Below are positions 1 to 64,000 of a stretch of DNA of 64,000 nucleotides, one piece after another (position 1 is the stretch's first letter; each line of letters starts with the position of its first letter). Source of the DNA: Crocinitomicaceae bacterium. Lineage in GTDB: Bacteria; Bacteroidota; Bacteroidia; Flavobacteriales_D; Crocinitomicaceae. Where the stretch lies: the NCBI GenBank assembly GCA_016708105.1, contig JADJGJ010000005.1, positions 14,432 through 78,431 of the forward strand. Reading direction: 5' to 3'. The position numbers and the translations under genes are program-made. Under the pieces are notes generated by a model. The model did not search any database, was not told where the DNA came from, and saw only the letters and a list, made by a program, of their open reading frames with translations.

Positions 1-3000
1 CTGCAACAATAAAATAATCGGCAGTTTCTTCCAGCGCAACTACCACTTTGCCATTGTAGGTGTCTTGCTCATCTTGCGGTTTCACAGCTTGCGTAGCGTT
101 CTTAATCAGGTTATTGAATACACGCAACATTAAATCTTTATCAGCCCATACAATGGATGGTTTTGAACGGTCAACCTGCAATTCAAGTTCGTATTCATCA
201 TTCTCTTCAAATACAGTTGCCGCCGCGTAGAGTAGTTCAGCTAAATTAATTTCATTCTCTGCGGCTTTCGGCATTTTAGCAAAGTTTGAAAATTCGTTGG
301 CAATTTGTGTAAGGGCATCAATTTGATCAATGAGCGATTTTGTTACCCGTTCAAGTTTTTCTTTTGAATCTTCATCAGCTAATTGAACTGAGCGTTTCAA
401 ATGTTGAATGGATAATTTCATTGGTGTGAGCGGATTTTTAATTTCATGCGCAACCTGTTTTGCCATTTCTCTCCAAGCACTTTCACGTTCACTTTTTGCT
501 AATTGTTCAGCGTTAATTTGTAATTCTTCAACTTTTTTATTGTACTCTTTCACCAGCTCACCAATTTCATCAGAACCTGCATATTCAATAGGTTTGGATA
601 CTGCTCCAATTTGAATGCTGCGCAAACTATCCTGAATATATTTCAGTGGACGCGTGAGGCGATTAGATAAAGTAATGGCTAAAATAGTTGACAAGGCAAG
701 CATTAAAACCATGATGTTGACAATAGCCAATAAGAAACCTGAAATTTGATTTTCAAGTTCGCCCTGTCGTGAAATGTACTGTACGTTTAAATAGGCAAGC
801 ATTTCTCCCTTATTATTAAAAAACGGCATGTAGGCTGACAAATAACTCAAGGCACCAATGCGCTCGTCATGGATAAATTCACTGCGGTGCAAATAATGAA
901 TTTGACGATAAGCTTCAGGATTCATTTTGCGTGAAAGAATTCCTTTAGAATATATTTTTGGTTGTGATGATGCCAGCAAATCTCCATCCAACGTGTACAA
1001 GTTGATGTCAGTTAAAAATATCGTGCTGAATTTTTTGAGAAGATATTCAAGATAATCTGAAAGTTCATGCCGCAGCTCTTTTTCATCTTTTAATTTATTT
1101 TGAAATTCAGTGCGTACTGAGGTGATTTTTTCATTGATCAATCCTTTGTTATTTTCATGATACTGCTCAGCCACAAAGGTTCCGGCACCAATACCAAATG
1201 CAACCAGTGAAATCAAAATGAGACCAATCATCACGGCTTGAATTTTCACATTCATTTTCATACTGCGAAATGAAAATCCCTTCATGAATTGTTGGTAACC
1301 AAGCGGAATTAAAAGCAAGACACCAAAGATGATTAGCAAATACGAAAAGGAAGTAAAAAGGGCGTATGCAGCGCTTACTTTTTTGCTCATCACCACGGTG
1401 TGTCCGTTCTCATATTCGTAGGTGTAATGGCTATATCCATCAATGATTTCAAATTGATTTACCTTTTTGAAATGATCTGTGCAGTGTAATGGATAAGCAT
1501 ATTCTCCTTTATGGTTCACCAACTTATCATCTACAAATTTTGCAATAGAATAGTGCTTGAGTTGATCTGAAAATTTTACCGGTTCTTCAAGTAACAAAGA
1601 GGGTAACCCAATGTCTTCCGGGAATTTTTTAGATCGCATTTCAGTGAATAGGTGCCCATGCAGCGAGTCGCCTGATGAAACAAGGTAATGTGCCAGATAA
1701 GTTAATTTATCACGGTAATCTCTGATGTAATAAATATGACTTGCAGAGTCAGTACGAATGCCTGAATCACGAATAATTTCAACCAGTCGGTCATATCCTT
1801 TTACATCATAATTTTTAAAATCATCTACAATAGATTTATCGCGTTTGAAGAGCGAAAAAGTGAGATCATATTTATTTCGGAGTCGTCTGAATGGCCCGGC
1901 TTCTAATTCTTCACTCAATTTTTTCTGGCTAAATTGACCAGAGAAATAGGGGAGTAGAAAATTAGTTTTGCTTAATTCACGTTCAACTTCGCTGTAATCA
2001 AATTCGGCCGTTTCATCACGGTCATCAGCAATAATTTCTGCGAGTTTTTGCCGTATTTCAGTCTCTTTTGCGTCATTATATCCTTTCAAAATAAATGAGG
2101 CGTAAAAAGAAATAAATGCAAGTGCTGAAACTACGTGTACAAATTTATACTCGCGGTCTTTGTATTGAAACAGCAGTAGAATGCCGCTCAACAAAACCGG
2201 CCACACTGAGGTTAACAAAGAATGCTCTGCGTAAATCTGATCTAGTCCTATATAACAAATAGAAATAATGAACCAGGCAAATGCCAGCCGATTGAGTTCA
2301 AATGCTGATTTTCTTAATTGTATAACTACATATTGGATGAGCAGAAAATAGGTGTAAAAAGCAATACCTATTAAGGCAATACTCACAAATGAATAGATGT
2401 CAAGATCAAAAAGATATTCAAGATCAAAATTGATTTGTGAATCATTCACCAAATCACGTATGAGTGTATTGATTTCAAATGCTACGTAAAATGAAACCAG
2501 AAAAAGCGGAAGCAGAAATACAGCAAGCTTCAACTTGATATTACCTTGTTTAAACCAGTTGCGAGTGCGCTTGAGTAAAAAATTTACCAGCAAATAAAAT
2601 ATGGAAAGATTGACGATGAGATCACCCAATGAAGGCACACTTTCTGAAGCAAAAAGTTCGGGCATAAAAATTTCAAAGTCAGACAGCGGTCCCAGCCAGC
2701 CTAACTGAATCCATGCATAACGCAAAACTACCAGCGCAATTGGAAATATAACCAGCAGGTATGATTTGCGAATGAGTAATTTCTGAAAACTATTAATGAG
2801 CAGTTGAATCAGAATTAAAAATGAAATCAGATAACAAAAAAAGATGACTAATTCTATGGAACTGTTGCGCTCATAGGTTTCAAGCGGGGCAATGTTGAAA
2901 ATGGGTTTGTTGTATTTATTGTGCACCGGAAAACCTTCACCATCTAAAACAATACGCCCTTTGAAATCAGGCATCAGGTGAGGAGAAAACATGTTCACCA

Positions 3001-3469
3001 GTTCATCATTTTCAAAATCATATTCATATTTGATGAGCATGCAGGCAACATATCGCTTATTGCCCGCAGTAAGGTATTCAAATTTGTACCATCCGTTTGA
3101 GAGCAGCACAATATTTCCATCTTGAATATAGGTGTCCCATTCGTTGGCTAAAGGAATACTGCTGGATGTCCACAAGGTAAGCGTGTCATCAGTGTAAATG
3201 AAATAATCAGTATGTGTTTCATCAGCAAAGTAGCGTGCGTACTCAAACTGCTCAAGTTCGGTGTTTTTTGACTCAACACCGGTGACAAGATTTTGAAGAT
3301 TTATTTCAAGTTCAGCGCATTTATTTTGAAAGGCTACTTCAAATTCTTGCACATCTTCTTCCGTGACGGTGTACTTGAGAAAATTTTCATGGAGAATAAA
3401 AGCAATGATCCAAAGCAGAAATCCCGCAATGGCTGACCAGATAAATTTGCTTTTATACTTTTGGTTCAT
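1..3469 (-). CDS. Multi-pass membrane sensor histidine kinase; 3' end lies beyond the left window edge
   Basis: Absent from the ORF track because no stop codon lies inside the window. My translation of the minus strand from ATG 3469 gives MNQKYKSKFIWSAIAGFLLWIIAF..., many hydrophobic segments, an NtrY-type H-box WREMAKQVAHEIKNPLTPMKLSIQHL (His codon at 446-448) and the start of an HATPase domain (LMLRVFNNLIKNATQAV...GKVVVALEETADYFIVA) at position 1. Confidence 0.85.
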   Translation of the reverse strand, partial: MNQKYKSKFIWSAIAGFLLWIIAFILHENFLKYTVTEEDVQEFEVAFQNKCAELEINLQNLVTGVESKNTELEQFEYARYFADETHTDYFIYTDDTLTLWTSSSIPLANEWDTYIQDGNIVLLSNGWYKFEYLTAGNKRYVACMLIKYEYDFENDELVNMFSPHLMPDFKGRIVLDGEGFPVHNKYNKPIFNIAPLETYERNSSIELVIFFCYLISFLILIQLLINSFQKLLIRKSYLLVIFPIALVVLRYAWIQLGWLGPLSDFEIFMPELFASESVPSLGDLIVNLSIFYLLVNFLLKRTRNWFKQGNIKLKLAVFLLPLFLVSFYVAFEINTLIRDLVNDSQINFDLEYLFDLDIYSFVSIALIGIAFYTYFLLIQYVVIQLRKSAFELNRLAFAWFIISICYIGLDQIYAEHSLLTSVWPVLLSGILLLFQYKDREYKFVHVVSALAFISFYASFILKGYNDAKETEIRQKLAEIIADDRDETAEFDYSEVERELSKTNFLLPYFSGQFSQKKLSEELEAGPFRRLRNKYDLTFSLFKRDKSIVDDFKNYDVKGYDRLVEIIRDSGIRTDSASHIYYIRDYRDKLTYLAHYLVSSGDSLHGHLFTEMRSKKFPEDIGLPSLLLEEPVKFSDQLKHYSIAKFVDDKLVNHKGEYAYPLHCTDHFKKVNQFEIIDGYSHYTYEYENGHTVVMSKKVSAAYALFTSFSYLLIIFGVLLLIPLGYQQFMKGFSFRSMKMNVKIQAVMIGLILISLVAFGIGAGTFVAEQYHENNKGLINEKITSVRTEFQNKLKDEKELRHELSDYLEYLLKKFSTIFLTDINLYTLDGDLLASSQPKIYSKGILSRKMNPEAYRQIHYLHRSEFIHDERIGALSYLSAYMPFFNNKGEMLAYLNVQYISRQGELENQISGFLLAIVNIMVLMLALSTILAITLSNRLTRPLKYIQDSLRSIQIGAVSKPIEYAGSDEIGELVKEYNKKVEELQINAEQLAKSERESAWREMAKQVAHEIKNPLTPMKLSIQHLKRSVQLADEDSKEKLERVTKSLIDQIDALTQIANEFSNFAKMPKAAENEINLAELLYAAATVFEENDEYELELQVDRSKPSIVWADKDLMLRVFNNLIKNATQAVKPQDEQDTYNGKVVVALEETADYFIVA

Positions 3470-4097
3470 CTGTTAATTCCAGTTTTTTAGCAATAACGGA
3501 GGTGAGTATATGAATATTTTCATCAAATGATTCATTATTGGTAATTACCAAATCAGAGGCATCTTTATGGGGCAGAATGAAATGGTGAAATGATGGCAAT
3601 ACATGATTTTTCCATTGATATAAAATCTGCGCTTCAGTATAATTGCGTTCATTCATATCTCTGCTTAGACGTCTCTTCAACTGCAATTCAGGTTCAACAG
3701 AGAGAAAAACTTTATAATCAAGCAGATCTTTTACAAAGGGATAGTGCATCACAAAAAGACCTTCAACTATTAGCAGTTCTTTAGGTTCAATGCGCGCTTT
3801 GTTTTTAGGTGCTTCAGGATTATTGAAGCCGTAAATATCATGTTCAATCACGTTGCCTTCAAGCAGATATTCAAGATCCATTTGAATGCGGTTTTGATCA
3901 AGTGCGGTTGGTAAATCAAAGTTGATCACACCATTTTCATCTACCCATTGATGTTCTTTTGGCAGGTAATAATTATCCAATGAAAAAGTAGAAACCCGGT
4001 TCTGGAATTCATGGTATAATTTCTGAATGAGTGTAGTTTTACCAACTCCGCTTCCGCCGGTAATACCAACTATAAATTTTATTTTTTGCTTATTCAC
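3453..4097 (-). CDS. udk: Uridine kinase
   Basis: P-loop GITGGSGVGKTTL with a uridine-kinase-like body. The frame is open to 4184, but GTG at 4097 (VNKQKIKFIVGITGG) gives the usual ~214 aa and leaves room for the divergent promoter box at 4164-4171. The stop overlaps the kinase start by 17 nt. Confidence 0.85.
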   Translation of the reverse strand: MNKQKIKFIVGITGGSGVGKTTLIQKLYHEFQNRVSTFSLDNYYLPKEHQWVDENGVINFDLPTALDQNRIQMDLEYLLEGNVIEHDIYGFNNPEAPKNKARIEPKELLIVEGLFVMHYPFVKDLLDYKVFLSVEPELQLKRRLSRDMNERNYTEAQILYQWKNHVLPSFHHFILPHKDASDLVITNNESFDENIHILTSVIAKKLELTDEPKV

Positions 4098-4163
4098 AAA
4101 AATGCAGGTGATTAAAGAGTTCCGAAAAATACGAAAAATCGCCCATTGAACATTGGAATCACG

Positions 4164-4171
4164 TAAATTTG
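4164..4171 (+). promoter_or_regulatory. Bacteroidota -7 type promoter box TAAATTTG
   Basis: Matches TAnnTTTG and lies 25 nt upstream of ATG 4197. Confidence 0.45.
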
Positions 4172-4196
4172 AGCAAATGTCCAACCACCGCCATTT

Positions 4197-4493
4197 ATGA
4201 CAGAAAATAAAGTGAATCTTGCCTTGCAGGTGCTGCCAGTTTCAGAAACCAAGCATCCTTATGCTATTGTTGACAAGGCAATTGGGGTAATCCAAAAATC
4301 AGGTTTGAAATTTCAAGTTTGTCCCTTTGAAACCGTTATTGAAGGTACTTGGAATCAAGTGATGCAAGTTGTGCGTGAAGTGCATGAAACTTGTTATGCC
4401 AATGAAACTGATAAGATGATGATGTATATCAAAATTCAATCAGACAGCAAACGTGATGTGACTATTGATGATAAGATGGAGAAGTATGGGTAA
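4197..4493 (+). CDS. MTH1187/YkoF-family thiamine-binding protein (UPF0045)
   Basis: 98 aa. The pattern LQVLPVS...AIVDKAIGVIQKSGLKFQVCPFETVIEGTWNQVMQVV is typical of this small family. Confidence 0.8.
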   Translation: MTENKVNLALQVLPVSETKHPYAIVDKAIGVIQKSGLKFQVCPFETVIEGTWNQVMQVVREVHETCYANETDKMMMYIKIQSDSKRDVTIDDKMEKYG

Positions 4494-4523
4494 ACGACCA
4501 ATGGCAATGGATACAATTTTGCA

Positions 4524-4613
4524 TTACTCATTGCTTTTTTTTCTCAATAGACGCAGTAATTTTTTAGGATTTTGCCGATTGTCCCAGAAAGCGGTTATAA
4601 TGATATTGGTTTT
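4524..4613 (-). pseudogene. Displaced 3' fragment of the RelE/ParE toxin gene
   Basis: The minus strand translates to KTNIIITAFWDNRQNPKKLLRLLRKKSNE*. This is the canonical C-terminus missing from the toxin ORF at 4855-5163. It has the same orientation and is preceded by the same KTN codons. Confidence 0.7.
4605..4613. repeat. Target-site duplication copy 1 (ATTGGTTTT)
   Basis: Perfect 9-bp direct repeat of 4924-4932, flanking the inserted element. Confidence 0.7.
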
Positions 4614-4923
4614 CACTATTGTCCGGGGAAAAAGTAAAATATTCAGATAAAGCTTCCCCGGCCATCAAAAAAGATAGGTGAATTGCGATTCTTAGTAAGG
4701 ACGGGCCGCAGATACGTTCCTTCAATTACAATGTTCCGGAGTCCGCACTTAGAATTTGCAAGAAGTATTGCCCTGCTTTTTGCGGGCCTGATTTTTCTTT
4801 GGGTCAAGCCAAAGAAGAAAACATAAAACCGAAACCAGTAAGCCCCACGGTTGATTATTTATTGAAATCAATTGGTGCCATTGGTTTCAAAGTCGTTCTA
4901 AAATATTTTATCGGACAGTAATG
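4614..4923. mobile_element. 310-bp non-autonomous MITE-like insertion
   Basis: Bounded by the 9-bp direct repeat ATTGGTTTT. Terminal inverted repeats are CACTATTGTCCGG (4614-4626) and CATTACTGTCCGA (reverse complement of 4911-4923), matching 10/13. It has no transposase-sized ORF and many internal hairpins. Removing it restores the toxin ORF. Confidence 0.65.
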
Positions 4924-5163
4924 ATTGGTTTTGGTGATTTTATAAAAAACACTAAAATGACCAAGGACAGACACATGCGTGTCAGGGTAGTTTACACTCT
5001 TGAATGAATAGGGATTTTTGTGAATAACGGAGATTTGCTCTGCAATAAGTTTGATCAATTTTTCGGCGTATAATGTTGTACCATTTCTTTCAATCCAGTA
5101 TTTCAATATTTCCCTTCGCTGTATTACAGCTGTGTTGGTCCAAACTACTGTTCTTTTAACCAT
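4855..5163 (-). CDS. RelE/ParE-family type II toxin with its C-terminus replaced by element-derived sequence (probably inactivated)
   Basis: MVKRTVVWTNTAVIQRREILKYWIERNG...HFSVFYKITKTN is typical of Bacteroidota RelE/ParE toxins. The last 22 aa (HYCPIKYF...) are read from the inserted element. Confidence 0.75.
   Translation of the reverse strand: MVKRTVVWTNTAVIQRREILKYWIERNGTTLYAEKLIKLIAEQISVIHKNPYSFKSVNYPDTHVSVLGHFSVFYKITKTNHYCPIKYFRTTLKPMAPIDFNK
4924..4932. repeat. Target-site duplication copy 2 (ATTGGTTTT)
   Basis: Perfect 9-bp direct repeat of 4605-4613. Confidence 0.7.
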
Positions 5164-5387
5164 TTCAAATCTGATTTATCAAGTTGAGATTGAGAAATCA
5201 CATTTCTCTCTGCGATATCTTTTTCGCTCATATTCAACATGACAATCTGTTCATTGGTGAGTTTTACTTTATCACTCTCTGCAGCACTGTTATTAACCAA
5301 TTGGAATAATGCGTTTAGGTAATCCTTATTGGAAATGGTCATAAGTTTTTCAATAATGCCATTGCGGATGTGATCAACTGAAGTCAT
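5145..5387 (-). CDS. Putative antitoxin of the RelE/ParE module
   Basis: 80 aa. It lies immediately upstream of the toxin and overlaps it by 19 nt. The sequence resembles the small antitoxin partners found with these toxins in Bacteroidota. Confidence 0.65.
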   Translation of the reverse strand: MTSVDHIRNGIIEKLMTISNKDYLNALFQLVNNSAAESDKVKLTNEQIVMLNMSEKDIAERNVISQSQLDKSDLKWLKEQ

Positions 5388-5702
5388 GACGTATTATTTA
5401 ATTAGTAAAGGTATGAAAAAAAAGTGATTTGAATTTTGTTCTTGAACTTTCCTATCATCACATTAGCACCTATTTCAGGACTTTTGTTTTCTGTTGTACT
5501 TTGTGCTTAATATTTGAGTTCAGGGGATACCATTTATACACAAAAGACTGCAGGGACATGAATGACCGTGAGGACAGTTTATTGTCCCTCCATGTCCTTA
5601 CTGTCCTTATTGCTATTACCCCCTATCAAAATTTACAAATCCAACTTCTCTGCAACAACTTTTCTCTTTATCTTCATTGCCTGTTATTAATTTAAAACTC
5701 TG

Positions 5703-6287
5703 ATGGCAAAAACTACATCCAAATCATTATCAGAAAAAGATCAACGTGATTTACTGGAAAAACTTGAACAGCGTTTCACAAAAAACATGCAACGACACAA
5801 AGGCATTGAATGGAAAAAAGTAGTAGATCAATTGAAAAAAAATTCAGCTTTTTTGATGACCCTTCACAAGATGGAATCTACAGGCGGAGAACCAGATATT
5901 GTTCTGCTAACTGATAAAAAAGAGGAACTCTTTTTTGTTGATTGTGCGGCTGAAACGCCGGTGGGAAGAAGAAGTTTGTGCTATGATCGTGCAGGCCTTG
6001 AATCACGAAAAGAAAATCGTCCGGTGAACAGTGCAATGGATTTGGCAAATGAAATTGGCATTGAAATGTTGGATGAGGATCAATACAGAAAATTGCAATC
6101 GGTTGGAAAGTTTGATACTAAAACGTCAAGTTGGTTAAAAACTCCTGCTGAAATCAGAAAACTGGGCGGTGCTATTTTTGCAGATTTTAGATTTGGACGT
6201 GTTTTTGTTTATCACAACACCGCCCAATCATACTATGGCAGTAGGGCATTCAGAGGATTTGTAAAAATTTCACATAACATAAAATGA
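5703..6287 (+). CDS. DUF4256 domain protein
   Basis: 194 aa. Motifs MESTGGEPDIV, RRSLCYDR, GKFDTKTSSWLKTP and YHNTAQSYYGSRAFRG match my recollection of DUF4256. Confidence 0.7.
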   Translation: MAKTTSKSLSEKDQRDLLEKLEQRFTKNMQRHKGIEWKKVVDQLKKNSAFLMTLHKMESTGGEPDIVLLTDKKEELFFVDCAAETPVGRRSLCYDRAGLESRKENRPVNSAMDLANEIGIEMLDEDQYRKLQSVGKFDTKTSSWLKTPAEIRKLGGAIFADFRFGRVFVYHNTAQSYYGSRAFRGFVKISHNIK

Positions 6288-7504
6288 AAGAAGCAATGAA
6301 TTTTTCAGAGATTAAAAACCACTGTAATCACGTATCGAAAATAAGTGCTGAATTGATTGATAAATATCTTTTGTATTATGCTGCTGAGCGTGAAAATTTG
6401 GAACCATACATGAATGCCCAAATAAAAAAATATAAACAGGCATCACGTGAATTACATCCAAGCTCATTGAATATTTTTAAATCAGAATTTATTGCGCATC
6501 GCATATTTAAAAAAGACGGACTTGTTCATCGGTATTTGCAACAAAGTGAAATTAAAAAAATTCCTGCTGAGCAATTTGAATTCCTTCAAGCGAACGCTGC
6601 AAAACCATGGAGATATTGTTTTGCTCAATTACTGGACAATCCTGAGAATGAATTTTTCAAGATGATTGACGTTTTTACCGGTGAAGAATTTCTGCTCTAT
6701 TCAAGAAGTATTCAGCAAACTCTGACTGAAATGAATCCGCGCTTGTGGTTTTTGTTGATTTCAGATAATGGAATGTGCTATCAAACATTCGGACTTGTTG
6801 TACCACTGAATTCATTTTTACCGGATGATATTTATTTTTTTGGAACTGAAATAAACCCTGATATTGACAGTGATGAAAAACTCATGAATGAGTTAGAGAA
6901 AAATCCATTCCCTTTCTTTATGTTGACAATCGTGGCTTCTCACCCTGTGGTTTATTCGGGTGATCATGAGATGAGAATTTGTCAGGCATACGATGATTAT
7001 TTGAATTTTGATACCAAGAAACTGGAAAAAGATTTTGAAATTGAATTGCGCAATGGAGTTTACAAATTGTCTCTGCGCCATTGGACCGAAAATCCACATT
7101 TTGCTATTGCTTATTTTGATACGATCGAAAATTGTTTACTCAGAACTGCCTTCACCTATGAAGGTTTTTACAAACTCACTGAAGCTATGGAACAATATGG
7201 ATTGGCACTAAACGCTGAACCTGATATTAGCGTCACTCCTACCATCATCAACACCGGAAGCAAAATTCTGAATAAAAAAATTCAGTATAATCCGTATGAC
7301 AAATTGTTTGTTACGGACAAAAAACAAGAGAATGATGAATCCCTCAAAAAAATGAATCAGTTTACACAGAAACTTGTGCATGTAATTAATTCAGGCAAAG
7401 AAATTGACATTAAAAAATTGGCTGACGATGCCGGCATTTCTGAGGAAACAGCAAATCAACTTTACTCCAGCTTTAAAGAAAATTTAGCAAAAAAGAAGGG
7501 TTAA
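6284..7504 (+). CDS. Hypothetical protein with no recognisable domain
   Basis: 406-aa ORF whose ATGA start overlaps the DUF4256 stop. Codon usage looks coding. Confidence 0.6.
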   Translation: MKEAMNFSEIKNHCNHVSKISAELIDKYLLYYAAERENLEPYMNAQIKKYKQASRELHPSSLNIFKSEFIAHRIFKKDGLVHRYLQQSEIKKIPAEQFEFLQANAAKPWRYCFAQLLDNPENEFFKMIDVFTGEEFLLYSRSIQQTLTEMNPRLWFLLISDNGMCYQTFGLVVPLNSFLPDDIYFFGTEINPDIDSDEKLMNELEKNPFPFFMLTIVASHPVVYSGDHEMRICQAYDDYLNFDTKKLEKDFEIELRNGVYKLSLRHWTENPHFAIAYFDTIENCLLRTAFTYEGFYKLTEAMEQYGLALNAEPDISVTPTIINTGSKILNKKIQYNPYDKLFVTDKKQENDESLKKMNQFTQKLVHVINSGKEIDIKKLADDAGISEETANQLYSSFKENLAKKKG

Positions 7505-7608
7505 AAGGAATAATACAGTTATCCAAATATTACATTTTCTTTCATGCGAATACAACTCGCCCATCCAATTTAATTCCTCTCTCTCACACTCATTCTCGCA
7601 CTGTCATC

Positions 7609-9312
7609 CTACGGAGCAAACTTCAACGGTTTTCCATCAGGGCCTACTTCAACACCATCAATGAAATTTTTCTCTTTCAACACACGGCCTTTTTCATCGT
7701 AGATAATTGTTTTTCCGTGTTTCTGTCCGTTTTTATAATTCACTTCAGAGGATACATAATGTGGACGCCATTCGTAGGTAAGCATCTTGCCGTGTAACAT
7801 GCCATTTTTGTACTCAATTACCTGAAAGGGTTTGTCTCCACCGGGGAAATAATATGTCCACGTACCGTCTTCTTTTCCTTCTTTGTAATACCCTTCATGG
7901 GTGCGCTTGTGATCTTTTGGACTGAAAAAAACCCACAATCCGTCTTTCACACTTTCTTTCACCGTGTGATTGGCAAGCGGACCGTAATTGATGTGTTGTT
8001 TTTTTACTTCAATTACTTTATAAAATCCTGTCTCCAGTAAATTTCCTTTTTCATCGTAACGCGTCCACAGTCCTGTTTTTAGATCATCTTCATATTCTCC
8101 GGTCAGTGTGAGTTTACCTTTTTGCGAATAGGATTTCCAGGGTCCGTGCAATTTTCCCATGTTGAAATTCGCTTCATTTTTCAACTTACCATTATCCCAA
8201 TATTGCTGCCAGTATCCGTGTTCTTCTCCTTCAACAAAATCTCCTTCATTCAAAATTTTTCCATTTTCATACCAGGTAGTCCAATGTCCGGTTTCCAAAT
8301 CATTTTCGTACGAACCTTCTCTCCACTTTGCGCCGTTTTTATAGTAAAATACCCATTCTCCGTTTCGCAATCCGGCTTTGAAATATCCCTTACTTTCAAG
8401 ATGCACCGTATCACCGGGATAATAATATTCCCAATATCCATCTTGCAATCCATCAACAAAATCACCGGACATATCAACGGTTCCTACATTGGTGTACCAG
8501 GTCCAGTGTCCTGTTTTTAATCCGTTGGAAAATTCTCCGGATACATTTACTTTTCCGTTGTCATAGTTTTTCAAATAAGGCCCGTTCAGTTGACCATTTA
8601 GATAATTTACTTTGCGGTCTAATCCTCCCAGATAATAGAAATACAACCATTCTCCGTGTTTTTCTCCTTCAAGATATTGACCAATAACAAAAGGTTTTTT
8701 ATTGGGTGTATATTCTTCAAAATCTCCGTCTTTTATACCGTCTTTGTAGGTGTAAAATTCATTGAGAAAACCACTTTCATAATAAATGAATGTGCGTCCG
8801 TTCCCATCTTTCAGGGTTTGGGTGCTGTCAGTTTTCCAAAAATTCATCACATAGGTAACTGAGTCTAATATTTTTTCTTCAGACATGTGGTATCCGTTGT
8901 AGTAATAATATTTCCACTCACCTGATGGTAAGCCTTTGGTGTAGTACCCTTGCACGCTGAGTTTACCATTATCATGCCATTGATAATAGACACTATCTTG
9001 AATACCAAATTTGAAAAATCCTTGTTCTTTTTTTTTGCCGTCAGAATAATAAGTTGTTACTGAACCGTGCAGTTCACCTTTGCGGTAATTTTGTTCTTCT
9101 TCCAAATTTCCGTTTTTATCCCAGTATCTCCACCGTCCGTGTTTGAGGGTAGTTTTACCATAAAAATCATCTGCAAAATAATAACCTTCACTTTGCATTT
9201 TGGTGCTGTAAAAATCCCAGTATGTGCGCACTAGATAAGGTTTGTTTATTTCATCCTGCGCATGTGAAAACAGGGGTAATAATAGCAGAAGAAAAATTAA
9301 GCGGGTATACAT
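7609..9312 (-). CDS. Secreted MORN-repeat-variant (YwqK-like) repeat protein
   Basis: Signal peptide MYTRLIFLLLLLPLFSHAQ followed by about 20 G-x-W-x-YY/G-K repeats (GEWKYYYYNG, GHWTWYTNVG and similar). Confidence 0.8.
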   Translation of the reverse strand: MYTRLIFLLLLLPLFSHAQDEINKPYLVRTYWDFYSTKMQSEGYYFADDFYGKTTLKHGRWRYWDKNGNLEEEQNYRKGELHGSVTTYYSDGKKKEQGFFKFGIQDSVYYQWHDNGKLSVQGYYTKGLPSGEWKYYYYNGYHMSEEKILDSVTYVMNFWKTDSTQTLKDGNGRTFIYYESGFLNEFYTYKDGIKDGDFEEYTPNKKPFVIGQYLEGEKHGEWLYFYYLGGLDRKVNYLNGQLNGPYLKNYDNGKVNVSGEFSNGLKTGHWTWYTNVGTVDMSGDFVDGLQDGYWEYYYPGDTVHLESKGYFKAGLRNGEWVFYYKNGAKWREGSYENDLETGHWTTWYENGKILNEGDFVEGEEHGYWQQYWDNGKLKNEANFNMGKLHGPWKSYSQKGKLTLTGEYEDDLKTGLWTRYDEKGNLLETGFYKVIEVKKQHINYGPLANHTVKESVKDGLWVFFSPKDHKRTHEGYYKEGKEDGTWTYYFPGGDKPFQVIEYKNGMLHGKMLTYEWRPHYVSSEVNYKNGQKHGKTIIYDEKGRVLKEKNFIDGVEVGPDGKPLKFAP

Positions 9313-9366
9313 GTTTCTTTGTGGTTTGCTCTATAACTAAAAAATGTCCGGGTGGTTACGGACGAA

Positions 9367-10029
9367 TTATCTGCCAAGTGAAATAACTCCTTGTAAAAGA
9401 AAAAGGGTACCAAACACCAGCAGCACAATTCCAAGCACCAAATTAACAACATACATCCATTGTGGGGTAAGAATGTCCTTGAGTTTTTTTGCACCAAATA
9501 TTTTTAATATATCCAAACTAAAAAACGTAATGAGGATGATAGAAACGTGAATGATAAGCCCCTGCGTGTGATTCAGACCTAATTCAGTAGGCGCCTCAGG
9601 CAAAAGTGACATAAGGGTTAACCAATAAAATAATACCCCTGGATTAACTGCGTTGATCATGAATCCTTTTAAAAGTGTCATGAAATAATTACTGGCTGAC
9701 AGTTGCAGCGGCTTTTCCATGTTATGTTTAGAGAGAAATAGCGCCTTCTTTTTAAGTACATGCACCAAGCCGAGCACAATGAAAAATCCTCCGCCAATTA
9801 TTTTGAGTAGAAAGCGCTTATCACCGGACATGATTTCAGTCACCTCATTAAAGAATACAAATGCAATGGTAACATACATCAGGTCACTGATCAATACCCC
9901 CAAATCTAGAAATAGCGCAGATTTTATTCCTTTGCTTATGCTTGTTTCAATCATGATAAAGAAAGACGGACCTACCATAACACTTAGTAGTAGTCCGTAT
10001 CCAATGCCTATCATGAGTACTTCTGTCAT
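9367..10029 (-). CDS. LysE/RhtB-family amino-acid exporter
   Basis: 220 aa with about 6 TM segments. The N-terminus IGIGYGLLLSVMVGPSFFIMIETS is typical of LysE translocators. Confidence 0.75.
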   Translation of the reverse strand: MTEVLMIGIGYGLLLSVMVGPSFFIMIETSISKGIKSALFLDLGVLISDLMYVTIAFVFFNEVTEIMSGDKRFLLKIIGGGFFIVLGLVHVLKKKALFLSKHNMEKPLQLSASNYFMTLLKGFMINAVNPGVLFYWLTLMSLLPEAPTELGLNHTQGLIIHVSIILITFFSLDILKIFGAKKLKDILTPQWMYVVNLVLGIVLLVFGTLFLLQGVISLGR

Positions 10030-10097
10030 GTTTCAAATTTACTAAGTACAAATTGCTTGTACGTAAATTGAGCACTGATAGTTATCAGTTATTTAAG

Positions 10098-10868
10098 CTA
10101 AAAAACATCAAGTTCTACCACAATTGGACAATGGTCAGAATGTACGGCTTCACTTAGAATAGAAGCATTTTGTAATTGAGGCAAAAGATTTTCAGTGATA
10201 AAATGGTAATCAATACGCCAACCTAAGTTTTTCTTGCGGGCGCTGAAACGGTATGACCACCAGGTATATTTGCCGGGTTCTTTGTGAAGATGTCTGAAGG
10301 TGTCAACAAAACCGGCTTGCAAAAATTGGGATACCCATTCACGTTCTTCAGGTAAAAATCCACTTGAATTTTTGTTTGAAACCGGGTTGTGAATATCAAT
10401 TGGTTGATGACAGATATTGACATCTCCTGAGATCAATAATTTTTTTCTGGTCTTTTTTAGTTCCTCAATATAGACAGAGAAGTCCTTTAGAAATTCCATT
10501 TTAAAATCTTGCCTTTCTTCACCACTGCTGCCGCTAGGGAAATAACAGCTCAGCACTGAAAAATCACCAAAGTCAGCACGTAAAATTCTCCCCTCATCAT
10601 CATATGCTTTTATACCACATCCCACTTCAATATGATCAGGTTTTTTTTTAGAGAAAATTGCTACCCCACTATAACCTTTTTTTTGAGCAGAATGCCAACA
10701 GGTATAATACCCCAGTTTTTCAATTTCCGTGATGTCTATCTGATCTGTATGTGCTTTGGTTTCTTGCACACAAACTACATCTGCATTTTGTTCTTTCAGC
10801 CAGTTTATCCAGTCTTTTGACATGGCTGAGCGGATACCGTTGAGGTTATATGAAATGAATTTTGCCAT
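10098..10868 (-). CDS. xth: Exodeoxyribonuclease III
   Basis: MAKFISYNLNGIRSA...DVVCVQETKA...SDHCPIVVEL. I chose the ATG at 10868 rather than the ORF-track extension to 10922. Confidence 0.9.
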   Translation of the reverse strand: MAKFISYNLNGIRSAMSKDWINWLKEQNADVVCVQETKAHTDQIDITEIEKLGYYTCWHSAQKKGYSGVAIFSKKKPDHIEVGCGIKAYDDEGRILRADFGDFSVLSCYFPSGSSGEERQDFKMEFLKDFSVYIEELKKTRKKLLISGDVNICHQPIDIHNPVSNKNSSGFLPEEREWVSQFLQAGFVDTFRHLHKEPGKYTWWSYRFSARKKNLGWRIDYHFITENLLPQLQNASILSEAVHSDHCPIVVELDVF

Positions 10869-10950
10869 GGGGTAAAGATAGCGTGATTTGGTATTCATTT
10901 TTAATCTATCACAGCAAAACAATTTTTGTATTCATGCGTTCTGTTTTGGT

Positions 10951-11748
10951 ATGAATAGATTGTTATTATTGTTTTTCATCATTCCTGCTTATGCTTCAGG
11001 TCAGGGGCTGGTTGATGGATTTTTTAAAGGAAAAAACAAGCTGGATTTGGCTATCAGCGGATTCTCTCAGAATTCTGATAAATTTTACGATGGTATCGGA
11101 TTAATAAATTACAAAAGAAGTTTAACAGGTATAGGATTATTTGCTGAGTATGGATTGCGTGATAATTTAGATTTCATTTTGAATATACCGTTCATCAATG
11201 GTTCATTTCAAGATGGTTCAGTGGTGATGAAATATGGTATTCCCTTTAACCGATCGGCCAAAGAAAGACGGATAACTCTAATGCCGGCATTGGGCGTCAG
11301 TTTTCCACTCACTGATTATAATACTGAATCAGGTCAGGCAATTGGACAGCGTGCTTTGCAAATTCAGCCCAAATTTCTTTTTCAGTGGAATACAACGAAA
11401 GGATTATTTTATCAGGTTCAGGCCGGTTATAATTATGCTTTTAATCCGGTTCCTTCATCATTCATTAGTTCAACCAAAATTGGTTATTCATTTGGCAGAT
11501 TTTATTCTGACGTGTGGTTTGAGTATCAGCAAGGCATTGGCGGAAAAGCCTGGCACGTTGACGCCATTTCAAGTTTCAGAGAACTCTTTGTGACATACAG
11601 CAGATTGGGTGGAGTTTTCTATACACAATTGAATCAGCGATTTGGTATTGCGGCCGGAGGTTCTTATGTACTTAGCGGTGTGAATACTGCAAAGGCGTGG
11701 ACAGTGAATCTTTCTCTAGTAATCAAATTTGATTTGAAGAAGAAATAG
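10951..11748 (+). CDS. Hypothetical outer-membrane beta-barrel-like protein
   Basis: Signal peptide MNRLLLLFFIIPAYASGQ at ATG 10951, with an alternating aromatic/hydrophilic pattern. No family recognised. Confidence 0.6.
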   Translation: MNRLLLLFFIIPAYASGQGLVDGFFKGKNKLDLAISGFSQNSDKFYDGIGLINYKRSLTGIGLFAEYGLRDNLDFILNIPFINGSFQDGSVVMKYGIPFNRSAKERRITLMPALGVSFPLTDYNTESGQAIGQRALQIQPKFLFQWNTTKGLFYQVQAGYNYAFNPVPSSFISSTKIGYSFGRFYSDVWFEYQQGIGGKAWHVDAISSFRELFVTYSRLGGVFYTQLNQRFGIAAGGSYVLSGVNTAKAWTVNLSLVIKFDLKKK

Positions 11749-11753
11749 CAAAC

Positions 11754-13046
11754 TCAATACAAAAAACTATGATACGGATACCTGATTTGGTGAACGCGTT
11801 TAGCCTCTTTATAAATGAGTGATTTTAATTCATCAACATTGGTTTTTTCTGTGGCTGAAATAAAAATGCAGTGATCACCGTCAAGGCGAGCCATCCAGGT
11901 TTTTTTCAATTCTTCCAATGCAAATTTTCTACCTTCAGGGTGATATCCTACTTCTTCAGGTTTTGGGTTGTAAGCATCTACTTTATTGAAAACAACAATC
12001 ATGGGTTTGTCTGTGCCTTTGGGGCGTACAGGCTCATTGTTATGTTTTGGCTCAGCGGATAATTGTTTCTTTTTACTGGTGTAATCTTCCGGTTTTTTAA
12101 CCGGGGTTTTTGTTTCAATTTCGGCAATAGTTTCATTCACTACGCGGTATTGCTCTTCAAAATTTGGGTGTGAAATATCTACTACATGAATCAGCACATC
12201 TGACTCGCGCACTTCATCTAACGTTGACTTGAATGATTCTATTAATTGAGTAGGTAGTTTGCGTATAAATCCCACCGTGTCAGAAAGTAGAAACGGTAAA
12301 TTTTCAATCACTACTTTTCTTACTGTAGTATCTAGGGTTGCAAACAATTTGTTTTCAGCAAATACTTCAGATTTACTCAACAAATTCATCAGGGTTGATT
12401 TACCAACGTTAGTATAACCTACCAGTGCCACACGTACTAGTTGTCCTCTGTTACCACGCTGCGAAGCCATTTGCTTGTCAATTTTTTCAAGACGATCTTT
12501 CAGCAAGGAAATTTTTTCTTTGATTACCTGGCGGTCACTTTCAATTTGTGTTTCACCCGGGCCACGCATACCCACACCGGCTTTGATACGGTCAAGGTGA
12601 GTCCACATGCGGGTAAGCCTTGGTAAAATATATTCGTATTGTGCCAATTCAACCTGTGTTTTGGCATGGGCGGTGCGCGCACGACCGGCAAATATGTCAA
12701 GTATTAGATTGTTGCGGTCAAGTATTTTAATATTGAGTTCTCTTTCAATATTGCGCAATTGTGAAGGGGATAATTCATCATCAAAAATGGCAACATCAAT
12801 TTTCTCAGCATCAATATACGCTTTAATTTCTTCAATTTTTCCTGAGCCAATATAGGTGCGCGGGTTTGGGTGATCAATGCGTTGCAAGAATTTTTTACGC
12901 GTGATTACACCGGCTGTTTCTGCCAAAAATTCCAATTCATCTATATATTCTTTTGTCTGCTCTTCAGTTTGGTTACCGGTAATGGCTCCAACCAGAACAG
13001 CGGTTTCCTGCGTGATATCGGTGGAATGTGATTTGAGATCTGACAT
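11754..13046 (-). CDS. hflX: GTPase HflX
   Basis: HflX N-domain (ELEFLAETAG..., LSPSQLRNIE) followed by the G-domain motifs GYTNVGKSTL and DTVGF. Confidence 0.9.
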   Translation of the reverse strand: MSDLKSHSTDITQETAVLVGAITGNQTEEQTKEYIDELEFLAETAGVITRKKFLQRIDHPNPRTYIGSGKIEEIKAYIDAEKIDVAIFDDELSPSQLRNIERELNIKILDRNNLILDIFAGRARTAHAKTQVELAQYEYILPRLTRMWTHLDRIKAGVGMRGPGETQIESDRQVIKEKISLLKDRLEKIDKQMASQRGNRGQLVRVALVGYTNVGKSTLMNLLSKSEVFAENKLFATLDTTVRKVVIENLPFLLSDTVGFIRKLPTQLIESFKSTLDEVRESDVLIHVVDISHPNFEEQYRVVNETIAEIETKTPVKKPEDYTSKKKQLSAEPKHNNEPVRPKGTDKPMIVVFNKVDAYNPKPEEVGYHPEGRKFALEELKKTWMARLDGDHCIFISATEKTNVDELKSLIYKEAKRVHQIRYPYHSFLY

Positions 13047-13066
13047 GCGGTATAATGGACAACTGA

Positions 13067-13507
13067 TTAAAACCAGTTAGCGCCCAAATAAGTAAGAAAC
13101 GGCCATGGAATAGTAGCTAATACGGCAAGTAGGGCAAGTAAGTAAAACACAAATATTTTGCGATGTTTACCTGCTGATTCTGACAGTTTTTTTGATTTAC
13201 TGTAACCCATGGTGATCAATACCATCGCCAGAGTCATACCGAAAATGTGTTCTACAGCAAAAAATCGCAAAGTAGGTGATTTCATGAAGCCCTCAACAAA
13301 AGCAACTTTTGGTGAGGTGAAGTATAAAATGAATCCTATCAAGTATTGAATATGAAAACTGATCAAGGCGAAGAGATATATTTTTTTATCGCCTGCGGTG
13401 AACTCTTTTTTTCCGGTATATCCTTTGAAAGATTTAAAAATTGCCGCTAATAACAAGATTAATACCACCCAACGTAAACCTGAATGTGCGTGAACCAATG
13501 TCTGCAT
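13067..13507 (-). CDS. Hypothetical membrane protein with 4 TM segments
   Basis: 146 aa with four hydrophobic helices. No family assigned. Confidence 0.55.
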   Translation of the reverse strand: MQTLVHAHSGLRWVVLILLLAAIFKSFKGYTGKKEFTAGDKKIYLFALISFHIQYLIGFILYFTSPKVAFVEGFMKSPTLRFFAVEHIFGMTLAMVLITMGYSKSKKLSESAGKHRKIFVFYLLALLAVLATIPWPFLTYLGANWF

Positions 13508-13555
13508 AATTGTTTATTTTTGACAAATGTAGTTGATTATCCTGACCCCTTGTTT

Positions 13556-16500
13556 ATGCTCAGACGTATTTTTCTGTTCAATTTTAGTTTACTTTTTTCA
13601 TCCCTTGTTCTGGCGCAACATATTGAGCCGGAAAACGGAGTGCATGATCCGCATAATACTATTTATGTTTTGCAAAATGCACGGCTCGTGATCAGTCCTG
13701 ATCTCACGCTGCCTATAGGTACCTTGGTGGTGCAAGATGGTATCATTTTAAGTGCGGGTATTGATTTTGTAGCTCCATCAACTGCTGTGAAAATTGATAT
13801 GAGTGGGTACACCATTTATCCTTCATTTATTGAACTGTATTCATCAGCCGGTGTTGCAAATCCGGTTTATGCGTCAACAGGTTGGGGTCCGCAATTAGAA
13901 ACGCTCAAAGAGGGCCCTTTTTACTGGAATCAATCAGTGCATCCGGAAACAAATGCTTACGAATTATATAAGGATGCTGAATTTAAAGACAAAAAAGATT
14001 TTCTTGAGCAAGGCTTTGGCACTATAGCTGTTCATCAGGGAGATGGTATCATGCGCGGCACGTCGGCATTGCTCACGTTGTCATCAAATCCAACTGTTGA
14101 CAATGTAATTCAGGCTGAAGCTGCTAATCATTCTTCTTTCTCTAAAGGAAGCTCTAATCAAACTTATCCATCTTCTCAAATGGGAATTATTGCCTTGTTG
14201 CGTCAGTTTTATTATGATGCAAAATGGTACGCTGCTTTGACTGATCCAAATAAAGACAATGTTTCACTTCAACAGGGTCTTGCAAATTTTAGTCTGCCTC
14301 AAATTTTTGGAGTAGCTGATAAATTGGAAATTCTGCGTGCTGCTAAATTGGCAAAAGAGTTCAATATTTCTCTTATTGTAAAAGGCGGTGGAGATGAATT
14401 TGAAATGGTATCAGATATAAAAAATTCAGGAACGCAATTGATCATTCCAGTGAATTTTCCTGATCCGTATGATATGACTGATCCTTATCTGTCAAGATTT
14501 GTTTCTCTGAGACAATTGAAAGAATGGGAAATGCGCCCATACAATGCCTATATCTTATTTAAAAATAAAATTCCTTTTGCTTTTACGACTGACGGGTTAA
14601 AGAAAAAAAACCAATTTCTCACGAATGTTTCTGTTGCGGTAAAACATGGTTTACCTGAAGATGAAGCATTGCGCGCGCTCACCGTTAATCCTGCCAAATA
14701 CTTGCGTATGGAAAATAAATTAGGAACGCTGGAAAAAGGAAAATTTGCAAATTTTCTTGTTGTAAAAGGAGATATTTTTAACGGCGGTGAAATTTTTGAA
14801 AACTGGACTCATGGTGATCGTATCAGATTGAAAGATATTAATCAGCCTGATTATCGCGGAGAGTATTCATTAACCATCAGTGGTATTGTGTATGACCTTA
14901 TAATATCAGGTAAACACGCATCACCAACTGCAGAAATTATTGCTTATAAGTTTGTGAAAGATTCAAAAACCGGTTCAACTACAATTGATACCTTAAGGGT
15001 GAAACCTGAGTTCAAAGTTTCAGATATGCAATTGAGTATGATGTTTGAATTGCATGATGATAAAATTGATGGCATTGTTCAGTTGAATGGCTCGTATTAT
15101 CCTAAATTAGGCATTATGGAAGGTACCGGAACATTGCCTTCAGGGGCTTGGATTACTTGGGCAGCTAATCGCAGTGAAAAATTTAAAGAGAAGGATAAGG
15201 CAGAAAAAGTTCAGGTTGATACCTCTGGTGTAAAAAATGTGCGTTACCCGAATATGGCCTTTGGTTTTGATACCTTGCCAAAACAACGTCCGTACTATAT
15301 TAAAAACGCAACACTTTGGACTAATGAAGCCGAAGGTATTGTGCGCAATGGTAATTTGATTATTGAAGACGGAAAAATAAAATCAGTGAATGGTACAGCA
15401 TCAGTTCCTTCAGGCGCGGTTGTAATTGATGCTACTGGAAAGCATGTAACGTGTGGTATTATTGATGAACATTCGCACATCGCTATCAGCAAAGGGGTAA
15501 ATGAAGGAGGTCAATCCATTGCTAGTGAAGTGTCAATTGCTGACGTAGTGCGTAATGATGACATTAATATTTACAGACAACTAGCTGGTGGTGTTACTGC
15601 TGCGCAACTTCTGCACGGCTCTGCAAATCCTATTGGTGGACAATCTGCCCTAATCAAATTGAAATGGGGTTTTGCGCCTGAAGAAATGTTGATTGATAGC
15701 ACCGATGGATTTATCAAATTTGCTTTGGGTGAAAACGTAAAACAATCTAATTGGGGAGATCAAAGTGTGGTTAGATATCCTCAGACAAGAATGGGTGTAG
15801 AACAAATTTTCTACTCTGCTTTTATCAGTGCAAAAGAATATAAAGCAGCATGGGAAAAATATTATAATAGTTCTGAACGGCAGCAAGGCAAAATGGATCC
15901 TCCAAGACGTGACCTTGAGCTGGAAGCTTTGTGTGAAATTTTGGATAAAAAAAGATTTATCACCTGCCACTCCTACGTGCAAAGTGAAATCAATATGTTA
16001 ATGCACGTTGCAGATTCTATGGGATTCACGGTGAATACCTTTACACACATATTAGAAGGATATAAAGTGGCTGACAAAATGAAAGAGCATGGCGCAGGCG
16101 CTTCTACTTTTGCTGATTGGTGGGCTTATAAATATGAAGTGAATGAAGCCATCCCGTACAATGCTGCATTACTTGACCAAATGGGCATTGTTACCGCTAT
16201 CAATTCTGATGACGCTGAAATGGGTAGAAGATTAAATCAAGAAGCCGCAAAGGCGGTGAAATATGGTGGAATTTCGGAAGAAAGTGCCTGGAAAATGGTG
16301 ACACTAAATCCTGCAAAATTATTGCATTTGGATGATCGTATGGGAAGTCTGAAAGCAGGGAAAGATGCAGATATTGTTATCTGGTCAGATAATCCTCTTT
16401 CAGTAAATGCAAAAGTGGAACAAACTTTTATTGAAGGAATTTTGTTTTATGATGTGAACCGGAATTATAAATTGAAATTGCGCGATGAAGAAGACAGAAA

Positions 16501-16630
16501 ACGAATTACCGGGCTGATGCTTGTCGCAAAAGCAGGCGGAGCTGAAACACAGAAGCCGGCAATGAGAAAACATATTTTATATCATTGTGACACCATTGGT
16601 GAAGAAGATACTCACGAAGAACTTGAATAA
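13556..16630 (+). CDS. Large secreted amidohydrolase-family protein with two amidohydrolase-like modules
   Basis: Signal peptide MLRRIFLFNFSLLFSSLVLAQ at ATG 13556. The C-terminal module carries GIIDEHSHIA (HxH) and SDDAE...GKDADIVIW. The N-terminal module lacks HxH (IYPSFIELYSS). Confidence 0.85.
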   Translation: MLRRIFLFNFSLLFSSLVLAQHIEPENGVHDPHNTIYVLQNARLVISPDLTLPIGTLVVQDGIILSAGIDFVAPSTAVKIDMSGYTIYPSFIELYSSAGVANPVYASTGWGPQLETLKEGPFYWNQSVHPETNAYELYKDAEFKDKKDFLEQGFGTIAVHQGDGIMRGTSALLTLSSNPTVDNVIQAEAANHSSFSKGSSNQTYPSSQMGIIALLRQFYYDAKWYAALTDPNKDNVSLQQGLANFSLPQIFGVADKLEILRAAKLAKEFNISLIVKGGGDEFEMVSDIKNSGTQLIIPVNFPDPYDMTDPYLSRFVSLRQLKEWEMRPYNAYILFKNKIPFAFTTDGLKKKNQFLTNVSVAVKHGLPEDEALRALTVNPAKYLRMENKLGTLEKGKFANFLVVKGDIFNGGEIFENWTHGDRIRLKDINQPDYRGEYSLTISGIVYDLIISGKHASPTAEIIAYKFVKDSKTGSTTIDTLRVKPEFKVSDMQLSMMFELHDDKIDGIVQLNGSYYPKLGIMEGTGTLPSGAWITWAANRSEKFKEKDKAEKVQVDTSGVKNVRYPNMAFGFDTLPKQRPYYIKNATLWTNEAEGIVRNGNLIIEDGKIKSVNGTASVPSGAVVIDATGKHVTCGIIDEHSHIAISKGVNEGGQSIASEVSIADVVRNDDINIYRQLAGGVTAAQLLHGSANPIGGQSALIKLKWGFAPEEMLIDSTDGFIKFALGENVKQSNWGDQSVVRYPQTRMGVEQIFYSAFISAKEYKAAWEKYYNSSERQQGKMDPPRRDLELEALCEILDKKRFITCHSYVQSEINMLMHVADSMGFTVNTFTHILEGYKVADKMKEHGAGASTFADWWAYKYEVNEAIPYNAALLDQMGIVTAINSDDAEMGRRLNQEAAKAVKYGGISEESAWKMVTLNPAKLLHLDDRMGSLKAGKDADIVIWSDNPLSVNAKVEQTFIEGILFYDVNRNYKLKLRDEEDRKRITGLMLVAKAGGAETQKPAMRKHILYHCDTIGEEDTHEELE

Positions 16631-16631
16631 G

Positions 16632-17951
16632 ATGAAAAATTTAATTCTGATACCGCTGTTTTTAGCTTGCATTGCTGATGCCCACACACAAGTTCCTGTG
16701 CCGGGTGAAGATCAGTATACAAAAATTTTATTACTCAATGGCAGCGCGCATATCGGTAACGGTGAATTTGTTTCTAACGCGTGTATTGGTATCAACAATG
16801 GAAAAATTGAATTCGTAAAGAATACGTTAACATACGAGTTGGTAAAATCCGAATGGGATACCATCATTGAATTAAATGGCCAACACGTTTACCCCGGTTT
16901 TATTGCACCCAATGTAACTATTGGGTTAACTGAGATTGATGCCGTTAGGGCTACACGTGATTTTGATGAGACCGGTGAATTTAATCCTAATGTACGTTCG
17001 CTCATTGCTTATAATACTGATTCAAAAGTTATGTATACTGTGCGCACCAATGGAATTCTTTTAGCTCAGCCAACTCCACGCGGCGGTGTCCTCTCAGGCA
17101 CATCTTCGGTCATGTTTTTAGATGGCTGGAATTGGGAAGATGCCGTTTGCAGAACAGATGACGGCGTGCATTTGAATTGGCCTGAAAAATATAATCGTTA
17201 TGGTTGGTGGGCTGAGCCCGGTGGAAATAATTCAAACGAAAATTATGGGAAAATAAAAAACGCTATCTGGGATTTTTTCACAAAAGCTCAGGCATATTTG
17301 AATGAAAAATTTCCAGATGAAACAGATATTAAACTTGAAGCAATGCGGCATCTTTTTAATGGGAGTCAGCGCTTGTATATTCATGCAGATTTTGCTCCTG
17401 AATTAAATGATATTGTAGATTTTGTCAGACATTTTGCAATTCCATTTCCTGTTATTGTTGGCGGGTATGACGCGCCTATGATTGCAGATAGGCTGAAAGA
17501 AAATAAATTCTCTATAATTATCAGACGCCCTCATTCCTTACCTGAATTTGAAGATGATTTTTCTTCAGTTTATTACGAATTACCGTTTAAATTGCAAGCT
17601 GCCGGTTTGTTGTTTGCAATCAGTTCTGAAGGTGATATGGAGGTGATGAATACAAGAAATTTACCTTTCCTTGCTGGTACCGCTCGTGCTTATGGCCTCT
17701 CTGAAGAAGAAGCTGTCGCTTCAATCTCCTTAAATACTGCAAAAATTCTGGGCATTGATGATAAAGTGGGATCAATTGAACCTGGCAAAGACGCTACTAT
17801 CTTCGTTTCAATCGGAGATGCGCTTGATATGCGAACCAATAATCTCACCATGGCAATGGTATCAGGTAAGTTTATTGACCTGACTAATCACCAGATTGAT
17901 TTGTATCAAAAATATTGTAAAAAATATAGCCTCCCAATAGATCAAAATTGA
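16632..17951 (+). CDS. Amidohydrolase-family protein with a degenerate metal site
   Basis: Signal peptide MKNLILIPLFLACIADAHTQ at ATG 16632. It has the amidohydrolase C-terminal pattern GSIEPGKDATIFV, but VYPGFIAPNVT replaces the HxH motif. Confidence 0.8.
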   Translation: MKNLILIPLFLACIADAHTQVPVPGEDQYTKILLLNGSAHIGNGEFVSNACIGINNGKIEFVKNTLTYELVKSEWDTIIELNGQHVYPGFIAPNVTIGLTEIDAVRATRDFDETGEFNPNVRSLIAYNTDSKVMYTVRTNGILLAQPTPRGGVLSGTSSVMFLDGWNWEDAVCRTDDGVHLNWPEKYNRYGWWAEPGGNNSNENYGKIKNAIWDFFTKAQAYLNEKFPDETDIKLEAMRHLFNGSQRLYIHADFAPELNDIVDFVRHFAIPFPVIVGGYDAPMIADRLKENKFSIIIRRPHSLPEFEDDFSSVYYELPFKLQAAGLLFAISSEGDMEVMNTRNLPFLAGTARAYGLSEEEAVASISLNTAKILGIDDKVGSIEPGKDATIFVSIGDALDMRTNNLTMAMVSGKFIDLTNHQIDLYQKYCKKYSLPIDQN

Positions 17952-18195
17952 TCGGCCTTTATTCATAAATGGTTTATTTAACGATTAAGTCAAATAAGCC
18001 GTCATAACTGTGATTGAAAACGATTCATGTTTGTTTTTTATCACCATTTAGTATTATCGTAATTTTTGCGTATTATTGAGTTAATAAAAGCAACGAGTCC
18101 AGTTCGCCATCGTTGTCACCCTGAAGGGTTAGTCAAATCTTGTACATTAAGCGTTGGTTTTTCCCTCTTCGTTGTCTTTAAATAAGTATTTGCCT

Positions 18196-18651
18196 ATGAA
18201 TCGTCAACTATCAAAAATCCATTTTATTTTCTGCCTAGTGCTGGGAATCATGATCTCTAGTACAGGCAACACACAGGTCAAAACTACAGACGAAAAAATC
18301 ATTGAATTTTTTGGAACAGTTGAGCAATTTGAAATGCAAAAGCAAAACAATCCGGGCCTTATACTTTTTTTACAAACTCGGGTTACCAAGGGTTTTGCGA
18401 TAATGGAATACAACGAAGAGCGACATCTTGATGCGGTATTAATGGATGATTTTCAAATAAAATCAGGTGGAATTGAAACTACCATTAGTTCAATTGAACT
18501 CATGCAGATGTTCGAGCAGGGAATATTGAATATTCTTTTACTAAAGATTGATATAAGCCAAAAAGAAGATGTTATAATAAAATTGGCAGGAACTGAATTC
18601 GTGTTGGTATTATATTCAGTTGATCACATAAATGGCCTACTTCAAAAATAG
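18196..18651 (+). CDS. Hypothetical secreted protein
   Basis: ATG 18196 gives MNRQLSKIHFIFCLVLGIMISSTGNTQ (signal-like). No family recognised. Confidence 0.5.
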   Translation: MNRQLSKIHFIFCLVLGIMISSTGNTQVKTTDEKIIEFFGTVEQFEMQKQNNPGLILFLQTRVTKGFAIMEYNEERHLDAVLMDDFQIKSGGIETTISSIELMQMFEQGILNILLLKIDISQKEDVIIKLAGTEFVLVLYSVDHINGLLQK

Positions 18652-18702
18652 TGTAGCGGGATTAAAAAAAATTTGGATTTTGACTCAAAAAATTTACTTC
18701 AT

Positions 18703-20340
18703 ATGAGAATAAAAAACTGGATACTAGCTGCAGTTATAATTTTTACAGGAGTTAACTTTAACTATGCTCAAACCTATAACATGGGTAATGGAACAATTAC
18801 TGCGTGTTCAGGTACTTTTTATGATAGTGGTGGTTCAGCAGGAAATTATTTGAGCTCAGAATTCTATACTCAAACAATTTGCTCTGGTACCCCTGGTAAT
18901 CCGGTCATATTGACTTTTACTTCTTTCAGCATTGAAAGTGGATATGATTTTTTAACTATTTATGATGGACCAACAACTGGTTCTCCTATCGTTGGAACCT
19001 ACACTGGTGCTGCCAGTCCCGGAACAATTACGGCGAGTGGTGAGTGTTTAACCCTGGTTTTTTCCTCGGATTTTATAATAGGGTATCCAGGATGGGCAGC
19101 AACAATTTCTTGTTCCACGCCACCTCCTCCACCGTGTGGGACTCCCGTAACTTTTAATTACACGGGAGGTGTTCAAAGCTATACAGTTCCTGCCGGTGTA
19201 ACTAGCCTTACAGTTGTGGTGGAGGGAGCACAAGGTGGTGGTCCTGGTGGATTGGGTGCAACTGTTACAGGAACAATTACTGTTACTCCAGGTCAGACTT
19301 TGCAAATTGTTGTTGGAGGTCAGGGTGGATGCCCTGCCGCAGGTTATGGAGGAGGAGGTTCAGGTCAAAATTCAAGCATTGCAGGATATCAAGGTTGCGG
19401 AGGAGGGGGAGCATCGTACATTTCCGCACCTCCGGGTGGAATGGCTAATGCGTTGATCGTCGCCGGCGGCGGCGGCGGAGACGGTGGCGGTGATGATTAT
19501 GGTGAGGGGGGTTATGGAGGATGTGCTTCAGGTGAAGCGGGGACAAGTCCTTTTGGTGTTGGTGGTGGTGGTGCAACAACTTCTGCAGGCGGAGCTGCTG
19601 GTCCGCCTTGGACTGCAGGAGGTGGATGGGGAGGCGCTGGAACTTTTGGTCAAGGTGGAGTTGGTGGAGTTGATATTAATTATGGCTATGCCCCAGGCGG
19701 CGGCGGCGGCGGCGGATACTATGGCGGCGGCGGCGGCGGTAGTGATAATATCAATATGACTACTCTTATTGGCGGTGGCGGCGGCGGTGGCGGTTCAAGT
19801 TTGGTTCCTTCTGGCGGGGGTTGTAATCCTGGTTCTAACACGGGTAACGGCTCAATCACAATCTACATTCCTACGCCAAACACAATGACCAGTCCAAGCA
19901 CCGCTGCTATTTGTAGTGGCGGAACTGTTAACATTCCTCTTACTAGCACTATTCCAGGTTCAACCTTCACTTGGGTTGCAACAGCAAATGGAAATGTTAC
20001 TGGTGAAAGCACTACTGTTCAAACTGCTTCAACACTAAACAACACCCTCACTAATACAACTTCATCAGTGCAGACAGTTACTTACACGGTTACACCCAGT
20101 TTCGGTGGATGTCCTGGAACGCCACAAACTGTTACAGTTACGGTGAATCCAATACCAACAGTAACCGACCCAGCCAACCAGACACTCTGTGCGAACACGG
20201 CAACTACAGCAGTAACATTCACGGGTACAGCAGGAGCTACATTCAACTGGACAAACAATACACCTTCAATCGGTCTTGCAGCAAGTGGAAGTGGAAACAT
20301 AGCATCATTTACAGCTATTAATGCAGGCACCACCCGGTAA
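18703..20340 (+). CDS. Giant T9SS adhesin, segment 1 of 4: signal peptide, CUB-like domain, glycine-rich domain, first PKD-like repeats
   Basis: ATG 18703 gives MRIKNWILAAVIIFTGVNFNYAQ. A CUB-like stretch follows (CSGTFYDSGG...YDFLTIYDG...LVFSSD), then a Gly-rich block (FNYTGGVQSYTVPAGV...GGGGGGYYGGGGGG). The segment ends at a TAA created by a 1-nt deletion at 20333-20335. Confidence 0.8.
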   Translation: MRIKNWILAAVIIFTGVNFNYAQTYNMGNGTITACSGTFYDSGGSAGNYLSSEFYTQTICSGTPGNPVILTFTSFSIESGYDFLTIYDGPTTGSPIVGTYTGAASPGTITASGECLTLVFSSDFIIGYPGWAATISCSTPPPPPCGTPVTFNYTGGVQSYTVPAGVTSLTVVVEGAQGGGPGGLGATVTGTITVTPGQTLQIVVGGQGGCPAAGYGGGGSGQNSSIAGYQGCGGGGASYISAPPGGMANALIVAGGGGGDGGGDDYGEGGYGGCASGEAGTSPFGVGGGGATTSAGGAAGPPWTAGGGWGGAGTFGQGGVGGVDINYGYAPGGGGGGGYYGGGGGGSDNINMTTLIGGGGGGGGSSLVPSGGGCNPGSNTGNGSITIYIPTPNTMTSPSTAAICSGGTVNIPLTSTIPGSTFTWVATANGNVTGESTTVQTASTLNNTLTNTTSSVQTVTYTVTPSFGGCPGTPQTVTVTVNPIPTVTDPANQTLCANTATTAVTFTGTAGATFNWTNNTPSIGLAASGSGNIASFTAINAGTTR

Positions 20341-21752
20341 CAGCAACTATTACAGTAACACCAACCTTGGGTGGCTGCACGGGCACTGCGCAAACATTTA
20401 CTATTACGGTGAATCCAATACCAACAGTAACCGACCCAGCCAACCAGACACTCTGCGCGAACACGGCAACAACTGCGGTAAACTTCACAGGCGCAATTGC
20501 AGGGACAACATATAACTGGACAAACAATACACCTTCAATCGGTCTAGCAGCAAGCGGCAGTGGAAACATAGCATCATTTACAGCCACCAACGCAGGCACC
20601 ACCCCGGTAACAGCAACTATTACAGTAACACCAACCTTGGCAGGCTGCACGGGCACTGCGCAAACATTTACTATTACGGTGAATCCAATACCAACAGTAA
20701 CCGACCCAGCCAACCAAACACTCTGCGCGAACACAGCAACTACAGCAGTAACATTCACGGGTACAGCAGGAGCTACATTCAACTGGACAAACAATACACC
20801 TTCAATCGGTCTTGCAGCAAGTGGAAGTGGAAACATAGCATCATTTACAGCTATTAATGCAGGCACCACCCCGGTAACAGCAACTATTACAGTAACACCA
20901 ACCTTGGGTGGCTGCACGGGCACTGCGCAAACATTTACTATTACGGTGAATCCAATACCAACAGTAACCGACCCAGCCAACCAGACACTCTGTGCGAACA
21001 CGGCAACTACAGCAGTAACATTCACGGGTACAGCAGGAGCTACATTCAACTGGACAAACAATACACCTTCAATCGGTCTTGCAGCAAGTGGAAGTGGAAA
21101 CATAGCATCATTTACAGCTATTAATGCAGGCACCACCCCGGTAACAGCAACTATTACAGTAACACCAACCTTGGGTGGCTGCACGGGCACTGCGCAAACA
21201 TTTACTATTACGGTGAATCCAATACCAACAGTAACCGACCCAGCCAACCAGACACTCTGCGCGAACACGGCAACAACTGCGGTAAACTTCACAGGCGCAA
21301 TTGCAGGGACAACATATAACTGGACAAACAATACACCTTCAATCGGTCTAGCAGCAAGCGGCAGTGGAAACATAGCATCATTTACAGCCACCAACGCAGG
21401 CACCACCCCGGTAACAGCAACTATTACAGTAACACCAACCTTGGCAGGCTGCACGGGTACTGCGCAAACATTTACCATTACAGTCAACCCAACACCAACA
21501 GTTACAGATCCGGCTGACCAGAGTATTTGTGCAGGAGGATCAACCACGGCGGTGAACTTTACCGGATCGATAGCCGGTACAACATATAACTGGACCAACA
21601 ATAACACCAGTATTGGCCTTGCGGCAAGTGGTACAGGAAATATTGCATCATTTATAGGAGTTAACGGTACTGGAGCTCCAATTACAGCAACAATAACGGT
21701 TACTCCAACCACAGGCGGCTGTACGGGAACACCACAGACTTTTACGATTACA
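20143..21752 (+). repeat. Six near-identical tandem 267/270-bp coding repeats (PKD-like units)
   Basis: Unit starts (GTGAATCC/GTCAACCC) fall at 20143, 20409, 20679, 20946, 21213 and 21483. Two sequence variants (TFTGTAGATF, 267 bp; NFTGAIAGTTY, 270 bp) are interleaved. Confidence 0.9.
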
Positions 21753-23393
21753 GTTACGCCAAATCCAGTGATTGCAGTTGCAGGCACCAACCCAACCATT
21801 TGTACCGGCACAGACGGAACCATAACGATCACGGGATTAGCAGCCAGCACGGCATATAGCGTGAGTTATACAGATGACGGCGTACCTGTTGGACCATTAG
21901 CGATGACCTCTAATGCGGGAGGTTCGATCGTGATAACGGGTCTTAATGCCGGAGCGTACACTAACTTCCAGGTGAGCATGGGATCATGTGTGAGCACGAG
22001 TGCGACGTTGATCACTTTAGTAGATCCAAACCCTCCAATGGTGAACGACCCAGCTGACCAAACACTCTGCGCGAACACGGCAACTACAGCAGTAACATTC
22101 ACGGGTACAGCAGGAGCTACATTCAACTGGACAAACAATACACCTTCAATCGGTCTTGCAGCAAGCGGCAGTGGAAACATAGCATCATTTACAGCTATTA
22201 ATGCAGGCACCACCCCGGTAACGGCAACTATTACAGTAACACCAACCTTGGCAGGCTGCACGGGTACTGCGCAAACATTTACTATTACGGTAAATCCAAT
22301 TCCAACAGTAACTGATCCGGCAGATCAAACTTTGTGTTCAGGCAATGCTACTACAGCGGTAAACTTTACCGGAACAGCGGGAGCAACTTTCAATTGGACG
22401 AATAACAATACAAGTATTGGTCTTGCAGCAAGCGGCAGCGGTAATATAGCATCATTCACAGCCACCAATGCGACAGCGCTTCCCATAACAGCAACTATTA
22501 CTGTAACTCCGGTATTGGGTCCATGTACAGGCACTCCACAAACATTTACTATTACGGTAAACCCAACACCAACGGTGACAGATCCGGCGGACCAGACTTT
22601 GTGTTCTGGCAACGCAACGACAGCGGTGAACTTCACAGGTACAGCGGGAGCCACGTTTAACTGGACGAACAGCAATACAGCGATAGGTTTAGCAGCGAGT
22701 GGCAGCGGTAATATAGCATCATTCACAGCCACCAATGCAACAGCGCTTCCCATAACAGCAACTATTACTGTAACTCCGGTATTGGGCCCATGTACCGGCA
22801 CTCCACAAACATTTACCATTACAGTCAACCCAACACCAACAGTTACAGATCCTGCAGATCAAAGTGTTTGTGCAGGAGGAACAACAACAGCTGTAAACTT
22901 TATGGGTACAGCCGGAGCGACATTTAACTGGACAAACAACAATACAGGCATAGGTCTTGCAGCCAGTGGCACAGGCAATATTGCATCATTTACGGGAATC
23001 AATGGCACAGGTGCGCCAGTAACGGCAACCATTACCGTGACTCCGGTACTTGGACCATGTACAGGTACCCCACAAACATTTACCATTACAGTGAATCCAA
23101 ATCCGGTGATTGCAGTTGCAGGCACCAACCCAACCATTTGTACCGGCACAGACGGAACCATAACGATCACGGGATTAGCAGCCAGTACGGCATATAGCGT
23201 GAGTTATACAGATGACGGCGTACCTGTTGGACCATTAGCGATGACCTCTAATGCGGGAGGATCAATAGTGATAACGGGTCTTAATGCCGGAGCGTACACT
23301 AACTTAAGTGAGCATGGGATCATGTGTGAGCACGAGTGCAACGTTGATCACTTTAGTAGATCCAAACCCTCCAATGGTGAACGATCCAGCTGA
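20367..23393 (+). CDS. Giant T9SS adhesin, segment 2 of 4: PKD-like tandem repeats
   Basis: These are ORF-track coordinates; the frame is actually open from about 20334 and continues the repeat interrupted in segment 1. It consists of 89/90-aa units (NPIPTVTDPANQTLCANTATTAV..NWTNNTPSIGLAASGSGNIASF..TATITVTP..C.GT.QTFTITV). Confidence 0.8.
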   Translation: MGGCTGTAQTFTITVNPIPTVTDPANQTLCANTATTAVNFTGAIAGTTYNWTNNTPSIGLAASGSGNIASFTATNAGTTPVTATITVTPTLAGCTGTAQTFTITVNPIPTVTDPANQTLCANTATTAVTFTGTAGATFNWTNNTPSIGLAASGSGNIASFTAINAGTTPVTATITVTPTLGGCTGTAQTFTITVNPIPTVTDPANQTLCANTATTAVTFTGTAGATFNWTNNTPSIGLAASGSGNIASFTAINAGTTPVTATITVTPTLGGCTGTAQTFTITVNPIPTVTDPANQTLCANTATTAVNFTGAIAGTTYNWTNNTPSIGLAASGSGNIASFTATNAGTTPVTATITVTPTLAGCTGTAQTFTITVNPTPTVTDPADQSICAGGSTTAVNFTGSIAGTTYNWTNNNTSIGLAASGTGNIASFIGVNGTGAPITATITVTPTTGGCTGTPQTFTITVTPNPVIAVAGTNPTICTGTDGTITITGLAASTAYSVSYTDDGVPVGPLAMTSNAGGSIVITGLNAGAYTNFQVSMGSCVSTSATLITLVDPNPPMVNDPADQTLCANTATTAVTFTGTAGATFNWTNNTPSIGLAASGSGNIASFTAINAGTTPVTATITVTPTLAGCTGTAQTFTITVNPIPTVTDPADQTLCSGNATTAVNFTGTAGATFNWTNNNTSIGLAASGSGNIASFTATNATALPITATITVTPVLGPCTGTPQTFTITVNPTPTVTDPADQTLCSGNATTAVNFTGTAGATFNWTNSNTAIGLAASGSGNIASFTATNATALPITATITVTPVLGPCTGTPQTFTITVNPTPTVTDPADQSVCAGGTTTAVNFMGTAGATFNWTNNNTGIGLAASGTGNIASFTGINGTGAPVTATITVTPVLGPCTGTPQTFTITVNPNPVIAVAGTNPTICTGTDGTITITGLAASTAYSVSYTDDGVPVGPLAMTSNAGGSIVITGLNAGAYTNLSEHGIMCEHECNVDHFSRSKPSNGERSS

Positions 23394-24627
23394 CCAAACA
23401 CTCTGCGCAAGCACGGCAACTACAGCAGTAACATTCACGGGTACAGCAGGAGCTACATTCAACTGGACAAACAATACGCCTTCAATCGGTCTTGCAGCAA
23501 GTGGAAGTGGAAACATAGCATCATTTACAGCTATTAATGCAGGCACCACCCCGGTAACGGCAACTATTACAGTAACACCAACCTTGGCAGGCTGCACGGG
23601 TACTGCGCAAACATTTACTATTACGGTAAATCCAATACCAACGCTAACCGATCCAGCGGATCAAACCCTTTGTGCAAACACGGCAACCACAGCAGTAACA
23701 TTTGTAGGTACCGCAGGAGCAACTTTCAACTGGACGAATAACAATACAAGTATTGGTCTTGCAGCAAGCGGCAGTGGTGATATCGCTTCGTTTACGGGAT
23801 TAAATCCAACACCTGGAACAACAGCAACCGCGACTATCACAGTAACCCCGGTATTAAGTGGATGCAGTGGTACTCCACAAACATTTACCATCAGTGTAAT
23901 TAATACCCTTCCAACGCTGACATGTCCGGGTAACCTCACGGCTGTATGTTCAATTACAGAACAACCGGCTTATGCAAACTATGCTGCATTTGTGGCAGCG
24001 GGAGGTTCATCCTCATCGGTGGGAGGCACCATCAATACGGCAAGTTTTACTTTGGTGAGCGAAGTATCAGATGGCAATACTTGTCCTGAAACAGTAACAA
24101 GGACATATAGTATACAAGATGATTGTGGCAGTACGGCAACGTGTACTCAAACTATTGTGATTAATGACAATATTAACCCAACAGCCACGGCCCCGGCAAA
24201 CATCACGGTTGAGTGCATAGGTGATGTTCCGGCCGCAGACCCAACGTTGATTACCGATGAAGCGGACAACTGTTCAGTACCGACAGTAGCTTTTGTAAGT
24301 GATGCAAGCGATGGCAACACCTGCCCCGAGACCATAACAAGAACTTATTCAATCACGGATGCATGTGGAAACACCATCACGGTAACACAAACAATCGTGG
24401 TAGATGATACAACTAATCCGACAGCATCAAACCCGTCAAGTATAACAGTTCCCGGAGGCCCAGCCCCGGCGCCGGATCCAACGGTTGTTGTAGATGAGGC
24501 AGACAACTGCACACTGAACCCAACGGTAGCCTTTGTAAGTGATGTAACGGACGGCAACTTGTGTCCTGAGACTATTACAAGAACGTATAGTGTAACGGAC
24601 AATTGCGGGGCAATCAAATTACGGTAA
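23308..24627 (+). CDS. Giant T9SS adhesin, segment 3 of 4
   Basis: It resumes the frame lost at about 23305 (VSMGSCVSTSATL..., as in the intact copy at 21970). It contains further PKD-like units and the first Cys-containing ~80-aa units (CPETITRTYS.TD.CGN). Confidence 0.8.
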   Translation: MSMGSCVSTSATLITLVDPNPPMVNDPADQTLCASTATTAVTFTGTAGATFNWTNNTPSIGLAASGSGNIASFTAINAGTTPVTATITVTPTLAGCTGTAQTFTITVNPIPTLTDPADQTLCANTATTAVTFVGTAGATFNWTNNNTSIGLAASGSGDIASFTGLNPTPGTTATATITVTPVLSGCSGTPQTFTISVINTLPTLTCPGNLTAVCSITEQPAYANYAAFVAAGGSSSSVGGTINTASFTLVSEVSDGNTCPETVTRTYSIQDDCGSTATCTQTIVINDNINPTATAPANITVECIGDVPAADPTLITDEADNCSVPTVAFVSDASDGNTCPETITRTYSITDACGNTITVTQTIVVDDTTNPTASNPSSITVPGGPAPAPDPTVVVDEADNCTLNPTVAFVSDVTDGNLCPETITRTYSVTDNCGAIKLR

Positions 24628-27600
24628 CGCAATTAATTTTGATTACTGATCCAATCATGCCAACGGCGTCAAATCCGGCTCCTGTTACAGTAGAATGTAT
24701 AGCAGATGTACCAGCACCGGACCCAACGGTGGTGATAGATGAGGCGGACAATAATGGAGTACCGACCGTTGCATTTGTGAGTGATGTATCAGATGGATTA
24801 ACTTGTCCAGAGACGATCACAAGAACGTATTCAGTAACGGACAACTGTGCCAATGTAATCACAGTAACACAAACTATTACGGTGAATGATATCACTAACC
24901 CAACGGGGACAGCCCCGGCAAATATTACTGTTCAGTGTATAGCAGACGTACCGGCGGCTGATGTAACGTTGATTAACGATGAAGCAGACAACTGCACAGC
25001 AAATCCGGATGTACAATTTGTGAGTGATGTGTCAGATGGTAATACTTGTCCTGAGACTATTACAAGAACGTATAGCATCACGGACGATTGTGGCAACAGT
25101 ATCAACGTAACCCAAACAATCGTTGTTGATGATACCACCAACCCAACCGCCACCGCCCCGGCAAACATCACGGTTCAATGTATAGCTGATGTACCTGTAT
25201 CTGACCCGACATTGATTACCGATGAAGCGGACAACTGTTCAGTACCGACAGTAGCTTTTGTAAGTGATGCAAGCGATGGCAACACCTGCCCCGAGACCAT
25301 AACAAGAACTTATTCAATCACGGATGCATGTGGAAACACCATCACGGTAACACAAACAATCGTGGTAGATGATACAACTAATCCGACAGCATCAAACCCG
25401 TCAAGTATAACAGTTCCCGGAGGCCCAGCCCCGGCGCCGGATCCAACGGTTGTTGTAGATGAGGCAGACAACTGCACGCTGAACCCAACAGTAGCCTTTG
25501 TGAGTGATGTAACAGATGGCAACTTGTGTCCAGAGACGATTACAAGAACGTATAGTGTAACGGACAATTGTGGTAATCAAATCACGGTAACCCAATTAAT
25601 TTTGATTACCGACCCAATCATGCCAACGGCGTCAAATCCTGCCCCTGTAACGGTAGAATGTATAGGTGATGTACCGGCAGCGGATCCAACGGTGGTGATA
25701 GATGAGGCGGACAATAACGGAGTACCGACAGTAGCCTTTGTGAGTGATGTATCAGATGGCAACACATGCCCAGAGACTATTACAAGAACGTACTCAGTAA
25801 CGGATGCATGCGCCAACGTGATACTGGTAACACAAACTATCACGGTGAACGATATTACTAACCCAACAGGAACCGCACCGGCGAACGTTACGGTGCAATG
25901 TATAGCTGATGTACCAGTGTCGGATGTCACCTTGATAACTGATGAGGCAGACAATTGCACGGCAAACCCGGTTGTAGCCTTTGTGAGTGATGTATCAGAT
26001 GGTAATACCTGTCCTGAGACCATTACAAGAACGTATAGTATCACGGATGATTGCGGAAACACGATCAACGTGACACAGACCATCGTGGTGGATGATACCA
26101 CCAATCCAACAGCGACAGCACCGGCAAACATTACCGTTCAGTGCATAGCAGATGTCCCTGCAGCAGACCCGACCTTGATTACCGATGAAGCGGACAACTG
26201 CTCAGTTCCAACAGTAGCTTTTGTAAGTGATGCAAGTGATGGCAATACTTGTCCTGAGACAATCACAAGAACGTACTCAATCACGGATGCATGCGGCAAC
26301 ATGATCACGGTAACCCAAACAATAGTTGTAGATGATACAACTAACCCGACAGCGTCAAACCCTGCAAGTGTAACAGTTCCCGGCGGACCTGTCCCGGCCC
26401 CGGACCCGACGGTGGTGATAGATGAGGCAGACAACTGCACGCTGAACCCAACGGTAGCCTTTGTAAGTGATGTAACGGACGGCAACTTGTGTCCTGAGAC
26501 TATTACCAGAACGTATAGTGTAACGGACAATTGCGGCAATCAAATTACGGTAACGCAAACCATTTTGATTACTGATCCAATCATGCCAACGGCGTCAAAT
26601 CCGGCTCCTGTTACAGTAGAATGTATAGCAGATGTACCGGCAGCAGACCCAACAGTAGTGATAGATGAGGCGGACAATAATGGAGTACCGACCGTTGCAT
26701 TTGTGAGTGATGTATCAGATGGATTAACTTGTCCTGAGACGATCACAAGAACGTATTCAGTAACGGATGCCTGTGCTAACCAAATCATGGTAACACAACA
26801 AATCATGGTGAATGATATTACTAACCCAACGGGGACAGCCCCGGCAAATATTACTGTTCAGTGTATAGCAGACGTACCGGCAGCTGATGTAACGTTGATT
26901 ACCGATGAAGCAGACAACTGCACGGCAAATCCGGATGTACAATTTGTGAGTGATGTATCAGATGGGAATACTTGTCCAGAGACTATTACAAGAACCTATA
27001 GTATCACGGACGATTGCTCAAATACGATCAACGTAACACAGACCATCGTTGTTGATGACACCACCAACCCAACCGCCACGGCCCCGGCAAACATAACGGT
27101 TGAGTGCATAGGCGATGTCCCTGCAGCAGACCCAACCTTGATTACCGATGAAGCAGACAATTGCACAGCAAATCCAACGGTAGCCTTTGTAAGTGATGTA
27201 AGCGATGGCAACACTTGTCCTGAGACCATTACAAGAACCTATAGTATTACGGATGACTGTGGCAATACGATCACAGTAACGCAAACTATTGTTGTAGATG
27301 ATACAACCAATCCAACGGCATCAAACCCGGCAAGCATAACAGTTCCCGGCGGTCCTGCCCCGGCGCCGGATCCAACGGTTGTTGTAGATGAGGCAGACAA
27401 CTGCACGCTGAACCCAACGGTAGCTTTTGTAAGTGATGTAACGGACGGCAACTTGTGTCCGGAGACTATTACAAGAACATATAGTGTAACGGACAATTGC
27501 GGCAATCAAATTACGGTAACGCAATTAATTTTGATTACTGATCCAATCATGCCAACGGCGTCAAATCCGGCTCCTGTTACAGTAGAATGTATAGCAGATG

Positions 27601-30497
27601 TACCAGCACCGGACCCAACGGTGGTGATAGATGAGGCGGACAATAATGGAGTACCGACCGTTGCATTTGTGAGTGATGTATCAGATGGATTAACTTGTCC
27701 AGAGACGATCACAAGAACGTATTCAGTAACGGATGCCTGTGCTAACCAAATCATGGTAACACAACAAATCATTGTGAATGATATCACTAACCCAACGGGA
27801 ACAGCCCCGGCAAATATTACTGTTCAGTGTATAGCGGACGTGCCGGCAGCTGATGTAACGTTGATTACCGATGAAGCAGACAACTGCACGGCAAATCCGG
27901 ATGTACAATTTGTGAGTGATGTATCAGATGGTAATACTTGTCCAGAGACTATTACAAGAACCTATAGTATCACGGATGATTGCTCAAACACAATCAACGT
28001 AACACAATTAATTATTGTTGATGACACCACCAATCCAACGGCGTCGAATCCGGCATCAGTGACGGTAGAATGTATAGCAGATGTACCGGCAGCAGATCCA
28101 TTGGTAGTGATAGATGAAGCAGACAACTGCTCAGTTCCAACAGTAGCTTTTGTGAGTGATGCAAGTGATGGCAATACTTGTCCTGAGACCATAACAAGAA
28201 CCTATAGTGTAACGGATAACTGTGGAAATACGATCAACGTGACCCAAACTATTGTTGTAGATGATACAACTAATCCAACAGCATCCAATCCGGCAAGTGT
28301 TACGGTAGATGTGATAGCCAATGTACCAGCAGCAGATCCATTGGTAGTGATAGATGAGGCAGACAACTGCACACTGAATCCAACGGTGACTTTTGTAAGT
28401 GATGTGTCAGATGGATTAACTTGTCCAGAGACGATTACCAGAACATATAGCGTAACGGATAACTGCGGTAATCAAATTACGGTAACGCAAACCATTATTG
28501 TATCAGACATCATTTTGCCAACGGCATCGAACCCGGCAGGGGTAACGGTAGAATGTATAGCAGATGTACCTGTGCCAGATCCATTGGTTGTGATAGATGA
28601 AGCGGACAATGGAGGAGTACCGACAGTTGCTTTTGTGAGTGATGTATCAGATGGCAATACCTGCCCTGAAACTATTACAAGAACATATAGTGTAACGGAC
28701 AACTGTGCCAACCAAATCATGGTAACACAGCAAATCATTGTGAATGATATTACCAACCCAACGGGAACAGCACCGGCGAATATTGCGGTTCAGTGTATAG
28801 CCGATGTACCGGTGGCTGATGTAACGTTAATTACAGATGAAGCAGACAACTGCACGGCAAATCCGGATGTACAATTTGTGAGTGATGTATCAGATGGGAA
28901 TACTTGTCCAGAGACGATAACAAGAACGTATAGCATCACGGACGATTGTGGAAATACAATCAACGTAACACAATTAATTATTGTGGATGACACCACCAAT
29001 CCAACGGCGTCGAATCCGGCATCAGTGACGGTAGAATGTATAGCAGATGTGCCGGCAGCAAACCCTGCAGTTGTTATCGACGAGGCCGACAACTGCACGG
29101 CATCACCACTTGTACAATTTGTGAGTGATGTATCAGATGGCAATACGTGTCCTGAGACGATTACAAGAACGTATAGTGTAACGGACAACTGCGGAAATCA
29201 AATCACGGTCACACAACAAATCATTGTGAATGATATCACCAATCCAACGGCATCTAACCCTGCCCCAATCAATGTATCATGTGCATCAAGTGTACCGGCA
29301 CCAAACGTATCGGTGGTGATAGATGAGGCGGATAACTGCACGGCATCACCGGTTGTAGCGTGGGTATCAGATGCATCAGACAACAACACCTGCAACGGAG
29401 AAATCATCACGCGAACATATAGCGTGACAGATAACTGCGGCAATCAAATTACGGTGACCCAACAAATTATTATTGGTGTAACCACACCGACAGTAAACGC
29501 AGGAGTTGATGTTACATTATGCGAAGGAGAAGTAGTCACCCTTACAGCAAGTAATCCGGATGCTGCGGTTATTAGCTGGGATAACGGAGTAATCAACAGC
29601 ACTGCATTCACGCCACCGGTGGGCACAACAACCTATACTGTAACGGCTACTCAATGTGGTGGAGAATGTTCATCAACCGATCAGGTAGACGTGGTTGTTA
29701 ATCCGCTTCCGGATGTGGTGTTTATGGGGGATGTTTTGATAGGGTGCGATCCGTTGACAGTAAACTTTACCAATCAAACAATACCTGCAGGTGACAATTG
29801 TACTTGGAATTTTGGAGACGGTAATGCAACGTCAGGATGTGGCTCGGTGAGCAATACTTACCTCACCCCAGGTGTTTATGATGTGAGTTTGACAGTGACA
29901 ACACTTGAAGGATGTACTTCATCAGCAAGCTATGCAGATTATATTACTGTAATAGCACAACCAGAGGCAAATTTCACCATGGATAATACAACAGTAACGA
30001 TAGACAGCCCGGTGGTACAATTCACCAATGAATCACTAAATGCAGATAATTATGTTTGGGATTTTGGAGATGGATCAGGTTCATTGCAAACAGATCCGGA
30101 GCATACTTTCCCTCAAATTGGAAACATGGAGTACACTGTAACACTGGTTGCATCAAACTATGCCGGATGTTCAGACACTGCAACAGCAACTATTGAAGTG
30201 CAGGATGTGTTGATTTTCTATGTTCCAAATGTATTTACACCTGACGGAGATGGTAATAATAATACGTTCTATCCGGTATTTACAGCAGGCTTTGATGCGT
30301 ATGATTATCACCTAACCATTTTCAACCGCTGGGGAGAGATTGTGTTTGAATCATACAACTCAACTGTAGGCTGGGATGGTACTTATGGAAGTCAAGGATT
30401 GGTGGAGGATGGAGTGTATGTATGGCAGATTGAATTTGGAGATAACAAATCAGACAAACGTCACCGTCACAGAGGACACGTAACAGTATTGAAATAA
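24603..30497 (+). CDS. Giant T9SS adhesin, segment 4 of 4: 20 Cys-repeat units, two PKD domains and a type B T9SS sorting domain
   Basis: Repeats carry ..DEADNC....V.FVSD.SDGNTCPETITRTYS.TD.CGN.I.VTQ.I. The PKD domains show WNFGDGNATSG and WDFGDGSGS. The C-terminus VPNVFTPDGDGNNNTFYPVF...FNRWGEIVFES...WDGTY...DGVYVWQIEF is the gliding-motility-associated (type B) CTD. Confidence 0.9.
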   Translation: MRGNQITVTQLILITDPIMPTASNPAPVTVECIADVPAPDPTVVIDEADNNGVPTVAFVSDVSDGLTCPETITRTYSVTDNCANVITVTQTITVNDITNPTGTAPANITVQCIADVPAADVTLINDEADNCTANPDVQFVSDVSDGNTCPETITRTYSITDDCGNSINVTQTIVVDDTTNPTATAPANITVQCIADVPVSDPTLITDEADNCSVPTVAFVSDASDGNTCPETITRTYSITDACGNTITVTQTIVVDDTTNPTASNPSSITVPGGPAPAPDPTVVVDEADNCTLNPTVAFVSDVTDGNLCPETITRTYSVTDNCGNQITVTQLILITDPIMPTASNPAPVTVECIGDVPAADPTVVIDEADNNGVPTVAFVSDVSDGNTCPETITRTYSVTDACANVILVTQTITVNDITNPTGTAPANVTVQCIADVPVSDVTLITDEADNCTANPVVAFVSDVSDGNTCPETITRTYSITDDCGNTINVTQTIVVDDTTNPTATAPANITVQCIADVPAADPTLITDEADNCSVPTVAFVSDASDGNTCPETITRTYSITDACGNMITVTQTIVVDDTTNPTASNPASVTVPGGPVPAPDPTVVIDEADNCTLNPTVAFVSDVTDGNLCPETITRTYSVTDNCGNQITVTQTILITDPIMPTASNPAPVTVECIADVPAADPTVVIDEADNNGVPTVAFVSDVSDGLTCPETITRTYSVTDACANQIMVTQQIMVNDITNPTGTAPANITVQCIADVPAADVTLITDEADNCTANPDVQFVSDVSDGNTCPETITRTYSITDDCSNTINVTQTIVVDDTTNPTATAPANITVECIGDVPAADPTLITDEADNCTANPTVAFVSDVSDGNTCPETITRTYSITDDCGNTITVTQTIVVDDTTNPTASNPASITVPGGPAPAPDPTVVVDEADNCTLNPTVAFVSDVTDGNLCPETITRTYSVTDNCGNQITVTQLILITDPIMPTASNPAPVTVECIADVPAPDPTVVIDEADNNGVPTVAFVSDVSDGLTCPETITRTYSVTDACANQIMVTQQIIVNDITNPTGTAPANITVQCIADVPAADVTLITDEADNCTANPDVQFVSDVSDGNTCPETITRTYSITDDCSNTINVTQLIIVDDTTNPTASNPASVTVECIADVPAADPLVVIDEADNCSVPTVAFVSDASDGNTCPETITRTYSVTDNCGNTINVTQTIVVDDTTNPTASNPASVTVDVIANVPAADPLVVIDEADNCTLNPTVTFVSDVSDGLTCPETITRTYSVTDNCGNQITVTQTIIVSDIILPTASNPAGVTVECIADVPVPDPLVVIDEADNGGVPTVAFVSDVSDGNTCPETITRTYSVTDNCANQIMVTQQIIVNDITNPTGTAPANIAVQCIADVPVADVTLITDEADNCTANPDVQFVSDVSDGNTCPETITRTYSITDDCGNTINVTQLIIVDDTTNPTASNPASVTVECIADVPAANPAVVIDEADNCTASPLVQFVSDVSDGNTCPETITRTYSVTDNCGNQITVTQQIIVNDITNPTASNPAPINVSCASSVPAPNVSVVIDEADNCTASPVVAWVSDASDNNTCNGEIITRTYSVTDNCGNQITVTQQIIIGVTTPTVNAGVDVTLCEGEVVTLTASNPDAAVISWDNGVINSTAFTPPVGTTTYTVTATQCGGECSSTDQVDVVVNPLPDVVFMGDVLIGCDPLTVNFTNQTIPAGDNCTWNFGDGNATSGCGSVSNTYLTPGVYDVSLTVTTLEGCTSSASYADYITVIAQPEANFTMDNTTVTIDSPVVQFTNESLNADNYVWDFGDGSGSLQTDPEHTFPQIGNMEYTVTLVASNYAGCSDTATATIEVQDVLIFYVPNVFTPDGDGNNNTFYPVFTAGFDAYDYHLTIFNRWGEIVFESYNSTVGWDGTYGSQGLVEDGVYVWQIEFGDNKSDKRHRHRGHVTVLK
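24631..28488 (+). repeat. Four tandem super-repeats of 963-966 bp, each made of four ~240-bp Cys-repeat units
   Basis: Equivalent boundary positions (after ACGGTAACGC/CCC) fall at 24631, 25594, 26557, 27523 and 28489. Long stretches are identical between copies. Confidence 0.9.
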
Positions 30498-30518
30498 AAA
30501 ACAAGCACAAAAAAGTTA

Positions 30519-30552
30519 AGAGGCTGCAGTTAAGTGCGGCCTCTTTTTATTT
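30519..30552 (+). terminator. Rho-independent terminator after the giant adhesin gene
   Basis: Stem AGAGGCTGCA (30519-30528) pairs with TGCGGCCTCT (30535-30544), followed by a TTTTTATTTT run. Confidence 0.7.
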
Positions 30553-30560
30553 TATATTTG
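30553..30560 (+). promoter_or_regulatory. -7 type promoter box TATATTTG
   Basis: TAnnTTTG lying 16 nt upstream of ATG 30577. Confidence 0.4.
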
Positions 30561-30576
30561 AGTGGCGTATTTTAAC

Positions 30577-31131
30577 ATGAGATTAGAAAATTATAAGAAT
30601 GGATTTTACGAATTAAAACTCGGGGCATATTTCAGAGGTTTTTTGCCGACATTTTCTGGATTTTTAATTATTGGTTGCGGTCTTTCATTAATTATCATAG
30701 CAAAGAGTAATTCAATTGATTTTAACTCGAAAGTTTATTCTTTTGTATTCATAGCGATTCTGATTGGCATATTAGTCAATTTGTTCATGGGCATTGAGGG
30801 AATAGAATTTGATATGAATACCCGACAATTCAGAAGATATAAAAAGCGATTGGGTAAAAAAATAGGCGCGTGGAAATCACTTGAGCCATACAAATATTTA
30901 TGCCTTTCAGCACAATACAATTCCGTTGGCGGTGTGCCGCTATCAGGTGGCGGACACAGGCATCGTTCAATTGAAATAAACTTGGCCGGTGAAAATGTAA
31001 AATCAATTCTGCTGGCAGAATGCGAAAATTATAAGTCTGCATTAAAAGATATTCAAAAACTACACAATGTATTGAATATTGAAGTAAAGGATTTTGTCAT
31101 TGATCAGTATACAAAAGAGAGCCCACGATAA
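30577..31131 (+). CDS. Hypothetical membrane protein
   Basis: Two TM helices (FLPTFSGFLIIGCGLSLIIIA and VYSFVFIAILIGILVNLFMGI). I prefer ATG 30577 to the GTG at 30562 because of the promoter box position. Confidence 0.55.
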   Translation: MRLENYKNGFYELKLGAYFRGFLPTFSGFLIIGCGLSLIIIAKSNSIDFNSKVYSFVFIAILIGILVNLFMGIEGIEFDMNTRQFRRYKKRLGKKIGAWKSLEPYKYLCLSAQYNSVGGVPLSGGGHRHRSIEINLAGENVKSILLAECENYKSALKDIQKLHNVLNIEVKDFVIDQYTKESPR

Positions 31132-31319
31132 AAGATTTTTATTAGAAAAAGTAGTTGTTACTATCTCCGCTATCATGCTAAAACGAATCATCTGACAGCA
31201 CGTTACAAATTTCTGACAGAAACCACAAACCCATTTTCACGTACAAGTCACCACCGGGTTGGTGATTTTGAACTGAAGAGAGAATGAGCGATACCCGTCA
31301 AATTACGATTAAAAAAACG

Positions 31320-31327
31320 TACCTTTG
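31320..31327 (+). promoter_or_regulatory. -7 type promoter box TACCTTTG
   Basis: Only 8 nt separate this box from ATG 31336, which implies a leaderless or nearly leaderless mRNA. Confidence 0.4.
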
Positions 31328-31335
31328 TAATACAC

Positions 31336-32529
31336 ATGCAGGATCTGGATCATCATATTATTCATCTTCTACAACGACATGACTGCGTTATTGTGCCGGG
31401 TTTTGGTGGTTTTATAGGCAGCTATGAACCGGCGAGTTTGCATGAGGTTTCAGGAAAAATATTCCCCCCGTGTAAAAGAATTATATTTAACAGTAGTTTA
31501 ACCCGACATGACGGGCTATTGGCGCATGAAATAGCAAGTGCAAATGCAATTAGTTACGAGCAGGCCATTGAGCAAATCACAGCTACCATCGTTCATTGGA
31601 AAAGCAAATTACAACATGGTGAACGAATTGAATTATCTGAAATTGGTTTTCTTTATACACATATTGATAAAATAGTATTTGAGCAAAGTATTGAAAGAAA
31701 TTTGTTGCTCAGTTCGTATGGTTTAATTCCGGTTACATATCATGCAGTAAGCAAGAAAATCTTAACAGAAAAATCTGAAGAAATCACAGCTAAAAAAGTA
31801 CATGATTCAGCAATTTCAGTTGAGAAAAAATCATCTTCAAGTGCTGAAGAAAAATTGCCAAAGAAAAAAGAAACACCGGTGATTACCATGCGTGTGTCTG
31901 AGCCAATAGTTGAGGTAAAGAAAGAAGAAGACAAGGTAATTCCAATTCAAAAACAGGTAATAAAAAAGAAGAAAAACTGGAAGTATGCCTTAGCTGCTGC
32001 AGTAGTTTTACCTGCCATGTTCTACTCATATTGGATACCTATGAAAACGGACATGTTATCTACCGGTAAAATACATTTATCAGATTTTAATCCCTTTCAT
32101 AAAAAACAGACTGAAACATATCAGCAACGTGATCATCAATTTACAATTGATTTGAGTACTGATTGGAAATCATTAGACGAGTTAACATCAAGTTTACCTG
32201 ACCACGTTTCAGTATATAGTCTTGAAATCAACGAAGAAATATATATTCCAGTTGAACTTGAGAAGCAAGTTGCAAACACTGCGGAAACCTCAACACCCGT
32301 TTTGGCAAGTGGAGATTTTCACGTGATTGCCGGCTGCTTTTCTGTTGAACAAAATGCTGAAAGACAAGTTGAAAAATTAAAATCAGGCGGTTATTCTGCG
32401 TTGATATTTGATCATGAAAATGGTTTGTATCGAGTAAGCGCGGGAGATTTTACCACTGAATCTGATGCTGAAAGTTTTCGAACCAAACTAGAATCTGAAG
32501 GTTATTCTACCTGGATTTTAAAACCCTAA
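31336..32529 (+). CDS. HU-CCDC81-like N-terminal domain / SPOR-domain protein
   Basis: N-terminus LLQRHDCVIVPGFGGFIGSYEPA, one TM segment (WKYALAAAVVLPAMFY) and a C-terminal SPOR-like region (FHVIAGCFSVEQNAERQVEKLKSGGYSALIF...YRVSAGDF). Confidence 0.75.
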   Translation: MQDLDHHIIHLLQRHDCVIVPGFGGFIGSYEPASLHEVSGKIFPPCKRIIFNSSLTRHDGLLAHEIASANAISYEQAIEQITATIVHWKSKLQHGERIELSEIGFLYTHIDKIVFEQSIERNLLLSSYGLIPVTYHAVSKKILTEKSEEITAKKVHDSAISVEKKSSSSAEEKLPKKKETPVITMRVSEPIVEVKKEEDKVIPIQKQVIKKKKNWKYALAAAVVLPAMFYSYWIPMKTDMLSTGKIHLSDFNPFHKKQTETYQQRDHQFTIDLSTDWKSLDELTSSLPDHVSVYSLEINEEIYIPVELEKQVANTAETSTPVLASGDFHVIAGCFSVEQNAERQVEKLKSGGYSALIFDHENGLYRVSAGDFTTESDAESFRTKLESEGYSTWILKP

Positions 32530-32763
32530 GCGTCCCGTTTGTCTCTGAATTTGGTCTTTTGTAAGGCAAAAACCGACCTTAAACGCTTTCGTTGATTGTC
32601 TTTCTCATCTATATTGCTAATTTTACTTAACCAATTTAATCCTGTTGCTTTCAATAATGAATTGCAGGCATCAGATTTAATAAACAACGTATTGCCTGAA
32701 TTCATTTTGATGGGTTGAATAGCTAACCGGAATTATTTTACAGGCAATTAAAAATTAAATTAC

Positions 32764-33984
32764 ATGAAAAGAATCGTTATTATTCTGGCGCTGTTTTTTA
32801 GTGCATCGCCATTTGCGCAAGAGTTCACTACCAATACTGAAGGCAGTGAATACAAGTTTGAAAAACTGGTTCATTTAGATGCAACACCGGTTCAGTCTCA
32901 AGGATGGACAGGAACCTGCTGGAGTTTTTCAGCCTTGTCATTTTTTGAGTCTGAAATAAAAAGATCAGGTAAAGGTGAACATGTTTTGGCTGAGATGTAT
33001 ATCGTGTATCAGGCATACCTTGGAAAAGCTGAAAAATATATTCGTACAGATGGCAATACTAATTTTGATGAAGGTGGTGCATTTCATGATATTCCTTGGG
33101 TAATATCTCGTTTTGGAATTGTACCTAATGAAGTTTTTACCGGGTTGAATTACGGAACCAAAGGACATAATCATTCTGAACTCACTTCAGTATTAAAAGG
33201 TGCAGTGAATGGCTTGCTTGAGCACCGTAAAAATCTTGGGGAAAATCAAGGATTGACAACGGCTTGGTTAGATGCCGTGCGCGGAATTTTGAATGCCTAC
33301 TTAGGATATCTCCCTGAAAATGCTGAAGAATTTAAATTCAAATACAATGGTAAAGATTATAACCCTTTAACATTCCGTGATGAACTTGGTTTAAACATGG
33401 ATAATTATTATTCTCTGACTTCATTCACTAATCATGAATTATATCAAGAATGTCGGTTGGAAATTGCAGACAATTGGGTTTGGGACAAATCATACAATGT
33501 TACTATGGATGAGTTATGGGCAGCCGCTGAATATTCGTTGATGCAAGGTTATACTTTTGCTTGGGCAGCTGATGTGTCTGAAGATTATTTTGATTTCAGA
33601 AATGCCATTGCCTTAGTACCAAAAGATAAATCAACCATTTTTGTTGAAGGTGAAAACAATAAAAATTTCTCAGATGCAGGTTCGGCTAAAAAATCATCTT
33701 GTTTTACAACACCTGTTGAAGAAGATGTGATCACAACTGAAATGCGTCAGTTGGCTTATGATAATAAACGCACTACAGATGACCACGGTATGCATGCAGT
33801 AGGTTTGTATAAGGATGCTGCCGGAAAAAAATGGTTGCTAATTAAAAATTCTTGGGGCACATCGAATGACTGTGATGGGTACATGTTTATTTCTGAAGCA
33901 TATTTTAAATACAAAACAATCAATATCTATTTGCACAAAGAAGCAATTCCAAAAGATTTGAAAAAGAAAATAGGAATTGAATAA
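32764..33984 (+). CDS. C1-family cysteine peptidase (aminopeptidase C / bleomycin hydrolase-like)
   Basis: Signal peptide, catalytic-Cys motif QGWTGTCWSFSA, and HAVGLY...IKNSWG (the His/Asn region). Confidence 0.8.
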   Translation: MKRIVIILALFFSASPFAQEFTTNTEGSEYKFEKLVHLDATPVQSQGWTGTCWSFSALSFFESEIKRSGKGEHVLAEMYIVYQAYLGKAEKYIRTDGNTNFDEGGAFHDIPWVISRFGIVPNEVFTGLNYGTKGHNHSELTSVLKGAVNGLLEHRKNLGENQGLTTAWLDAVRGILNAYLGYLPENAEEFKFKYNGKDYNPLTFRDELGLNMDNYYSLTSFTNHELYQECRLEIADNWVWDKSYNVTMDELWAAAEYSLMQGYTFAWAADVSEDYFDFRNAIALVPKDKSTIFVEGENNKNFSDAGSAKKSSCFTTPVEEDVITTEMRQLAYDNKRTTDDHGMHAVGLYKDAAGKKWLLIKNSWGTSNDCDGYMFISEAYFKYKTINIYLHKEAIPKDLKKKIGIE

Positions 33985-34002
33985 ATATTGACAATCATTC
34001 AG

Positions 34003-34032
34003 AAACCTGTCCGCTGTGGCAGGTTTTTTTTT
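34003..34032 (+). terminator. Rho-independent terminator
   Basis: Stem AAACCTGTC / GGCAGGTTT with a 6-nt loop, followed by T9. Confidence 0.75.
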
Positions 34033-34102
34033 GTTGAACAGAATGGCTTATTAATTGTAGACTTGTTTGCATAGTGTTGAGATAAACCAATAAACTCCAT
34101 TT

Positions 34103-34954
34103 ATGGTTTTTAAGATTTTTCAGATATTAAAAATAAATACCCTTTTTATTTGTGGCTGGTCACTATTTGCAATTAGTGCAAATGCGCAATACAATAAGAA
34201 AACGGTTGAAGCAGAAAACGGAACCTTTGTTTATTGCTATCATAAAAATGGCAAAATATCAACGGAGGAATTTCATAGCAATTCAATGCAATATATGGCT
34301 GGGGGATATGCAAGAGCCTATGATAGTAAGGGCACAGAAATTTATTACATGGGAACCTCAAGATCAGGTTTGATCAGTTCAGTTAATTTCAGTTACTATG
34401 AGAGTGGTGCAATAAAAAAAGCTGAATATAATTCGCACCCAGATGCAGGTATTCAATGGTATCAAAAAGTGACTGAATTTGATGAAGACGGAAAAGTGGT
34501 GCGCGAAAGTGAAATGCGTGATGATTATACTGTTACCGTGAGTTTGCCTGACACTTTATATCACCGTTTGTTGAAAGAAGAAGAGGAGCGTCAAAGACAG
34601 AAAGAAGCCGAACGTCTGAAGCAAGAGAAAGAGAATGAATGCGCTGATTCTGCCAATTTCTTTATCAATGAAAAAGTGGTACTTGATGACAAAAACATTC
34701 AAGAGTTTAAACCAAACGCTGAAGACGGATATCGTGAAATCACAATTAAATCGGCTAAAGGAAAACTCATTTCTTATACATTGGAATACTATAAGCGGAA
34801 TGACGGCGTGATAAAAATTGTGAGGATTTATTATAAAAATGGTCGTGTGCATGAGGAATATATTTACGAGAAACTGGTATGGCATCACAGGGTTTATTCA
34901 AAAAAGGGCATTTTGATTTCAGAAAAACTCAACCAATCAGGTCAGCATCCGTAG
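34103..34954 (+). CDS. Hypothetical secreted protein
   Basis: Signal peptide ending AISANAQ, MORN-like YHKNGK and YYKNGR motifs, and a charged coiled segment (EEEERQRQKEAERLKQEKE). Confidence 0.6.
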   Translation: MVFKIFQILKINTLFICGWSLFAISANAQYNKKTVEAENGTFVYCYHKNGKISTEEFHSNSMQYMAGGYARAYDSKGTEIYYMGTSRSGLISSVNFSYYESGAIKKAEYNSHPDAGIQWYQKVTEFDEDGKVVRESEMRDDYTVTVSLPDTLYHRLLKEEEERQRQKEAERLKQEKENECADSANFFINEKVVLDDKNIQEFKPNAEDGYREITIKSAKGKLISYTLEYYKRNDGVIKIVRIYYKNGRVHEEYIYEKLVWHHRVYSKKGILISEKLNQSGQHP

Positions 34955-35054
34955 AATTGTAAAAATGGTTATCTTAGACTAATCAACTGTTTTGCATTTT
35001 TCAAATTGTTCATGCAATTCAGTTAAAATTCAATTCATCAAAAAAGCAATTCGT

Positions 35055-35774
35055 ATGAGAAGATGGAGTTTGATTATGGTATTATGCCTAAGCAGTGTTT
35101 TTGTATTGAGTCAAGAAGACACCGTGCGACACGGGGATGTAGGATTGAGATTCACCACATCAGAATTTAATCGTATACAGGTTGAATTCAGGTTTCCGGC
35201 GGGTACATATTCATATCTTAGATTGGGAACTTCAATGGGTTTTCAGTACAATTATCCTGGACGAGATATTTTTGCTGCCAATGATAGTATAGTAACTACC
35301 CGTCAAAAAGATTTATATGGCAATCATTATGATTTGCGCTTTGGTTTTGAAAGACAAATATCTTACGATTGGCTTTGTTTTCACGCCGATGCGATGGTGG
35401 CGTATAGTTCTTTGACAAAACGCAACTGGAGTTATTATCATGTACTTGATTCAAGTGGTACTGATTGGAAATTTGAACATACGAATCCTTATTCGGGGGT
35501 TGGACAGGATTCAGCTATGGCGGTCACTTCGTATATTGGTGCAGGTGTGGTTCTGGGTCTTTCTTTTAATTTTAATATCACAGAGAATTTTATTCTCAAT
35601 TTCACCGGCAACTATGCAGGTGTTATGCGTTTTGGAGTTTCAGAAAAAGAGCAAAATGATATTTACAATGAATTTGATTTTGCAAAGAGCGCAAATTTTG
35701 AATTATTTCCTACGGCCGGTATTGGGTTGAGATATGTGTTCAAATCAAATACTGAACCGGTGCCTACAAATTAA
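35055..35774 (+). CDS. Hypothetical outer-membrane beta-barrel-like protein
   Basis: ATG 35055 gives MRRWSLIMVLCLSSVFVLSQ. Alternating beta-strand pattern with GIGLRYVF near the C-terminus. Confidence 0.6.
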   Translation: MRRWSLIMVLCLSSVFVLSQEDTVRHGDVGLRFTTSEFNRIQVEFRFPAGTYSYLRLGTSMGFQYNYPGRDIFAANDSIVTTRQKDLYGNHYDLRFGFERQISYDWLCFHADAMVAYSSLTKRNWSYYHVLDSSGTDWKFEHTNPYSGVGQDSAMAVTSYIGAGVVLGLSFNFNITENFILNFTGNYAGVMRFGVSEKEQNDIYNEFDFAKSANFELFPTAGIGLRYVFKSNTEPVPTN

Positions 35775-36126
35775 TGTTAGGCTTCTTGATTGATGTCAGT
35801 AAAAAAAATTAAAATGCTGACATGTATTGGTTTTTTGAACTGTATTAGATAGTCCAATGATCGTTATCATGGTAGTGCTTGCCACATGGCAGACGTAAAA
35901 ACTGACACCAATAATTCATTCCTTTCAATTAGCTGCACCGCGCAATAAGGATACGGTTTCTGTATTGGGAAGTCCAATTCCCTTTCATGTTTTGGGACTC
36001 AAACAGCAAATCAATCGCCAGTAGCCAAAACGAAAGCTGAATTCAGATAATTGATTAAATCAAATTGAGTATTGGAATAATGTGGAAGAAGTTGTTACCA
36101 ACCATTTAAAATAGTTATGCGTAATT

Positions 36127-36882
36127 ATGAATATGCTGCGAAAAAAATATTTTTATCATAAAATCATATTTTCAATTTATTCAATATTGATTTTAGGTTC
36201 TTGTAATAAAGATACTCCTTCAGACGTAATGACAATAGGGGATAAATCAAAGATGAAAATTGAAAAACCTGAGCTAACATTGTCTGCAATGAATGGAGAG
36301 AATAGCAGCTTCTTTATTGATATTGATAAAGACGACATAGACGATTTTGAAATTATTCATGGCCCTACATCTACGCCAAATTATCCCAATGTACTTCATC
36401 GTTGGATTCAGATTAGATGTTTGAATGAGACATCCTTTGTGGGTATCAAAGAAAACTCTGACACCATGTATCTTTATAACACATATACCTATCACGATGG
36501 CCCGCCCATGGTTGAGGAGTATCAGCTCACCCATCATGTATGTGACAATCCTTTCCCTACTTCAGCCACGGTTTATATCAAAGATGAAATCAATTATTGC
36601 TCCACAGGTGATATTATTACACTAGATGATAATTGGAGCAGCACTGATATGTATGTTTATCAGCAATCCTATGAGACGGACAACGGTGGGATGAGCAAAA
36701 CTGACACATTGGTTCATTTTTCAAATGTCTATGAATTTAACTGTATCAATATTTCAAATGACATAGCAACGTATATCCCAATTAAAAAAATTGTAGGAAG
36801 CGAAGAAAAATTGGGTTGGATTCTGGTGACAAAACGCAGTGAATATGACATCACCATCAATCAATTTGCCATTCAGAAATAA
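36127..36882 (+). CDS. Hypothetical lipoprotein
   Basis: Lipobox ILILGSC near the N-terminus. No family recognised. Confidence 0.55.
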   Translation: MNMLRKKYFYHKIIFSIYSILILGSCNKDTPSDVMTIGDKSKMKIEKPELTLSAMNGENSSFFIDIDKDDIDDFEIIHGPTSTPNYPNVLHRWIQIRCLNETSFVGIKENSDTMYLYNTYTYHDGPPMVEEYQLTHHVCDNPFPTSATVYIKDEINYCSTGDIITLDDNWSSTDMYVYQQSYETDNGGMSKTDTLVHFSNVYEFNCINISNDIATYIPIKKIVGSEEKLGWILVTKRSEYDITINQFAIQK

Positions 36883-37224
36883 TTCTTGTTAAACAGTTTC
36901 CAGGTTAATCAATTTTTATCGAGCATGACTGTGTCTAAGCATGAACAGTTGAGATCAATTTTTTTATCATGCTGATTCGAGATCAGCATTTGGTATTATA
37001 TGATTAGGGTGCCATTTAACAAACCCACCACGATATTCCTTGGCATTGCGTCAGAGAGATCACCCTATCGGGTGAAAGAAATGAGAGTTATTCCAGTTTT
37101 TAACTCAGGTAAATTTGGGATATGACCGTTTTCAGTCAGAGATGTATTCTAACTCTGGTTAATTGATGGGAATGCATCTAATAAAATCAGAACACAGTTA
37201 TATAACAAATGAAAACCCATTAAA

Positions 37225-37258
37225 ATAAAAAAGCCGTCCCAATTGGAACGGCTTTTTT
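37225..37258. terminator. Bidirectional rho-independent terminator
   Basis: Stem GCCGTCCC / GGAACGGC around an AATT loop, flanked by an A-run on one side and a T-run on the other. It lies about 20 nt beyond the TAA at 37277-37279 that would end the repaired histone-like ORF. Confidence 0.7.
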
Positions 37259-37409
37259 GTAAGTGCATTGTACTCCTTATTTTTTTGCAGCAGGTGCAGC
37301 AGGTGCAGCAGCTTTAGCAGCAGCTTTTTTAGGAGCAGCTTTCTTTTTAGGAGCAGCTTTTTTAGCAGCAGCTTTTTTAGGAGCAGCTTTTTTAGCAGCA
37401 GCTTTCTTT

Positions 37410-37583
37410 TTAGGAGCAGCTTTTTAGCAGCAGCTTTTTAGGAGCAGCTTTTTTAGGAGCAGCTTTTTTAGCAGCAGCTTTTTTAGGAGCAGCTTTTTTA
37501 GCAGCAGCTTTCTTTTTTGGAGCCGCTTTTTTTGCTGCAGCTTTCTTAGCTGGAGCTTTCTTTTTGGCTGTTGTTTTTGCCAT
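37410..37583 (-). CDS. Lys/Ala-rich histone-H1/AlgP-like basic protein; the ORF as it stands is truncated
   Basis: ATG 37583 gives MAKTTAKKKAPAKKAAAKKAAPKKKAAAKK.... The frame is lost at two A5 runs and ends ..KKLLLKSCS*. The same AKKAAP repeat continues in the DNA down to 37280. Confidence 0.7.
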   Translation of the reverse strand: MAKTTAKKKAPAKKAAAKKAAPKKKAAAKKAAPKKAAAKKAAPKKAAPKKLLLKSCS

Positions 37584-38107
37584 AGTTGAAAAAATTTTAA
37601 GGTGAGTATGGGTCAAATGTAAGGCGAATTTGTTTCCATGCTTATATATGAAAATCATTTCTCCAACAACGCATTGTTGAAAATGTGAATTACTGATACA
37701 CATTTTTTATACGCATCTGCAAAATTATTTTTTTCGCGCACCTTCTGAAACTATTTATTTTATTCATGTTTCAGCGCATAAAAATATTTTTATGCAAAAA
37801 ATATTTGGTATTTTTTTGGCTTGTGAAATATTATTTTTTCCTGTGGATAACTCATCAAAAATATTTTAAAAAAGTTTTCTGAAAGGCATTTTTATAACCC
37901 AAACAATTTCATTTTTATCATTTTCAGAATTCAATTTTAGATGAATTGACGAATTGAAATTTTCGTTGTCGCAAAAAAATCAAACTGGTTTTTCAGTCAC
38001 GCAAATAGAATGCAGGAATAGTTTTTAAACTCTCAGAATGCCTCACGTAAAATCAATTGATGTGATCTGCAGTGATGATAAACAGTGGGTTTAATGAAAT
38101 TCAGTAA

Positions 38108-39358
38108 TTAATTCAAAGACGCTACCACACTGATTTTAAAAACTGAAATTTGGTTTTGATGTTTAACATGTAGGGTATAAATTCCGGCTGGAATATTTGA
38201 AACATCTATTTGAGACATCTGATCAAAAGCAACGGAACTATAAATTAATTGCCCTGTCATATTCCTTAATTCCATTTCAATACCGTAATCAGAAATATCA
38301 TTTGAGTATGCAATTGAAATATTCAGATATTCAGATACCGGATTAGGCCAGCAGCTAATCAAATAATTTTCTTGCAGCCCCGGGCTTTCTATTCCGTTAT
38401 ACCCCCCAAATAAATACCAGGCAATATTGGTCCACGGACCCAGCACGGTGGCATAATTACTATAAATATATATGGTACCATCATCAGCGACGGCTGCACC
38501 CAGATCGGCAATTTTTGGATATGATGATTCTGTCAGGGTAGTTTCATCTTGCATAAAATAAATGGTATCAGCCGGACTTGTCCAAACCACTCCGTTGGTT
38601 GAAGTAGATGTTCTGAATCCTTCATCAAGGTATGTGAAGTACGCGTGCCATACTCCGCTTGAATCTTCAATTACAACCGGATCATGTGAATTGTCAAAGA
38701 GGGGAGTAAAATTTGAAAAGGTCAAACCCTCATCAAAAGAAACTGCGGTGTAAATTTTATCTGGCCCTGACGACATGGTGGTGTCTTTACCGGTTAATAG
38801 AGCTGAAACATTTCCGCCCTGATCAAAATAAAATTCTGAATGACCCACGTGGGTAAAATAACTTCCGGCAGTAAAAAACTCATTTGAGATGCGAACACCT
38901 TCTTTTGTAAAGTTGATACCATCATTAGAAATGGCAGAGCGAATATGATATTGCGGTTCAGCCGGTGGAATGTATTGTGGTGCGCACCGGTAAAACATTC
39001 TGTACTGTCCGCTGGTAAGTTTAATTACGCGTGCTCCACCAAGAACATATTCCGGGTCTGTAGTTGTTGATGACCCGGTCATGATCGTATCTTGGATAAC
39101 CCAGGTTTCCAAATCAGTTGATGTTGCATACGCTATGGCATCTTCATTGGTTGCGGCAAATTTGGTTGTATAATACATATAGTAGGTGCCGCCTATTTTT
39201 ATTATTTCAGACATGTAAGCTTCATCACACACTGCTGTTCCTGTTGTGGCATCTTCACCAATAGAAATTCCCTGATAAATATATTGTGGGTGTTGGGCAA
39301 AGTTGAGTACTGGTAAAAACAATACCGTAGTCAAAATGAGTTTATGTAAATAGTTCAT
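38108..39358 (-). CDS. Secreted BNR/Asp-box beta-propeller (glycosidase-like) protein with a type A T9SS C-terminal domain
   Basis: ATG 39358 gives MNYLHKLILTTVLFLPVLNFAQ. Asp-box-like motifs are STDLETW, SNDGINF and SFDEGLTF. The C-terminus is CWPNPVSEYLNISI...GIYTLHVK...FKISVV. Confidence 0.75.
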   Translation of the reverse strand: MNYLHKLILTTVLFLPVLNFAQHPQYIYQGISIGEDATTGTAVCDEAYMSEIIKIGGTYYMYYTTKFAATNEDAIAYATSTDLETWVIQDTIMTGSSTTTDPEYVLGGARVIKLTSGQYRMFYRCAPQYIPPAEPQYHIRSAISNDGINFTKEGVRISNEFFTAGSYFTHVGHSEFYFDQGGNVSALLTGKDTTMSSGPDKIYTAVSFDEGLTFSNFTPLFDNSHDPVVIEDSSGVWHAYFTYLDEGFRTSTSTNGVVWTSPADTIYFMQDETTLTESSYPKIADLGAAVADDGTIYIYSNYATVLGPWTNIAWYLFGGYNGIESPGLQENYLISCWPNPVSEYLNISIAYSNDISDYGIEMELRNMTGQLIYSSVAFDQMSQIDVSNIPAGIYTLHVKHQNQISVFKISVVASLN

Positions 39359-39445
39359 AGGGCAATCAGTTGATTGAAGAACCAATGTACTAAAGTTTGC
39401 GATAAGTAAAAATAATTACGTTGAAAAATGAGACATCAACTCACG

Positions 39446-40114
39446 TTATGCATGTTTCATTCCCTCACGCACGCTGAGTGGAGATAGTTTGTCACGGTTG
39501 GTTTCAATGAATGTATAGATTAATTCTTGATTAGTTTTAGCATATTCTCTCAATATCCAACCAATGGCTTTATTGACAAAAAATTCTTTCGTGTGATTCA
39601 ATTTTAAAATGGTGTTGAACAAAAATGGAAAATCTACCTGTTCTTTCTGCTTGAGTTGAAATAGAAGAGCCGACCTCATGAGCCAGATATTTTCTGAATG
39701 AATCCATTTTTTCACCAGATCATTTCTTTTTTCAGGAAACTCTTTCATGTAGCGTGCAATCAGTTTGGGTGCTATTACATCAACAGTATCCCACCATGAT
39801 TGATGAACAATAAACCACTGCATCCATTCAATATCGGAAGATGAAAAATTCTTTTTAAAATTTTGAAGTAAAAGTTCTTGCGCAAAATAGTGTAATTCTC
39901 GCTGGGGTTCATTCCAAAGTGATTTTGCTAAATTCAGTGTTTCTTTTGATGAAAGAGTTTTTAATTCATGCAAAAGGTGTTTGCTTATGGCTCTTCGTTC
40001 AGGAGTTTTAATGCCAAAAAATTCAAATTTATTCTTCATATAAGCCGCCATGGGTTTGGCCATTTCTTTATTGCCGGCTTGTTTATAATGTGCAATGATT
40101 TGTGACTTAAGCAT
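39446..40114 (-). CDS. DNA alkylation repair protein (AlkD-like HEAT-repeat family)
   Basis: ...MAKPMAAYMKNKFEFFGIKTPERR...WWDTVD...NKAIGWILREY is the pattern I associate with PF08713. Confidence 0.75.
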   Translation of the reverse strand: MLKSQIIAHYKQAGNKEMAKPMAAYMKNKFEFFGIKTPERRAISKHLLHELKTLSSKETLNLAKSLWNEPQRELHYFAQELLLQNFKKNFSSSDIEWMQWFIVHQSWWDTVDVIAPKLIARYMKEFPEKRNDLVKKWIHSENIWLMRSALLFQLKQKEQVDFPFLFNTILKLNHTKEFFVNKAIGWILREYAKTNQELIYTFIETNRDKLSPLSVREGMKHA

Positions 40115-40166
40115 GGAATAGTATAGTTTTCAGCAAGCAGAATGGCTAATTCATTGTTCACCGCAA

Positions 40167-41456
40167 TTATTTGTCCTCTTTTTTTTGCGCTTCTTCATTC
40201 TCATCTTCCACCTCATTCACCCTAAATGCACTGGGCACCAGATCAGGAATAATTTTCAATACAATTGGCAAGAGCAAACTACCGCCGGGCAAAAGAAATA
40301 ATCCAAGCGAAGGAATTGTACGCGCCAAGTCTTTGAATTGTTTTTTTACTTTTTCGCGTTCGTCTTTTGACAGATCTGATTTGGTAGATTTTGCAATTAA
40401 ACCAACCAGTTCTTTGCTTTGCGATAATTCTGCCGCCAGTTTATCTTTGCTTCGGCCAAGTATTTTTGCCCATCTATCGGTTGCGCCGCTCATGAGCATT
40501 CTGATATCTCCTTTATCTTGCAGAAACGGAATTTTATTCTGATTTTTATTGACGAACGATTGAATGGCAACAAATGATTTGTCTTTTTCTTCTTCTTCTA
40601 TTCCCAGTTTTTCAACCAGTTTATTGAGGAATTCATGCTCTGAGTCTACCACCTCATGATCACTCCATACGGTGAGTATGGCAATTTCAAGAATGTAGCG
40701 ACAAAGCAGCCACGACTTTTCATATTTAAACGAAATGTCATTCAGCGTTTTTCTGTTTTTGAAAAACTCCTCGGCAACTTGATGTCTTTCATCATCCAGA
40801 TCAGCAGAAGCGATAAAGACTTCAAAAATTTTCTCTTCTTCTTCTTCAGGTTCACCGTCAACATTTGCAGCTGATGCTACAACTTTTACCATGTCCAATA
40901 AAACTTCTGCGCGTTTTTCGCATAGCAAGGCCACGTCAGCCCCTTGCATATATTCATAGTACAAAAGCAAATCATGAAAAAGTAAACTATTGTAGAGGTA
41001 GCTTGTCCATAATTTATTTGAAAAACTTGCCTTGATATCAACGCGCTGATCAATGATAGATTCAAGCTTCTCGTAAATGGTCAGTCCTTTAAAATTTAAC
41101 CAGCTGCGTTTGGCTTTTTCAAGTTCAGTGCTTTCATAGAACTTTACAAATTTCTCCAATGATTTTTCTAGCGATGCGTGATCAAATTTTCCGGTGTGAA
41201 TGTGATCAACCAGAATTAATCCTTCAAGCAGCAGCACCTTAAAAGTTTCTTCACTAGTCCATTTTGAAAGATATTCATCTTCTAAAAAAACAAGTGAAGT
41301 AGGGTAGCCATACATAATTCCGGTGGGCTGAAGGTAACCGTAAATCAACTCTTCAGGACAAAGAATAGTTCCCGGATATTTATCCAGATACTGCTCATAA
41401 TTCTCCATGAGAGAGAAATATTTTCTAATCCAACCTTTGCTGCCCGGGTGTAACAT
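40167..41456 (-). CDS. LETM1-related membrane-associated protein
   Basis: The C-terminal LARTIPSLGLFLLPGGSLLLPIVLKIIPDLVPSAF resembles the LETM1 motif. The start codon is uncertain; ATG 41408 is an alternative. Confidence 0.55.
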   Translation of the reverse strand: MLHPGSKGWIRKYFSLMENYEQYLDKYPGTILCPEELIYGYLQPTGIMYGYPTSLVFLEDEYLSKWTSEETFKVLLLEGLILVDHIHTGKFDHASLEKSLEKFVKFYESTELEKAKRSWLNFKGLTIYEKLESIIDQRVDIKASFSNKLWTSYLYNSLLFHDLLLYYEYMQGADVALLCEKRAEVLLDMVKVVASAANVDGEPEEEEEKIFEVFIASADLDDERHQVAEEFFKNRKTLNDISFKYEKSWLLCRYILEIAILTVWSDHEVVDSEHEFLNKLVEKLGIEEEEKDKSFVAIQSFVNKNQNKIPFLQDKGDIRMLMSGATDRWAKILGRSKDKLAAELSQSKELVGLIAKSTKSDLSKDEREKVKKQFKDLARTIPSLGLFLLPGGSLLLPIVLKIIPDLVPSAFRVNEVEDENEEAQKKEDK

Positions 41457-41576
41457 ATTACAAAGGTAGAAATTTTACTAATCTCAGTGTTTTGAATAGG
41501 TTAAGATTTGCTTTTAATGGAAAGCCTTCATAGGGGTGCTTACAACTAAATTACAATGCTTTCCTATCTTTGTATC

Positions 41577-42443
41577 ATGCGCTGCTCAAGCTTGATTTTT
41601 TATCTACTCGTCATATTTTGTCAGAATTTGTCTGCGCAGTTAACGTGTACAAAAATCAGCAGTTTGCCTGAAAAAATGTATGAAACATCTGGCTTGATAT
41701 TAATTGATGATAAATACTTGGTAACCCATAATGACGGGGGTAATGCTGCTGAATTATTTATCATTAGTCTCAAAGATGGATCATTCAAAACGGTTGAAGT
41801 TGAAGATGCAAAAAACAATGATTGGGAAGATATAACCCAAGACTCAGAAGGTAATCTATTCATTGGTGATTTTGGAAATAATTTAAACAAACGAGAACAC
41901 TGTTCTATTTATAAAGTAAGTTCAGGTTACCATGAAAAGGAACAGGTTGAGTCAAAGAAAATAAGTTTCACGTATGAAGATCAAGTAAAATTTCCGCCTG
42001 AAGCCAATGAATTGAATTTTGATTGTGAAGCTATGATTTGGAAAGATGATAGCTTGTATTTGTTTTCAAAATGTCGCACTGAACCATTCACGGGTTTAAC
42101 TAATATATATGTTTTGCCTGATAAGCCGGGTAAGTATACTGCCCGTAAAATTGGCACAATTCAATTGTGTTCGTCTGACTGGAGATTTTGTTCTGTCACA
42201 GCCGCAGATTATTCATCCAAGCATGATGTATTGATTTTATTAACCTATTCACGCCTTTATATTGTGTCAGATTTTGAAGCAAGCAAATTTTGGGAGGGAA
42301 AGGTAAAATCATACCAGTTGAGTTTTATCAAACAACGTGAAGCAATTTGTTTCAAAGACAAAAACACTTGGTATATGACAGATGAGTACCGCAAAGGGTT
42401 AGGTGGCGGAAATTTGTATGAAGTGACATTGAAAAAAGATTAA
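41577..42443 (+). CDS. Hypothetical secreted beta-propeller-like protein
   Basis: ATG 41577 gives MRCSSLIFYLLVIFCQNLSAQ. Repeated motifs include YETSGL and EDITQDSEGNLFIGDFGNN. Confidence 0.55.
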   Translation: MRCSSLIFYLLVIFCQNLSAQLTCTKISSLPEKMYETSGLILIDDKYLVTHNDGGNAAELFIISLKDGSFKTVEVEDAKNNDWEDITQDSEGNLFIGDFGNNLNKREHCSIYKVSSGYHEKEQVESKKISFTYEDQVKFPPEANELNFDCEAMIWKDDSLYLFSKCRTEPFTGLTNIYVLPDKPGKYTARKIGTIQLCSSDWRFCSVTAADYSSKHDVLILLTYSRLYIVSDFEASKFWEGKVKSYQLSFIKQREAICFKDKNTWYMTDEYRKGLGGGNLYEVTLKKD

Positions 42444-42467
42444 GCGTTCATCAGCTAAAAATATAAA

Positions 42468-43124
42468 ATGAAAGCAGTAATATTTGATATGGATGGGGTA
42501 CTGATAGATTCAGAACCACTATGGAAAATTGCAGAAATAGAGGGTTTTGGAAAAGTAGGCATCAACCTTACCAATACTGATTGTGAAGAAACCGTTGGTT
42601 TACGTATTGATGAAGTAGTGAAATTGTGGTATAAAAAAGTAGGTTGGAAAAATAAAACCGTGGAGGCCGTAACAGATGATATAGTTGATATTCTTATTCG
42701 TGAAATCAACACGCGCGGACAAGCCCTACCGGGTGTGATGCAAGCATTACAATCTCTCAAAGAAAGCGGTTATAAAATTGGGCTTGCAACCTCATCATAT
42801 CAGCGCATTATTCATGCAGTGCTTAATAAGCTGAACATTGAAAAATATTTTGATCAAGTACATTCTGCCGAATTTGAAACCTACGGTAAACCACACCCTG
42901 CTGTTTTTCTAACGACCGCTGAAAAATTACATGTTCACCCTACTGAATGTCTCGTCATTGAAGATTCTTTCAACGGAGTGATTGCGGCAAAAGCTGCCCG
43001 CATGAAAGTGATAGCCGTACCGGAAAAAACTCATCGCTTTGATGAGCGACTTAGAATTGCTGATTGCATTTTAAGTTCATTGGAGGAGTTTAAGTTGGAA
43101 AAGGTGTATGAATTTTGGAATTGA
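42468..43124 (+). CDS. HAD-superfamily sugar phosphatase (HxpB/YniC-like)
   Basis: MKAVIFDMDGVLIDSEPLW (DxDG motif I), a cap domain, and ..IEDSFNGVIAAKAARMKVIAV. Confidence 0.8.
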   Translation: MKAVIFDMDGVLIDSEPLWKIAEIEGFGKVGINLTNTDCEETVGLRIDEVVKLWYKKVGWKNKTVEAVTDDIVDILIREINTRGQALPGVMQALQSLKESGYKIGLATSSYQRIIHAVLNKLNIEKYFDQVHSAEFETYGKPHPAVFLTTAEKLHVHPTECLVIEDSFNGVIAAKAARMKVIAVPEKTHRFDERLRIADCILSSLEEFKLEKVYEFWN

Positions 43125-43202
43125 TTTTTATGGTCTGTAGAAATATTTACTATTTAACACCCGTGCAAAGAATACAGATCAGGCAAGCACCGAACCAATA
43201 AT

Positions 43203-43234
43203 CAAAAAAAAATCCCTCACAAAGGAAAGGGATT
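43203..43234 (-). terminator. Rho-independent terminator downstream of tRNA-Ala
   Basis: On the minus strand, AATCCCT and AGGGATT pair around a 10-nt loop, followed by a T8 run. Confidence 0.7.
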
Positions 43235-43235
43235 T

Positions 43236-43312
43236 TGGTGGAGCATATCGGAGTCGAACCGATGGCCTCAACACTGCCAGCGTTGCGCTCTAGCCAACTG
43301 AGCTAATGCCCC
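43236..43312 (-). tRNA. tRNA-Ala (anticodon GGC), CCA encoded
   Basis: I folded a cloverleaf by hand: acceptor GGGGCAT/ATGCTCC with the G3:U70 alanine identity pair, D-arm GCTC..GAGC, anticodon stem CAACG/TGTTG with loop CTGGCAG, T-arm ATCGG TTCGACT CCGAT, then discriminator A and CCA. Total 77 nt. Confidence 0.9.
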
Positions 43313-43322
43313 GCAACCGGTG

Positions 43323-43330
43323 CAAATATA
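43323..43330 (-). promoter_or_regulatory. -7 type promoter box TATATTTG for tRNA-Ala
   Basis: On the minus strand the box ends 10 nt upstream of the mature tRNA 5' end. Confidence 0.5.
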
Positions 43331-43368
43331 ATGCTTCTATTTCAAATGGGAACAGGGAATTGTTTTCT

Positions 43369-43899
43369 TCACTTTTTGCGCAGCTTGCGATACACTTGTA
43401 TTGCAATCATCAACGCAATGGCAACCCCAATAAAACCAAGCGTACCATAAACCCAGTTGAGGCTGCTTTTCATCACAATTAAAAATACAATGGCCACCAG
43501 AAAAAGGGTTGCAACCTCGTTCCATATTCTAAAAAAACCTGAACTGTAGTTGTGCTCACCTCCTTGCAATTTATTGAACATAACATGACAAATGATTTGA
43601 TAGACCAGCAGACCAAAAACAAAACTGAGTTTAATGTGCATGAAAGGCATTTTCAAAAAAACGGGATTAAGATAAAGTAACCAAGGCCCAAAAATCAACG
43701 TGAGAATGCATGACGGCCATGTGATACCATACCATAACCTGCGCGCCATTAATTTATATTGTGGTTCAAGCACTGCGCGTTCTTGTTCTGTTTTATGCTT
43801 TGCCTCGGTTTGATAAACAAATAGCCTAACAATATTAAACAAACCCGCAAACCAGGTTACAATAAAAATAATATGCAGTGAAAGAATGGTTTGGTACAT
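43369..43899 (-). CDS. hemJ: Protoporphyrinogen IX oxidase HemJ (CopD-like/UPF0093 family)
   Basis: N-terminus LHIIFIVTWFAGLFNIVRLFVYQTEA is the HemJ hallmark. The protein has 4-5 TM helices. Confidence 0.75.
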   Translation of the reverse strand: MYQTILSLHIIFIVTWFAGLFNIVRLFVYQTEAKHKTEQERAVLEPQYKLMARRLWYGITWPSCILTLIFGPWLLYLNPVFLKMPFMHIKLSFVFGLLVYQIICHVMFNKLQGGEHNYSSGFFRIWNEVATLFLVAIVFLIVMKSSLNWVYGTLGFIGVAIALMIAIQVYRKLRKK

Positions 43900-44486
43900 T
43901 ATTTATAAAAGTTCATTTCATCAATATATTTTAACACGGGTTCACTGAGCAGGTAACGCACGTCTTTACGATCTTTGATAGCTGACCGAATAAAGGTAGA
44001 TGATAAATTCATAACCGGCGCTTGTATCATTTTTATACGTGCGTGTTCTGTCATGTTTTTTGAGTCATTTTCATTTTCCTGAACAACGCGTGGGTAAACG
44101 TACAAATCATAATTTTCAAGTATGTATTCATAGTTGCGCCACTTGTGAATGGTGCGCAAATTATCTTCTCCCATAATCAAACTGAAAATAATTTTTGGAT
44201 ATTTTTCTTTCAATGCCTGCAAAGTAAGAACAGTGTAAGATGGTTTTGGCAAATCAAATTCTATTTTGGAGACTTTTAGTTTTTGATTGTCTTCAACTGC
44301 CAGTTCTACCATGGCAAGCCGGTGATGGTCAGTGAGCAGGTTATTTTTATCTTTCAAGGGATTATGCGGCGATACAACAAACCACACTTCATTCAAATCA
44401 CTATAATTTGCCATGTGATTTGCAATGATCAAATGACCAATATGAATAGGGTTAAAGGTGCCAAAATATAAACCTACTTTTTTCAT
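43899..44486 (-). CDS. nadD: Nicotinate-nucleotide adenylyltransferase
   Basis: GLYFGTFNPIHIGHLIIAN (the (H/T)xGH motif) and a C-terminal SSTFIRSAI. Confidence 0.9.
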   Translation of the reverse strand: MKKVGLYFGTFNPIHIGHLIIANHMANYSDLNEVWFVVSPHNPLKDKNNLLTDHHRLAMVELAVEDNQKLKVSKIEFDLPKPSYTVLTLQALKEKYPKIIFSLIMGEDNLRTIHKWRNYEYILENYDLYVYPRVVQENENDSKNMTEHARIKMIQAPVMNLSSTFIRSAIKDRKDVRYLLSEPVLKYIDEMNFYK

Positions 44487-45061
44487 TTTTGAATAAAGTC
44501 TAAGGCAATTTGTTTTGCTTCAAGACATGCGTTTTCAAGGTTATCATTGAGTAAAATGCGGTCAAAAAAATCAGCACGGCTTAGTTCGCGATTAGCCTTT
44601 TCAATACGCATCTTGATGTTTTCTTCTGATTCGGTTCTTCTGTTTCTTAACCGTTGTTCAAGTACAAAAAGTGAAGGTGGTTTGATGAAAACAGATAAAG
44701 ATTTATCTCCAAAGATTTTTTTCAGATTTATTCCGCCCTCAGCATCAACATCAAATACAACAATCTTTCCTGCAGCCCAACTTTTTTCAATTTCTGATTT
44801 TAAGGTGCCGTAGAAATTGTCTTTATACACCTCTTGCCATTCAACAAATTCATCATTGGCAATTTTTTTCTTGAATTCTTCTACGCTGAAATAGTGATAA
44901 TCAACACCGGGAATTTCCCTACCTCTTGGTTCACGGCTACAAGCTGATACTGAAAATGAAAGCTGTGGAATTTCACGTAGCAGAAAATGCACAATGGTAG
45001 TTTTTCCCGCTCCGCTGGGGGCTGAGAAGATGATACATTTTCCTTCTGTTGAACTGTTCAT
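44483..45061 (-). CDS. gmk: Guanylate kinase
   Basis: ATG 45061 gives MNSSTEGKCIIFSAPSGAGKTTI, followed by TRxPRxxE-like SREPRGRE. It overlaps nadD by 4 nt. Confidence 0.9.
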   Translation of the reverse strand: MNSSTEGKCIIFSAPSGAGKTTIVHFLLREIPQLSFSVSACSREPRGREIPGVDYHYFSVEEFKKKIANDEFVEWQEVYKDNFYGTLKSEIEKSWAAGKIVVFDVDAEGGINLKKIFGDKSLSVFIKPPSLFVLEQRLRNRRTESEENIKMRIEKANRELSRADFFDRILLNDNLENACLEAKQIALDFIQK

Positions 45062-45212
45062 TTTTGCTGCCTGTTTGCTGATATTAGACAAAGATAGGTA
45101 TTTCACACGCAATTCAGGTTAGGGTGAGAATTTGAGTAACTAATTTCTAACTGCTTACACTATAGAAATTCAGGTCATTCTTTTTTAATAAATTAGCAAA
45201 AAAAATACGCTC

Positions 45213-45743
45213 ATGACAGATCAGGATTTCATTCGCATGTTCAAACGGTCAGGCACAAAAATGCTAATCATCGGTGCTTCTATTTTTCTGTTTGGAATTT
45301 TTTTAATCTGGTTGGTTGCATCAGGTGCTGATAGTGAAATGGAACCCGGCTCAGGCACTGCTATTGCTATGTGGATTTTTGGCAGTATTGTCGCCTTATT
45401 AGGTGTTTTGATGATTGCTTTACCGCTGGCTTCCGGTGCACGGATTAGAAACGGAAAACATAAACTTATCAATGCAATTTTACAGCAAGATACCGGATAT
45501 GCGCTGTGGATATATGAACATGTAATCCGCGTGAAATCAGGTCCGGCGTCAAATACAAATCATCAGATTTGGATTATGGCTCGTGATAAAAAACAATATC
45601 AACTGGGTTGTAAAAAAGCCAAAGTGGCTGATGTGATTTCGTATCTTTCCGGCAAATTCCCTGAGGCAATTCTAGGACATTCACCTGAGTTGGAAAGCCA
45701 GTATCATCAGAAGTTAAGAGACATTGAAGCCGACAAAAAATAG
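45213..45743 (+). CDS. Hypothetical membrane protein
   Basis: Two TM helices in the N-terminal half. No family recognised. Confidence 0.55.
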   Translation: MTDQDFIRMFKRSGTKMLIIGASIFLFGIFLIWLVASGADSEMEPGSGTAIAMWIFGSIVALLGVLMIALPLASGARIRNGKHKLINAILQQDTGYALWIYEHVIRVKSGPASNTNHQIWIMARDKKQYQLGCKKAKVADVISYLSGKFPEAILGHSPELESQYHQKLRDIEADKK

Positions 45744-45825
45744 TTGCTCCGTAACAAATAATAAGTATCCCCAATTTATTCCTCAAACCTGGTTAATCAC
45801 GCTGGTAATTGCTTACCTTTAGTTC

Positions 45826-46371
45826 GTGGTGAAACGATTATTTGATATGATGGGTGCCTTGGTATTACTTCTATGCGTATTACCTGTCATTGCCTTTGCA
45901 GCTATGACCATTCTGATTTTTGATCAACAAAATCCTCTATTTACACAAACGCGCTTAGGCAAGTTTAAAAAGACTTTTCGCATTTTAAAATTGCGCACCA
46001 TGAAAAATAATCAAGTCACTCATTTGGGAGGTGTTTTACGCAGAACAGGCATAGATGAATTACCCCAACTATTCCATGTCATTGCCGGCAAGATGAGTTT
46101 TGTTGGCCCTCGACCATTAACGCAGGCTGATGTTGAACGACTAAACTGGAATGACACCTATCATCAAACCCGATGGTCAGTGGCTCCCGGTCTTACCGGT
46201 CTTGCACAGCTTTCTCCTGTTTGCAATAAAAAAATGAGCTGGTTTCTTGATATGAAATATTGCCTCTGCAGATCATTTAGTTTGGATTTAAAAATTATCA
46301 TGGCATCAGCGATTATACCGTTTATTGGAAAACAAAAAACCATTCGCTGGTTTCATACAAAACGCGCATGA
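45826..46371 (+). CDS. Small monotopic phosphoglycosyl (sugar) transferase, PglC/Bac_transf-like
   Basis: GTG start. [20 protein letters not shown]...KLRTM...[21 protein letters not shown] is the bacterial sugar-transferase signature. Confidence 0.8.
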
Positions 46372-47384
46372 AAGTACTAGTTAACGGAATAGGAAATATA
46401 GGATCAACGCTGCTTGCTTTGCTTGTGAAGTATCAGCTTGATTTTGGTATTTCACAAATCTACGCCAACAAAAACAGCATTCAACCTTGGCATGAACCTG
46501 AGCTGAATTATCTGCGCAGTTTGGGTGTATGTATATCATCTTCTCAAAAAAATAAATCTGATTTTTTATTGCAGGATATTTTACCTGAAATGCATTTTAT
46601 TTTTGATTGCGGAGCCAATGGATCAGGGTTAAAAAATAAAAATAACTACATGCAATTACCGAATTTAAAAGGTGTTGTTGCACAGGGCAGTGAAAAAGGA
46701 TTCGGCGTTTCATTCATGTCAGGTATCGGTAATGATTTATTGTTGAATGAAAAATATATTCATGTAGTTTCATGTAATACACATGGTACTGCTGCAATTT
46801 TAAAAACATTTTGCGGTGGTGAGTTGACTAATCTCAAACAAGGTGATTTTGTTGTAGTAAGACGTTCAGAAGATATCGGAAATCATGAGCGCCTTGTGAG
46901 TGCCAATGTGGTAGCCCGTCATTTGAATTCTAGAATTGGAACCCATCACGCTATTGACGTGGTAGATATGTTTAGTCAGCAAAAAATTCTGTGTCCAATT
47001 ACTTCTTCTGATATTACAACACCAAGTCAGTTATTACATGCTGTGAGATTTCATATTGAGTTTAAACAACCAATATCAGCAGATTATTTAACAAAATGTA
47101 TTTGTGAAAATCCATATCTGGCAACAACAAAAAAATTTGATTCCAACGTGATTTTTGAACAGGGCAGAAGGTATGGTTTCAATGGTCGGATATTTTCACA
47201 CGCTATTCTGGTGGCTGAAAATATGTTGCTGACTGAAAATTCTGTAAAAGGCTGGGCTTTTGTTCCGCAAGAAGGGAATACGATCTTGTCAAGTCTGCAT
47301 GCCATGCTGATTAAATTATTGCCTGAAAAATCTGATGCAATCCTGCATAAACTTCAGCAGGAATTATTGAAGAAAACGTGGTAG
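46368..47384 (+). CDS. Class II (archaeal-type) GAPDH-like NAD(P)-dependent dehydrogenase
   Basis: Rossmann N-terminus [12 protein letters not shown], an active-site-like VVSCNTHGTAAILK, and THHAIDV (compare SCNTT and HHGPDV in class II GAPDH). An ATGA overlap links it to the sugar transferase. Confidence 0.6.
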   Translation: MKVLVNGIGNIGSTLLALLVKYQLDFGISQIYANKNSIQPWHEPELNYLRSLGVCISSSQKNKSDFLLQDILPEMHFIFDCGANGSGLKNKNNYMQLPNLKGVVAQGSEKGFGVSFMSGIGNDLLLNEKYIHVVSCNTHGTAAILKTFCGGELTNLKQGDFVVVRRSEDIGNHERLVSANVVARHLNSRIGTHHAIDVVDMFSQQKILCPITSSDITTPSQLLHAVRFHIEFKQPISADYLTKCICENPYLATTKKFDSNVIFEQGRRYGFNGRIFSHAILVAENMLLTENSVKGWAFVPQEGNTILSSLHAMLIKLLPEKSDAILHKLQQELLKKTW

Positions 47385-47428
47385 TCTTAAAAGTAGGCGC
47401 AGGTCGCGACCTGCGCCTACTTTTAAGA
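47385..47428. repeat. Perfect 44-bp palindrome
   Basis: TCTTAAAAGTAGGCGCAGGTCG|CGACCTGCGCCTACTTTTAAGA begins immediately after the TAG stop at 47382-47384. Partial direct copies of its arm follow, to about 47467. Confidence 0.9.
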
Positions 47429-47540
47429 CCTGCGCCTACTACCACTACTTTTAAGACCTACGCCTAATGCTACCTCTGTCGTTCTCAAACCCGGCATCTT
47501 GAAATTACTGACTTCGGGCTTAATGTCACCTTGACTTCAT

Positions 47541-47548
47541 TATATTTG
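47541..47548 (+). promoter_or_regulatory. -7 type promoter box TATATTTG
   Basis: Lies 26 nt upstream of the kbl ATG at 47575. Confidence 0.45.
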
Positions 47549-47574
47549 TAATACATATCACAATTCAAATCCCT

Positions 47575-48765
47575 ATGTACGGAAAACTTCAAAAGCAATT
47601 ACAAGATGAACTGGCTGCAATAAAAGAGGCAGGATTATATAAAAACGAACGCATCATAATCACCCCGCAAGGTGCGCAGGTTAAGGTAAGTACCGGTGAA
47701 GAGGTGATCATCATGTGTGCAAACAATTATCTTGGTTTATCATCACATCCAACGGTAATTGAAGGAGCAAAAAAAGCGTTAGAGACGCATGGATATGGTA
47801 TGTCATCGGTTCGTTTTATTTGTGGAACACAGGACAATCATAAAGTGCTTGAGAAAAAAATATCTGATTTTCTGGGCATGGAAGACACCATACTTTACGC
47901 TGCAGCCTTTGATGCGAACGGCGGAGTTTTTGAACCCTTGTTCAATGAAGAAGATGCCATTATTTCTGATGAGTTGAATCACGCATCAATTATTGATGGA
48001 GTGCGTTTGTGTAAAGCGCAACGCTATCGTTACAAAAATTCTGACATGGCTGAATTGGAAGCGCATTTGAAAGACGCACAAAAATGCCGCAATCGTATTA
48101 TTGTGACTGACGGAGTTTTCTCGATGGATGGTTATGTTGCAAAACTGAATGAAATTTGTAATCTCGCTGAAAAATATGATGCACTCGTCATGGTGGACGA
48201 CAGCCATGCAACCGGCTTTATTGGAAAAACCGGCAGGGGCACACATGAATATCACAACGTGATGGGGCGGGTTGATATTATCACTTCAACACTTGGTAAA
48301 GCCTTAGGCGGTGCCATGGGTGGTTTTACTTCGGGCAAAAAAGAAATCATTGATATGCTGCGTCAACGTTCACGCCCGTATTTATTTTCTAATTCGCTTT
48401 CACCGGTAATTGTTGGTGCTTCTATCGCAGTGTTTGATATGTTAAGTGCGACCACTGAATTGCGTGATAAATTGGAAGCAAATATCAAACACTTTAAAGC
48501 AGGAATTAAAAAAGCCGGTCTTGAAATTCGCGAAGGTGATTCGGCCATTGTGCCTGTAATGTTATATGATGCCAAGGTAGCGCAAGAATTTGCGAACAGA
48601 TTATTGAAAGAAGGAATTTATGCTATAGGATTTTTCTACCCGGTGGTGCCAAAAGGACTTGCCCGCATTCGGGTACAAATTTCTGCCGCACATTCTTTTG
48701 ATCAACTTGATCGCGCGGTGGCTGCTTTTGAAAAGATTGGCAAAGAGTTGGGAGTGGTGAAGTAA
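47575..48765 (+). CDS. kbl: Glycine C-acetyltransferase (2-amino-3-ketobutyrate CoA ligase)
   Basis: Matches my recollection of E. coli Kbl along its whole length ([86 protein letters not shown]). Confidence 0.9.
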
Positions 48766-48778
48766 TCATGGTCGTTTT

Positions 48779-49324
48779 ATGAAAGGAATTATTTTTTTCT
48801 CGTTCACACTTGCGTTGTGTGGAAATATTTTTTCGCAGATAGAATTTATAGAATGTAACTATCGTGTATTGGCTAAACCCGTTAGTGACCTTTCTGACTC
48901 TTCCATGATTGTTGGGAATTTTGATCCTGATAGTAATTTGGATACCATCATTGCTGTGAAAAATAAATCTGGACAAACAGGTTTTATGATTTACACACAT
49001 GAGAAATCAACAGTTGTTGCAGCGGGTTCCTTCACGGAAGTTGGAGTTAAATACGGAAAAAAAATAATTGATCCTACAGATATTCAAAGCATTCATTTTG
49101 ACAGTTGGGAATTTGTCTCCAAGTTATCCATTATGGAGGATAAACACAAAAAGGGTACACCCGTGCTGGCAGTTGATGCGGTGCGCGATCATTTCAAGAA
49201 GTTGAAAATAACTCCTGATTCTGATGTGCTGGTGTTGACCTGGGCGTATGAAAATTTATTTTGCTTTTTTTATATCAATGGAATTTTGTTTATGGCAGAG
49301 ATTTACAATCCGGTGATGGAATAA
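48779..49324 (+). CDS. Hypothetical secreted protein
   Basis: Signal peptide MKGIIFFSFTLALCGNIFSQ. No family recognised. Confidence 0.55.
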   Translation: MKGIIFFSFTLALCGNIFSQIEFIECNYRVLAKPVSDLSDSSMIVGNFDPDSNLDTIIAVKNKSGQTGFMIYTHEKSTVVAAGSFTEVGVKYGKKIIDPTDIQSIHFDSWEFVSKLSIMEDKHKKGTPVLAVDAVRDHFKKLKITPDSDVLVLTWAYENLFCFFYINGILFMAEIYNPVME

Positions 49325-50317
49325 ATGATGAAAACTCTTGCTAATAAATTAGCCCGTCTCATTCGACTAATAAGGGTATTATTAATGAGATATGCCATGC
49401 GCATAACGCGCAAATTGGTTTTACCCGGTTTTGAAGGATTGTCTTTGTGGGAGGTGCTTTTTTTCTTTGTGTGGTCATTAAAAAAAGGATTGATCACTCA
49501 GCGTGCAGCAGCACTTTCATACAATTTCTTTCTTGCCATGGTGCCCTTCGGCTTGTTGCTTGTGGTGCTGAGTGCCTATCTTCCTTTTTTTGATATTGAG
49601 CAGGATATCGTTCCTATTCTTGCCGGGTTTATTCCGCAACAATTGGTAGAGAATTTTTTGCAGAGTATGCATGAGTTTGAAAATTCCAGTGTGAGTTCAT
49701 GGTTATCGTTTGGGTTTTTGCTTTCCATCTATTTTGCCAGCAACGGTTTTGTTGTTACCATCAATACCTTTAACGCTACAAAACAAAAAATCTCCCGCAG
49801 GAGAAAATGGTGGCAAGTTCGGTTAATCTCCATGGGTTTTGTTGTTGTTTTTTTAATTGGAATCATGATTAGCTTTTTCATTCTGCTTACTGAAAAGAGA
49901 TTTCTCAATAACCTGGCAGATGCGAGTGCATTTGTGGATTCACATTACTATACAATCTTCATTATTCTCAACACGCTTTTCTTCACCGTAGTTTTATATT
50001 TTGCCATTGCGCTCATTTTTTATTTTGGTCCTGCAGCAAGAGGTACATTTAAGTTTTTTTCAGCAGGCGCTTCACTCACCACCGGAATGATACTTGCAAT
50101 ATCAATTGTCTATGTATATTACGTAAATGAGTTTGCCAAATACAATGAAATTTACGGCTCTATTGGCACCATCATGATTCTGCTTTTGTGGATTTATTTT
50201 GTATCAGTTTCATTGCTATTGGGTTTTGAACTTAATGCCAGCATACACGGGGCGCTTGCAAAGAAAAAACTTGATCAGTTGGAGGATATTAAAACCAGGC
50301 AAGAGCACGCGTACTAA
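49325..50317 (+). CDS. YihY/BrkB-family membrane protein
   Basis: QRAAALSYNFFLAMVPFGLLLV plus six TM helices and a C-terminal ...YGSIGTIMILLLWIYF. Confidence 0.8.
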   Translation: MMKTLANKLARLIRLIRVLLMRYAMRITRKLVLPGFEGLSLWEVLFFFVWSLKKGLITQRAAALSYNFFLAMVPFGLLLVVLSAYLPFFDIEQDIVPILAGFIPQQLVENFLQSMHEFENSSVSSWLSFGFLLSIYFASNGFVVTINTFNATKQKISRRRKWWQVRLISMGFVVVFLIGIMISFFILLTEKRFLNNLADASAFVDSHYYTIFIILNTLFFTVVLYFAIALIFYFGPAARGTFKFFSAGASLTTGMILAISIVYVYYVNEFAKYNEIYGSIGTIMILLLWIYFVSVSLLLGFELNASIHGALAKKKLDQLEDIKTRQEHAY

Positions 50318-50440
50318 TCCTACTTTTTTTTGGTCTTGTAACAATTAGTACAAAATATTATTCAGAAAAAAATTGGTTGAACAATGAGTCAATGGGTTCA
50401 AATTAAATTTGCCTTGAGATTTTTTTCTGCTCTCATTTTT

Positions 50441-50850
50441 CCTCCCCCTTAATCCCCCTCCAGAGGGGGAAAGCCACGGCACAATGGTTTCCGAAAAGTG
50501 TGAACTAGCGCTACTTCCTCTCTCTTGCGGAGAGAGGAAAGAGGAGAGAGGAAAAAGAACGTCATGGTATCTCCTCCCCCTTAATCCCCCTCCAGAGGGG
50601 GAAAGCCACGGCACAATGGTTTCCGAAAAGTGTGAACTAACGTCACTTCCTCTCTCTTGCGGAGAGAGGAAAGAGGAGTGAGGAAAAAAACGCAAGGGTT
50701 TCCGCAAAGTGCGTACTAACGTCACTTCCTCTCTCCTTGGGAGAGAGGAGAGAGGAGAGAAGGAAAGCCACGGCACAAGGGTTTCCGAAAAGTGTGAACT
50801 AGCGCTACTTCCTCTCTCTTGCGGAAAGAGGAGAGAGGAGAGAGGAAAAA
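50441..50850. repeat. Composite intergenic tandem repeat with GC-rich hairpins
   Basis: A 132-bp unit occurs twice (starting 50441 and 50573), followed by two shorter units. The core GGTTTCCG[A/C]AAAGTG[T/C]G[A/T]ACTA.CG..ACTTCCTCTCTC occurs four times (about 50486, 50618, 50697 and 50780). Hairpins are CCCCCTCCAGAGGGGG and CCTCTCTCTTGCGGAGAGAGG. Confidence 0.85.
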
Positions 50851-50855
50851 AGCCC

Positions 50856-50863
50856 TATCTTTG
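50856..50863 (+). promoter_or_regulatory. -7 type promoter box TATCTTTG
   Basis: Lies 25 nt upstream of ATG 50889. The same context, AAAAA.CCCTATCTTT, recurs at 55871-55887. Confidence 0.45.
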
Positions 50864-50888
50864 CCCACCTAACCTAACAATTCTCACA

Positions 50889-51512
50889 ATGAAAAAAATC
50901 ATCCTTCCCGGCATTTTTGCCATGTTGCTTGCCGCTTGTGGTGGTGGACAATCAACTGAAACTACAACTACTGATACTGTTGAAGTATGCACGTATTCTT
51001 ATGATTCATCAAGCACTCTGCTGACTTGGACAGCCTTTAAACTCACTGAAAAAATTGGTGTTAATGGTACGTTTGATCAAATTAATGTTACTGCCAAAGA
51101 CAGTGCTGCTGATATGTTTGCCGTGCTCACCGGGGCAACATTTGAAATTCCGGTTGTTTCACTGAATTCTCAGGATGCAGGACGTGATACGAAAGTGAAA
51201 AACAGTTTTTTCGGCAATCTCGGACCAACGGAAAATATTACCGGATCTGTGATTTCATTGAATGCTGAATCTGCTCAGGTTTCAATTACCATGAATGGTA
51301 CAAGCAAAGAATATACTGGAGTAGTGACTGTAGAAGGTGAAAAAATTACCATGACGACAACTATTGATATTCTGGATTTCAATGGTCAAGTGGCTATTGA
51401 TTCTTTAGGCGTGGTGTGTGAAGATAAACATACCGGACCTGACGGAATTAACAAGTTATGGAGCACGGTGGATATTGCTGTTTCAACAACGTTGCTAAAA
51501 TCTTGCAAATAA
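50889..51512 (+). CDS. YceI-like lipid/polyisoprenoid-binding lipoprotein
   Basis: ATG 50889 gives MKKIILPGIFAMLLAACGG (lipobox). The pattern ..TWTAFKLTEKIGVNGTFDQINVT...FEIPVVSLNSQDAGRDTKV is YceI-like. Confidence 0.7.
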   Translation: MKKIILPGIFAMLLAACGGGQSTETTTTDTVEVCTYSYDSSSTLLTWTAFKLTEKIGVNGTFDQINVTAKDSAADMFAVLTGATFEIPVVSLNSQDAGRDTKVKNSFFGNLGPTENITGSVISLNAESAQVSITMNGTSKEYTGVVTVEGEKITMTTTIDILDFNGQVAIDSLGVVCEDKHTGPDGINKLWSTVDIAVSTTLLKSCK

Positions 51513-51655
51513 TTCACTTTCCTGTTTTTTTAATATTTGAAACAGGCTGAATAGAAAGTTCATGCTTTGAGTACACAATATTTTCAATAGTTTTGGGTTA
51601 TTGTATCGTTTGGAATTCATCTGAACAAGATTTTTATTGAACGGTTAGCTTAAGT

Positions 51656-53956
51656 ATGAGACAATTTCTGATTCTTTTTTTATTCGTGATTTGTCGTTTA
51701 CCTGCAACATCACAAATTGGTATGCTTGACTGGCGTGTTCATTTCTCAATTAGCAGTGCTATTGGTGTTGCACATGATCAAAATGGGGTTTACCTTGCAT
51801 CGGCTAATGGGCTTGTGCATTATCGTACGGATGATAATTCAATTGAACTGATAACATTTGCCAACGGCTTGAGTGATTTGGGTATTTCATGTCTTGAAGG
51901 AAATGGTGAAACAATTTTAATTGGCTATGCTAACGGTAATTTGGATGTCATTCAAGGGAATACCATACGCAATGTTCCTTGGATAAAAATGGCAGATTTG
52001 TCGGGGAATAAAACTGTCTATTCAGCTTCGTTTGCAGATGATTTAATTTATATCAGTACCGGCATTGGTTTGGTTTTGTATGATATAAACAAAAATGAAA
52101 TTCGTGATACGTATTACCCGTTTTCTAACCCGTGCATTTACGCTAGCACAATTCATCATGATACCTTGTATTGCGCAACGGCAGAAGGAATTTATTACGC
52201 TCAAGTAAACGCACCATTCTTAAATAATCAAGACAATTGGACAAAAAAAACTGATTTACCTGCTGCAGTTATCAATGGCCCGTTCACTGAAATAAATTCA
52301 TTTGATGACCATCTTGTTTTTGTCTACAAATCTTCATCTTTTGATCAAGACACACTCTATGATTATTCGGCAGGTAACCTATCTCATTATGGCACTACAG
52401 GCATCACGGTTTCAGATGTAAAAGCGGAAGGTGAAAATTTACTCTTAACCCTGTACAACTCAATTCAGGTTTTGGATACTAACATGAATCAAACTGAGTT
52501 AATCTATCAATACAACGCGGGAGTGCCTTTACCCATGTCGGTAATTCGATTTAATAATTTTTATTGGATTGCAGACCGCAGACATGGTTTGGTGAAACTG
52601 ACAAATAACTGGTCAAATGAGGTCATTTATAATAATGGTCCATATCGTGATGGTTGTTACAGGTTAGATATTCAGTATGGCAAAGTATTAATTGCAGGCG
52701 GTGGACTCACGCATAATTTTGTCAATAATTATTTTAGAAATGGCGTCTATGTTTTTGAAGATGAAGCCTGGTTAAATCTCAATCATGAAACGCAGGACAG
52801 CATCTATTATGACAAAGACTGGGATTTTGTTTCTGTAGCCATTGATCCTTCAAATACTGATATCATGGCTTTTTGTGGCAATGCTGAAGGAGGCGTAAAA
52901 TATATTACTGACGGACAAAATATCTCAGAGGTTTTTAATCAATACAATTCTACGCTTGAAGCAAGTGGTGATAAAATTGCCGTTGGTGATATAAAATTTG
53001 ATGATGACGGAAATTTGTGGATGATATGTACCGGAATTGAACCTTTGAAAGTGCGTATGAAAAACGGTGAGTGGCATTCGTTCTCGTTGGGCTCGGCTGC
53101 AAAAGATAAATATCCGTACAGATTATTTATTGATAGTGATGGAAATAAATGGGTTGCAGTAACAAATGCCGGACTCATCGCATTCAATGAGAATGGTACT
53201 TTTTCTGATCACAGTGATGATGATCTCAGAGTTTTCTCCACATCTGAAGGTTATGGAAATTTGCCATCGCTCATGGTGAAATCTATTGCGCAGGATTTGG
53301 ATGGTGAAATATGGATTGGAACTGAAGAAGGAATGTCTGTCTTGTACAATACAGCAAATATTTATGATGGTGGATATGGGGATTATGATTTTAATCCAAT
53401 ACTCATTGAAGTAGATGGTGAGGTAGAGAAATTATTGGGTGAATCATTCATTTCTGCCATTGCAGTGGATGGAGGAAATCGGAAATGGATTGCAACTAAT
53501 TCCGCAGGTGTATTCTGCCTTTCACCGGATGGCTTAGAAGAAATTTATGTTTTTAATACAGATAATTCTCCACTGGTTTCTAATAATGTGCTGGATATTC
53601 GTATTGATCATTTGAGCGGAGAAGTTTTTTTTGCAACAGATAAAGGATTGGTCTCTTTCAGATCAGATGCCAGTCTTTTTGATGAAGAGTATAGTGACGT
53701 AACCGTTTTTCCTAATCCGGTGCGACCTGATTTTTCAGGCCCTATTACTGTACAGGGTTTAGGGTATGAAGCAGATGTAAAAATTACAGATGTTGCAGGT
53801 AATCTTATCTATCAAACAACTTCAAATGGAGGCACAGTAATTTGGGATGGTAAGACATTAAATGGTGAGCGCGTTCAAACCGGCGTATATTTAGTGTGGA
53901 CTGCCTCACGAGATGGCAAGGGAAAAAATGTTGCAAAAATCCTATTCATCAACTGA
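51656..53956 (+). CDS. Two-component-regulator-propeller protein with a T9SS C-terminal domain (PorZ-like)
   Basis: 766 aa with a signal peptide, double beta-propeller-type repeats (NGLSDLGISCL, DGNKWVAVTNAGL, GGNRKWIATNSAGV) and the C-terminus VFPNPVRPDFSGPITVQGLGYEADVKITDVAGNLIY...WDGKTLNGERVQTGVYLVW. Confidence 0.7.
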   Translation: MRQFLILFLFVICRLPATSQIGMLDWRVHFSISSAIGVAHDQNGVYLASANGLVHYRTDDNSIELITFANGLSDLGISCLEGNGETILIGYANGNLDVIQGNTIRNVPWIKMADLSGNKTVYSASFADDLIYISTGIGLVLYDINKNEIRDTYYPFSNPCIYASTIHHDTLYCATAEGIYYAQVNAPFLNNQDNWTKKTDLPAAVINGPFTEINSFDDHLVFVYKSSSFDQDTLYDYSAGNLSHYGTTGITVSDVKAEGENLLLTLYNSIQVLDTNMNQTELIYQYNAGVPLPMSVIRFNNFYWIADRRHGLVKLTNNWSNEVIYNNGPYRDGCYRLDIQYGKVLIAGGGLTHNFVNNYFRNGVYVFEDEAWLNLNHETQDSIYYDKDWDFVSVAIDPSNTDIMAFCGNAEGGVKYITDGQNISEVFNQYNSTLEASGDKIAVGDIKFDDDGNLWMICTGIEPLKVRMKNGEWHSFSLGSAAKDKYPYRLFIDSDGNKWVAVTNAGLIAFNENGTFSDHSDDDLRVFSTSEGYGNLPSLMVKSIAQDLDGEIWIGTEEGMSVLYNTANIYDGGYGDYDFNPILIEVDGEVEKLLGESFISAIAVDGGNRKWIATNSAGVFCLSPDGLEEIYVFNTDNSPLVSNNVLDIRIDHLSGEVFFATDKGLVSFRSDASLFDEEYSDVTVFPNPVRPDFSGPITVQGLGYEADVKITDVAGNLIYQTTSNGGTVIWDGKTLNGERVQTGVYLVWTASRDGKGKNVAKILFIN

Positions 53957-54672
53957 TGAAATCAGGGAGTGTTGAGGGCATTGTTATTTCGAAAGTCAAC
54001 TATTCAGACACCGGGTTGATCATTCGTCTTTTAACTCAGCATGAAGGGGTGATGAGTTTTATTTTTCCCGGCGGAAGATCAAGAAAAAAAAACGGAAATC
54101 TCATTCAGCCCTTGTCAATTTTAGAAGTCACTTACCAAACCAAGCCCACCCATGATTTGTCTTCTATTCGTGAATTGCATGCTGCGGTTGTTTGGCGTGA
54201 TATCCCTTTTAATCCGTACAAATCAGGCATTTTATTTTTCATGAATGAAGTGCTGGCGCAAACCGTGCGTGAGAATGAAGACAATGAAGGTTTGTATCTT
54301 TTTGTAAAAAATGCGCTGCAAATTTTAGATTTACAAGATGATACCCGACACTTTCCTTCTCTCTTTTTATTAGGATTGTTGCAGTATCTCGGCTTCTATC
54401 CAAAATTGTGTGAGCAGCCCAAATATCTTGATTTGAGAGAAGGTTGTTTTGTACAGAGTACACCCGCTCATCCTTATTTTGCTTCTGAAGAAATTAGTCA
54501 TGGAATTTTACACCTGATGAATGCTAAATTGGATGGAACCAACTCGCCTGAAATATCACTTGCCATGAGAAGAAAAATCATGTATGAATTGCTGAATTAT
54601 TATCGCGCGCATTTTGACCAATTTTCTGAATTACAAAGCTTACCGGTTTTGGAAGCAACTTTTCACGAGTGA
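53956..54672 (+). CDS. recO: DNA repair protein RecO
   Basis: ATG 53956 overlaps the preceding TGA. The sequence begins MKSGSVEGIVISKVNYSDTGLIIRLLT..., with length and pattern typical of RecO. Confidence 0.8.
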   Translation: MKSGSVEGIVISKVNYSDTGLIIRLLTQHEGVMSFIFPGGRSRKKNGNLIQPLSILEVTYQTKPTHDLSSIRELHAAVVWRDIPFNPYKSGILFFMNEVLAQTVRENEDNEGLYLFVKNALQILDLQDDTRHFPSLFLLGLLQYLGFYPKLCEQPKYLDLREGCFVQSTPAHPYFASEEISHGILHLMNAKLDGTNSPEISLAMRRKIMYELLNYYRAHFDQFSELQSLPVLEATFHE

Positions 54673-54700
54673 ATTTCTGAATTTTTTGTAGTTTCGGGCC

Positions 54701-55573
54701 ATGCCCAAAAATAGTTCCGACTCCAATAAATCAGTCTACAAAAAAGCCAAAGAGTTTGTACTGAAGAATTATTTCATTGTATTCATTATTTCAGCATTAA
54801 TATTATGGCCTCTGGTGCCTCATCCGTTTTTGGCTTTGGTTGGTGGTTTTTTTATTTTTCTGGTCACCGGACAAATTATATTTAACGGTAAGCGCGAACG
54901 CCGAGATGAAGCAGGTTTTGTGAACACGAGTCACGTATTTGATGAACATTTAGCCGTGTTTGGTGCGTGGATTATTAAAGCGGATGGCGACATTAATGAA
55001 AAGCAAATAAACTATTTTGAAACCCGGGTACGCAAAGAATATTTCAGAAGAGATGGTGACAGAATCATTGCGCGTATGAAATTTGAATTGCATAATCCGC
55101 ACATGCGTGCAAGACATTTTTATGAAGGGATTAATGATACCTATACCGTTCATGATAAACTAGTTTTACTGCAGATATTAGTAAGCCTTTCAGTAGTTGA
55201 TGGATATTTAGCTATAGCTGAACAGAATATTTTGCAAGAGATTTGTGCAAATATTGAAATTCCACAGCGCACGCTAGATTCAATTCTAAACATGTACCGT
55301 TTCAGATCAGAGTATCATGAACAGCGTCGACAGCAGCAGAAATCAGATAGCGTTTCTGCGGTTGACAAATTGAAGCAAGCATTAAAAATACTTGAACTTG
55401 AAGCGGGTGCAACCGTTGAAGAAATTAAAAAAGCCTACAAACGTCTTGCAAAAATTCATCATCCTGATAAGGTAAGTCACCTAGGTGAAAATGCCCAAAA
55501 AATTGCCGCCGAAAAATTTAAAACCATCGTGGTGGCATACGATTTTATTTGCGAAAAAAAGGGAATAGTTTGA
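54701..55573 (+). CDS. DjlA-like co-chaperone: TM helices, TerB-like domain and a C-terminal J domain
   Basis: C-terminal J domain ILELEAGATVEEIKKAYKRLAKIHHPDK and two N-terminal TM helices. Confidence 0.75.
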   Translation: MPKNSSDSNKSVYKKAKEFVLKNYFIVFIISALILWPLVPHPFLALVGGFFIFLVTGQIIFNGKRERRDEAGFVNTSHVFDEHLAVFGAWIIKADGDINEKQINYFETRVRKEYFRRDGDRIIARMKFELHNPHMRARHFYEGINDTYTVHDKLVLLQILVSLSVVDGYLAIAEQNILQEICANIEIPQRTLDSILNMYRFRSEYHEQRRQQQKSDSVSAVDKLKQALKILELEAGATVEEIKKAYKRLAKIHHPDKVSHLGENAQKIAAEKFKTIVVAYDFICEKKGIV

Positions 55574-55630
55574 TTCGTAATCGATTTCAAATTCAACCAT
55601 TTTATTCGTTATGAACGTAATTCATCATAT

Positions 55631-55792
55631 AGCCGAATGCAATTCGTCCCCAATGTTTACATACAATATTTCCGATAGGGCGAATGCAATTCGCCCCCCA
55701 ACATTATTTTTCACGATGTGCCTAAATCCGAAAACAATACGTACGATCATGTTTTCAAATAACATTTCCGTTAGGGCGAATGCAATTCGCCC
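55631..55792. repeat. Three copies of a REP-like hairpin element (GGGCGAATGCAATTCGCCC)
   Basis: A degenerate copy lies at 55631-55651 and perfect 8-bp-stem hairpins at 55678-55696 and 55774-55792. Each is preceded by A.ATTTCCG.TA. Confidence 0.8.
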
Positions 55793-55795
55793 CTA

Positions 55796-55862
55796 CCTAA
55801 CCCCTAACCCCTAACCCCTAACCCCTAACCCCTAACCCTAACCCCTAACCCCTAACCCCTAA
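55796..55862. repeat. Heptanucleotide microsatellite (CCCCTAA)n, telomere-like
   Basis: Eight CCCCTAA units plus one CCCTAA unit and a partial unit. The complementary strand reads (TTAGGGG)n. Confidence 0.95.
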
Positions 55863-55914
55863 CACCTTAAAAAAATCCCTATCTTTACCCTCCAATTCAG
55901 TATCACTATTTACT

Positions 55915-56631
55915 ATGGGAAGAGCATTTGAATTCCGCAAAGGAAGAAAACTGAAACGCTGGGGCGCCATGTCAAAAGCGTTTACAAAAATCGGAAAAGA
56001 ATTGTCGCAAGCTGTAAAAGAAGGAGGCCCAAATCCTGAATCTAATTCGCGTCTGCGGGTAATTATTCAAAATGCAAAAGCAGCCAATATGCCAAAGGAC
56101 AATATTGAGCGCGCTATTGCAAAAGCAACATCAAAAGACACCTCGGCATACAAAGAGATGGTTTATGAGGGGTATGGTCCGCATGGAATTGCTGTTCTCA
56201 TAGAAACGCTTACTGATAATCCAACAAGAACAGTTGCCAATGTCCGCGCAGCGTTTACTAAATTCAACGGAACGCTTGGAACCAGCGGATCATTAGATTT
56301 CGCATTTGAACGTAAGTGCATGTTCCGTATCAGCGCTGAGGGAATTAATGTAGAAGATTTTGAGCTGGAATTAATTGATTTCGGTGGAGAAGAGGTGGAT
56401 AAAGATGACGAAGAAAATGAAATCATCATTTATGGTCCGTTTGAAAGTTTTGGCGCAATCCAGAAATTTTTAGACGAGAGAAAAATAGAAATTAAATCTG
56501 CGGGTCTTGAACGCATTCCTACTGATACCAAAAAACTGACAGAAGAACAGGAAGCAGACGTGCAAAAACTCATTGATCGTCTTGAAGAAGACGATGACGT
56601 CAACAACGTGTTTCACACCATGGGCAATTAA
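55915..56631 (+). CDS. yebC: YebC/PmpR-family DNA-binding transcriptional regulator
   Basis: MGRAFEFRKGRKLKRWGAMSKAFTK...YEGYGPHGIAVLIE..TDN..RTVANVR is the family signature. Confidence 0.9.
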   Translation: MGRAFEFRKGRKLKRWGAMSKAFTKIGKELSQAVKEGGPNPESNSRLRVIIQNAKAANMPKDNIERAIAKATSKDTSAYKEMVYEGYGPHGIAVLIETLTDNPTRTVANVRAAFTKFNGTLGTSGSLDFAFERKCMFRISAEGINVEDFELELIDFGGEEVDKDDEENEIIIYGPFESFGAIQKFLDERKIEIKSAGLERIPTDTKKLTEEQEADVQKLIDRLEEDDDVNNVFHTMGN

Positions 56632-56645
56632 ATTAAGCAATAAAA

Positions 56646-56682
56646 TAAAAAGCCCCGAAGATCTTTCTTCGGGGCTTTTTTG
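56646..56682. terminator. Bidirectional rho-independent terminator
   Basis: A 10-bp stem AGCCCCGAAG/CTTCGGGGCT with a 6-nt loop, flanked by an A-run and T6. It lies between the convergent yebC and PiT genes. Confidence 0.85.
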
Positions 56683-56712
56683 TATTTGTAAAACCAGTAT
56701 TTCCAAGTATGA

Positions 56713-57771
56713 TTATTTCATTCCAAATAGTTGGAGCAGCCAAAAAACGGTAGCACCTATCAAACCACTTACGGGAATGGTAAGAATCCATGCCCAAAGC
56801 AAACTGATGGTTACACCCCAACGAACTGCAGAAATTCTTTTTGTCATACCAACACCAATAATTGATCCGGTGATGGTGTGTGTAGTACTGACAGGAATAC
56901 CCATTTTTTCAGTGAGGAACAAAGTTGCTGCACCCGCTGTTTCAGCGCTTACGCCTTCAAGAGGTGTCACTTTAGTAATTTTTGACCCCATCGTTTTAAT
57001 AATTTTCCAGCCACCAAACATGGTTCCAAGTCCAATGGCAACGTAACAAGCAGTTGGTATCCAATAAGGAAGTTTGGTGATTGCTAGTTTTCCGCTATCA
57101 TTTACCTCTTGGGTAATAAATGCCCAATCAGGAATTGGTTGTCCGGCGGCAGTGAGTTGCGCCATGTAAACCAACATAGCAGCCGCAATAATACCCATTA
57201 CTTTTTGTGCATCGTTTCCACCGTGACCAATGCTAAAAAGTGCAGATGAAACAAGTTGAAGTCGCTTAAACCACCGGTCTGCTTTTGATGGGTTGGCCTT
57301 TCGACAAATATTGACAATGATAATCGTTATGATACTTGCCACAAGCATACCAACTAAAGGTGCGGCAAAAATAAAGGCAAACGTGATCAGAATTTTTTCT
57401 TGATTAACTACACCAAAACCTGCGTTTGCAACAGCTGCACCGGCAAATCCACCAAGCAGCGTATGTGATGATGATGACGGAATTCCAAACCACCAGGTTA
57501 ATAAATTCCAACTGATGGCAGCAACTAATCCGGCAAATACAACAGCAAAAGTTACAGATGATGGATCAACAATTTTGGCAACTGTATCTGCCACTTTCAA
57601 TTCAAAAATCCAGAAAGCAAGTACGTTGAAAAAGGCAGCCCAAAGAACAGCTTGAAAGGGGGTCAACACTTTGGTTGAAACTACGGTTGCAATAGAATTG
57701 GCCGCATCATGAAATCCATTGATGAGGTCAAAAACCAGGGCAAGAAAAATAATGGTTAGTAATATTCCCAT
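56713..57771 (-). CDS. Inorganic phosphate transporter, PiT family
   Basis: GFHDAANSIATVVST and GGNDAQKVMGII motifs. The protein is polytopic. Confidence 0.9.
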   Translation of the reverse strand: MGILLTIIFLALVFDLINGFHDAANSIATVVSTKVLTPFQAVLWAAFFNVLAFWIFELKVADTVAKIVDPSSVTFAVVFAGLVAAISWNLLTWWFGIPSSSSHTLLGGFAGAAVANAGFGVVNQEKILITFAFIFAAPLVGMLVASIITIIIVNICRKANPSKADRWFKRLQLVSSALFSIGHGGNDAQKVMGIIAAAMLVYMAQLTAAGQPIPDWAFITQEVNDSGKLAITKLPYWIPTACYVAIGLGTMFGGWKIIKTMGSKITKVTPLEGVSAETAGAATLFLTEKMGIPVSTTHTITGSIIGVGMTKRISAVRWGVTISLLWAWILTIPVSGLIGATVFWLLQLFGMK

Positions 57772-57814
57772 GGCGGTTAATTTTTTTCGTTAAACATGGA
57801 TTAAAAATTAACGC

Positions 57815-58459
57815 TTAGGCGTTTTTAATGATAATAGATTGAATTACATTGGTTGCATCTTCACATTTGTCTGTCGCTGTTTCAAGTGCCTGAAGTACTT
57901 CTTTAATTTTAATTACTTCAATGGCATTTTTTTCATTCTCAAACAAATCTGCAATGGCCATGTCAAAAATATCGTCAGCATGATTTTCAATGCTGTTTAC
58001 TTTTACACAAGCTTCACGAATCGCCGCTACGTTGCGCATGTTACGTAATTCATACACCGCTACTTTTAAATCTGCAACAGCATTTTGAATTAACTCCGCA
58101 AGTTTTTTCATTGCAGGCGTAGGTTCTTCAACTTTGTAGAGTTCCATTCTTTTGGTTGCTCCGTGTACAAAATCAGCAATATCATCTAAGGCAGTTGTCA
58201 ATGAGTGAATATCTTCACGATCAAACGGGGTAATGAAATTTGAGCTAAGTTCATTAAACATTTCATGGGTGATGTTGTCACCAACGTGCTCAAGTCTTTC
58301 AATTTCACGAATGAGCTCTTTCTTTTTGTCTTTACTGCTGGTGTTTACCATCTCTACCAGAGCTGCTGATATATCTACCAGGTTTGAAGTAGCCTTTTCA
58401 AACAGGCTGAAGAATACTTTGTTTTTTGGCTGGAAATAGTGGAAAATGTTAAGTCCCAT
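57815..58459 (-). CDS. DUF47/PhoU-like phosphate-transport accessory protein
   Basis: 214 aa helical protein directly upstream of PiT. ..LEHVGDNITHEMFNEL..FITPFDREDI is typical of the family. Confidence 0.8.
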   Translation of the reverse strand: MGLNIFHYFQPKNKVFFSLFEKATSNLVDISAALVEMVNTSSKDKKKELIREIERLEHVGDNITHEMFNELSSNFITPFDREDIHSLTTALDDIADFVHGATKRMELYKVEEPTPAMKKLAELIQNAVADLKVAVYELRNMRNVAAIREACVKVNSIENHADDIFDMAIADLFENEKNAIEVIKIKEVLQALETATDKCEDATNVIQSIIIKNA

Positions 58460-58494
58460 GACAGTGTTTTTTTTAATTATTAACTAAGACACTG

Positions 58495-58502
58495 CAAATA
58501 TA
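58495..58502 (-). promoter_or_regulatory. -7 type promoter box TATATTTG for the DUF47-PiT operon
   Basis: On the minus strand it lies 35 nt upstream of ATG 58459. Confidence 0.4.
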
Positions 58503-58612
58503 GACAGCCAATATGAGGTATACGGAAGTTAAGATTAATATAATGTTAACATAACGTTAAGCAGCACAAATGAGATATCTGCTAACATAGATTTAACAAG
58601 ACTTTCAGGAGA

Positions 58613-60271
58613 TTAATTTCCCTTTGAAAGCAATTCACTGATATGAAGTCCTTTTGAAAATTCTGACAGCGCACGTTGCACATCCAGGTCATCTTCTAAA
58701 TACACTGCGTAATAACCGTTATCATTCCAAAGGTGTCTTGCTATTTCTGCTTTGATTCTGTTTTTAATTACCGTTTTTGAAACAAGCACATCGTTTTGAT
58801 TGTACGTAACACCAAGTTTGGTTGCATAATTAATGAACTCATTAAACATGTTTTCAGTGACAAAAAATGATTTATCAAATTTTTCAAACGTGGTAAAAGT
58901 AGATCTGAATTTGTCAAGATATTTTATAGCAAAATGGTTAAAGATACTTTCATAATATAATTCAGTAAGATAATAAGATGCGCCTGCGGTATCATTTGGA
59001 ATAAACACATCAGGATAGATGCCTCCACCGCCATATACAGTTCGTCCGGCAGGTGTTGTGTATTTTAAACTTTCATCATGTTTAATGCTGTCTTCATGCA
59101 TAAGCTCACCACTTTCAAAGCGGTTAAAATAATCTGATTCATAATCAACACCATCGCCATACGGTTTTTGAATGCTTCTGCCAGTTGGAGTATAATAGCG
59201 TGATATAGTAAGACGCAAGGCGCTGCCATCCGTAAATTCTTCTTGTGTTTGAACAAGTCCTTTACCAAATGAGCGACGACCCATAACTAAACCGCGATCA
59301 TTATCTTGAATTGCGCCAGCAACAATTTCACTTGCCGATGCTGATAAGGAATTGATCAACACAATTAATTCAACATCTTCAAGTATTCCTCGTTTAGTTG
59401 CATTGTAATTTTCTCTCGGACTTTTTCTACCCTCTGTATAAACAATTAGTTTTCCATCTTCCAAAAATTCATCTGCAATGTCTGTTGCTGCGCTCATTGA
59501 TCCACCTCCGTTATTGCGTAAATCAAAAATGAGTTTCTTCATTCCTTTTGATTTTAATTCCTGCGCTGCCAGATTAAACTCTTCTCCTGAATTGTAGGTG
59601 AAACTATTTAATTTAATAAAGCCTACTTCTTGGTTCAACATAATGGCCGCATCAATACTGCTGATTGGAATAGTGCCACGCGTAATAGTAAGATTCTCTG
59701 TTTTACCCTTGCGATAAATTTTCACTTTTACTTTTGATCCTTCTTTGCCTTTGAGTAAACTCATAACACGTTCATTGGTCAAACCAATATTGGTTATCAC
59801 GGTATCATCTACTGCCAGCAATCTGTCACCTGGTTTCATGCCTGATTGTTCTGATGGTGAACCGGCTAAAACATGCGTTGCAACCAAGGTGTCATCATGA
59901 ATTAAAAACCGAATTCCTATTCCTCCAAAATTTCCTTCTAATTGTTCATTCACGGCTTCTAAATCTTGTGGCGGAATATATGCGCTGTGCGGATCCAGTT
60001 TTTCTATCATGCCTTGAATTGAACTTTCAATCAGCATATCATGATCTACTGAATCAACATATTTATCTTCAATCAACTCAAGAATGGTATTGAATTTAGA
60101 AGAAGTTTCCTGCACGGGATCTGAAAATCCACCGGCAGGAATAAATAATGTGCCCAGCCATATTCCAAGTGCAAGAGATATGGCAACCAGCAGTGGAATT
60201 AATACCAATGCATTGTTTTTTTTTGGTTGTTGCTCAGTGTAATTCATGTTGTCCAATTTTATGTTTGGCAC
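58613..60271 (-). CDS. ctp: S41-family C-terminal processing peptidase
   Basis: PDZ-like region (GIGIRF...AGSPSEQSGMKPGDRLLAVDD) and the catalytic region LINSLSASASEIVAGAIQDNDRG..GRRSFGKG. Confidence 0.85.
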   Translation of the reverse strand: MPNIKLDNMNYTEQQPKKNNALVLIPLLVAISLALGIWLGTLFIPAGGFSDPVQETSSKFNTILELIEDKYVDSVDHDMLIESSIQGMIEKLDPHSAYIPPQDLEAVNEQLEGNFGGIGIRFLIHDDTLVATHVLAGSPSEQSGMKPGDRLLAVDDTVITNIGLTNERVMSLLKGKEGSKVKVKIYRKGKTENLTITRGTIPISSIDAAIMLNQEVGFIKLNSFTYNSGEEFNLAAQELKSKGMKKLIFDLRNNGGGSMSAATDIADEFLEDGKLIVYTEGRKSPRENYNATKRGILEDVELIVLINSLSASASEIVAGAIQDNDRGLVMGRRSFGKGLVQTQEEFTDGSALRLTISRYYTPTGRSIQKPYGDGVDYESDYFNRFESGELMHEDSIKHDESLKYTTPAGRTVYGGGGIYPDVFIPNDTAGASYYLTELYYESIFNHFAIKYLDKFRSTFTTFEKFDKSFFVTENMFNEFINYATKLGVTYNQNDVLVSKTVIKNRIKAEIARHLWNDNGYYAVYLEDDLDVQRALSEFSKGLHISELLSKGN

Positions 60272-60280
60272 GGATAGTTT

Positions 60281-60706
60281 TTATTCAATAGACTTAACGT
60301 GATGAACCGAAATTCCGTATTCTGATAAAAATTCTATGCCTGAAGTATCTTTATATTCATTGTGATACACAACCCGTTTTATTCCGGATTGAATAATTAA
60401 TTTGCTACATTCTTTGCACGGTGAAAGCGTGATATACAGTGTAGCACCGTCAGCGCTTTGGGTGGTTTTAGCTACCTTCAGAATAGCATTGGCTTCAGCA
60501 TGCAGTACATACCAATGCGTTTCGCCTTGATCATCTTCACATGAATTAGTATAACCTGAAGGTGTTCCATTATACCCGTCAGAAATAATCATATTATTAT
60601 GTACAATTAATGCGCCAACTTGTTTGCGTTTGCAATGAGATAATTTTGCCCATTCCAATGCCATTTTCAGATAGGCTCTGTCGTATTTTTCTTGTTTTGA
60701 ATCCAC
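60281..60706 (-). CDS. dCMP deaminase (ComEB-like)
   Basis: Zinc-binding motifs HAEANAI and PCKECSKLI. 141 aa. Confidence 0.85.
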   Translation of the reverse strand: MDSKQEKYDRAYLKMALEWAKLSHCKRKQVGALIVHNNMIISDGYNGTPSGYTNSCEDDQGETHWYVLHAEANAILKVAKTTQSADGATLYITLSPCKECSKLIIQSGIKRVVYHNEYKDTSGIEFLSEYGISVHHVKSIE

Positions 60707-60761
60707 GTTGTTTTAACTATAATACAAAGTTGGTGAAAAGTAATTGGATTGAGTGTGAAAA

Positions 60762-62546
60762 TTAGTTAATCCAGATCAGGTAAGGCAAACGCGCCTGAAT
60801 ACTTGTTTTACCATTTAAAGTGCGCAGGTACGAATAGATATCCAACAACTGAATTTCAAGTGCAGATTTTGTAGTGAGGTTAATGCTTTGTTCACCTTCA
60901 ATGTTCGTGAGCAAATTGAATAATTCATTGTCTTCTTTTTCAGGGAAAATTCTAATGCGGATATCTTCTCTTGCAATACCTGCAGTATCAGCAGCAAAAT
61001 AAATAGCATCCATCAAACCGCCAAACTCATCAATCAAACCAAGTTTTTTTGCATCAACCCCTGCCCATACTCGGCCTTGTCCAAGACTGTCTACATCTGC
61101 TGTTGTCATCCCTCTGCCATCAGCAACTTTGGTAATAAAATCAAGATAAATATCATCAACTCCGGCTTGAATTATTTCTAATTCTTGTTCAGTCAATAGG
61201 CGATTAGTTGAAAGCACGGCATGATCATTTGTAGTGACATGATCAAAGGTTATTCCCAATTTGTTTTTAAATAAATCTCCGGTGTATGGTATGATTCCAA
61301 AAACTCCAATTGATCCGGTGATGGTATTTTGTTGCGCAAAAATTTTATCAGCGCCGCATGAGATATAATAGCCACCTGATGCAGCAACGTCACCCATTGA
61401 AACAATGACCGGTTTCAGCGCTTTTGTCAATATCACTTCTCGCCAAATTACATCACTTGCCAGCGCACTGCCACCCGGTGAATTTACCCTCAGCACCACA
61501 GCCTGAATCGTGCTGTCTTCACGCGCTACCCTTATTTGTTCAGCCAATGAGTTACCGCCAATTTGACCCGGTATGCCATCTCCATCTACAATATCACCTT
61601 CAGCAAATATCAAGGCAATATTTTTCTTTTCGAGTTTGGTGAGGGTTCGCTCAGCATTGGTTTTTTTAAGGCAATAGGTTTCAAAATTTACCAAGGCCAA
61701 TTCATCATCAGGTTTTGTTCCGGATTTTCTGGTTAAAATATCCAATACCTGATCATAATATACAATGGCATCCGCAAGATGATAATCCACCGCATCACCT
61801 GATTTTCGAACGTATACACTGTCAGCTATTTCATTGAGTTTTTCTACAGAGACTCCGCGAGATTCACTGATAGCAGTAGTCATAGTGTTCCACAATGAAT
61901 TTAAATACGTTTGTGTTTGCAAGCGACTTTCAGGACTCATCTGTTCATACATCAACGGCTCTACCGCACTTTTGAACCGGTTATTTGAGCCGCGAATGAT
62001 TTGCATTTTCACTTCTAATTTTTCAAGAGCTCCTTTTAAAAATGCAATTTCTGCACCAAGACCTAAAAATTCAAGCATTCCACTTGGAAACACGTAAACA
62101 GAATCTGCCACGGATGAAAGGTAATATGATTTTTTATCATAGTTTTCAGCATACGCAATCACAAATTTTCCACTTGATTTAAAATCTGCGAGTCCATCTC
62201 TGATCTCTTTCGTAGTAGCCATGCCGGCCTGCAAGTTGTCACAATTCAGAAAAATGCCTTTGATATTTTTATCGTCTTTGGCAATTTTTAAACCTTCTAA
62301 AATTTCATACAAACCAAATTGTTTGTTCAATGAAATTGTTCCCGGATCAAAGCTTGCATAGGTATAGTCACCAAGTTCACCATCTAGTTTCATGTGCAAA
62401 ACTGAGTTTTCGCTTACCACTAGTTTTTTAGGTTCAGTGAGGCTACCAATAACAGCACCTAGAATTAAAAAAAAGATCAGTGTTACAAGTAAGCCGGCAA
62501 CAATGCTTGAAAGCAGTCCGGCCCAAAAAGTTTTCCAAAATGTCAT
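60762..62546 (-). CDS. sppA: Signal peptide peptidase SppA, 67K type
   Basis: N-terminal TM segment and two ClpP-like S49 domains (VLRVNSPGGSALASD, MGDVAASGGYYISC). Confidence 0.85.
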   Translation of the reverse strand: MTFWKTFWAGLLSSIVAGLLVTLIFFLILGAVIGSLTEPKKLVVSENSVLHMKLDGELGDYTYASFDPGTISLNKQFGLYEILEGLKIAKDDKNIKGIFLNCDNLQAGMATTKEIRDGLADFKSSGKFVIAYAENYDKKSYYLSSVADSVYVFPSGMLEFLGLGAEIAFLKGALEKLEVKMQIIRGSNNRFKSAVEPLMYEQMSPESRLQTQTYLNSLWNTMTTAISESRGVSVEKLNEIADSVYVRKSGDAVDYHLADAIVYYDQVLDILTRKSGTKPDDELALVNFETYCLKKTNAERTLTKLEKKNIALIFAEGDIVDGDGIPGQIGGNSLAEQIRVAREDSTIQAVVLRVNSPGGSALASDVIWREVILTKALKPVIVSMGDVAASGGYYISCGADKIFAQQNTITGSIGVFGIIPYTGDLFKNKLGITFDHVTTNDHAVLSTNRLLTEQELEIIQAGVDDIYLDFITKVADGRGMTTADVDSLGQGRVWAGVDAKKLGLIDEFGGLMDAIYFAADTAGIAREDIRIRIFPEKEDNELFNLLTNIEGEQSINLTTKSALEIQLLDIYSYLRTLNGKTSIQARLPYLIWIN

Positions 62547-62678
62547 ACTTCACCAAATTTTACTCAAAGGTACTAATTCAGCGCTTGATAGTGAAAGAAT
62601 TGTGCTGAGTGGGGGAAAAGTTCTTTGGATGATTTTGAAATGATACATCGCATTCTTCGTTTTCGTACATTTGATACC

Positions 62679-63800
62679 ATGCCAAAAAAACGCAAGATCA
62701 TTGTCTCTGTCACAAATGATTTGTACACCGATAACCGAGTGCGCAAGGTATGTGAATTTCTGGTGAAACATAATTTTGAGGTAACCTTGGTTGGGCGCAA
62801 ATTGAAAGATAGCCTGGCCATGCCTGCAAATCTTCAATACAAAACCAAACGGTTCAAGTTGTGTTTTACAAAAGGTGCGTTGTTTTATGCAAACTATAAT
62901 TTGCGTTTGTTTTTTTATTTGCTCTTCCATTCTGCAGATGCCTTGTTAGCAAATGATTTGGATACACTGTTGGCAAATCATTGGGCCAGAAAATTCAAAC
63001 GAAATTGCCAATTGATTTATGATTCACATGAGTATTTTATTGGTGTACCCGAATTAGAACATAAACCTCGAGTAAAAAATATTTGGCGACGTATTGAAAA
63101 AAAATATCTGCCCAAAGTGAACGCCATGTATACGGTGAATGAATCTATAGCAGATTTGTATCGTCAGGAATATGGAATTCCTATTCAAGTAGTAAGAAAT
63201 ATTGCGGATAAGCCAGCTGCAATTGAAACTAGAACGCGCGCTGAAATAGGTTTGCCAAATGATAAGCGCATCATTATTTTTCAGGGAGCAGGGATCAATA
63301 TGCATCGCGGAGCTGAAGAATTAATTTCAGCTATGAAACAGGTGAAAAATGCGGTGTTGATTTTTGTTGGTGGGGGTGATGTGATTGAGCAATTGAAAAA
63401 TCAATCTGCAAAAGAGAATCTTACTGATAGCGTTTTATTTTTTGGAAAACAACCATATTCACGCTTATTGAATTTTACACGCCTGGCTGACTTAGGCGTA
63501 TCTTTAGACAAAGACACGAATATCAATTATCGTTTTTCATTACCCAATAAATTATTTGATTATATCCATTGTCAAATTCCGGTTTTGGTTTCTGATTTGC
63601 CTGAAATTAAAAAGATTGTACAAACCTATGATATTGGGTTAATCACGCAAAGTCATCAACCTGAATTATTGGCTGCACAAATCAACGCGCTGTTTGAAGA
63701 TGAAGAATTATACAACAGGTTAAAAGCTAACACAAAGCGGGCATCAGAAGAACTCACCTGGGAAAACGAATGCAAGGTGCTTGAAAAAATATATCTTTGA
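62679..63800 (+). CDS. Glycosyltransferase (GT4/GT1-type)
   Basis: ATG 62679 gives MPKKRKIIVSVTNDLYTDNRVRKV. C-terminal GT-B features include FQGAGINMHRGAEELI and ..PNKLFDYIHCQIPVLVSDLPE. Confidence 0.75.
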   Translation: MPKKRKIIVSVTNDLYTDNRVRKVCEFLVKHNFEVTLVGRKLKDSLAMPANLQYKTKRFKLCFTKGALFYANYNLRLFFYLLFHSADALLANDLDTLLANHWARKFKRNCQLIYDSHEYFIGVPELEHKPRVKNIWRRIEKKYLPKVNAMYTVNESIADLYRQEYGIPIQVVRNIADKPAAIETRTRAEIGLPNDKRIIIFQGAGINMHRGAEELISAMKQVKNAVLIFVGGGDVIEQLKNQSAKENLTDSVLFFGKQPYSRLLNFTRLADLGVSLDKDTNINYRFSLPNKLFDYIHCQIPVLVSDLPEIKKIVQTYDIGLITQSHQPELLAAQINALFEDEELYNRLKANTKRASEELTWENECKVLEKIYL

Positions 63801-63804
63801 TTCA

Positions 63805-64000
63805 TTGGAAAAAAAACTGCATATCATCGCCTTTGACGTTCCCTGGCCTCCAAACTATGGCGGAATTGTTGATGTATTCTATAAACTGAAATCCCTGCAT
63901 GATGCCGGAGTAAAAATAATTTATCATTGCTTTTATTACAGTGGACACAATAAACCAACTGATGAATTGAATCAGTATTGTGAGAAACTGTATTATTACC
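63805..64000 (+). CDS. Glycosyltransferase, 5' fragment running off the right window edge
   Basis: My translation gives LEKKLHIIAFDVPWPPNYGGIVDVFYKLKSLHDAGVKIIYHCFYYSG.... It is not in the ORF track because there is no stop in the window. The start codon is uncertain (TTG 63805 or 63781). Confidence 0.6.
   Translation, partial: MEKKLHIIAFDVPWPPNYGGIVDVFYKLKSLHDAGVKIIYHCFYYSGHNKPTDELNQYCEKLYYY

What the first reader, a model, noticed from the sequence alone, without database searches (positions are those of the whole stretch)
4605..4932. A 310-bp MITE-like element with a 9-bp target-site duplication splits the RelE/ParE toxin gene
Read on the minus strand, the toxin ORF (4855-5163) looks like a normal RelE/ParE toxin up to ...HFSVFYKITKTN. 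It then runs into 22 unrelated residues (HYCPIKYFRTTLKPMAPIDFNK*). The missing canonical C-terminus, IIITAFWDNRQNPKKLLRLLRKKSNE*, is encoded in the same orientation at 4524-4604, directly after the same codons AAA ACC AAT (KTN). The intervening 4614-4923 is bounded by a perfect 9-bp direct repeat ATTGGTTTT (4605-4613 and 4924-4932). It also has imperfect terminal inverted repeats, CACTATTGTCCGG and CATTACTGTCCGA (10/13), with further subterminal similarity (AAAATATT..AGA). Removing the element plus one repeat copy restores an uninterrupted ~106-aa toxin ORF in frame. The element has no transposase-sized ORF and is rich in internal hairpins (for example CCGGGGAA 4623-4630 with TTCCCCGG 4653-4660), so it looks non-autonomous. 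The likely outcome is that the toxin is neutralised while the antitoxin gene stays intact.
Basis: seen in the sequence. Interest (0 to 1): 0.72.

Follow-up and report, generated by a model that had tools for sequence, protein, structure and literature searches.

The report
Small transposon splits a toxin gene
A 310-bp non-autonomous transposon (a MITE whose ends match an IS4-family insertion sequence common in Bacteroidota) has recently jumped into a ParE-type toxin gene and cut off its most conserved part; it is a clean but ordinary example of gene disruption by a mobile element.

Summary
The observation and the interpretation both hold. Window 4614-4923 is a 310-bp insert flanked by a perfect 9-bp duplication (ATTGGTTTT). 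A second Crocinitomicaceae MAG contig (L001), about 98% identical over 8.5 kb, has the empty site. It carries one copy of the 9-mer and an intact 106-aa toxin identical to the predicted repair.

The insert's ends (CAYTAYTGTCCG...TAAAATATT) are those of a widespread Bacteroidota element class:
- A scan of species-representative genomes hit its 120-locus limit.
- 42 of those ends had a mate end plus a 9-bp duplication, against 0 in shuffled controls. These form 14 sequence clusters: 12 of short non-coding elements (78-584 bp), plus a 1115-bp deletion derivative and a full-length IS.
- Three full-length 1.42-kb insertion sequences carry the same ends, 9-bp duplications and an IS4-family transposase (DUF4372 + DDE, YREK motif).

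The insertion falls after residue 80. It removes the last beta-strand and C-terminal helix, which hold the invariant AFWDNRQ motif of a ParE-fold toxin. The antitoxin gene is intact.

No second copy of this particular 310-bp sequence was found, so its copy number and its own parent IS are unknown.

Verdict: a new, unnamed member of a known kind. Interest is low to moderate.

The parts
4614..4923 (.). 310-bp non-autonomous transposable element (MITE) with IS4-family-type ends and no transposase ORF
   Evidence: This segment is absent from the otherwise ~98% identical contig L001. It holds no long ORF: six-frame translation shows at most 79 stop-free codons. A transposase query finds no match to it. 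Its GC content is about 42%, against about 34% in the flanks.
4605..4613 (.). Target-site duplication, copy 1 (ATTGGTTTT)
   Evidence: It is present once in the empty site of L001 and twice in the window, directly outside the element ends.
4924..4932 (.). Target-site duplication, copy 2 (ATTGGTTTT)
   Evidence: Same evidence as copy 1. A 9-bp duplication is the rule in this element class: 32 perfect 9-bp duplications among the 42 complete elements.
4614..4643 (+). Left end: terminal repeat CACTATTGTCCG, a 9-nt spacer, and the subterminal TAAAATATT
   Evidence: It matches the end pattern, for which 0 matches are expected by chance in the window. The class consensus is CAcTAcTGTCCGatTAAAATATT.
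4902..4923 (-). Right end: terminal repeat CATTACTGTCCG, a 1-nt spacer, and the subterminal TAAAATATT
   Evidence: Read in the toxin frame, this end encodes the foreign tail HYCPIKYF...
4789..4828 (+). Internal hairpin module (TTCTTTGG-GTCAAG-CCAAAGAA), also present in other MITE families and other repeats of uncultured bacteria
   Evidence: It matches 396-bp MITEs of a Bacteroidales MAG at 85-88% over 40 bp. The module recurs in 9 of 10 metagenome loci. Its function is unknown.
4924..5163 (-). 5' part of the ParE-family toxin gene (residues 1-80). The ORF as it now stands runs on to 4855 through 22 element-encoded codons.
   Evidence: The 102-aa product is deposited as MBK7131167.1.
4524..4604 (-). 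Displaced 3' part of the toxin gene (residues 81-106 and the stop codon)
   Evidence: It is identical to the C-terminus of the intact toxin P0001. It holds the invariant residues A85 F86 W87 D88 N89 R90 Q91 P93. In the model it forms the last beta-strand and the C-terminal helix.
5145..5387 (-). Intact upstream partner gene (80 aa, presumed antitoxin), overlapping the toxin start by 19 nt
   Evidence: The ORF is listed. The identical protein sits next to the intact toxin in L001. It has no Pfam or NCBIfam family, so its antitoxin role is inferred from position only.

Best explanation
A 310-bp miniature inverted-repeat transposable element has inserted into a ParE-family toxin gene of a Crocinitomicaceae genome.

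**What the element is.** It encodes no transposase. It carries the two ends recognised by a Bacteroidota lineage of IS4-family insertion sequences. These are about 1.42 kb long, encode a single DUF4372 + DDE transposase with the YREK motif, have ends CAYTAYTGTCCGRNTAAAAT, and make 9-bp target duplications.

**How it moved (inferred).** A transposase supplied in trans by such an IS bound the two ends and excised the element. It then joined the element to a 9-bp staggered cut in the target AAAACCAAT (codons K78-T79-N80). Repair of the stagger produced the flanking direct repeat.

**What it did to the gene.** The toxin reading frame now leaves the gene after residue 80 and reads 22 foreign codons from the element end (HYCPIKYF...) to a stop. 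The last beta-strand and the C-terminal helix, including the invariant AFWDNRQ-P motif, are no longer joined to the protein.

**Likely result (inferred).** The toxin is most likely inactive, while the upstream partner gene is untouched.

**Timing.** The insertion is recent. The duplication is perfect. The two toxin-gene halves and the antitoxin gene are 100% identical in DNA to the uninterrupted allele of a sister genome whose flanks differ by about 2%.

Shown: the insertion itself, its exact boundaries, the class the ends belong to, and which part of the protein is lost. Inferred: trans-mobilisation, the cut-and-paste chemistry, and loss of toxicity.
For: **Empty site.** L001 (JADJXZ010000017.1 of GCA_016720025.1) aligns to window 1-8870 at 98.3-98.7% identity. 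It has one copy of the 9-mer and lacks the 310 bp. Its 106-aa toxin equals the predicted repair.

**Element class.**
In 97 of the 120 the end reads CAYTAYTGTCCG-NN-TAAAATATT.
- 42 ends have a mate end plus a 9-bp duplication, 32 of them perfect. Six shuffled mate patterns gave 0.
- These 42 elements form 14 sequence clusters, 12 of them short non-coding elements of 78-584 bp.

**Autonomous relatives.** Three full-length IS carry the same ends:
- L050: 1423 bp, duplication ATTTCTAAT.
- L137: 1423 bp, duplication ATTTTTACC.
- L140: 1418 bp, duplication ATTTTATTA.

Each encodes a 401-aa transposase. For the L050 protein, Pfam gives DUF4372 (64 bits) and DDE_Tnp_1 (90 bits), and NCBIfam gives transpos_IS4_1 at 207 bits against a cutoff of 115. 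Its sequence YKNRWMIELLFKQIK fits Y-(2)-R-(3)-E-(6)-K. The features fit the IS4Sa subgroup row of Table 1 in PMC2266710: 1150-1750 bp, ends CA------T, YREK present, direct repeats of 8-10 bp.

**Toxin.**
- The repaired protein passes Pfam ParE_toxin and the interrupted one does not.
- Only the window's own product has the HYCP tail among 120 homologues.
- Residues 82-97 are the best conserved stretch.
- The AlphaFold2 model (pLDDT 86) places strand 80-88 and helix 93-105 after the break.
- The best structural matches are ParE toxins, with TM-scores of 0.70-0.83.

**Recency.** There are 0 differences in the 545-bp toxin-antitoxin operon, against 173 differences (mismatches and gaps) over 8.5 kb of alignment.
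Against: - **No second copy found.** This 310-bp sequence was not found in the window, in 120 genome loci, in 10 metagenome loci, in plasmid or phage collections, in viral contigs, or as called ORFs in the protein collection. These searches were narrow or capped. The rest of the source genome could not be read.
- **No transposase source seen.** No IS4-type transposase lies in the 64-kb window or on L001, so the source of transposase in this organism is unknown.
- **Atypical end spacing.** The spacers between the terminal 12-mer and TAAAATATT are 9 nt and 1 nt in this element, against 2 nt in 97 of 120 related ends. Whether such ends are still good transposase substrates is untested.
- **Toxicity not measured.** Loss of toxicity is an inference.
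Confidence: 0.9

Rival explanations
1. A full-length 1.4-kb IS inserted here and was later reduced in place to 310 bp by internal deletion. On this reading the segment is a one-off IS remnant, not a mobile MITE that arrived as a 310-bp unit.
For: No second copy of the 310-bp sequence was found. Deletion derivatives do occur in this class: L031 is a 1115-bp element with a truncated transposase ORF.
Against: The interior shows no trace of transposase coding sequence. Instead it shares a 40-bp module, and looser similarity around it, with an established 396-bp MITE family. The toxin-antitoxin operon is still 100% identical to the empty allele, which leaves little time for insertion, deletion and complete erosion of the interior.
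Confidence: 0.07
2. Assembly artefact. The metagenome assembler placed a repeat inside the toxin gene, or joined two strains, and no real genome has this arrangement.
For: Both genomes are metagenome-assembled. Repeats of this class often sit at contig ends in other MAGs.
Against: A misjoin would not produce an exact 9-bp duplication of the target directly outside both inverted ends. That duplication matches the rule seen in 32 other insertions of the class. The flanks on both sides are collinear with L001 over 8.5 kb.
Confidence: 0.02
3. There is no mobile element. The toxin simply has a divergent C-terminus, followed by an unrelated short ORF and a chance direct repeat.
For: The 9-mer occurs 7 times on the + strand of the window. 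NCBI's annotation lists the 102-aa product as an ordinary RelE/ParE toxin.
Against: The empty-site allele argues against it. The ends match a class with hundreds of members and autonomous IS relatives. The tail is unique among 120 homologues. The interrupted product falls below the Pfam threshold.
Confidence: 0.01

Closest known systems
IS4-family insertion sequences, IS4Sa-like subgroup (De Palmenaer et al. 2008, PMC2266710)
   Same: The autonomous relatives found here (L050, L137, L140) share the subgroup's features. They have a single-ORF DDE transposase with the YREK motif. They are 1.42 kb long, within the 1150-1750 bp range. Their ends start 5'-CA with a variable third base and T at position 9. 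They make 9-bp duplications, within the 8-10 bp range.
   Different: The window element has only the ends and no transposase. The subgroup was assigned from tabulated features, not from a transposase tree. The N-terminal DUF4372 domain and the 23-bp end consensus mark a Bacteroidota lineage that I could not match to a named ISfinder entry with these tools.
Non-autonomous derivatives of IS4-family elements, such as the IS231-derived mobile insertion cassettes (MIC231) of Bacillus cereus (recalled from memory, not checked here)
   Same: They consist of two IS4-family ends around a non-transposase interior, are presumably mobilised in trans, and are flanked by a target duplication about one helical turn long.
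   Different: The host phylum, end sequences and subgroup differ. MICs usually carry passenger genes, whereas this element is non-coding.
Bacteroidota MITEs of Porphyromonas gingivalis (BrickBuilt, MITEPgRS/MITE464, MITE239, MITE700; PMC4596501)
   Same: They are small non-coding inverted-repeat elements in the same phylum, with hairpin-rich interiors and parent IS elements inferred from shared ends.
   Different: Their ends are IS5-type (GAGACC...), their duplications are short and variable, and they lie between genes. The element here has IS4-type ends, a fixed 9-bp duplication, and sits inside a gene.
ParE toxins of ParDE-type type II toxin-antitoxin systems (e.g. PDB 5cw7 ParE2, 6xrw, 5ceg, 3kxe, 9w3a PfiT)
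   Same: The repaired toxin passes Pfam PF05016. Its model superposes on these structures with TM-scores of 0.70-0.83. A small upstream gene overlaps its start.
   Different: Sequence identity is only 14-19%, and a profile search found no PDB relative by sequence. The partner protein matches no known antitoxin family. The cellular target (gyrase or ribosome) is unknown.

Membership tests
[quoted passage not shown] | Small size (about 50-1000 bp) and no transposase gene | tested here: met
   The element is 310 bp. The longest stop-free stretch is 79 codons. A transposase query finds no similarity, and translated frames find no protein homologue.
[quoted passage not shown] | Terminal inverted repeats | tested here: met
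   The ends match at 10 of 13 positions (11 of the first 12 if Y = C or T is allowed). Both also carry a subterminal TAAAATATT.
[quoted passage not shown] | Target-site duplication of fixed length, confirmed by an empty site | tested here: met
   The window has a perfect 9-bp duplication and L001 has a single copy.
[quoted passage not shown] | Ends shared with an autonomous IS that can supply transposase | tested here: met
   L050, L137 and L140 are 1418-1423-bp IS with the same terminal 12-mer and TAAAAT, 9-bp duplications and an IS4-family transposase. Such an IS was not found in the source organism itself.
[quoted passage not shown] | Several copies of the same element in a genome | tested here: inconclusive
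   No second copy turned up in any sequence I could search. Sister families do have multiple copies per genome.
IS4 family (for the parent IS class) | Single-ORF DDE transposase with the Y-(2)-R-(3)-E-(6)-K signature | tested here: met
   The L050 transposase scores 207 bits on NCBIfam transpos_IS4_1 (cutoff 115) and 90 bits on Pfam DDE_Tnp_1. It contains YKNRWMIELLFKQIK. The definition is taken from PMC2266710.
IS4 family (for the parent IS class) | Target duplication of about 8-13 bp, not the 4-6 bp of IS701, ISH3 and IS1634 | tested here: met
   The duplication is 9 bp in 3 full-length IS and in the short relatives, 32 of the 42 complete elements having perfect duplications.
IS4 family, IS4Sa subgroup | Ends CA------T with a relaxed third base, size 1150-1750 bp, direct repeats of 8-10 bp | tested here: met
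   The ends read CAYTAYTGT..., the size is 1418-1423 bp, and the repeat is 9 bp.
IS4 family, IS4Sa subgroup | Transposase clusters with IS4Sa members in a phylogeny | not tested
   No reference set of ISfinder transposases was available. Plasmid hits at 28-31% identity include an 'IS4-like element ISRm16 family transposase'.
RelE/ParE toxin superfamily (Pfam PF05016) | Profile match above the curated threshold | tested here: met
   The repaired protein scores 29.4 bits against a cutoff of 23 and covers profile positions 1-88 of 89. The interrupted protein scores 22.2 bits and covers positions 1-74.
RelE/ParE toxin superfamily (Pfam PF05016) | RelE/ParE fold (N-terminal helical hairpin packed on an antiparallel sheet) | tested here: met
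   The model has pLDDT 86 and pTM 0.75. Its top Foldseek matches are ParE toxins, with E-values from 1e-5 and TM-scores of 0.70-0.83.
RelE/ParE toxin superfamily (Pfam PF05016) | Operon with a small upstream antitoxin | tested here: inconclusive
   An 80-aa ORF overlaps the toxin start by 19 nt and is conserved next to the toxin in L001. It matches no antitoxin family.
RelE/ParE toxin superfamily (Pfam PF05016) | Toxic activity that the partner neutralises | not testable with these tools
   This needs expression experiments.

The most novel reading that the evidence does not exclude
The class of Bacteroidota MITEs with CAYTAYTGTCCG ends may not be only junk. Several unrelated families, including this one, carry a shared internal hairpin module (core GGGTCAAGCC between T-rich and A-rich arms). 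In the window copy one stem position has changed from T-A to C-G. The module could be functional cargo that these elements spread, for instance a transposase-binding enhancer, a transcription signal or a small RNA. Separately, insertion into the toxin may be selected, because it turns an addiction module into a free-standing antitoxin.
Probability: 0.1. Interest if true: 0.5.

Novelty: new member of a known kind. Interest (0 to 1): 0.27.

Why it matters
- **Annotation.** The 102-aa product is deposited as an ordinary RelE/ParE toxin (MBK7131167.1) although it is a disrupted gene. The end-encoded peptide HYCP(I)K(Y/I)F could flag other genes broken by this element class.
- **Mobile-element biology.** The 23-bp end consensus, the 9-bp A/T-rich palindromic target (A-T-W-W-N-W-W-A-T) and the many short families describe a widespread, apparently unnamed IS4-type MITE class in Bacteroidota. 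It probably also causes contig breaks in MAGs.
- **Strain comparison.** The filled and empty alleles in two near-identical genomes give a dated example of toxin-antitoxin decay in which the toxin goes first.

None of this challenges current understanding.

Tried and rejected
- **Rfam.** A scan of 4300-5300 at a permissive threshold gave only chance-level hits.
- **Plasmid and phage collections.** blastn with the element found no match.
- **Protein collection.** A search with the concatenated open frames of the element, meant to catch spurious ORFs called in other copies, found nothing.
- **Viral contigs.** A family-specific end gave 0 hits. The class end pattern gave 5 hits with atypical spacing, which I did not pursue.
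- **Metagenome scan.** The internal module gave 10 loci, none a copy of this element.
- **Source contig.** Attempts to reach the rest of it by exact protein look-up failed, because the contig is not in the position index.
- **PDB.** A profile search by sequence gave no hit, so I used a structure prediction and fold search instead.
- **Literature.** Searches for the end sequences and for DUF4372 + IS4 gave only primer coincidences or nothing. The P. gingivalis MITE paper describes a different, IS5-type class.
- **Periodic TIR-like matches.** Near-matches to the terminal 12-mer at 24.6-29 kb looked like more ends. They are codons of a tandem domain repeat inside a 1964-aa ORF.
- **Promoters and terminators.** Counts in the region are at chance level, so I make no claim that the element carries an outward promoter.

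Full report
**1. The observation**

Read on the minus strand, the sequence runs ...ATCACC AAAACCAAT | CATTACTGTCCGATAAAATATT ... AATATTTTACTTTTTCCCCGGACAATAGTG | AAAACCAAT ATCATTATAACC....

- The 9-mer ATTGGTTTT (+ strand) is at 4605-4613 and 4924-4932.
- The segment between the two copies is 310 bp.
- Its ends match in inverted orientation at 10 of 13 positions, and both have a subterminal TAAAATATT.
- The minus-strand ORF 4855-5163 gives 102 aa ending in HYCPIKYFRTTLKPMAPIDFNK.
- Removing the segment and one repeat copy gives a 106-aa ORF.
- No other copy of the segment lies in the window.

**2. The decisive test: an empty site**

The 80-aa protein encoded upstream of the toxin is encoded, in identical form, on one other public contig. 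That contig is JADJXZ010000017.1 of GCA_016720025.1, fetched as L001.

- L001 aligns to window 1-8870 in two blocks of 98.3% and 98.7% identity. The blocks meet exactly at the 9-mer.
- In window orientation the L001 site reads ...TAATGATATTGGTTTTGGTGATTTT..., with one copy of ATTGGTTTT and no insert.
- Its toxin gene encodes 106 aa, identical to the predicted repair.
- Both proteins are deposited from Crocinitomicaceae MAGs. MBK8928012.1 is the intact form. MBK7131167.1 is the window's 102-aa product, on a 90,525-bp contig.

So the 310 bp is an insertion with a 9-bp target duplication. It is not a divergent gene end.

**3. What the insert is**

I built a pattern from the two ends (AATATTTTA, a gap of 0-12, then CGGACARTARTG).

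- In the window it matches only those two ends, with 0 matches expected by chance.
Nearly all are in Bacteroidota: Bacteroidales, Chitinophagales and Flavobacterium.
- In 97 of the 120 the end reads CAYTAYTGTCCG-NN-TAAAATATT, and many ends sit at contig ends.
- Looking inward from each end, 42 have a mate end within 4 kb together with a 9-bp duplication of the flank. The duplication is perfect in 32. Six shuffled versions of the mate 12-mer gave none.
- The 42 elements fall into 14 sequence clusters. Twelve are clusters of short non-coding elements with lengths of 78-584 bp, several with 3-8 copies among the sampled loci. The other two are a single 1115-bp deletion derivative and a single full-length IS. 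The window element is a singleton outside all 14 clusters.
- The duplicated targets are 92% A+T, with the palindromic preference A-T-W-W-N-W-W-A-T. The window's target ATTGGTTTT fits this only loosely.

**4. The autonomous relatives**

- One of the 42 elements (L050, a Flavihumibacter MAG) is 1423 bp long. It has the duplication ATTTCTAAT and one 401-aa ORF.
- That protein has Pfam DUF4372 and DDE_Tnp_1. It scores 207 bits on NCBIfam transpos_IS4_1, against a cutoff of 115. It contains YKNRWMIELLFKQIK, the Y-(2)-R-(3)-E-(6)-K signature that defines the IS4 family (PMC2266710).
- L031 is a 1115-bp deletion derivative of a second lineage, about 42% identical in protein. L095 carries the N-terminal part of a transposase 49% identical to L050's, cut off by the contig end.
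- The protein collection holds 5359 relatives at E <= 1e-30. Many sit on contigs of about 1.42 kb.
- Two further full-length copies fetched from longer contigs have the same ends and perfect 9-bp duplications. L137 is 1423 bp with ATTTTTACC. L140, from Ferruginibacter, is 1418 bp with ATTTTATTA.
- Size, 5'-CA ends with a variable third base and T at position 9, the YREK motif and the 9-bp repeats all fit the IS4Sa row of Table 1 in PMC2266710. I did not build a tree, so the subgroup assignment is provisional.
- No such transposase is encoded in the window or on L001.

**5. What was hit**

- The repaired protein matches Pfam ParE_toxin over profile positions 1-88 of 89, at 29.4 bits against a cutoff of 23. 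The interrupted product reaches 22.2 bits and stops at profile position 74.
- Among the 120 best homologues, at 59-76% identity in the subset aligned, only the window's own product has the HYCP tail. 115 of them carry the F-W-D-x-R-Q motif.
- Residues 82-97 (IITAFWDNRQDPKKLL) are the best conserved stretch. A85, F86, W87, D88, N89, R90, Q91 and P93 are invariant in a 25-sequence alignment.
- A profile search found no solved structure by sequence.
- An AlphaFold2 model (pLDDT 86, pTM 0.75) has strand 5-8, helices 10-27 and 31-49, strands 62-67, 70-76 and 80-88, and helix 93-105.
- The model superposes best on ParE toxins: PfiT 9w3a, ParE2 5cw7, 6xrw, 5ceg, 7r5a, 8c24 and 3kxe, with TM-scores of 0.70-0.83. 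RelE, YoeB and YafQ rank behind them.
- The break after residue 80 therefore removes the last strand of the sheet and the C-terminal helix.

Loss of function is an inference from this evidence. From memory, the C-terminal residues of ParE toxins are needed for toxicity.

The upstream 80-aa gene is intact. It matches no described antitoxin family.

**6. Timing**

Without the insert, the 545-bp toxin-antitoxin operon is identical in DNA between the window and L001. The 8.5-kb alignment as a whole has 173 differences, counting mismatches and gaps. The duplication is perfect, and neither toxin-gene half has decayed. The insertion is recent.

**7. Mechanism**

- **Shown:** an element with IS4-type ends sits in a gene with a 9-bp duplication, and autonomous IS with the same ends and the same duplication length exist.
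- **Inferred from what is known of IS4-family transposases (Tn5 and Tn10 as models):** a transposase supplied in trans binds the ends, excises the element by cut-and-paste, and inserts it at a 9-bp staggered cut.
- **Open question:** the unusual spacing between the terminal 12-mer and the TAAAATATT box in this element (9 nt and 1 nt, against the usual 2 nt) leaves it uncertain whether it can still move.

**8. What remains open**

- I found no second copy of this particular 310-bp sequence.
- I could not read the rest of the source genome.
- An insertion of a full IS followed by deletion in place is therefore not excluded. It is unlikely, because the interior has no transposase remnant and shares a 40-bp module with an established 396-bp MITE family.
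- That module is a hairpin with arms TTCTTTGG and CCAAAGAA around the loop GTCAAG. It recurs in other repeats in metagenomes. Its function is unexplained. The window copy differs from the others by one T-A to C-G change in the stem, which is too little for a covariation argument.

**9. Verdict**

Observation and interpretation are confirmed. This is a new, unnamed member of a known kind: a MITE of IS4-family type in Bacteroidota, disrupting a ParE-type toxin gene. It is a neat, well-documented case, useful for annotation. It is not surprising biology.

Noticed in passing
window 4789-4828; also L026, L028, L064, L119, L122, L124-L131: A conserved hairpin module recurs in the window MITE, in a 396-bp MITE family of a Bacteroidales MAG, in a ~302-bp MITE with the same ends (L129), and in other repeats from metagenomes. 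It reads (CTTGAC-T7-GTTTC-)T-rich arm, GGGTCAAGCC, A-rich arm. The upstream CTTGAC is complementary to the loop GTCAAG. Its function is unknown.
   Followed up: partly
window 4614-4616 (minus strand) with 4524-4613: The last three bases of the element (GTG on the minus strand) are in frame with the displaced toxin 3' part. This gives a mechanical 30-aa ORF, MKTNIIITAFWDNRQ.... There is no evidence that it is expressed.
   Followed up: no
window 24055-29260 (inside ORF 24603-30497, + strand): This region holds a long tandem domain repeat (periods 240 and 483 bp, about 10-21 copies) in a 1964-aa ORF. Its repeated codons GCGGACAAYTG produce periodic near-matches to the MITE terminal 12-mer. These are coincidental and are not transposon ends.
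   Followed up: yes
window 20138-23100: This region holds 267-bp-period tandem repeats (80-91% matches, about 4-6 copies per array) inside large ORFs (18673-20340 and 20367-23393). They are probably repeated surface-protein domains.
   Followed up: no
window 55796-55867: A heptamer microsatellite, (CCTAACC) x 10, that resembles a telomere repeat, in an apparently intergenic stretch.
   Followed up: no
window 50440-50848: A tandem repeat with periods of 132 and 79 bp, made of G+C-rich hairpins (CCCCCTCCAGAGGGGG; CCTCTCTCTTGCGGAGAGAGG). It lies just upstream of, and overlaps, the start of ORF 50709-51512. It may be another repeat element.
   Followed up: no
L050 1640-2755: A second, distantly related IS4-type transposase gene (28% identity) lies directly beside the 1423-bp IS in the Flavihumibacter contig. 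This suggests a cluster of IS insertions.
   Followed up: no
L002-L121 (many loci): Ends of this element class very often lie within about 50-250 bp of contig ends in MAGs. That suggests these MITEs and IS are a common cause of assembly breaks in Bacteroidota metagenome bins.
   Followed up: no
window 4855-5163: The public annotation (MBK7131167.1) names the 102-aa interrupted product as an ordinary RelE/ParE family toxin and does not flag it as disrupted.
   Followed up: yes

Follow-up and report, generated by a model that had tools for sequence, protein, structure and literature searches.

A Single Giant Gene Presented as Four ORFs

The plus strand of the window (the whole 64,000-nt stretch of DNA that was analyzed) carries, between 18703 and 30497, four long open reading frames (ORFs): 18703-20340, 20367-23393, 23308-24627 and 24603-30497. 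It is essentially certain that these are one gene for a secreted cell-surface repeat protein. The best explanation for the whole, with a probability of about 0.78 as judged from sequence comparisons, is one giant surface-protein gene that was split by long-read consensus errors.

According to the ORF list and its translations, ORF1 to ORF4 lie in frames 1, 0, 1 and 0, as the original prediction had described (frame changes of 1 to 0, 0 to 1 and 1 to 0). The longest form of ORF1 is 18673..20340, with the called ATG start at 18703 (545 aa). The ORFs had also been proposed to join, on the same strand, within repeat units, and three-frame translation bears this out: at all three boundaries (J1, J2 and J3), the repeat unit interrupted in one ORF resumes in the next frame. 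In the protein, the joins read ...FTAINAGTT/PVTATITVTP... at J1, ...GLNAGAYTN(FQ)VSMGSCVS... at J2 and ...SVTDNCG/NQITVTQ... at J3.

Each junction was compared, by fuzzy matching, with the remainder of the gene, and the intact paralogous copies obtained in this way located the lesions. At J1, CACCCCGG has become CACCCGG through the shortening of a C4 run to C3, and the loss produces a TAA stop at 20338-20340. At J2, TTCCAGGTG has become TTAAGTG, with CCAGG replaced by AAG. At J3, GCGGCAA has become GCGGGGCAA, with GG extended to GGGG. The indels of -1, -2 and +2 that were proposed to explain the frame changes hold for J1 and J3, and J2 was refined to a 2-nt deletion plus a G>A substitution. 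Reversion of the three sites gives one ORF of 11,796 nt, exactly the length predicted, with a terminal stop only. The repaired product of 3,931 aa is ~396 kDa in size, with a pI of ~4 and a threonine content of 19% (composition).

Two further claims were that only the first ORF has a signal peptide and only the last a type B sorting domain of T9SS (the type IX secretion system). The former agrees with a hydropathy heuristic, as the maximum over 10 residues is 2.68 in ORF1, with its signal-peptide-like N-terminus, versus 0.86-1.97 in ORF2-ORF4. The latter is confirmed by matches to CHU_C/PF13585 and TIGR04131, found in ORF4 alone. A terminator had also been placed 3' of the last ORF, and a stem-loop with a T tail is present there. 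The coordinates of all features are collected in Table 1.

Table 1. Features of the giant gene and its three lesions, in window coordinates.
Feature	Position	Strand	Evidence
Whole gene, putative T9SS-secreted repeat surface protein	18703..30497	+	ORF list, repair, composition, sister assembly, homologue
Putative Sec-type signal peptide, MRIKNWILAAVIIFTGVNFNYA	18703..18768	+	Seen in sequence; hydropathy 2.68, heuristic
CUB domain	18772..19107	+	PF00431, 36.1 bits, E 9e-9
Glycine-rich domain (ALK/LTK GRD-like), sub-threshold	19219..19806	+	PF12810, 20.3 bits vs. Pfam cut-off of 24.5
PKD-like (PKD_5) array, ~89-aa units, contains J1 and J2	19906..23930, approximate	+	PF19406 matches
J1, C run of 3 (paralogues and sister strain: 4), -1	20333..20335	+	Junction matching, sister alignment
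J2, AAG (paralogue and sister strain: CCAGG), -2 plus G>A, no homopolymer	23306..23308	+	Junction matching, sister alignment
HYR-like four-cysteine array, 23 units, contains J3	23930..29472, approximate	+	PF23237, TRTYS motifs, self-similarity
J3, GGGG (paralogues and sister strain: GG), +2	24607..24610	+	Junction matching, sister alignment
Two PKD domains	29700..30200	+	PF18911, 84 bits; PF00801, 47 bits
T9SS type B C-terminal sorting domain	30222..30488	+	PF13585 CHU_C, 56.6 bits; TIGR04131, 40.1 bits
Intrinsic-terminator-like hairpin, 11 bp, 6 GC pairs, then T-rich tail	30518..30555 (stem-loop 30518-30545)	+	

The assignment to a single gene follows from three lines of evidence. Once repaired, the sequence forms a single ORF that has one signal peptide, one sorting domain and one terminator; J1, J2 and J3 are read through in the independently assembled strain of 99.6% identity; and a more distant Crocinitomicaceae metagenome-assembled genome (MAG) has an intact 3,752-aa homologue of the same architecture. 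All three support the earlier statement that the four-ORF picture misrepresents the biology.

Domain Architecture of the Encoded Protein

The putative signal peptide, recognized by a heuristic, displays a basic n-region, a hydrophobic core and an A-x-A-like end. It is followed by the CUB domain and by the sub-threshold glycine-rich domain; PF12810 is annotated in many homologues. The PKD-like array comprises about 12 or more units, on the basis of 12 NWTN motifs spaced by 89-90 aa. Two modules of ~90 aa, without a significant Pfam match, are interspersed in this array, and its exact repeats reach 321 nt. The HYR-like units measure 80-82 aa each and are marked by 23 TRTYS motifs, with a super-period of ~966 nt visible by self-similarity. 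PF23237 (HYR_4C) matches 20 stretches in ORF4 with 427 bits, and further matches are found in ORF3. Both sorting-domain models exceed their curated cut-offs (35 for TIGR04131 and 27 for PF13585) within the last 90 residues.

On the minus strand, a 510-aa antisense ORF (20318-21850) lies wholly within the PKD-like array, with several shorter antisense ORFs beyond. It is most likely no gene, only a by-product of repeats without opposite-strand stops.

Comparison with a Sister Strain

The sole other protein in the 90% cluster of the ORF1 product is MBK8927269.1 (604 aa), encoded on contig JADJXZ010000007.1 of MAG Lyne_18-Q3-R50-59_BAT3C.421, hereafter the sister strain. The sister locus (L043/L044), with the same flanking genes, is 99.63% identical to window 8703-30515 (21.8 kb), from which it differs by 75 substitutions and four indel events, all four within the giant gene. 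The sister reads CCCC, CCAGG and GG at J1, J2 and J3, i.e., it is intact at all three. Unlike the window gene, it is split by a different, single indel, a change of G3 to G4 (+1 G) located 37 nt downstream of J1, at the equivalent of window 20369, where the window is intact; the sister gene is hence called as 604 + 3,362 aa. When the private indels of each assembly are reverted, both genes measure exactly 11,796 nt, so that the repeat count is reproduced between the assemblies; for the species, this comparison comprises one independent assembly, the sister contig. Between the two repaired genes there are 15 substitutions, of which 11 are synonymous and 4 non-synonymous (three of the latter adjoin the sister's own indel); this corresponds to a pN/pS of 0.12 (P = 1.3e-4 vs. 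neutrality). Synonymous changes are present downstream of every shift.

J1 and J3 are located in or beside long exact repeats. An exact-repeat search placed J1 inside a perfect 516-nt duplicate (20138-20653 = 20941-21457). Within the window, the C missing at J1 is the sole difference between the two copies over 516 nt; in the sister strain, the first copy is distinguished from the second by five substitutions and the extra G. Such a pattern suggests that gene conversion took place in the window strain, or that one of the assemblies was mis-polished or has a poor consensus here.

A second sister block, aligned with window 35217-55743, is 99.78% identical, with 40 substitutions and four indel events. 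Over the total of 42.3 kb compared, seven of the eight indel events fall in two repeat genes accounting for 29% of the length (binomial P = 1e-3), and six of these seven are out of frame. No indels between window and sister were found in ~30 kb of unique coding sequence. The sole indel outside the repeat genes in the 42 kb is an intergenic T7 run at 36959, which is T6 in the sister. Repeat-unit gain or loss, the usual outcome of real slippage in tandem repeats, was not seen in the giant gene between window and sister.

A tandem-repeat gene on the minus strand at 37268-37703 (sister locus L045, 2060-2491) codes for a lysine/alanine-rich (AKKAAPKK)n protein. It contains three indel events within 25 nt (37426, 37435 and 37450), located in T5/T6 runs and consisting of two 1-nt deletions and one 3-nt deletion in the window. 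In the sister this gene is uninterrupted, whereas a frameshift truncates it in the window (...KKAAPKKLLLKSCS*). The composition of the lysine/alanine-repeat protein (MAKTTAKKKAPAKKAAAKK...) is histone H1-like.

In two metagenome scans, no contigs were found across J2 (copy-2-specific pattern, either length allowed) or across J3 (pattern allowing either length). Look-ups by exact product for ORF1 (with both starts), ORF4 and two neighboring genes gave no match in an index that omits the window's own contig. Look-ups of the upstream 151-aa protein and the downstream 176-aa protein returned only the sister contig, plus one 2-kb Logan contig. The latter, from an unrelated public run (SRR26424858, locus L046), is 97.5% identical to window 44275-46293, so that at least one further data set contains a related population.

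The substitutions in the flanks are unevenly distributed: 27 of 59 versus the sister are clustered at 15244-15649, within ~400 nt of a gene for a 1,048-aa amidohydrolase, mostly spaced in multiples of three. The clustering resembles what a short tract recombined from a more divergent lineage would leave.

Relatives and Known Systems

An intact relative from outside the species is the 3,752-aa homologue, encoded by one uninterrupted ORF in Crocinitomicaceae MAG contig JADJEU010000002.1 (locus L003, 10001-21259). It is 63-75% identical to the window protein over residues 424-3931 and 57% identical over the first 143. The order of the modules is that of the window protein: CUB, PKD_5, HYR_4C (17 times), PKD and CHU_C. 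It differs in having fewer repeats and, instead of the glycine-rich domain, a pair of CUB domains together with a PKD and a proprotein-convertase P domain. The flanking ORFs also differ from those of the window in size and order.

Repeat proteins with a CHU_C domain ('gliding motility-associated C-terminal domain') occur in Cytophaga, Fluviicola and Crocinitomix. Hundreds of homologues have the glycine-rich domain or the HYR_4C-PKD-CHU_C tail in common, and the CHU_C homologues are named gliding motility-associated-like or PKD domain-containing in their sources. Unlike the window protein, most of these database entries are partial fragments of 400-950 aa. No characterized protein was present among the CHU_C homologue matches listed. 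The search with the C-terminal 420 aa listed matches of up to ~730 aa, and neither the window ORF of 1,964 aa nor the sister ORF of 3,362 aa was among them, a length range that could not reveal a third full-length copy, and a scan of genome contigs for relatives returned only more distant ones.

Frameshifts in repeats also break homologues in two other metagenome assemblies, and homopolymer length is involved in the one checked at the nucleotide level. Another Crocinitomicaceae species, from the project of the sister MAG (JADJYC010000008.1, locus L001, 5357-14367), has a homologous giant gene in which a frameshift at ~8671, inside a PKD-like repeat, leaves products of 1,070 + 1,843 aa. In a 74%-identical homologue (JGI 3300056855, Ga0569291_06436; locus L047, 4560-5182), consecutive repeat copies close to the end of the contig contain two frameshifts, one a change of A2 to A3 (GGAACC to GGAAACC) and the next, apparently, of C4 to C5.

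SprB of Flavobacterium johnsoniae, a giant gliding-motility adhesin, is the T9SS type B CTD cargo to which the window protein can be compared. Both are very large, repetitive Bacteroidota proteins that carry a signal peptide at the N-terminus and a type B sorting domain of the TIGR04131/CHU_C kind. Unlike those of SprB, the repeats of the window protein are of the PKD_5 and HYR_4C types, and its head consists of CUB and glycine-rich domains; the SprB repeat (PF13573) gave no match in ORF1-ORF4 at E <= 0.01. Also unlike SprB, no sprF/PorP-like gene was found among the seven scanned neighbors. The window gene is no SprB orthologue. The biology of type B CTD cargo has been treated elsewhere (PMC9143113 and PMC12618676).

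Cause of the Split

The window contig spans 23 near-identical repeats, which speaks for an origin from long reads. Judging from this repeat-crossing contig and from the conspecific MAGs, the window's assembly appears to be of Nanopore type. The sister MAG comes from the activated-sludge genomes that Singleton et al. 2021 (PMC8012365) recovered in Denmark, which were produced with Canu on Nanopore reads, followed by Racon, two rounds of medaka and one round of Racon with Illumina reads. Its coverage was 11.6x Illumina and 14.9x Nanopore (PMC8012365), and that of the conspecific MAG Damh_18-Q3-R51-60_BAT3C.266 (JADJGJ) was 20.8x Illumina and 19.8x Nanopore (PMC8012365, Supplementary Data 3). Another study (PMC9262707) gives homopolymer indels as the residual error of Nanopore-type assemblies, for which short-read polishing is needed.

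J1, J2 and J3 are probably unpolished consensus errors in repeats. Three length errors of 1-2 nt in a low-coverage Nanopore-type metagenome consensus would suffice to split the gene into four ORFs. They may have outlived short-read polishing because the near-identical repeats block the unique placement of short reads; exact repeats of 200-500 nt in the gene make such placement impossible. This cause is favored because the indels are private to each assembly, because they occur in repeats, yet the repeat count is unchanged, and because the repaired frame is under strong purifying selection. On the same grounds, the original prediction's choice of an assembly or consensus problem as the likelier cause is the best supported one.

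Several points weigh against consensus error. J2 (CCAGG to AAG) is the weakest point of this explanation, as it is not a homopolymer and no systematic error model fits. J3 is a +2 in a run of just two G, which exceeds a typical miscall. Real indels likewise favor repeats and homopolymers, and the assemblies represent different strains (~0.2-0.4% substitutions), which may carry private real mutations. A base-calling error at a CCWGG methylation motif was considered for J2 but finds no support: the window retains all 12 other CCWGG sites of the gene, against 13 in the sister.

The split could instead reflect a real, very recent pseudogene, with at least one of the three indels genuine (J2 being the most plausible) and the sister carrying an independent frameshift of its own, but we consider this unlikely. 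The window and the sister do represent separate strains (75 substitutions in the first block and 40 in the second), the complex J2 does not fit a simple base-calling error, and giant surface proteins are often lost or varied under phage or predation pressure. However, no further decay is visible, the repaired frames being stop-free over 11.8 kb with a pN/pS of 0.12. Moreover, each indel occurs in one assembly only, two of them lie within 37 nt inside the perfect 516-nt duplicate, the unrelated lysine/alanine-repeat gene in the same window is broken likewise and the ~30 kb of unique sequence contain zero indels. Independent confirmation together with relaxed constraint, the pattern of a pseudogene, was not observed, as the sister has neither the J1-J3 indels nor extra stops. 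A related proposal seems doubtful: the indels would be real and strain-specific, and populations would be polymorphic for the on or off state of a giant T9SS adhesin, with phages or grazing as a conceivable driver. If true, activated-sludge Crocinitomicaceae would repeatedly disable a 396-kDa surface protein via frameshifts in its first repeats, two strains having been hit within 37 nt of each other.

Regulated expression, in which phase-variable slipped-strand switching or programmed ribosomal frameshifting leads to the full-length protein, is highly improbable. G or C runs do occur at two of the sites and surface adhesins are classic contingency genes, but the runs are merely 2-4 nt long (C3/C4 and G2/G4), whereas contingency tracts usually count 7 nt or more, and J2 lacks a repeat tract. 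There is no X XXY YYZ slippery heptamer at J1, and neither the 99.6%-identical strain nor the 3,752-aa homologue has the shifts, which are thus not conserved. Three shifts of differing sign would, furthermore, all need decoding. Phase variation and programmed frameshifting were thus both rejected on tract length, the lack of a slippery motif and the lack of conservation. Hardly any weight is left for four separate genes, or for a mis-joined or collapsed repeat assembly with a wrong large-scale structure. The former has the gene caller's annotation on its side, with products of 545 aa and 417 aa on record. Signal peptides or starts of their own, which the original prediction had named as evidence against a single gene, are absent from ORF2-ORF4, which start mid-repeat without a signal peptide or a plausible start context. 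As for the large-scale structure, an independent long-read assembly gives the same 11,796 nt base for base, 15 substitutions aside.

Secretion, Display and Likely Role

The window gene, as a single gene with its frame repaired, probably encodes a T9SS-exported, surface-displayed repeat protein, for which the domains suggest an adhesive role. It carries a sorting domain above the cut-offs and, by the heuristic, a signal peptide, as T9SS type B CTD cargo does. The Sec signal peptide would take the protein to the periplasm, from where the C-terminal type B sorting domain would route it through the type IX secretion system. The protein may then be displayed on the surface as a long, acidic, threonine-rich stalk, with a CUB and glycine-rich head, about 12 or more PKD-like repeats and, then, 23 HYR-like Ig-type repeats.

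The organism probably uses type IX secretion, since PorZ-like and type A sorting-tail proteins are encoded; the core T9SS genes (SprA/Sov and GldKLMN) lie outside the window. According to precomputed Pfam matches at the identical sister locus, window 51656-53956 encodes a PorZ_N beta-propeller (PorZ-like) protein, and 38108-39385 encodes one with a type A CTD (Por_Secre_tail).

A PorP/SprF-like outer-membrane partner beside the cargo gene is common, though not universal (PMC9143113). No such gene was found by a Pfam scan among two upstream and five downstream neighbors, and PorP_SprF was absent from the called genes with precomputed Pfam matches at the sister loci. The two upstream genes scanned are amidohydrolases; no Pfam match was obtained for the upstream gene of 151 aa, the downstream gene of 189 aa or a gene of 260 aa, and the remaining neighbors comprise a C1 peptidase, an HU/SPOR protein and a gene with a weak match to MORN. 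At the left end of the window, a minus-strand ORF of more than 1,157 aa (2-3472) extends past the boundary.

Implications

The contig annotation lists four hypothetical proteins where one 3,931-aa T9SS surface protein stands, and the same mis-splitting affects homologues in at least three other metagenome assemblies. As these homologues are also split, catalogues of T9SS cargo, adhesins or 'pseudogenes' drawn from long-read MAGs miscount such genes: short-read polishing fails exactly in repeat-rich genes. The main value of the finding is, thus, practical and concerns the annotation of repeat genes in long-read MAGs; it raises no new biological question. Giant repeat proteins with a T9SS type B CTD are already well known from Flavobacteriales, and the window gene is an ordinary further example. 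To these, it adds one uncharacterized giant type B CTD protein of the PKD-like/HYR-like kind, from a species of the Crocinitomicaceae that lives uncultured in activated sludge.
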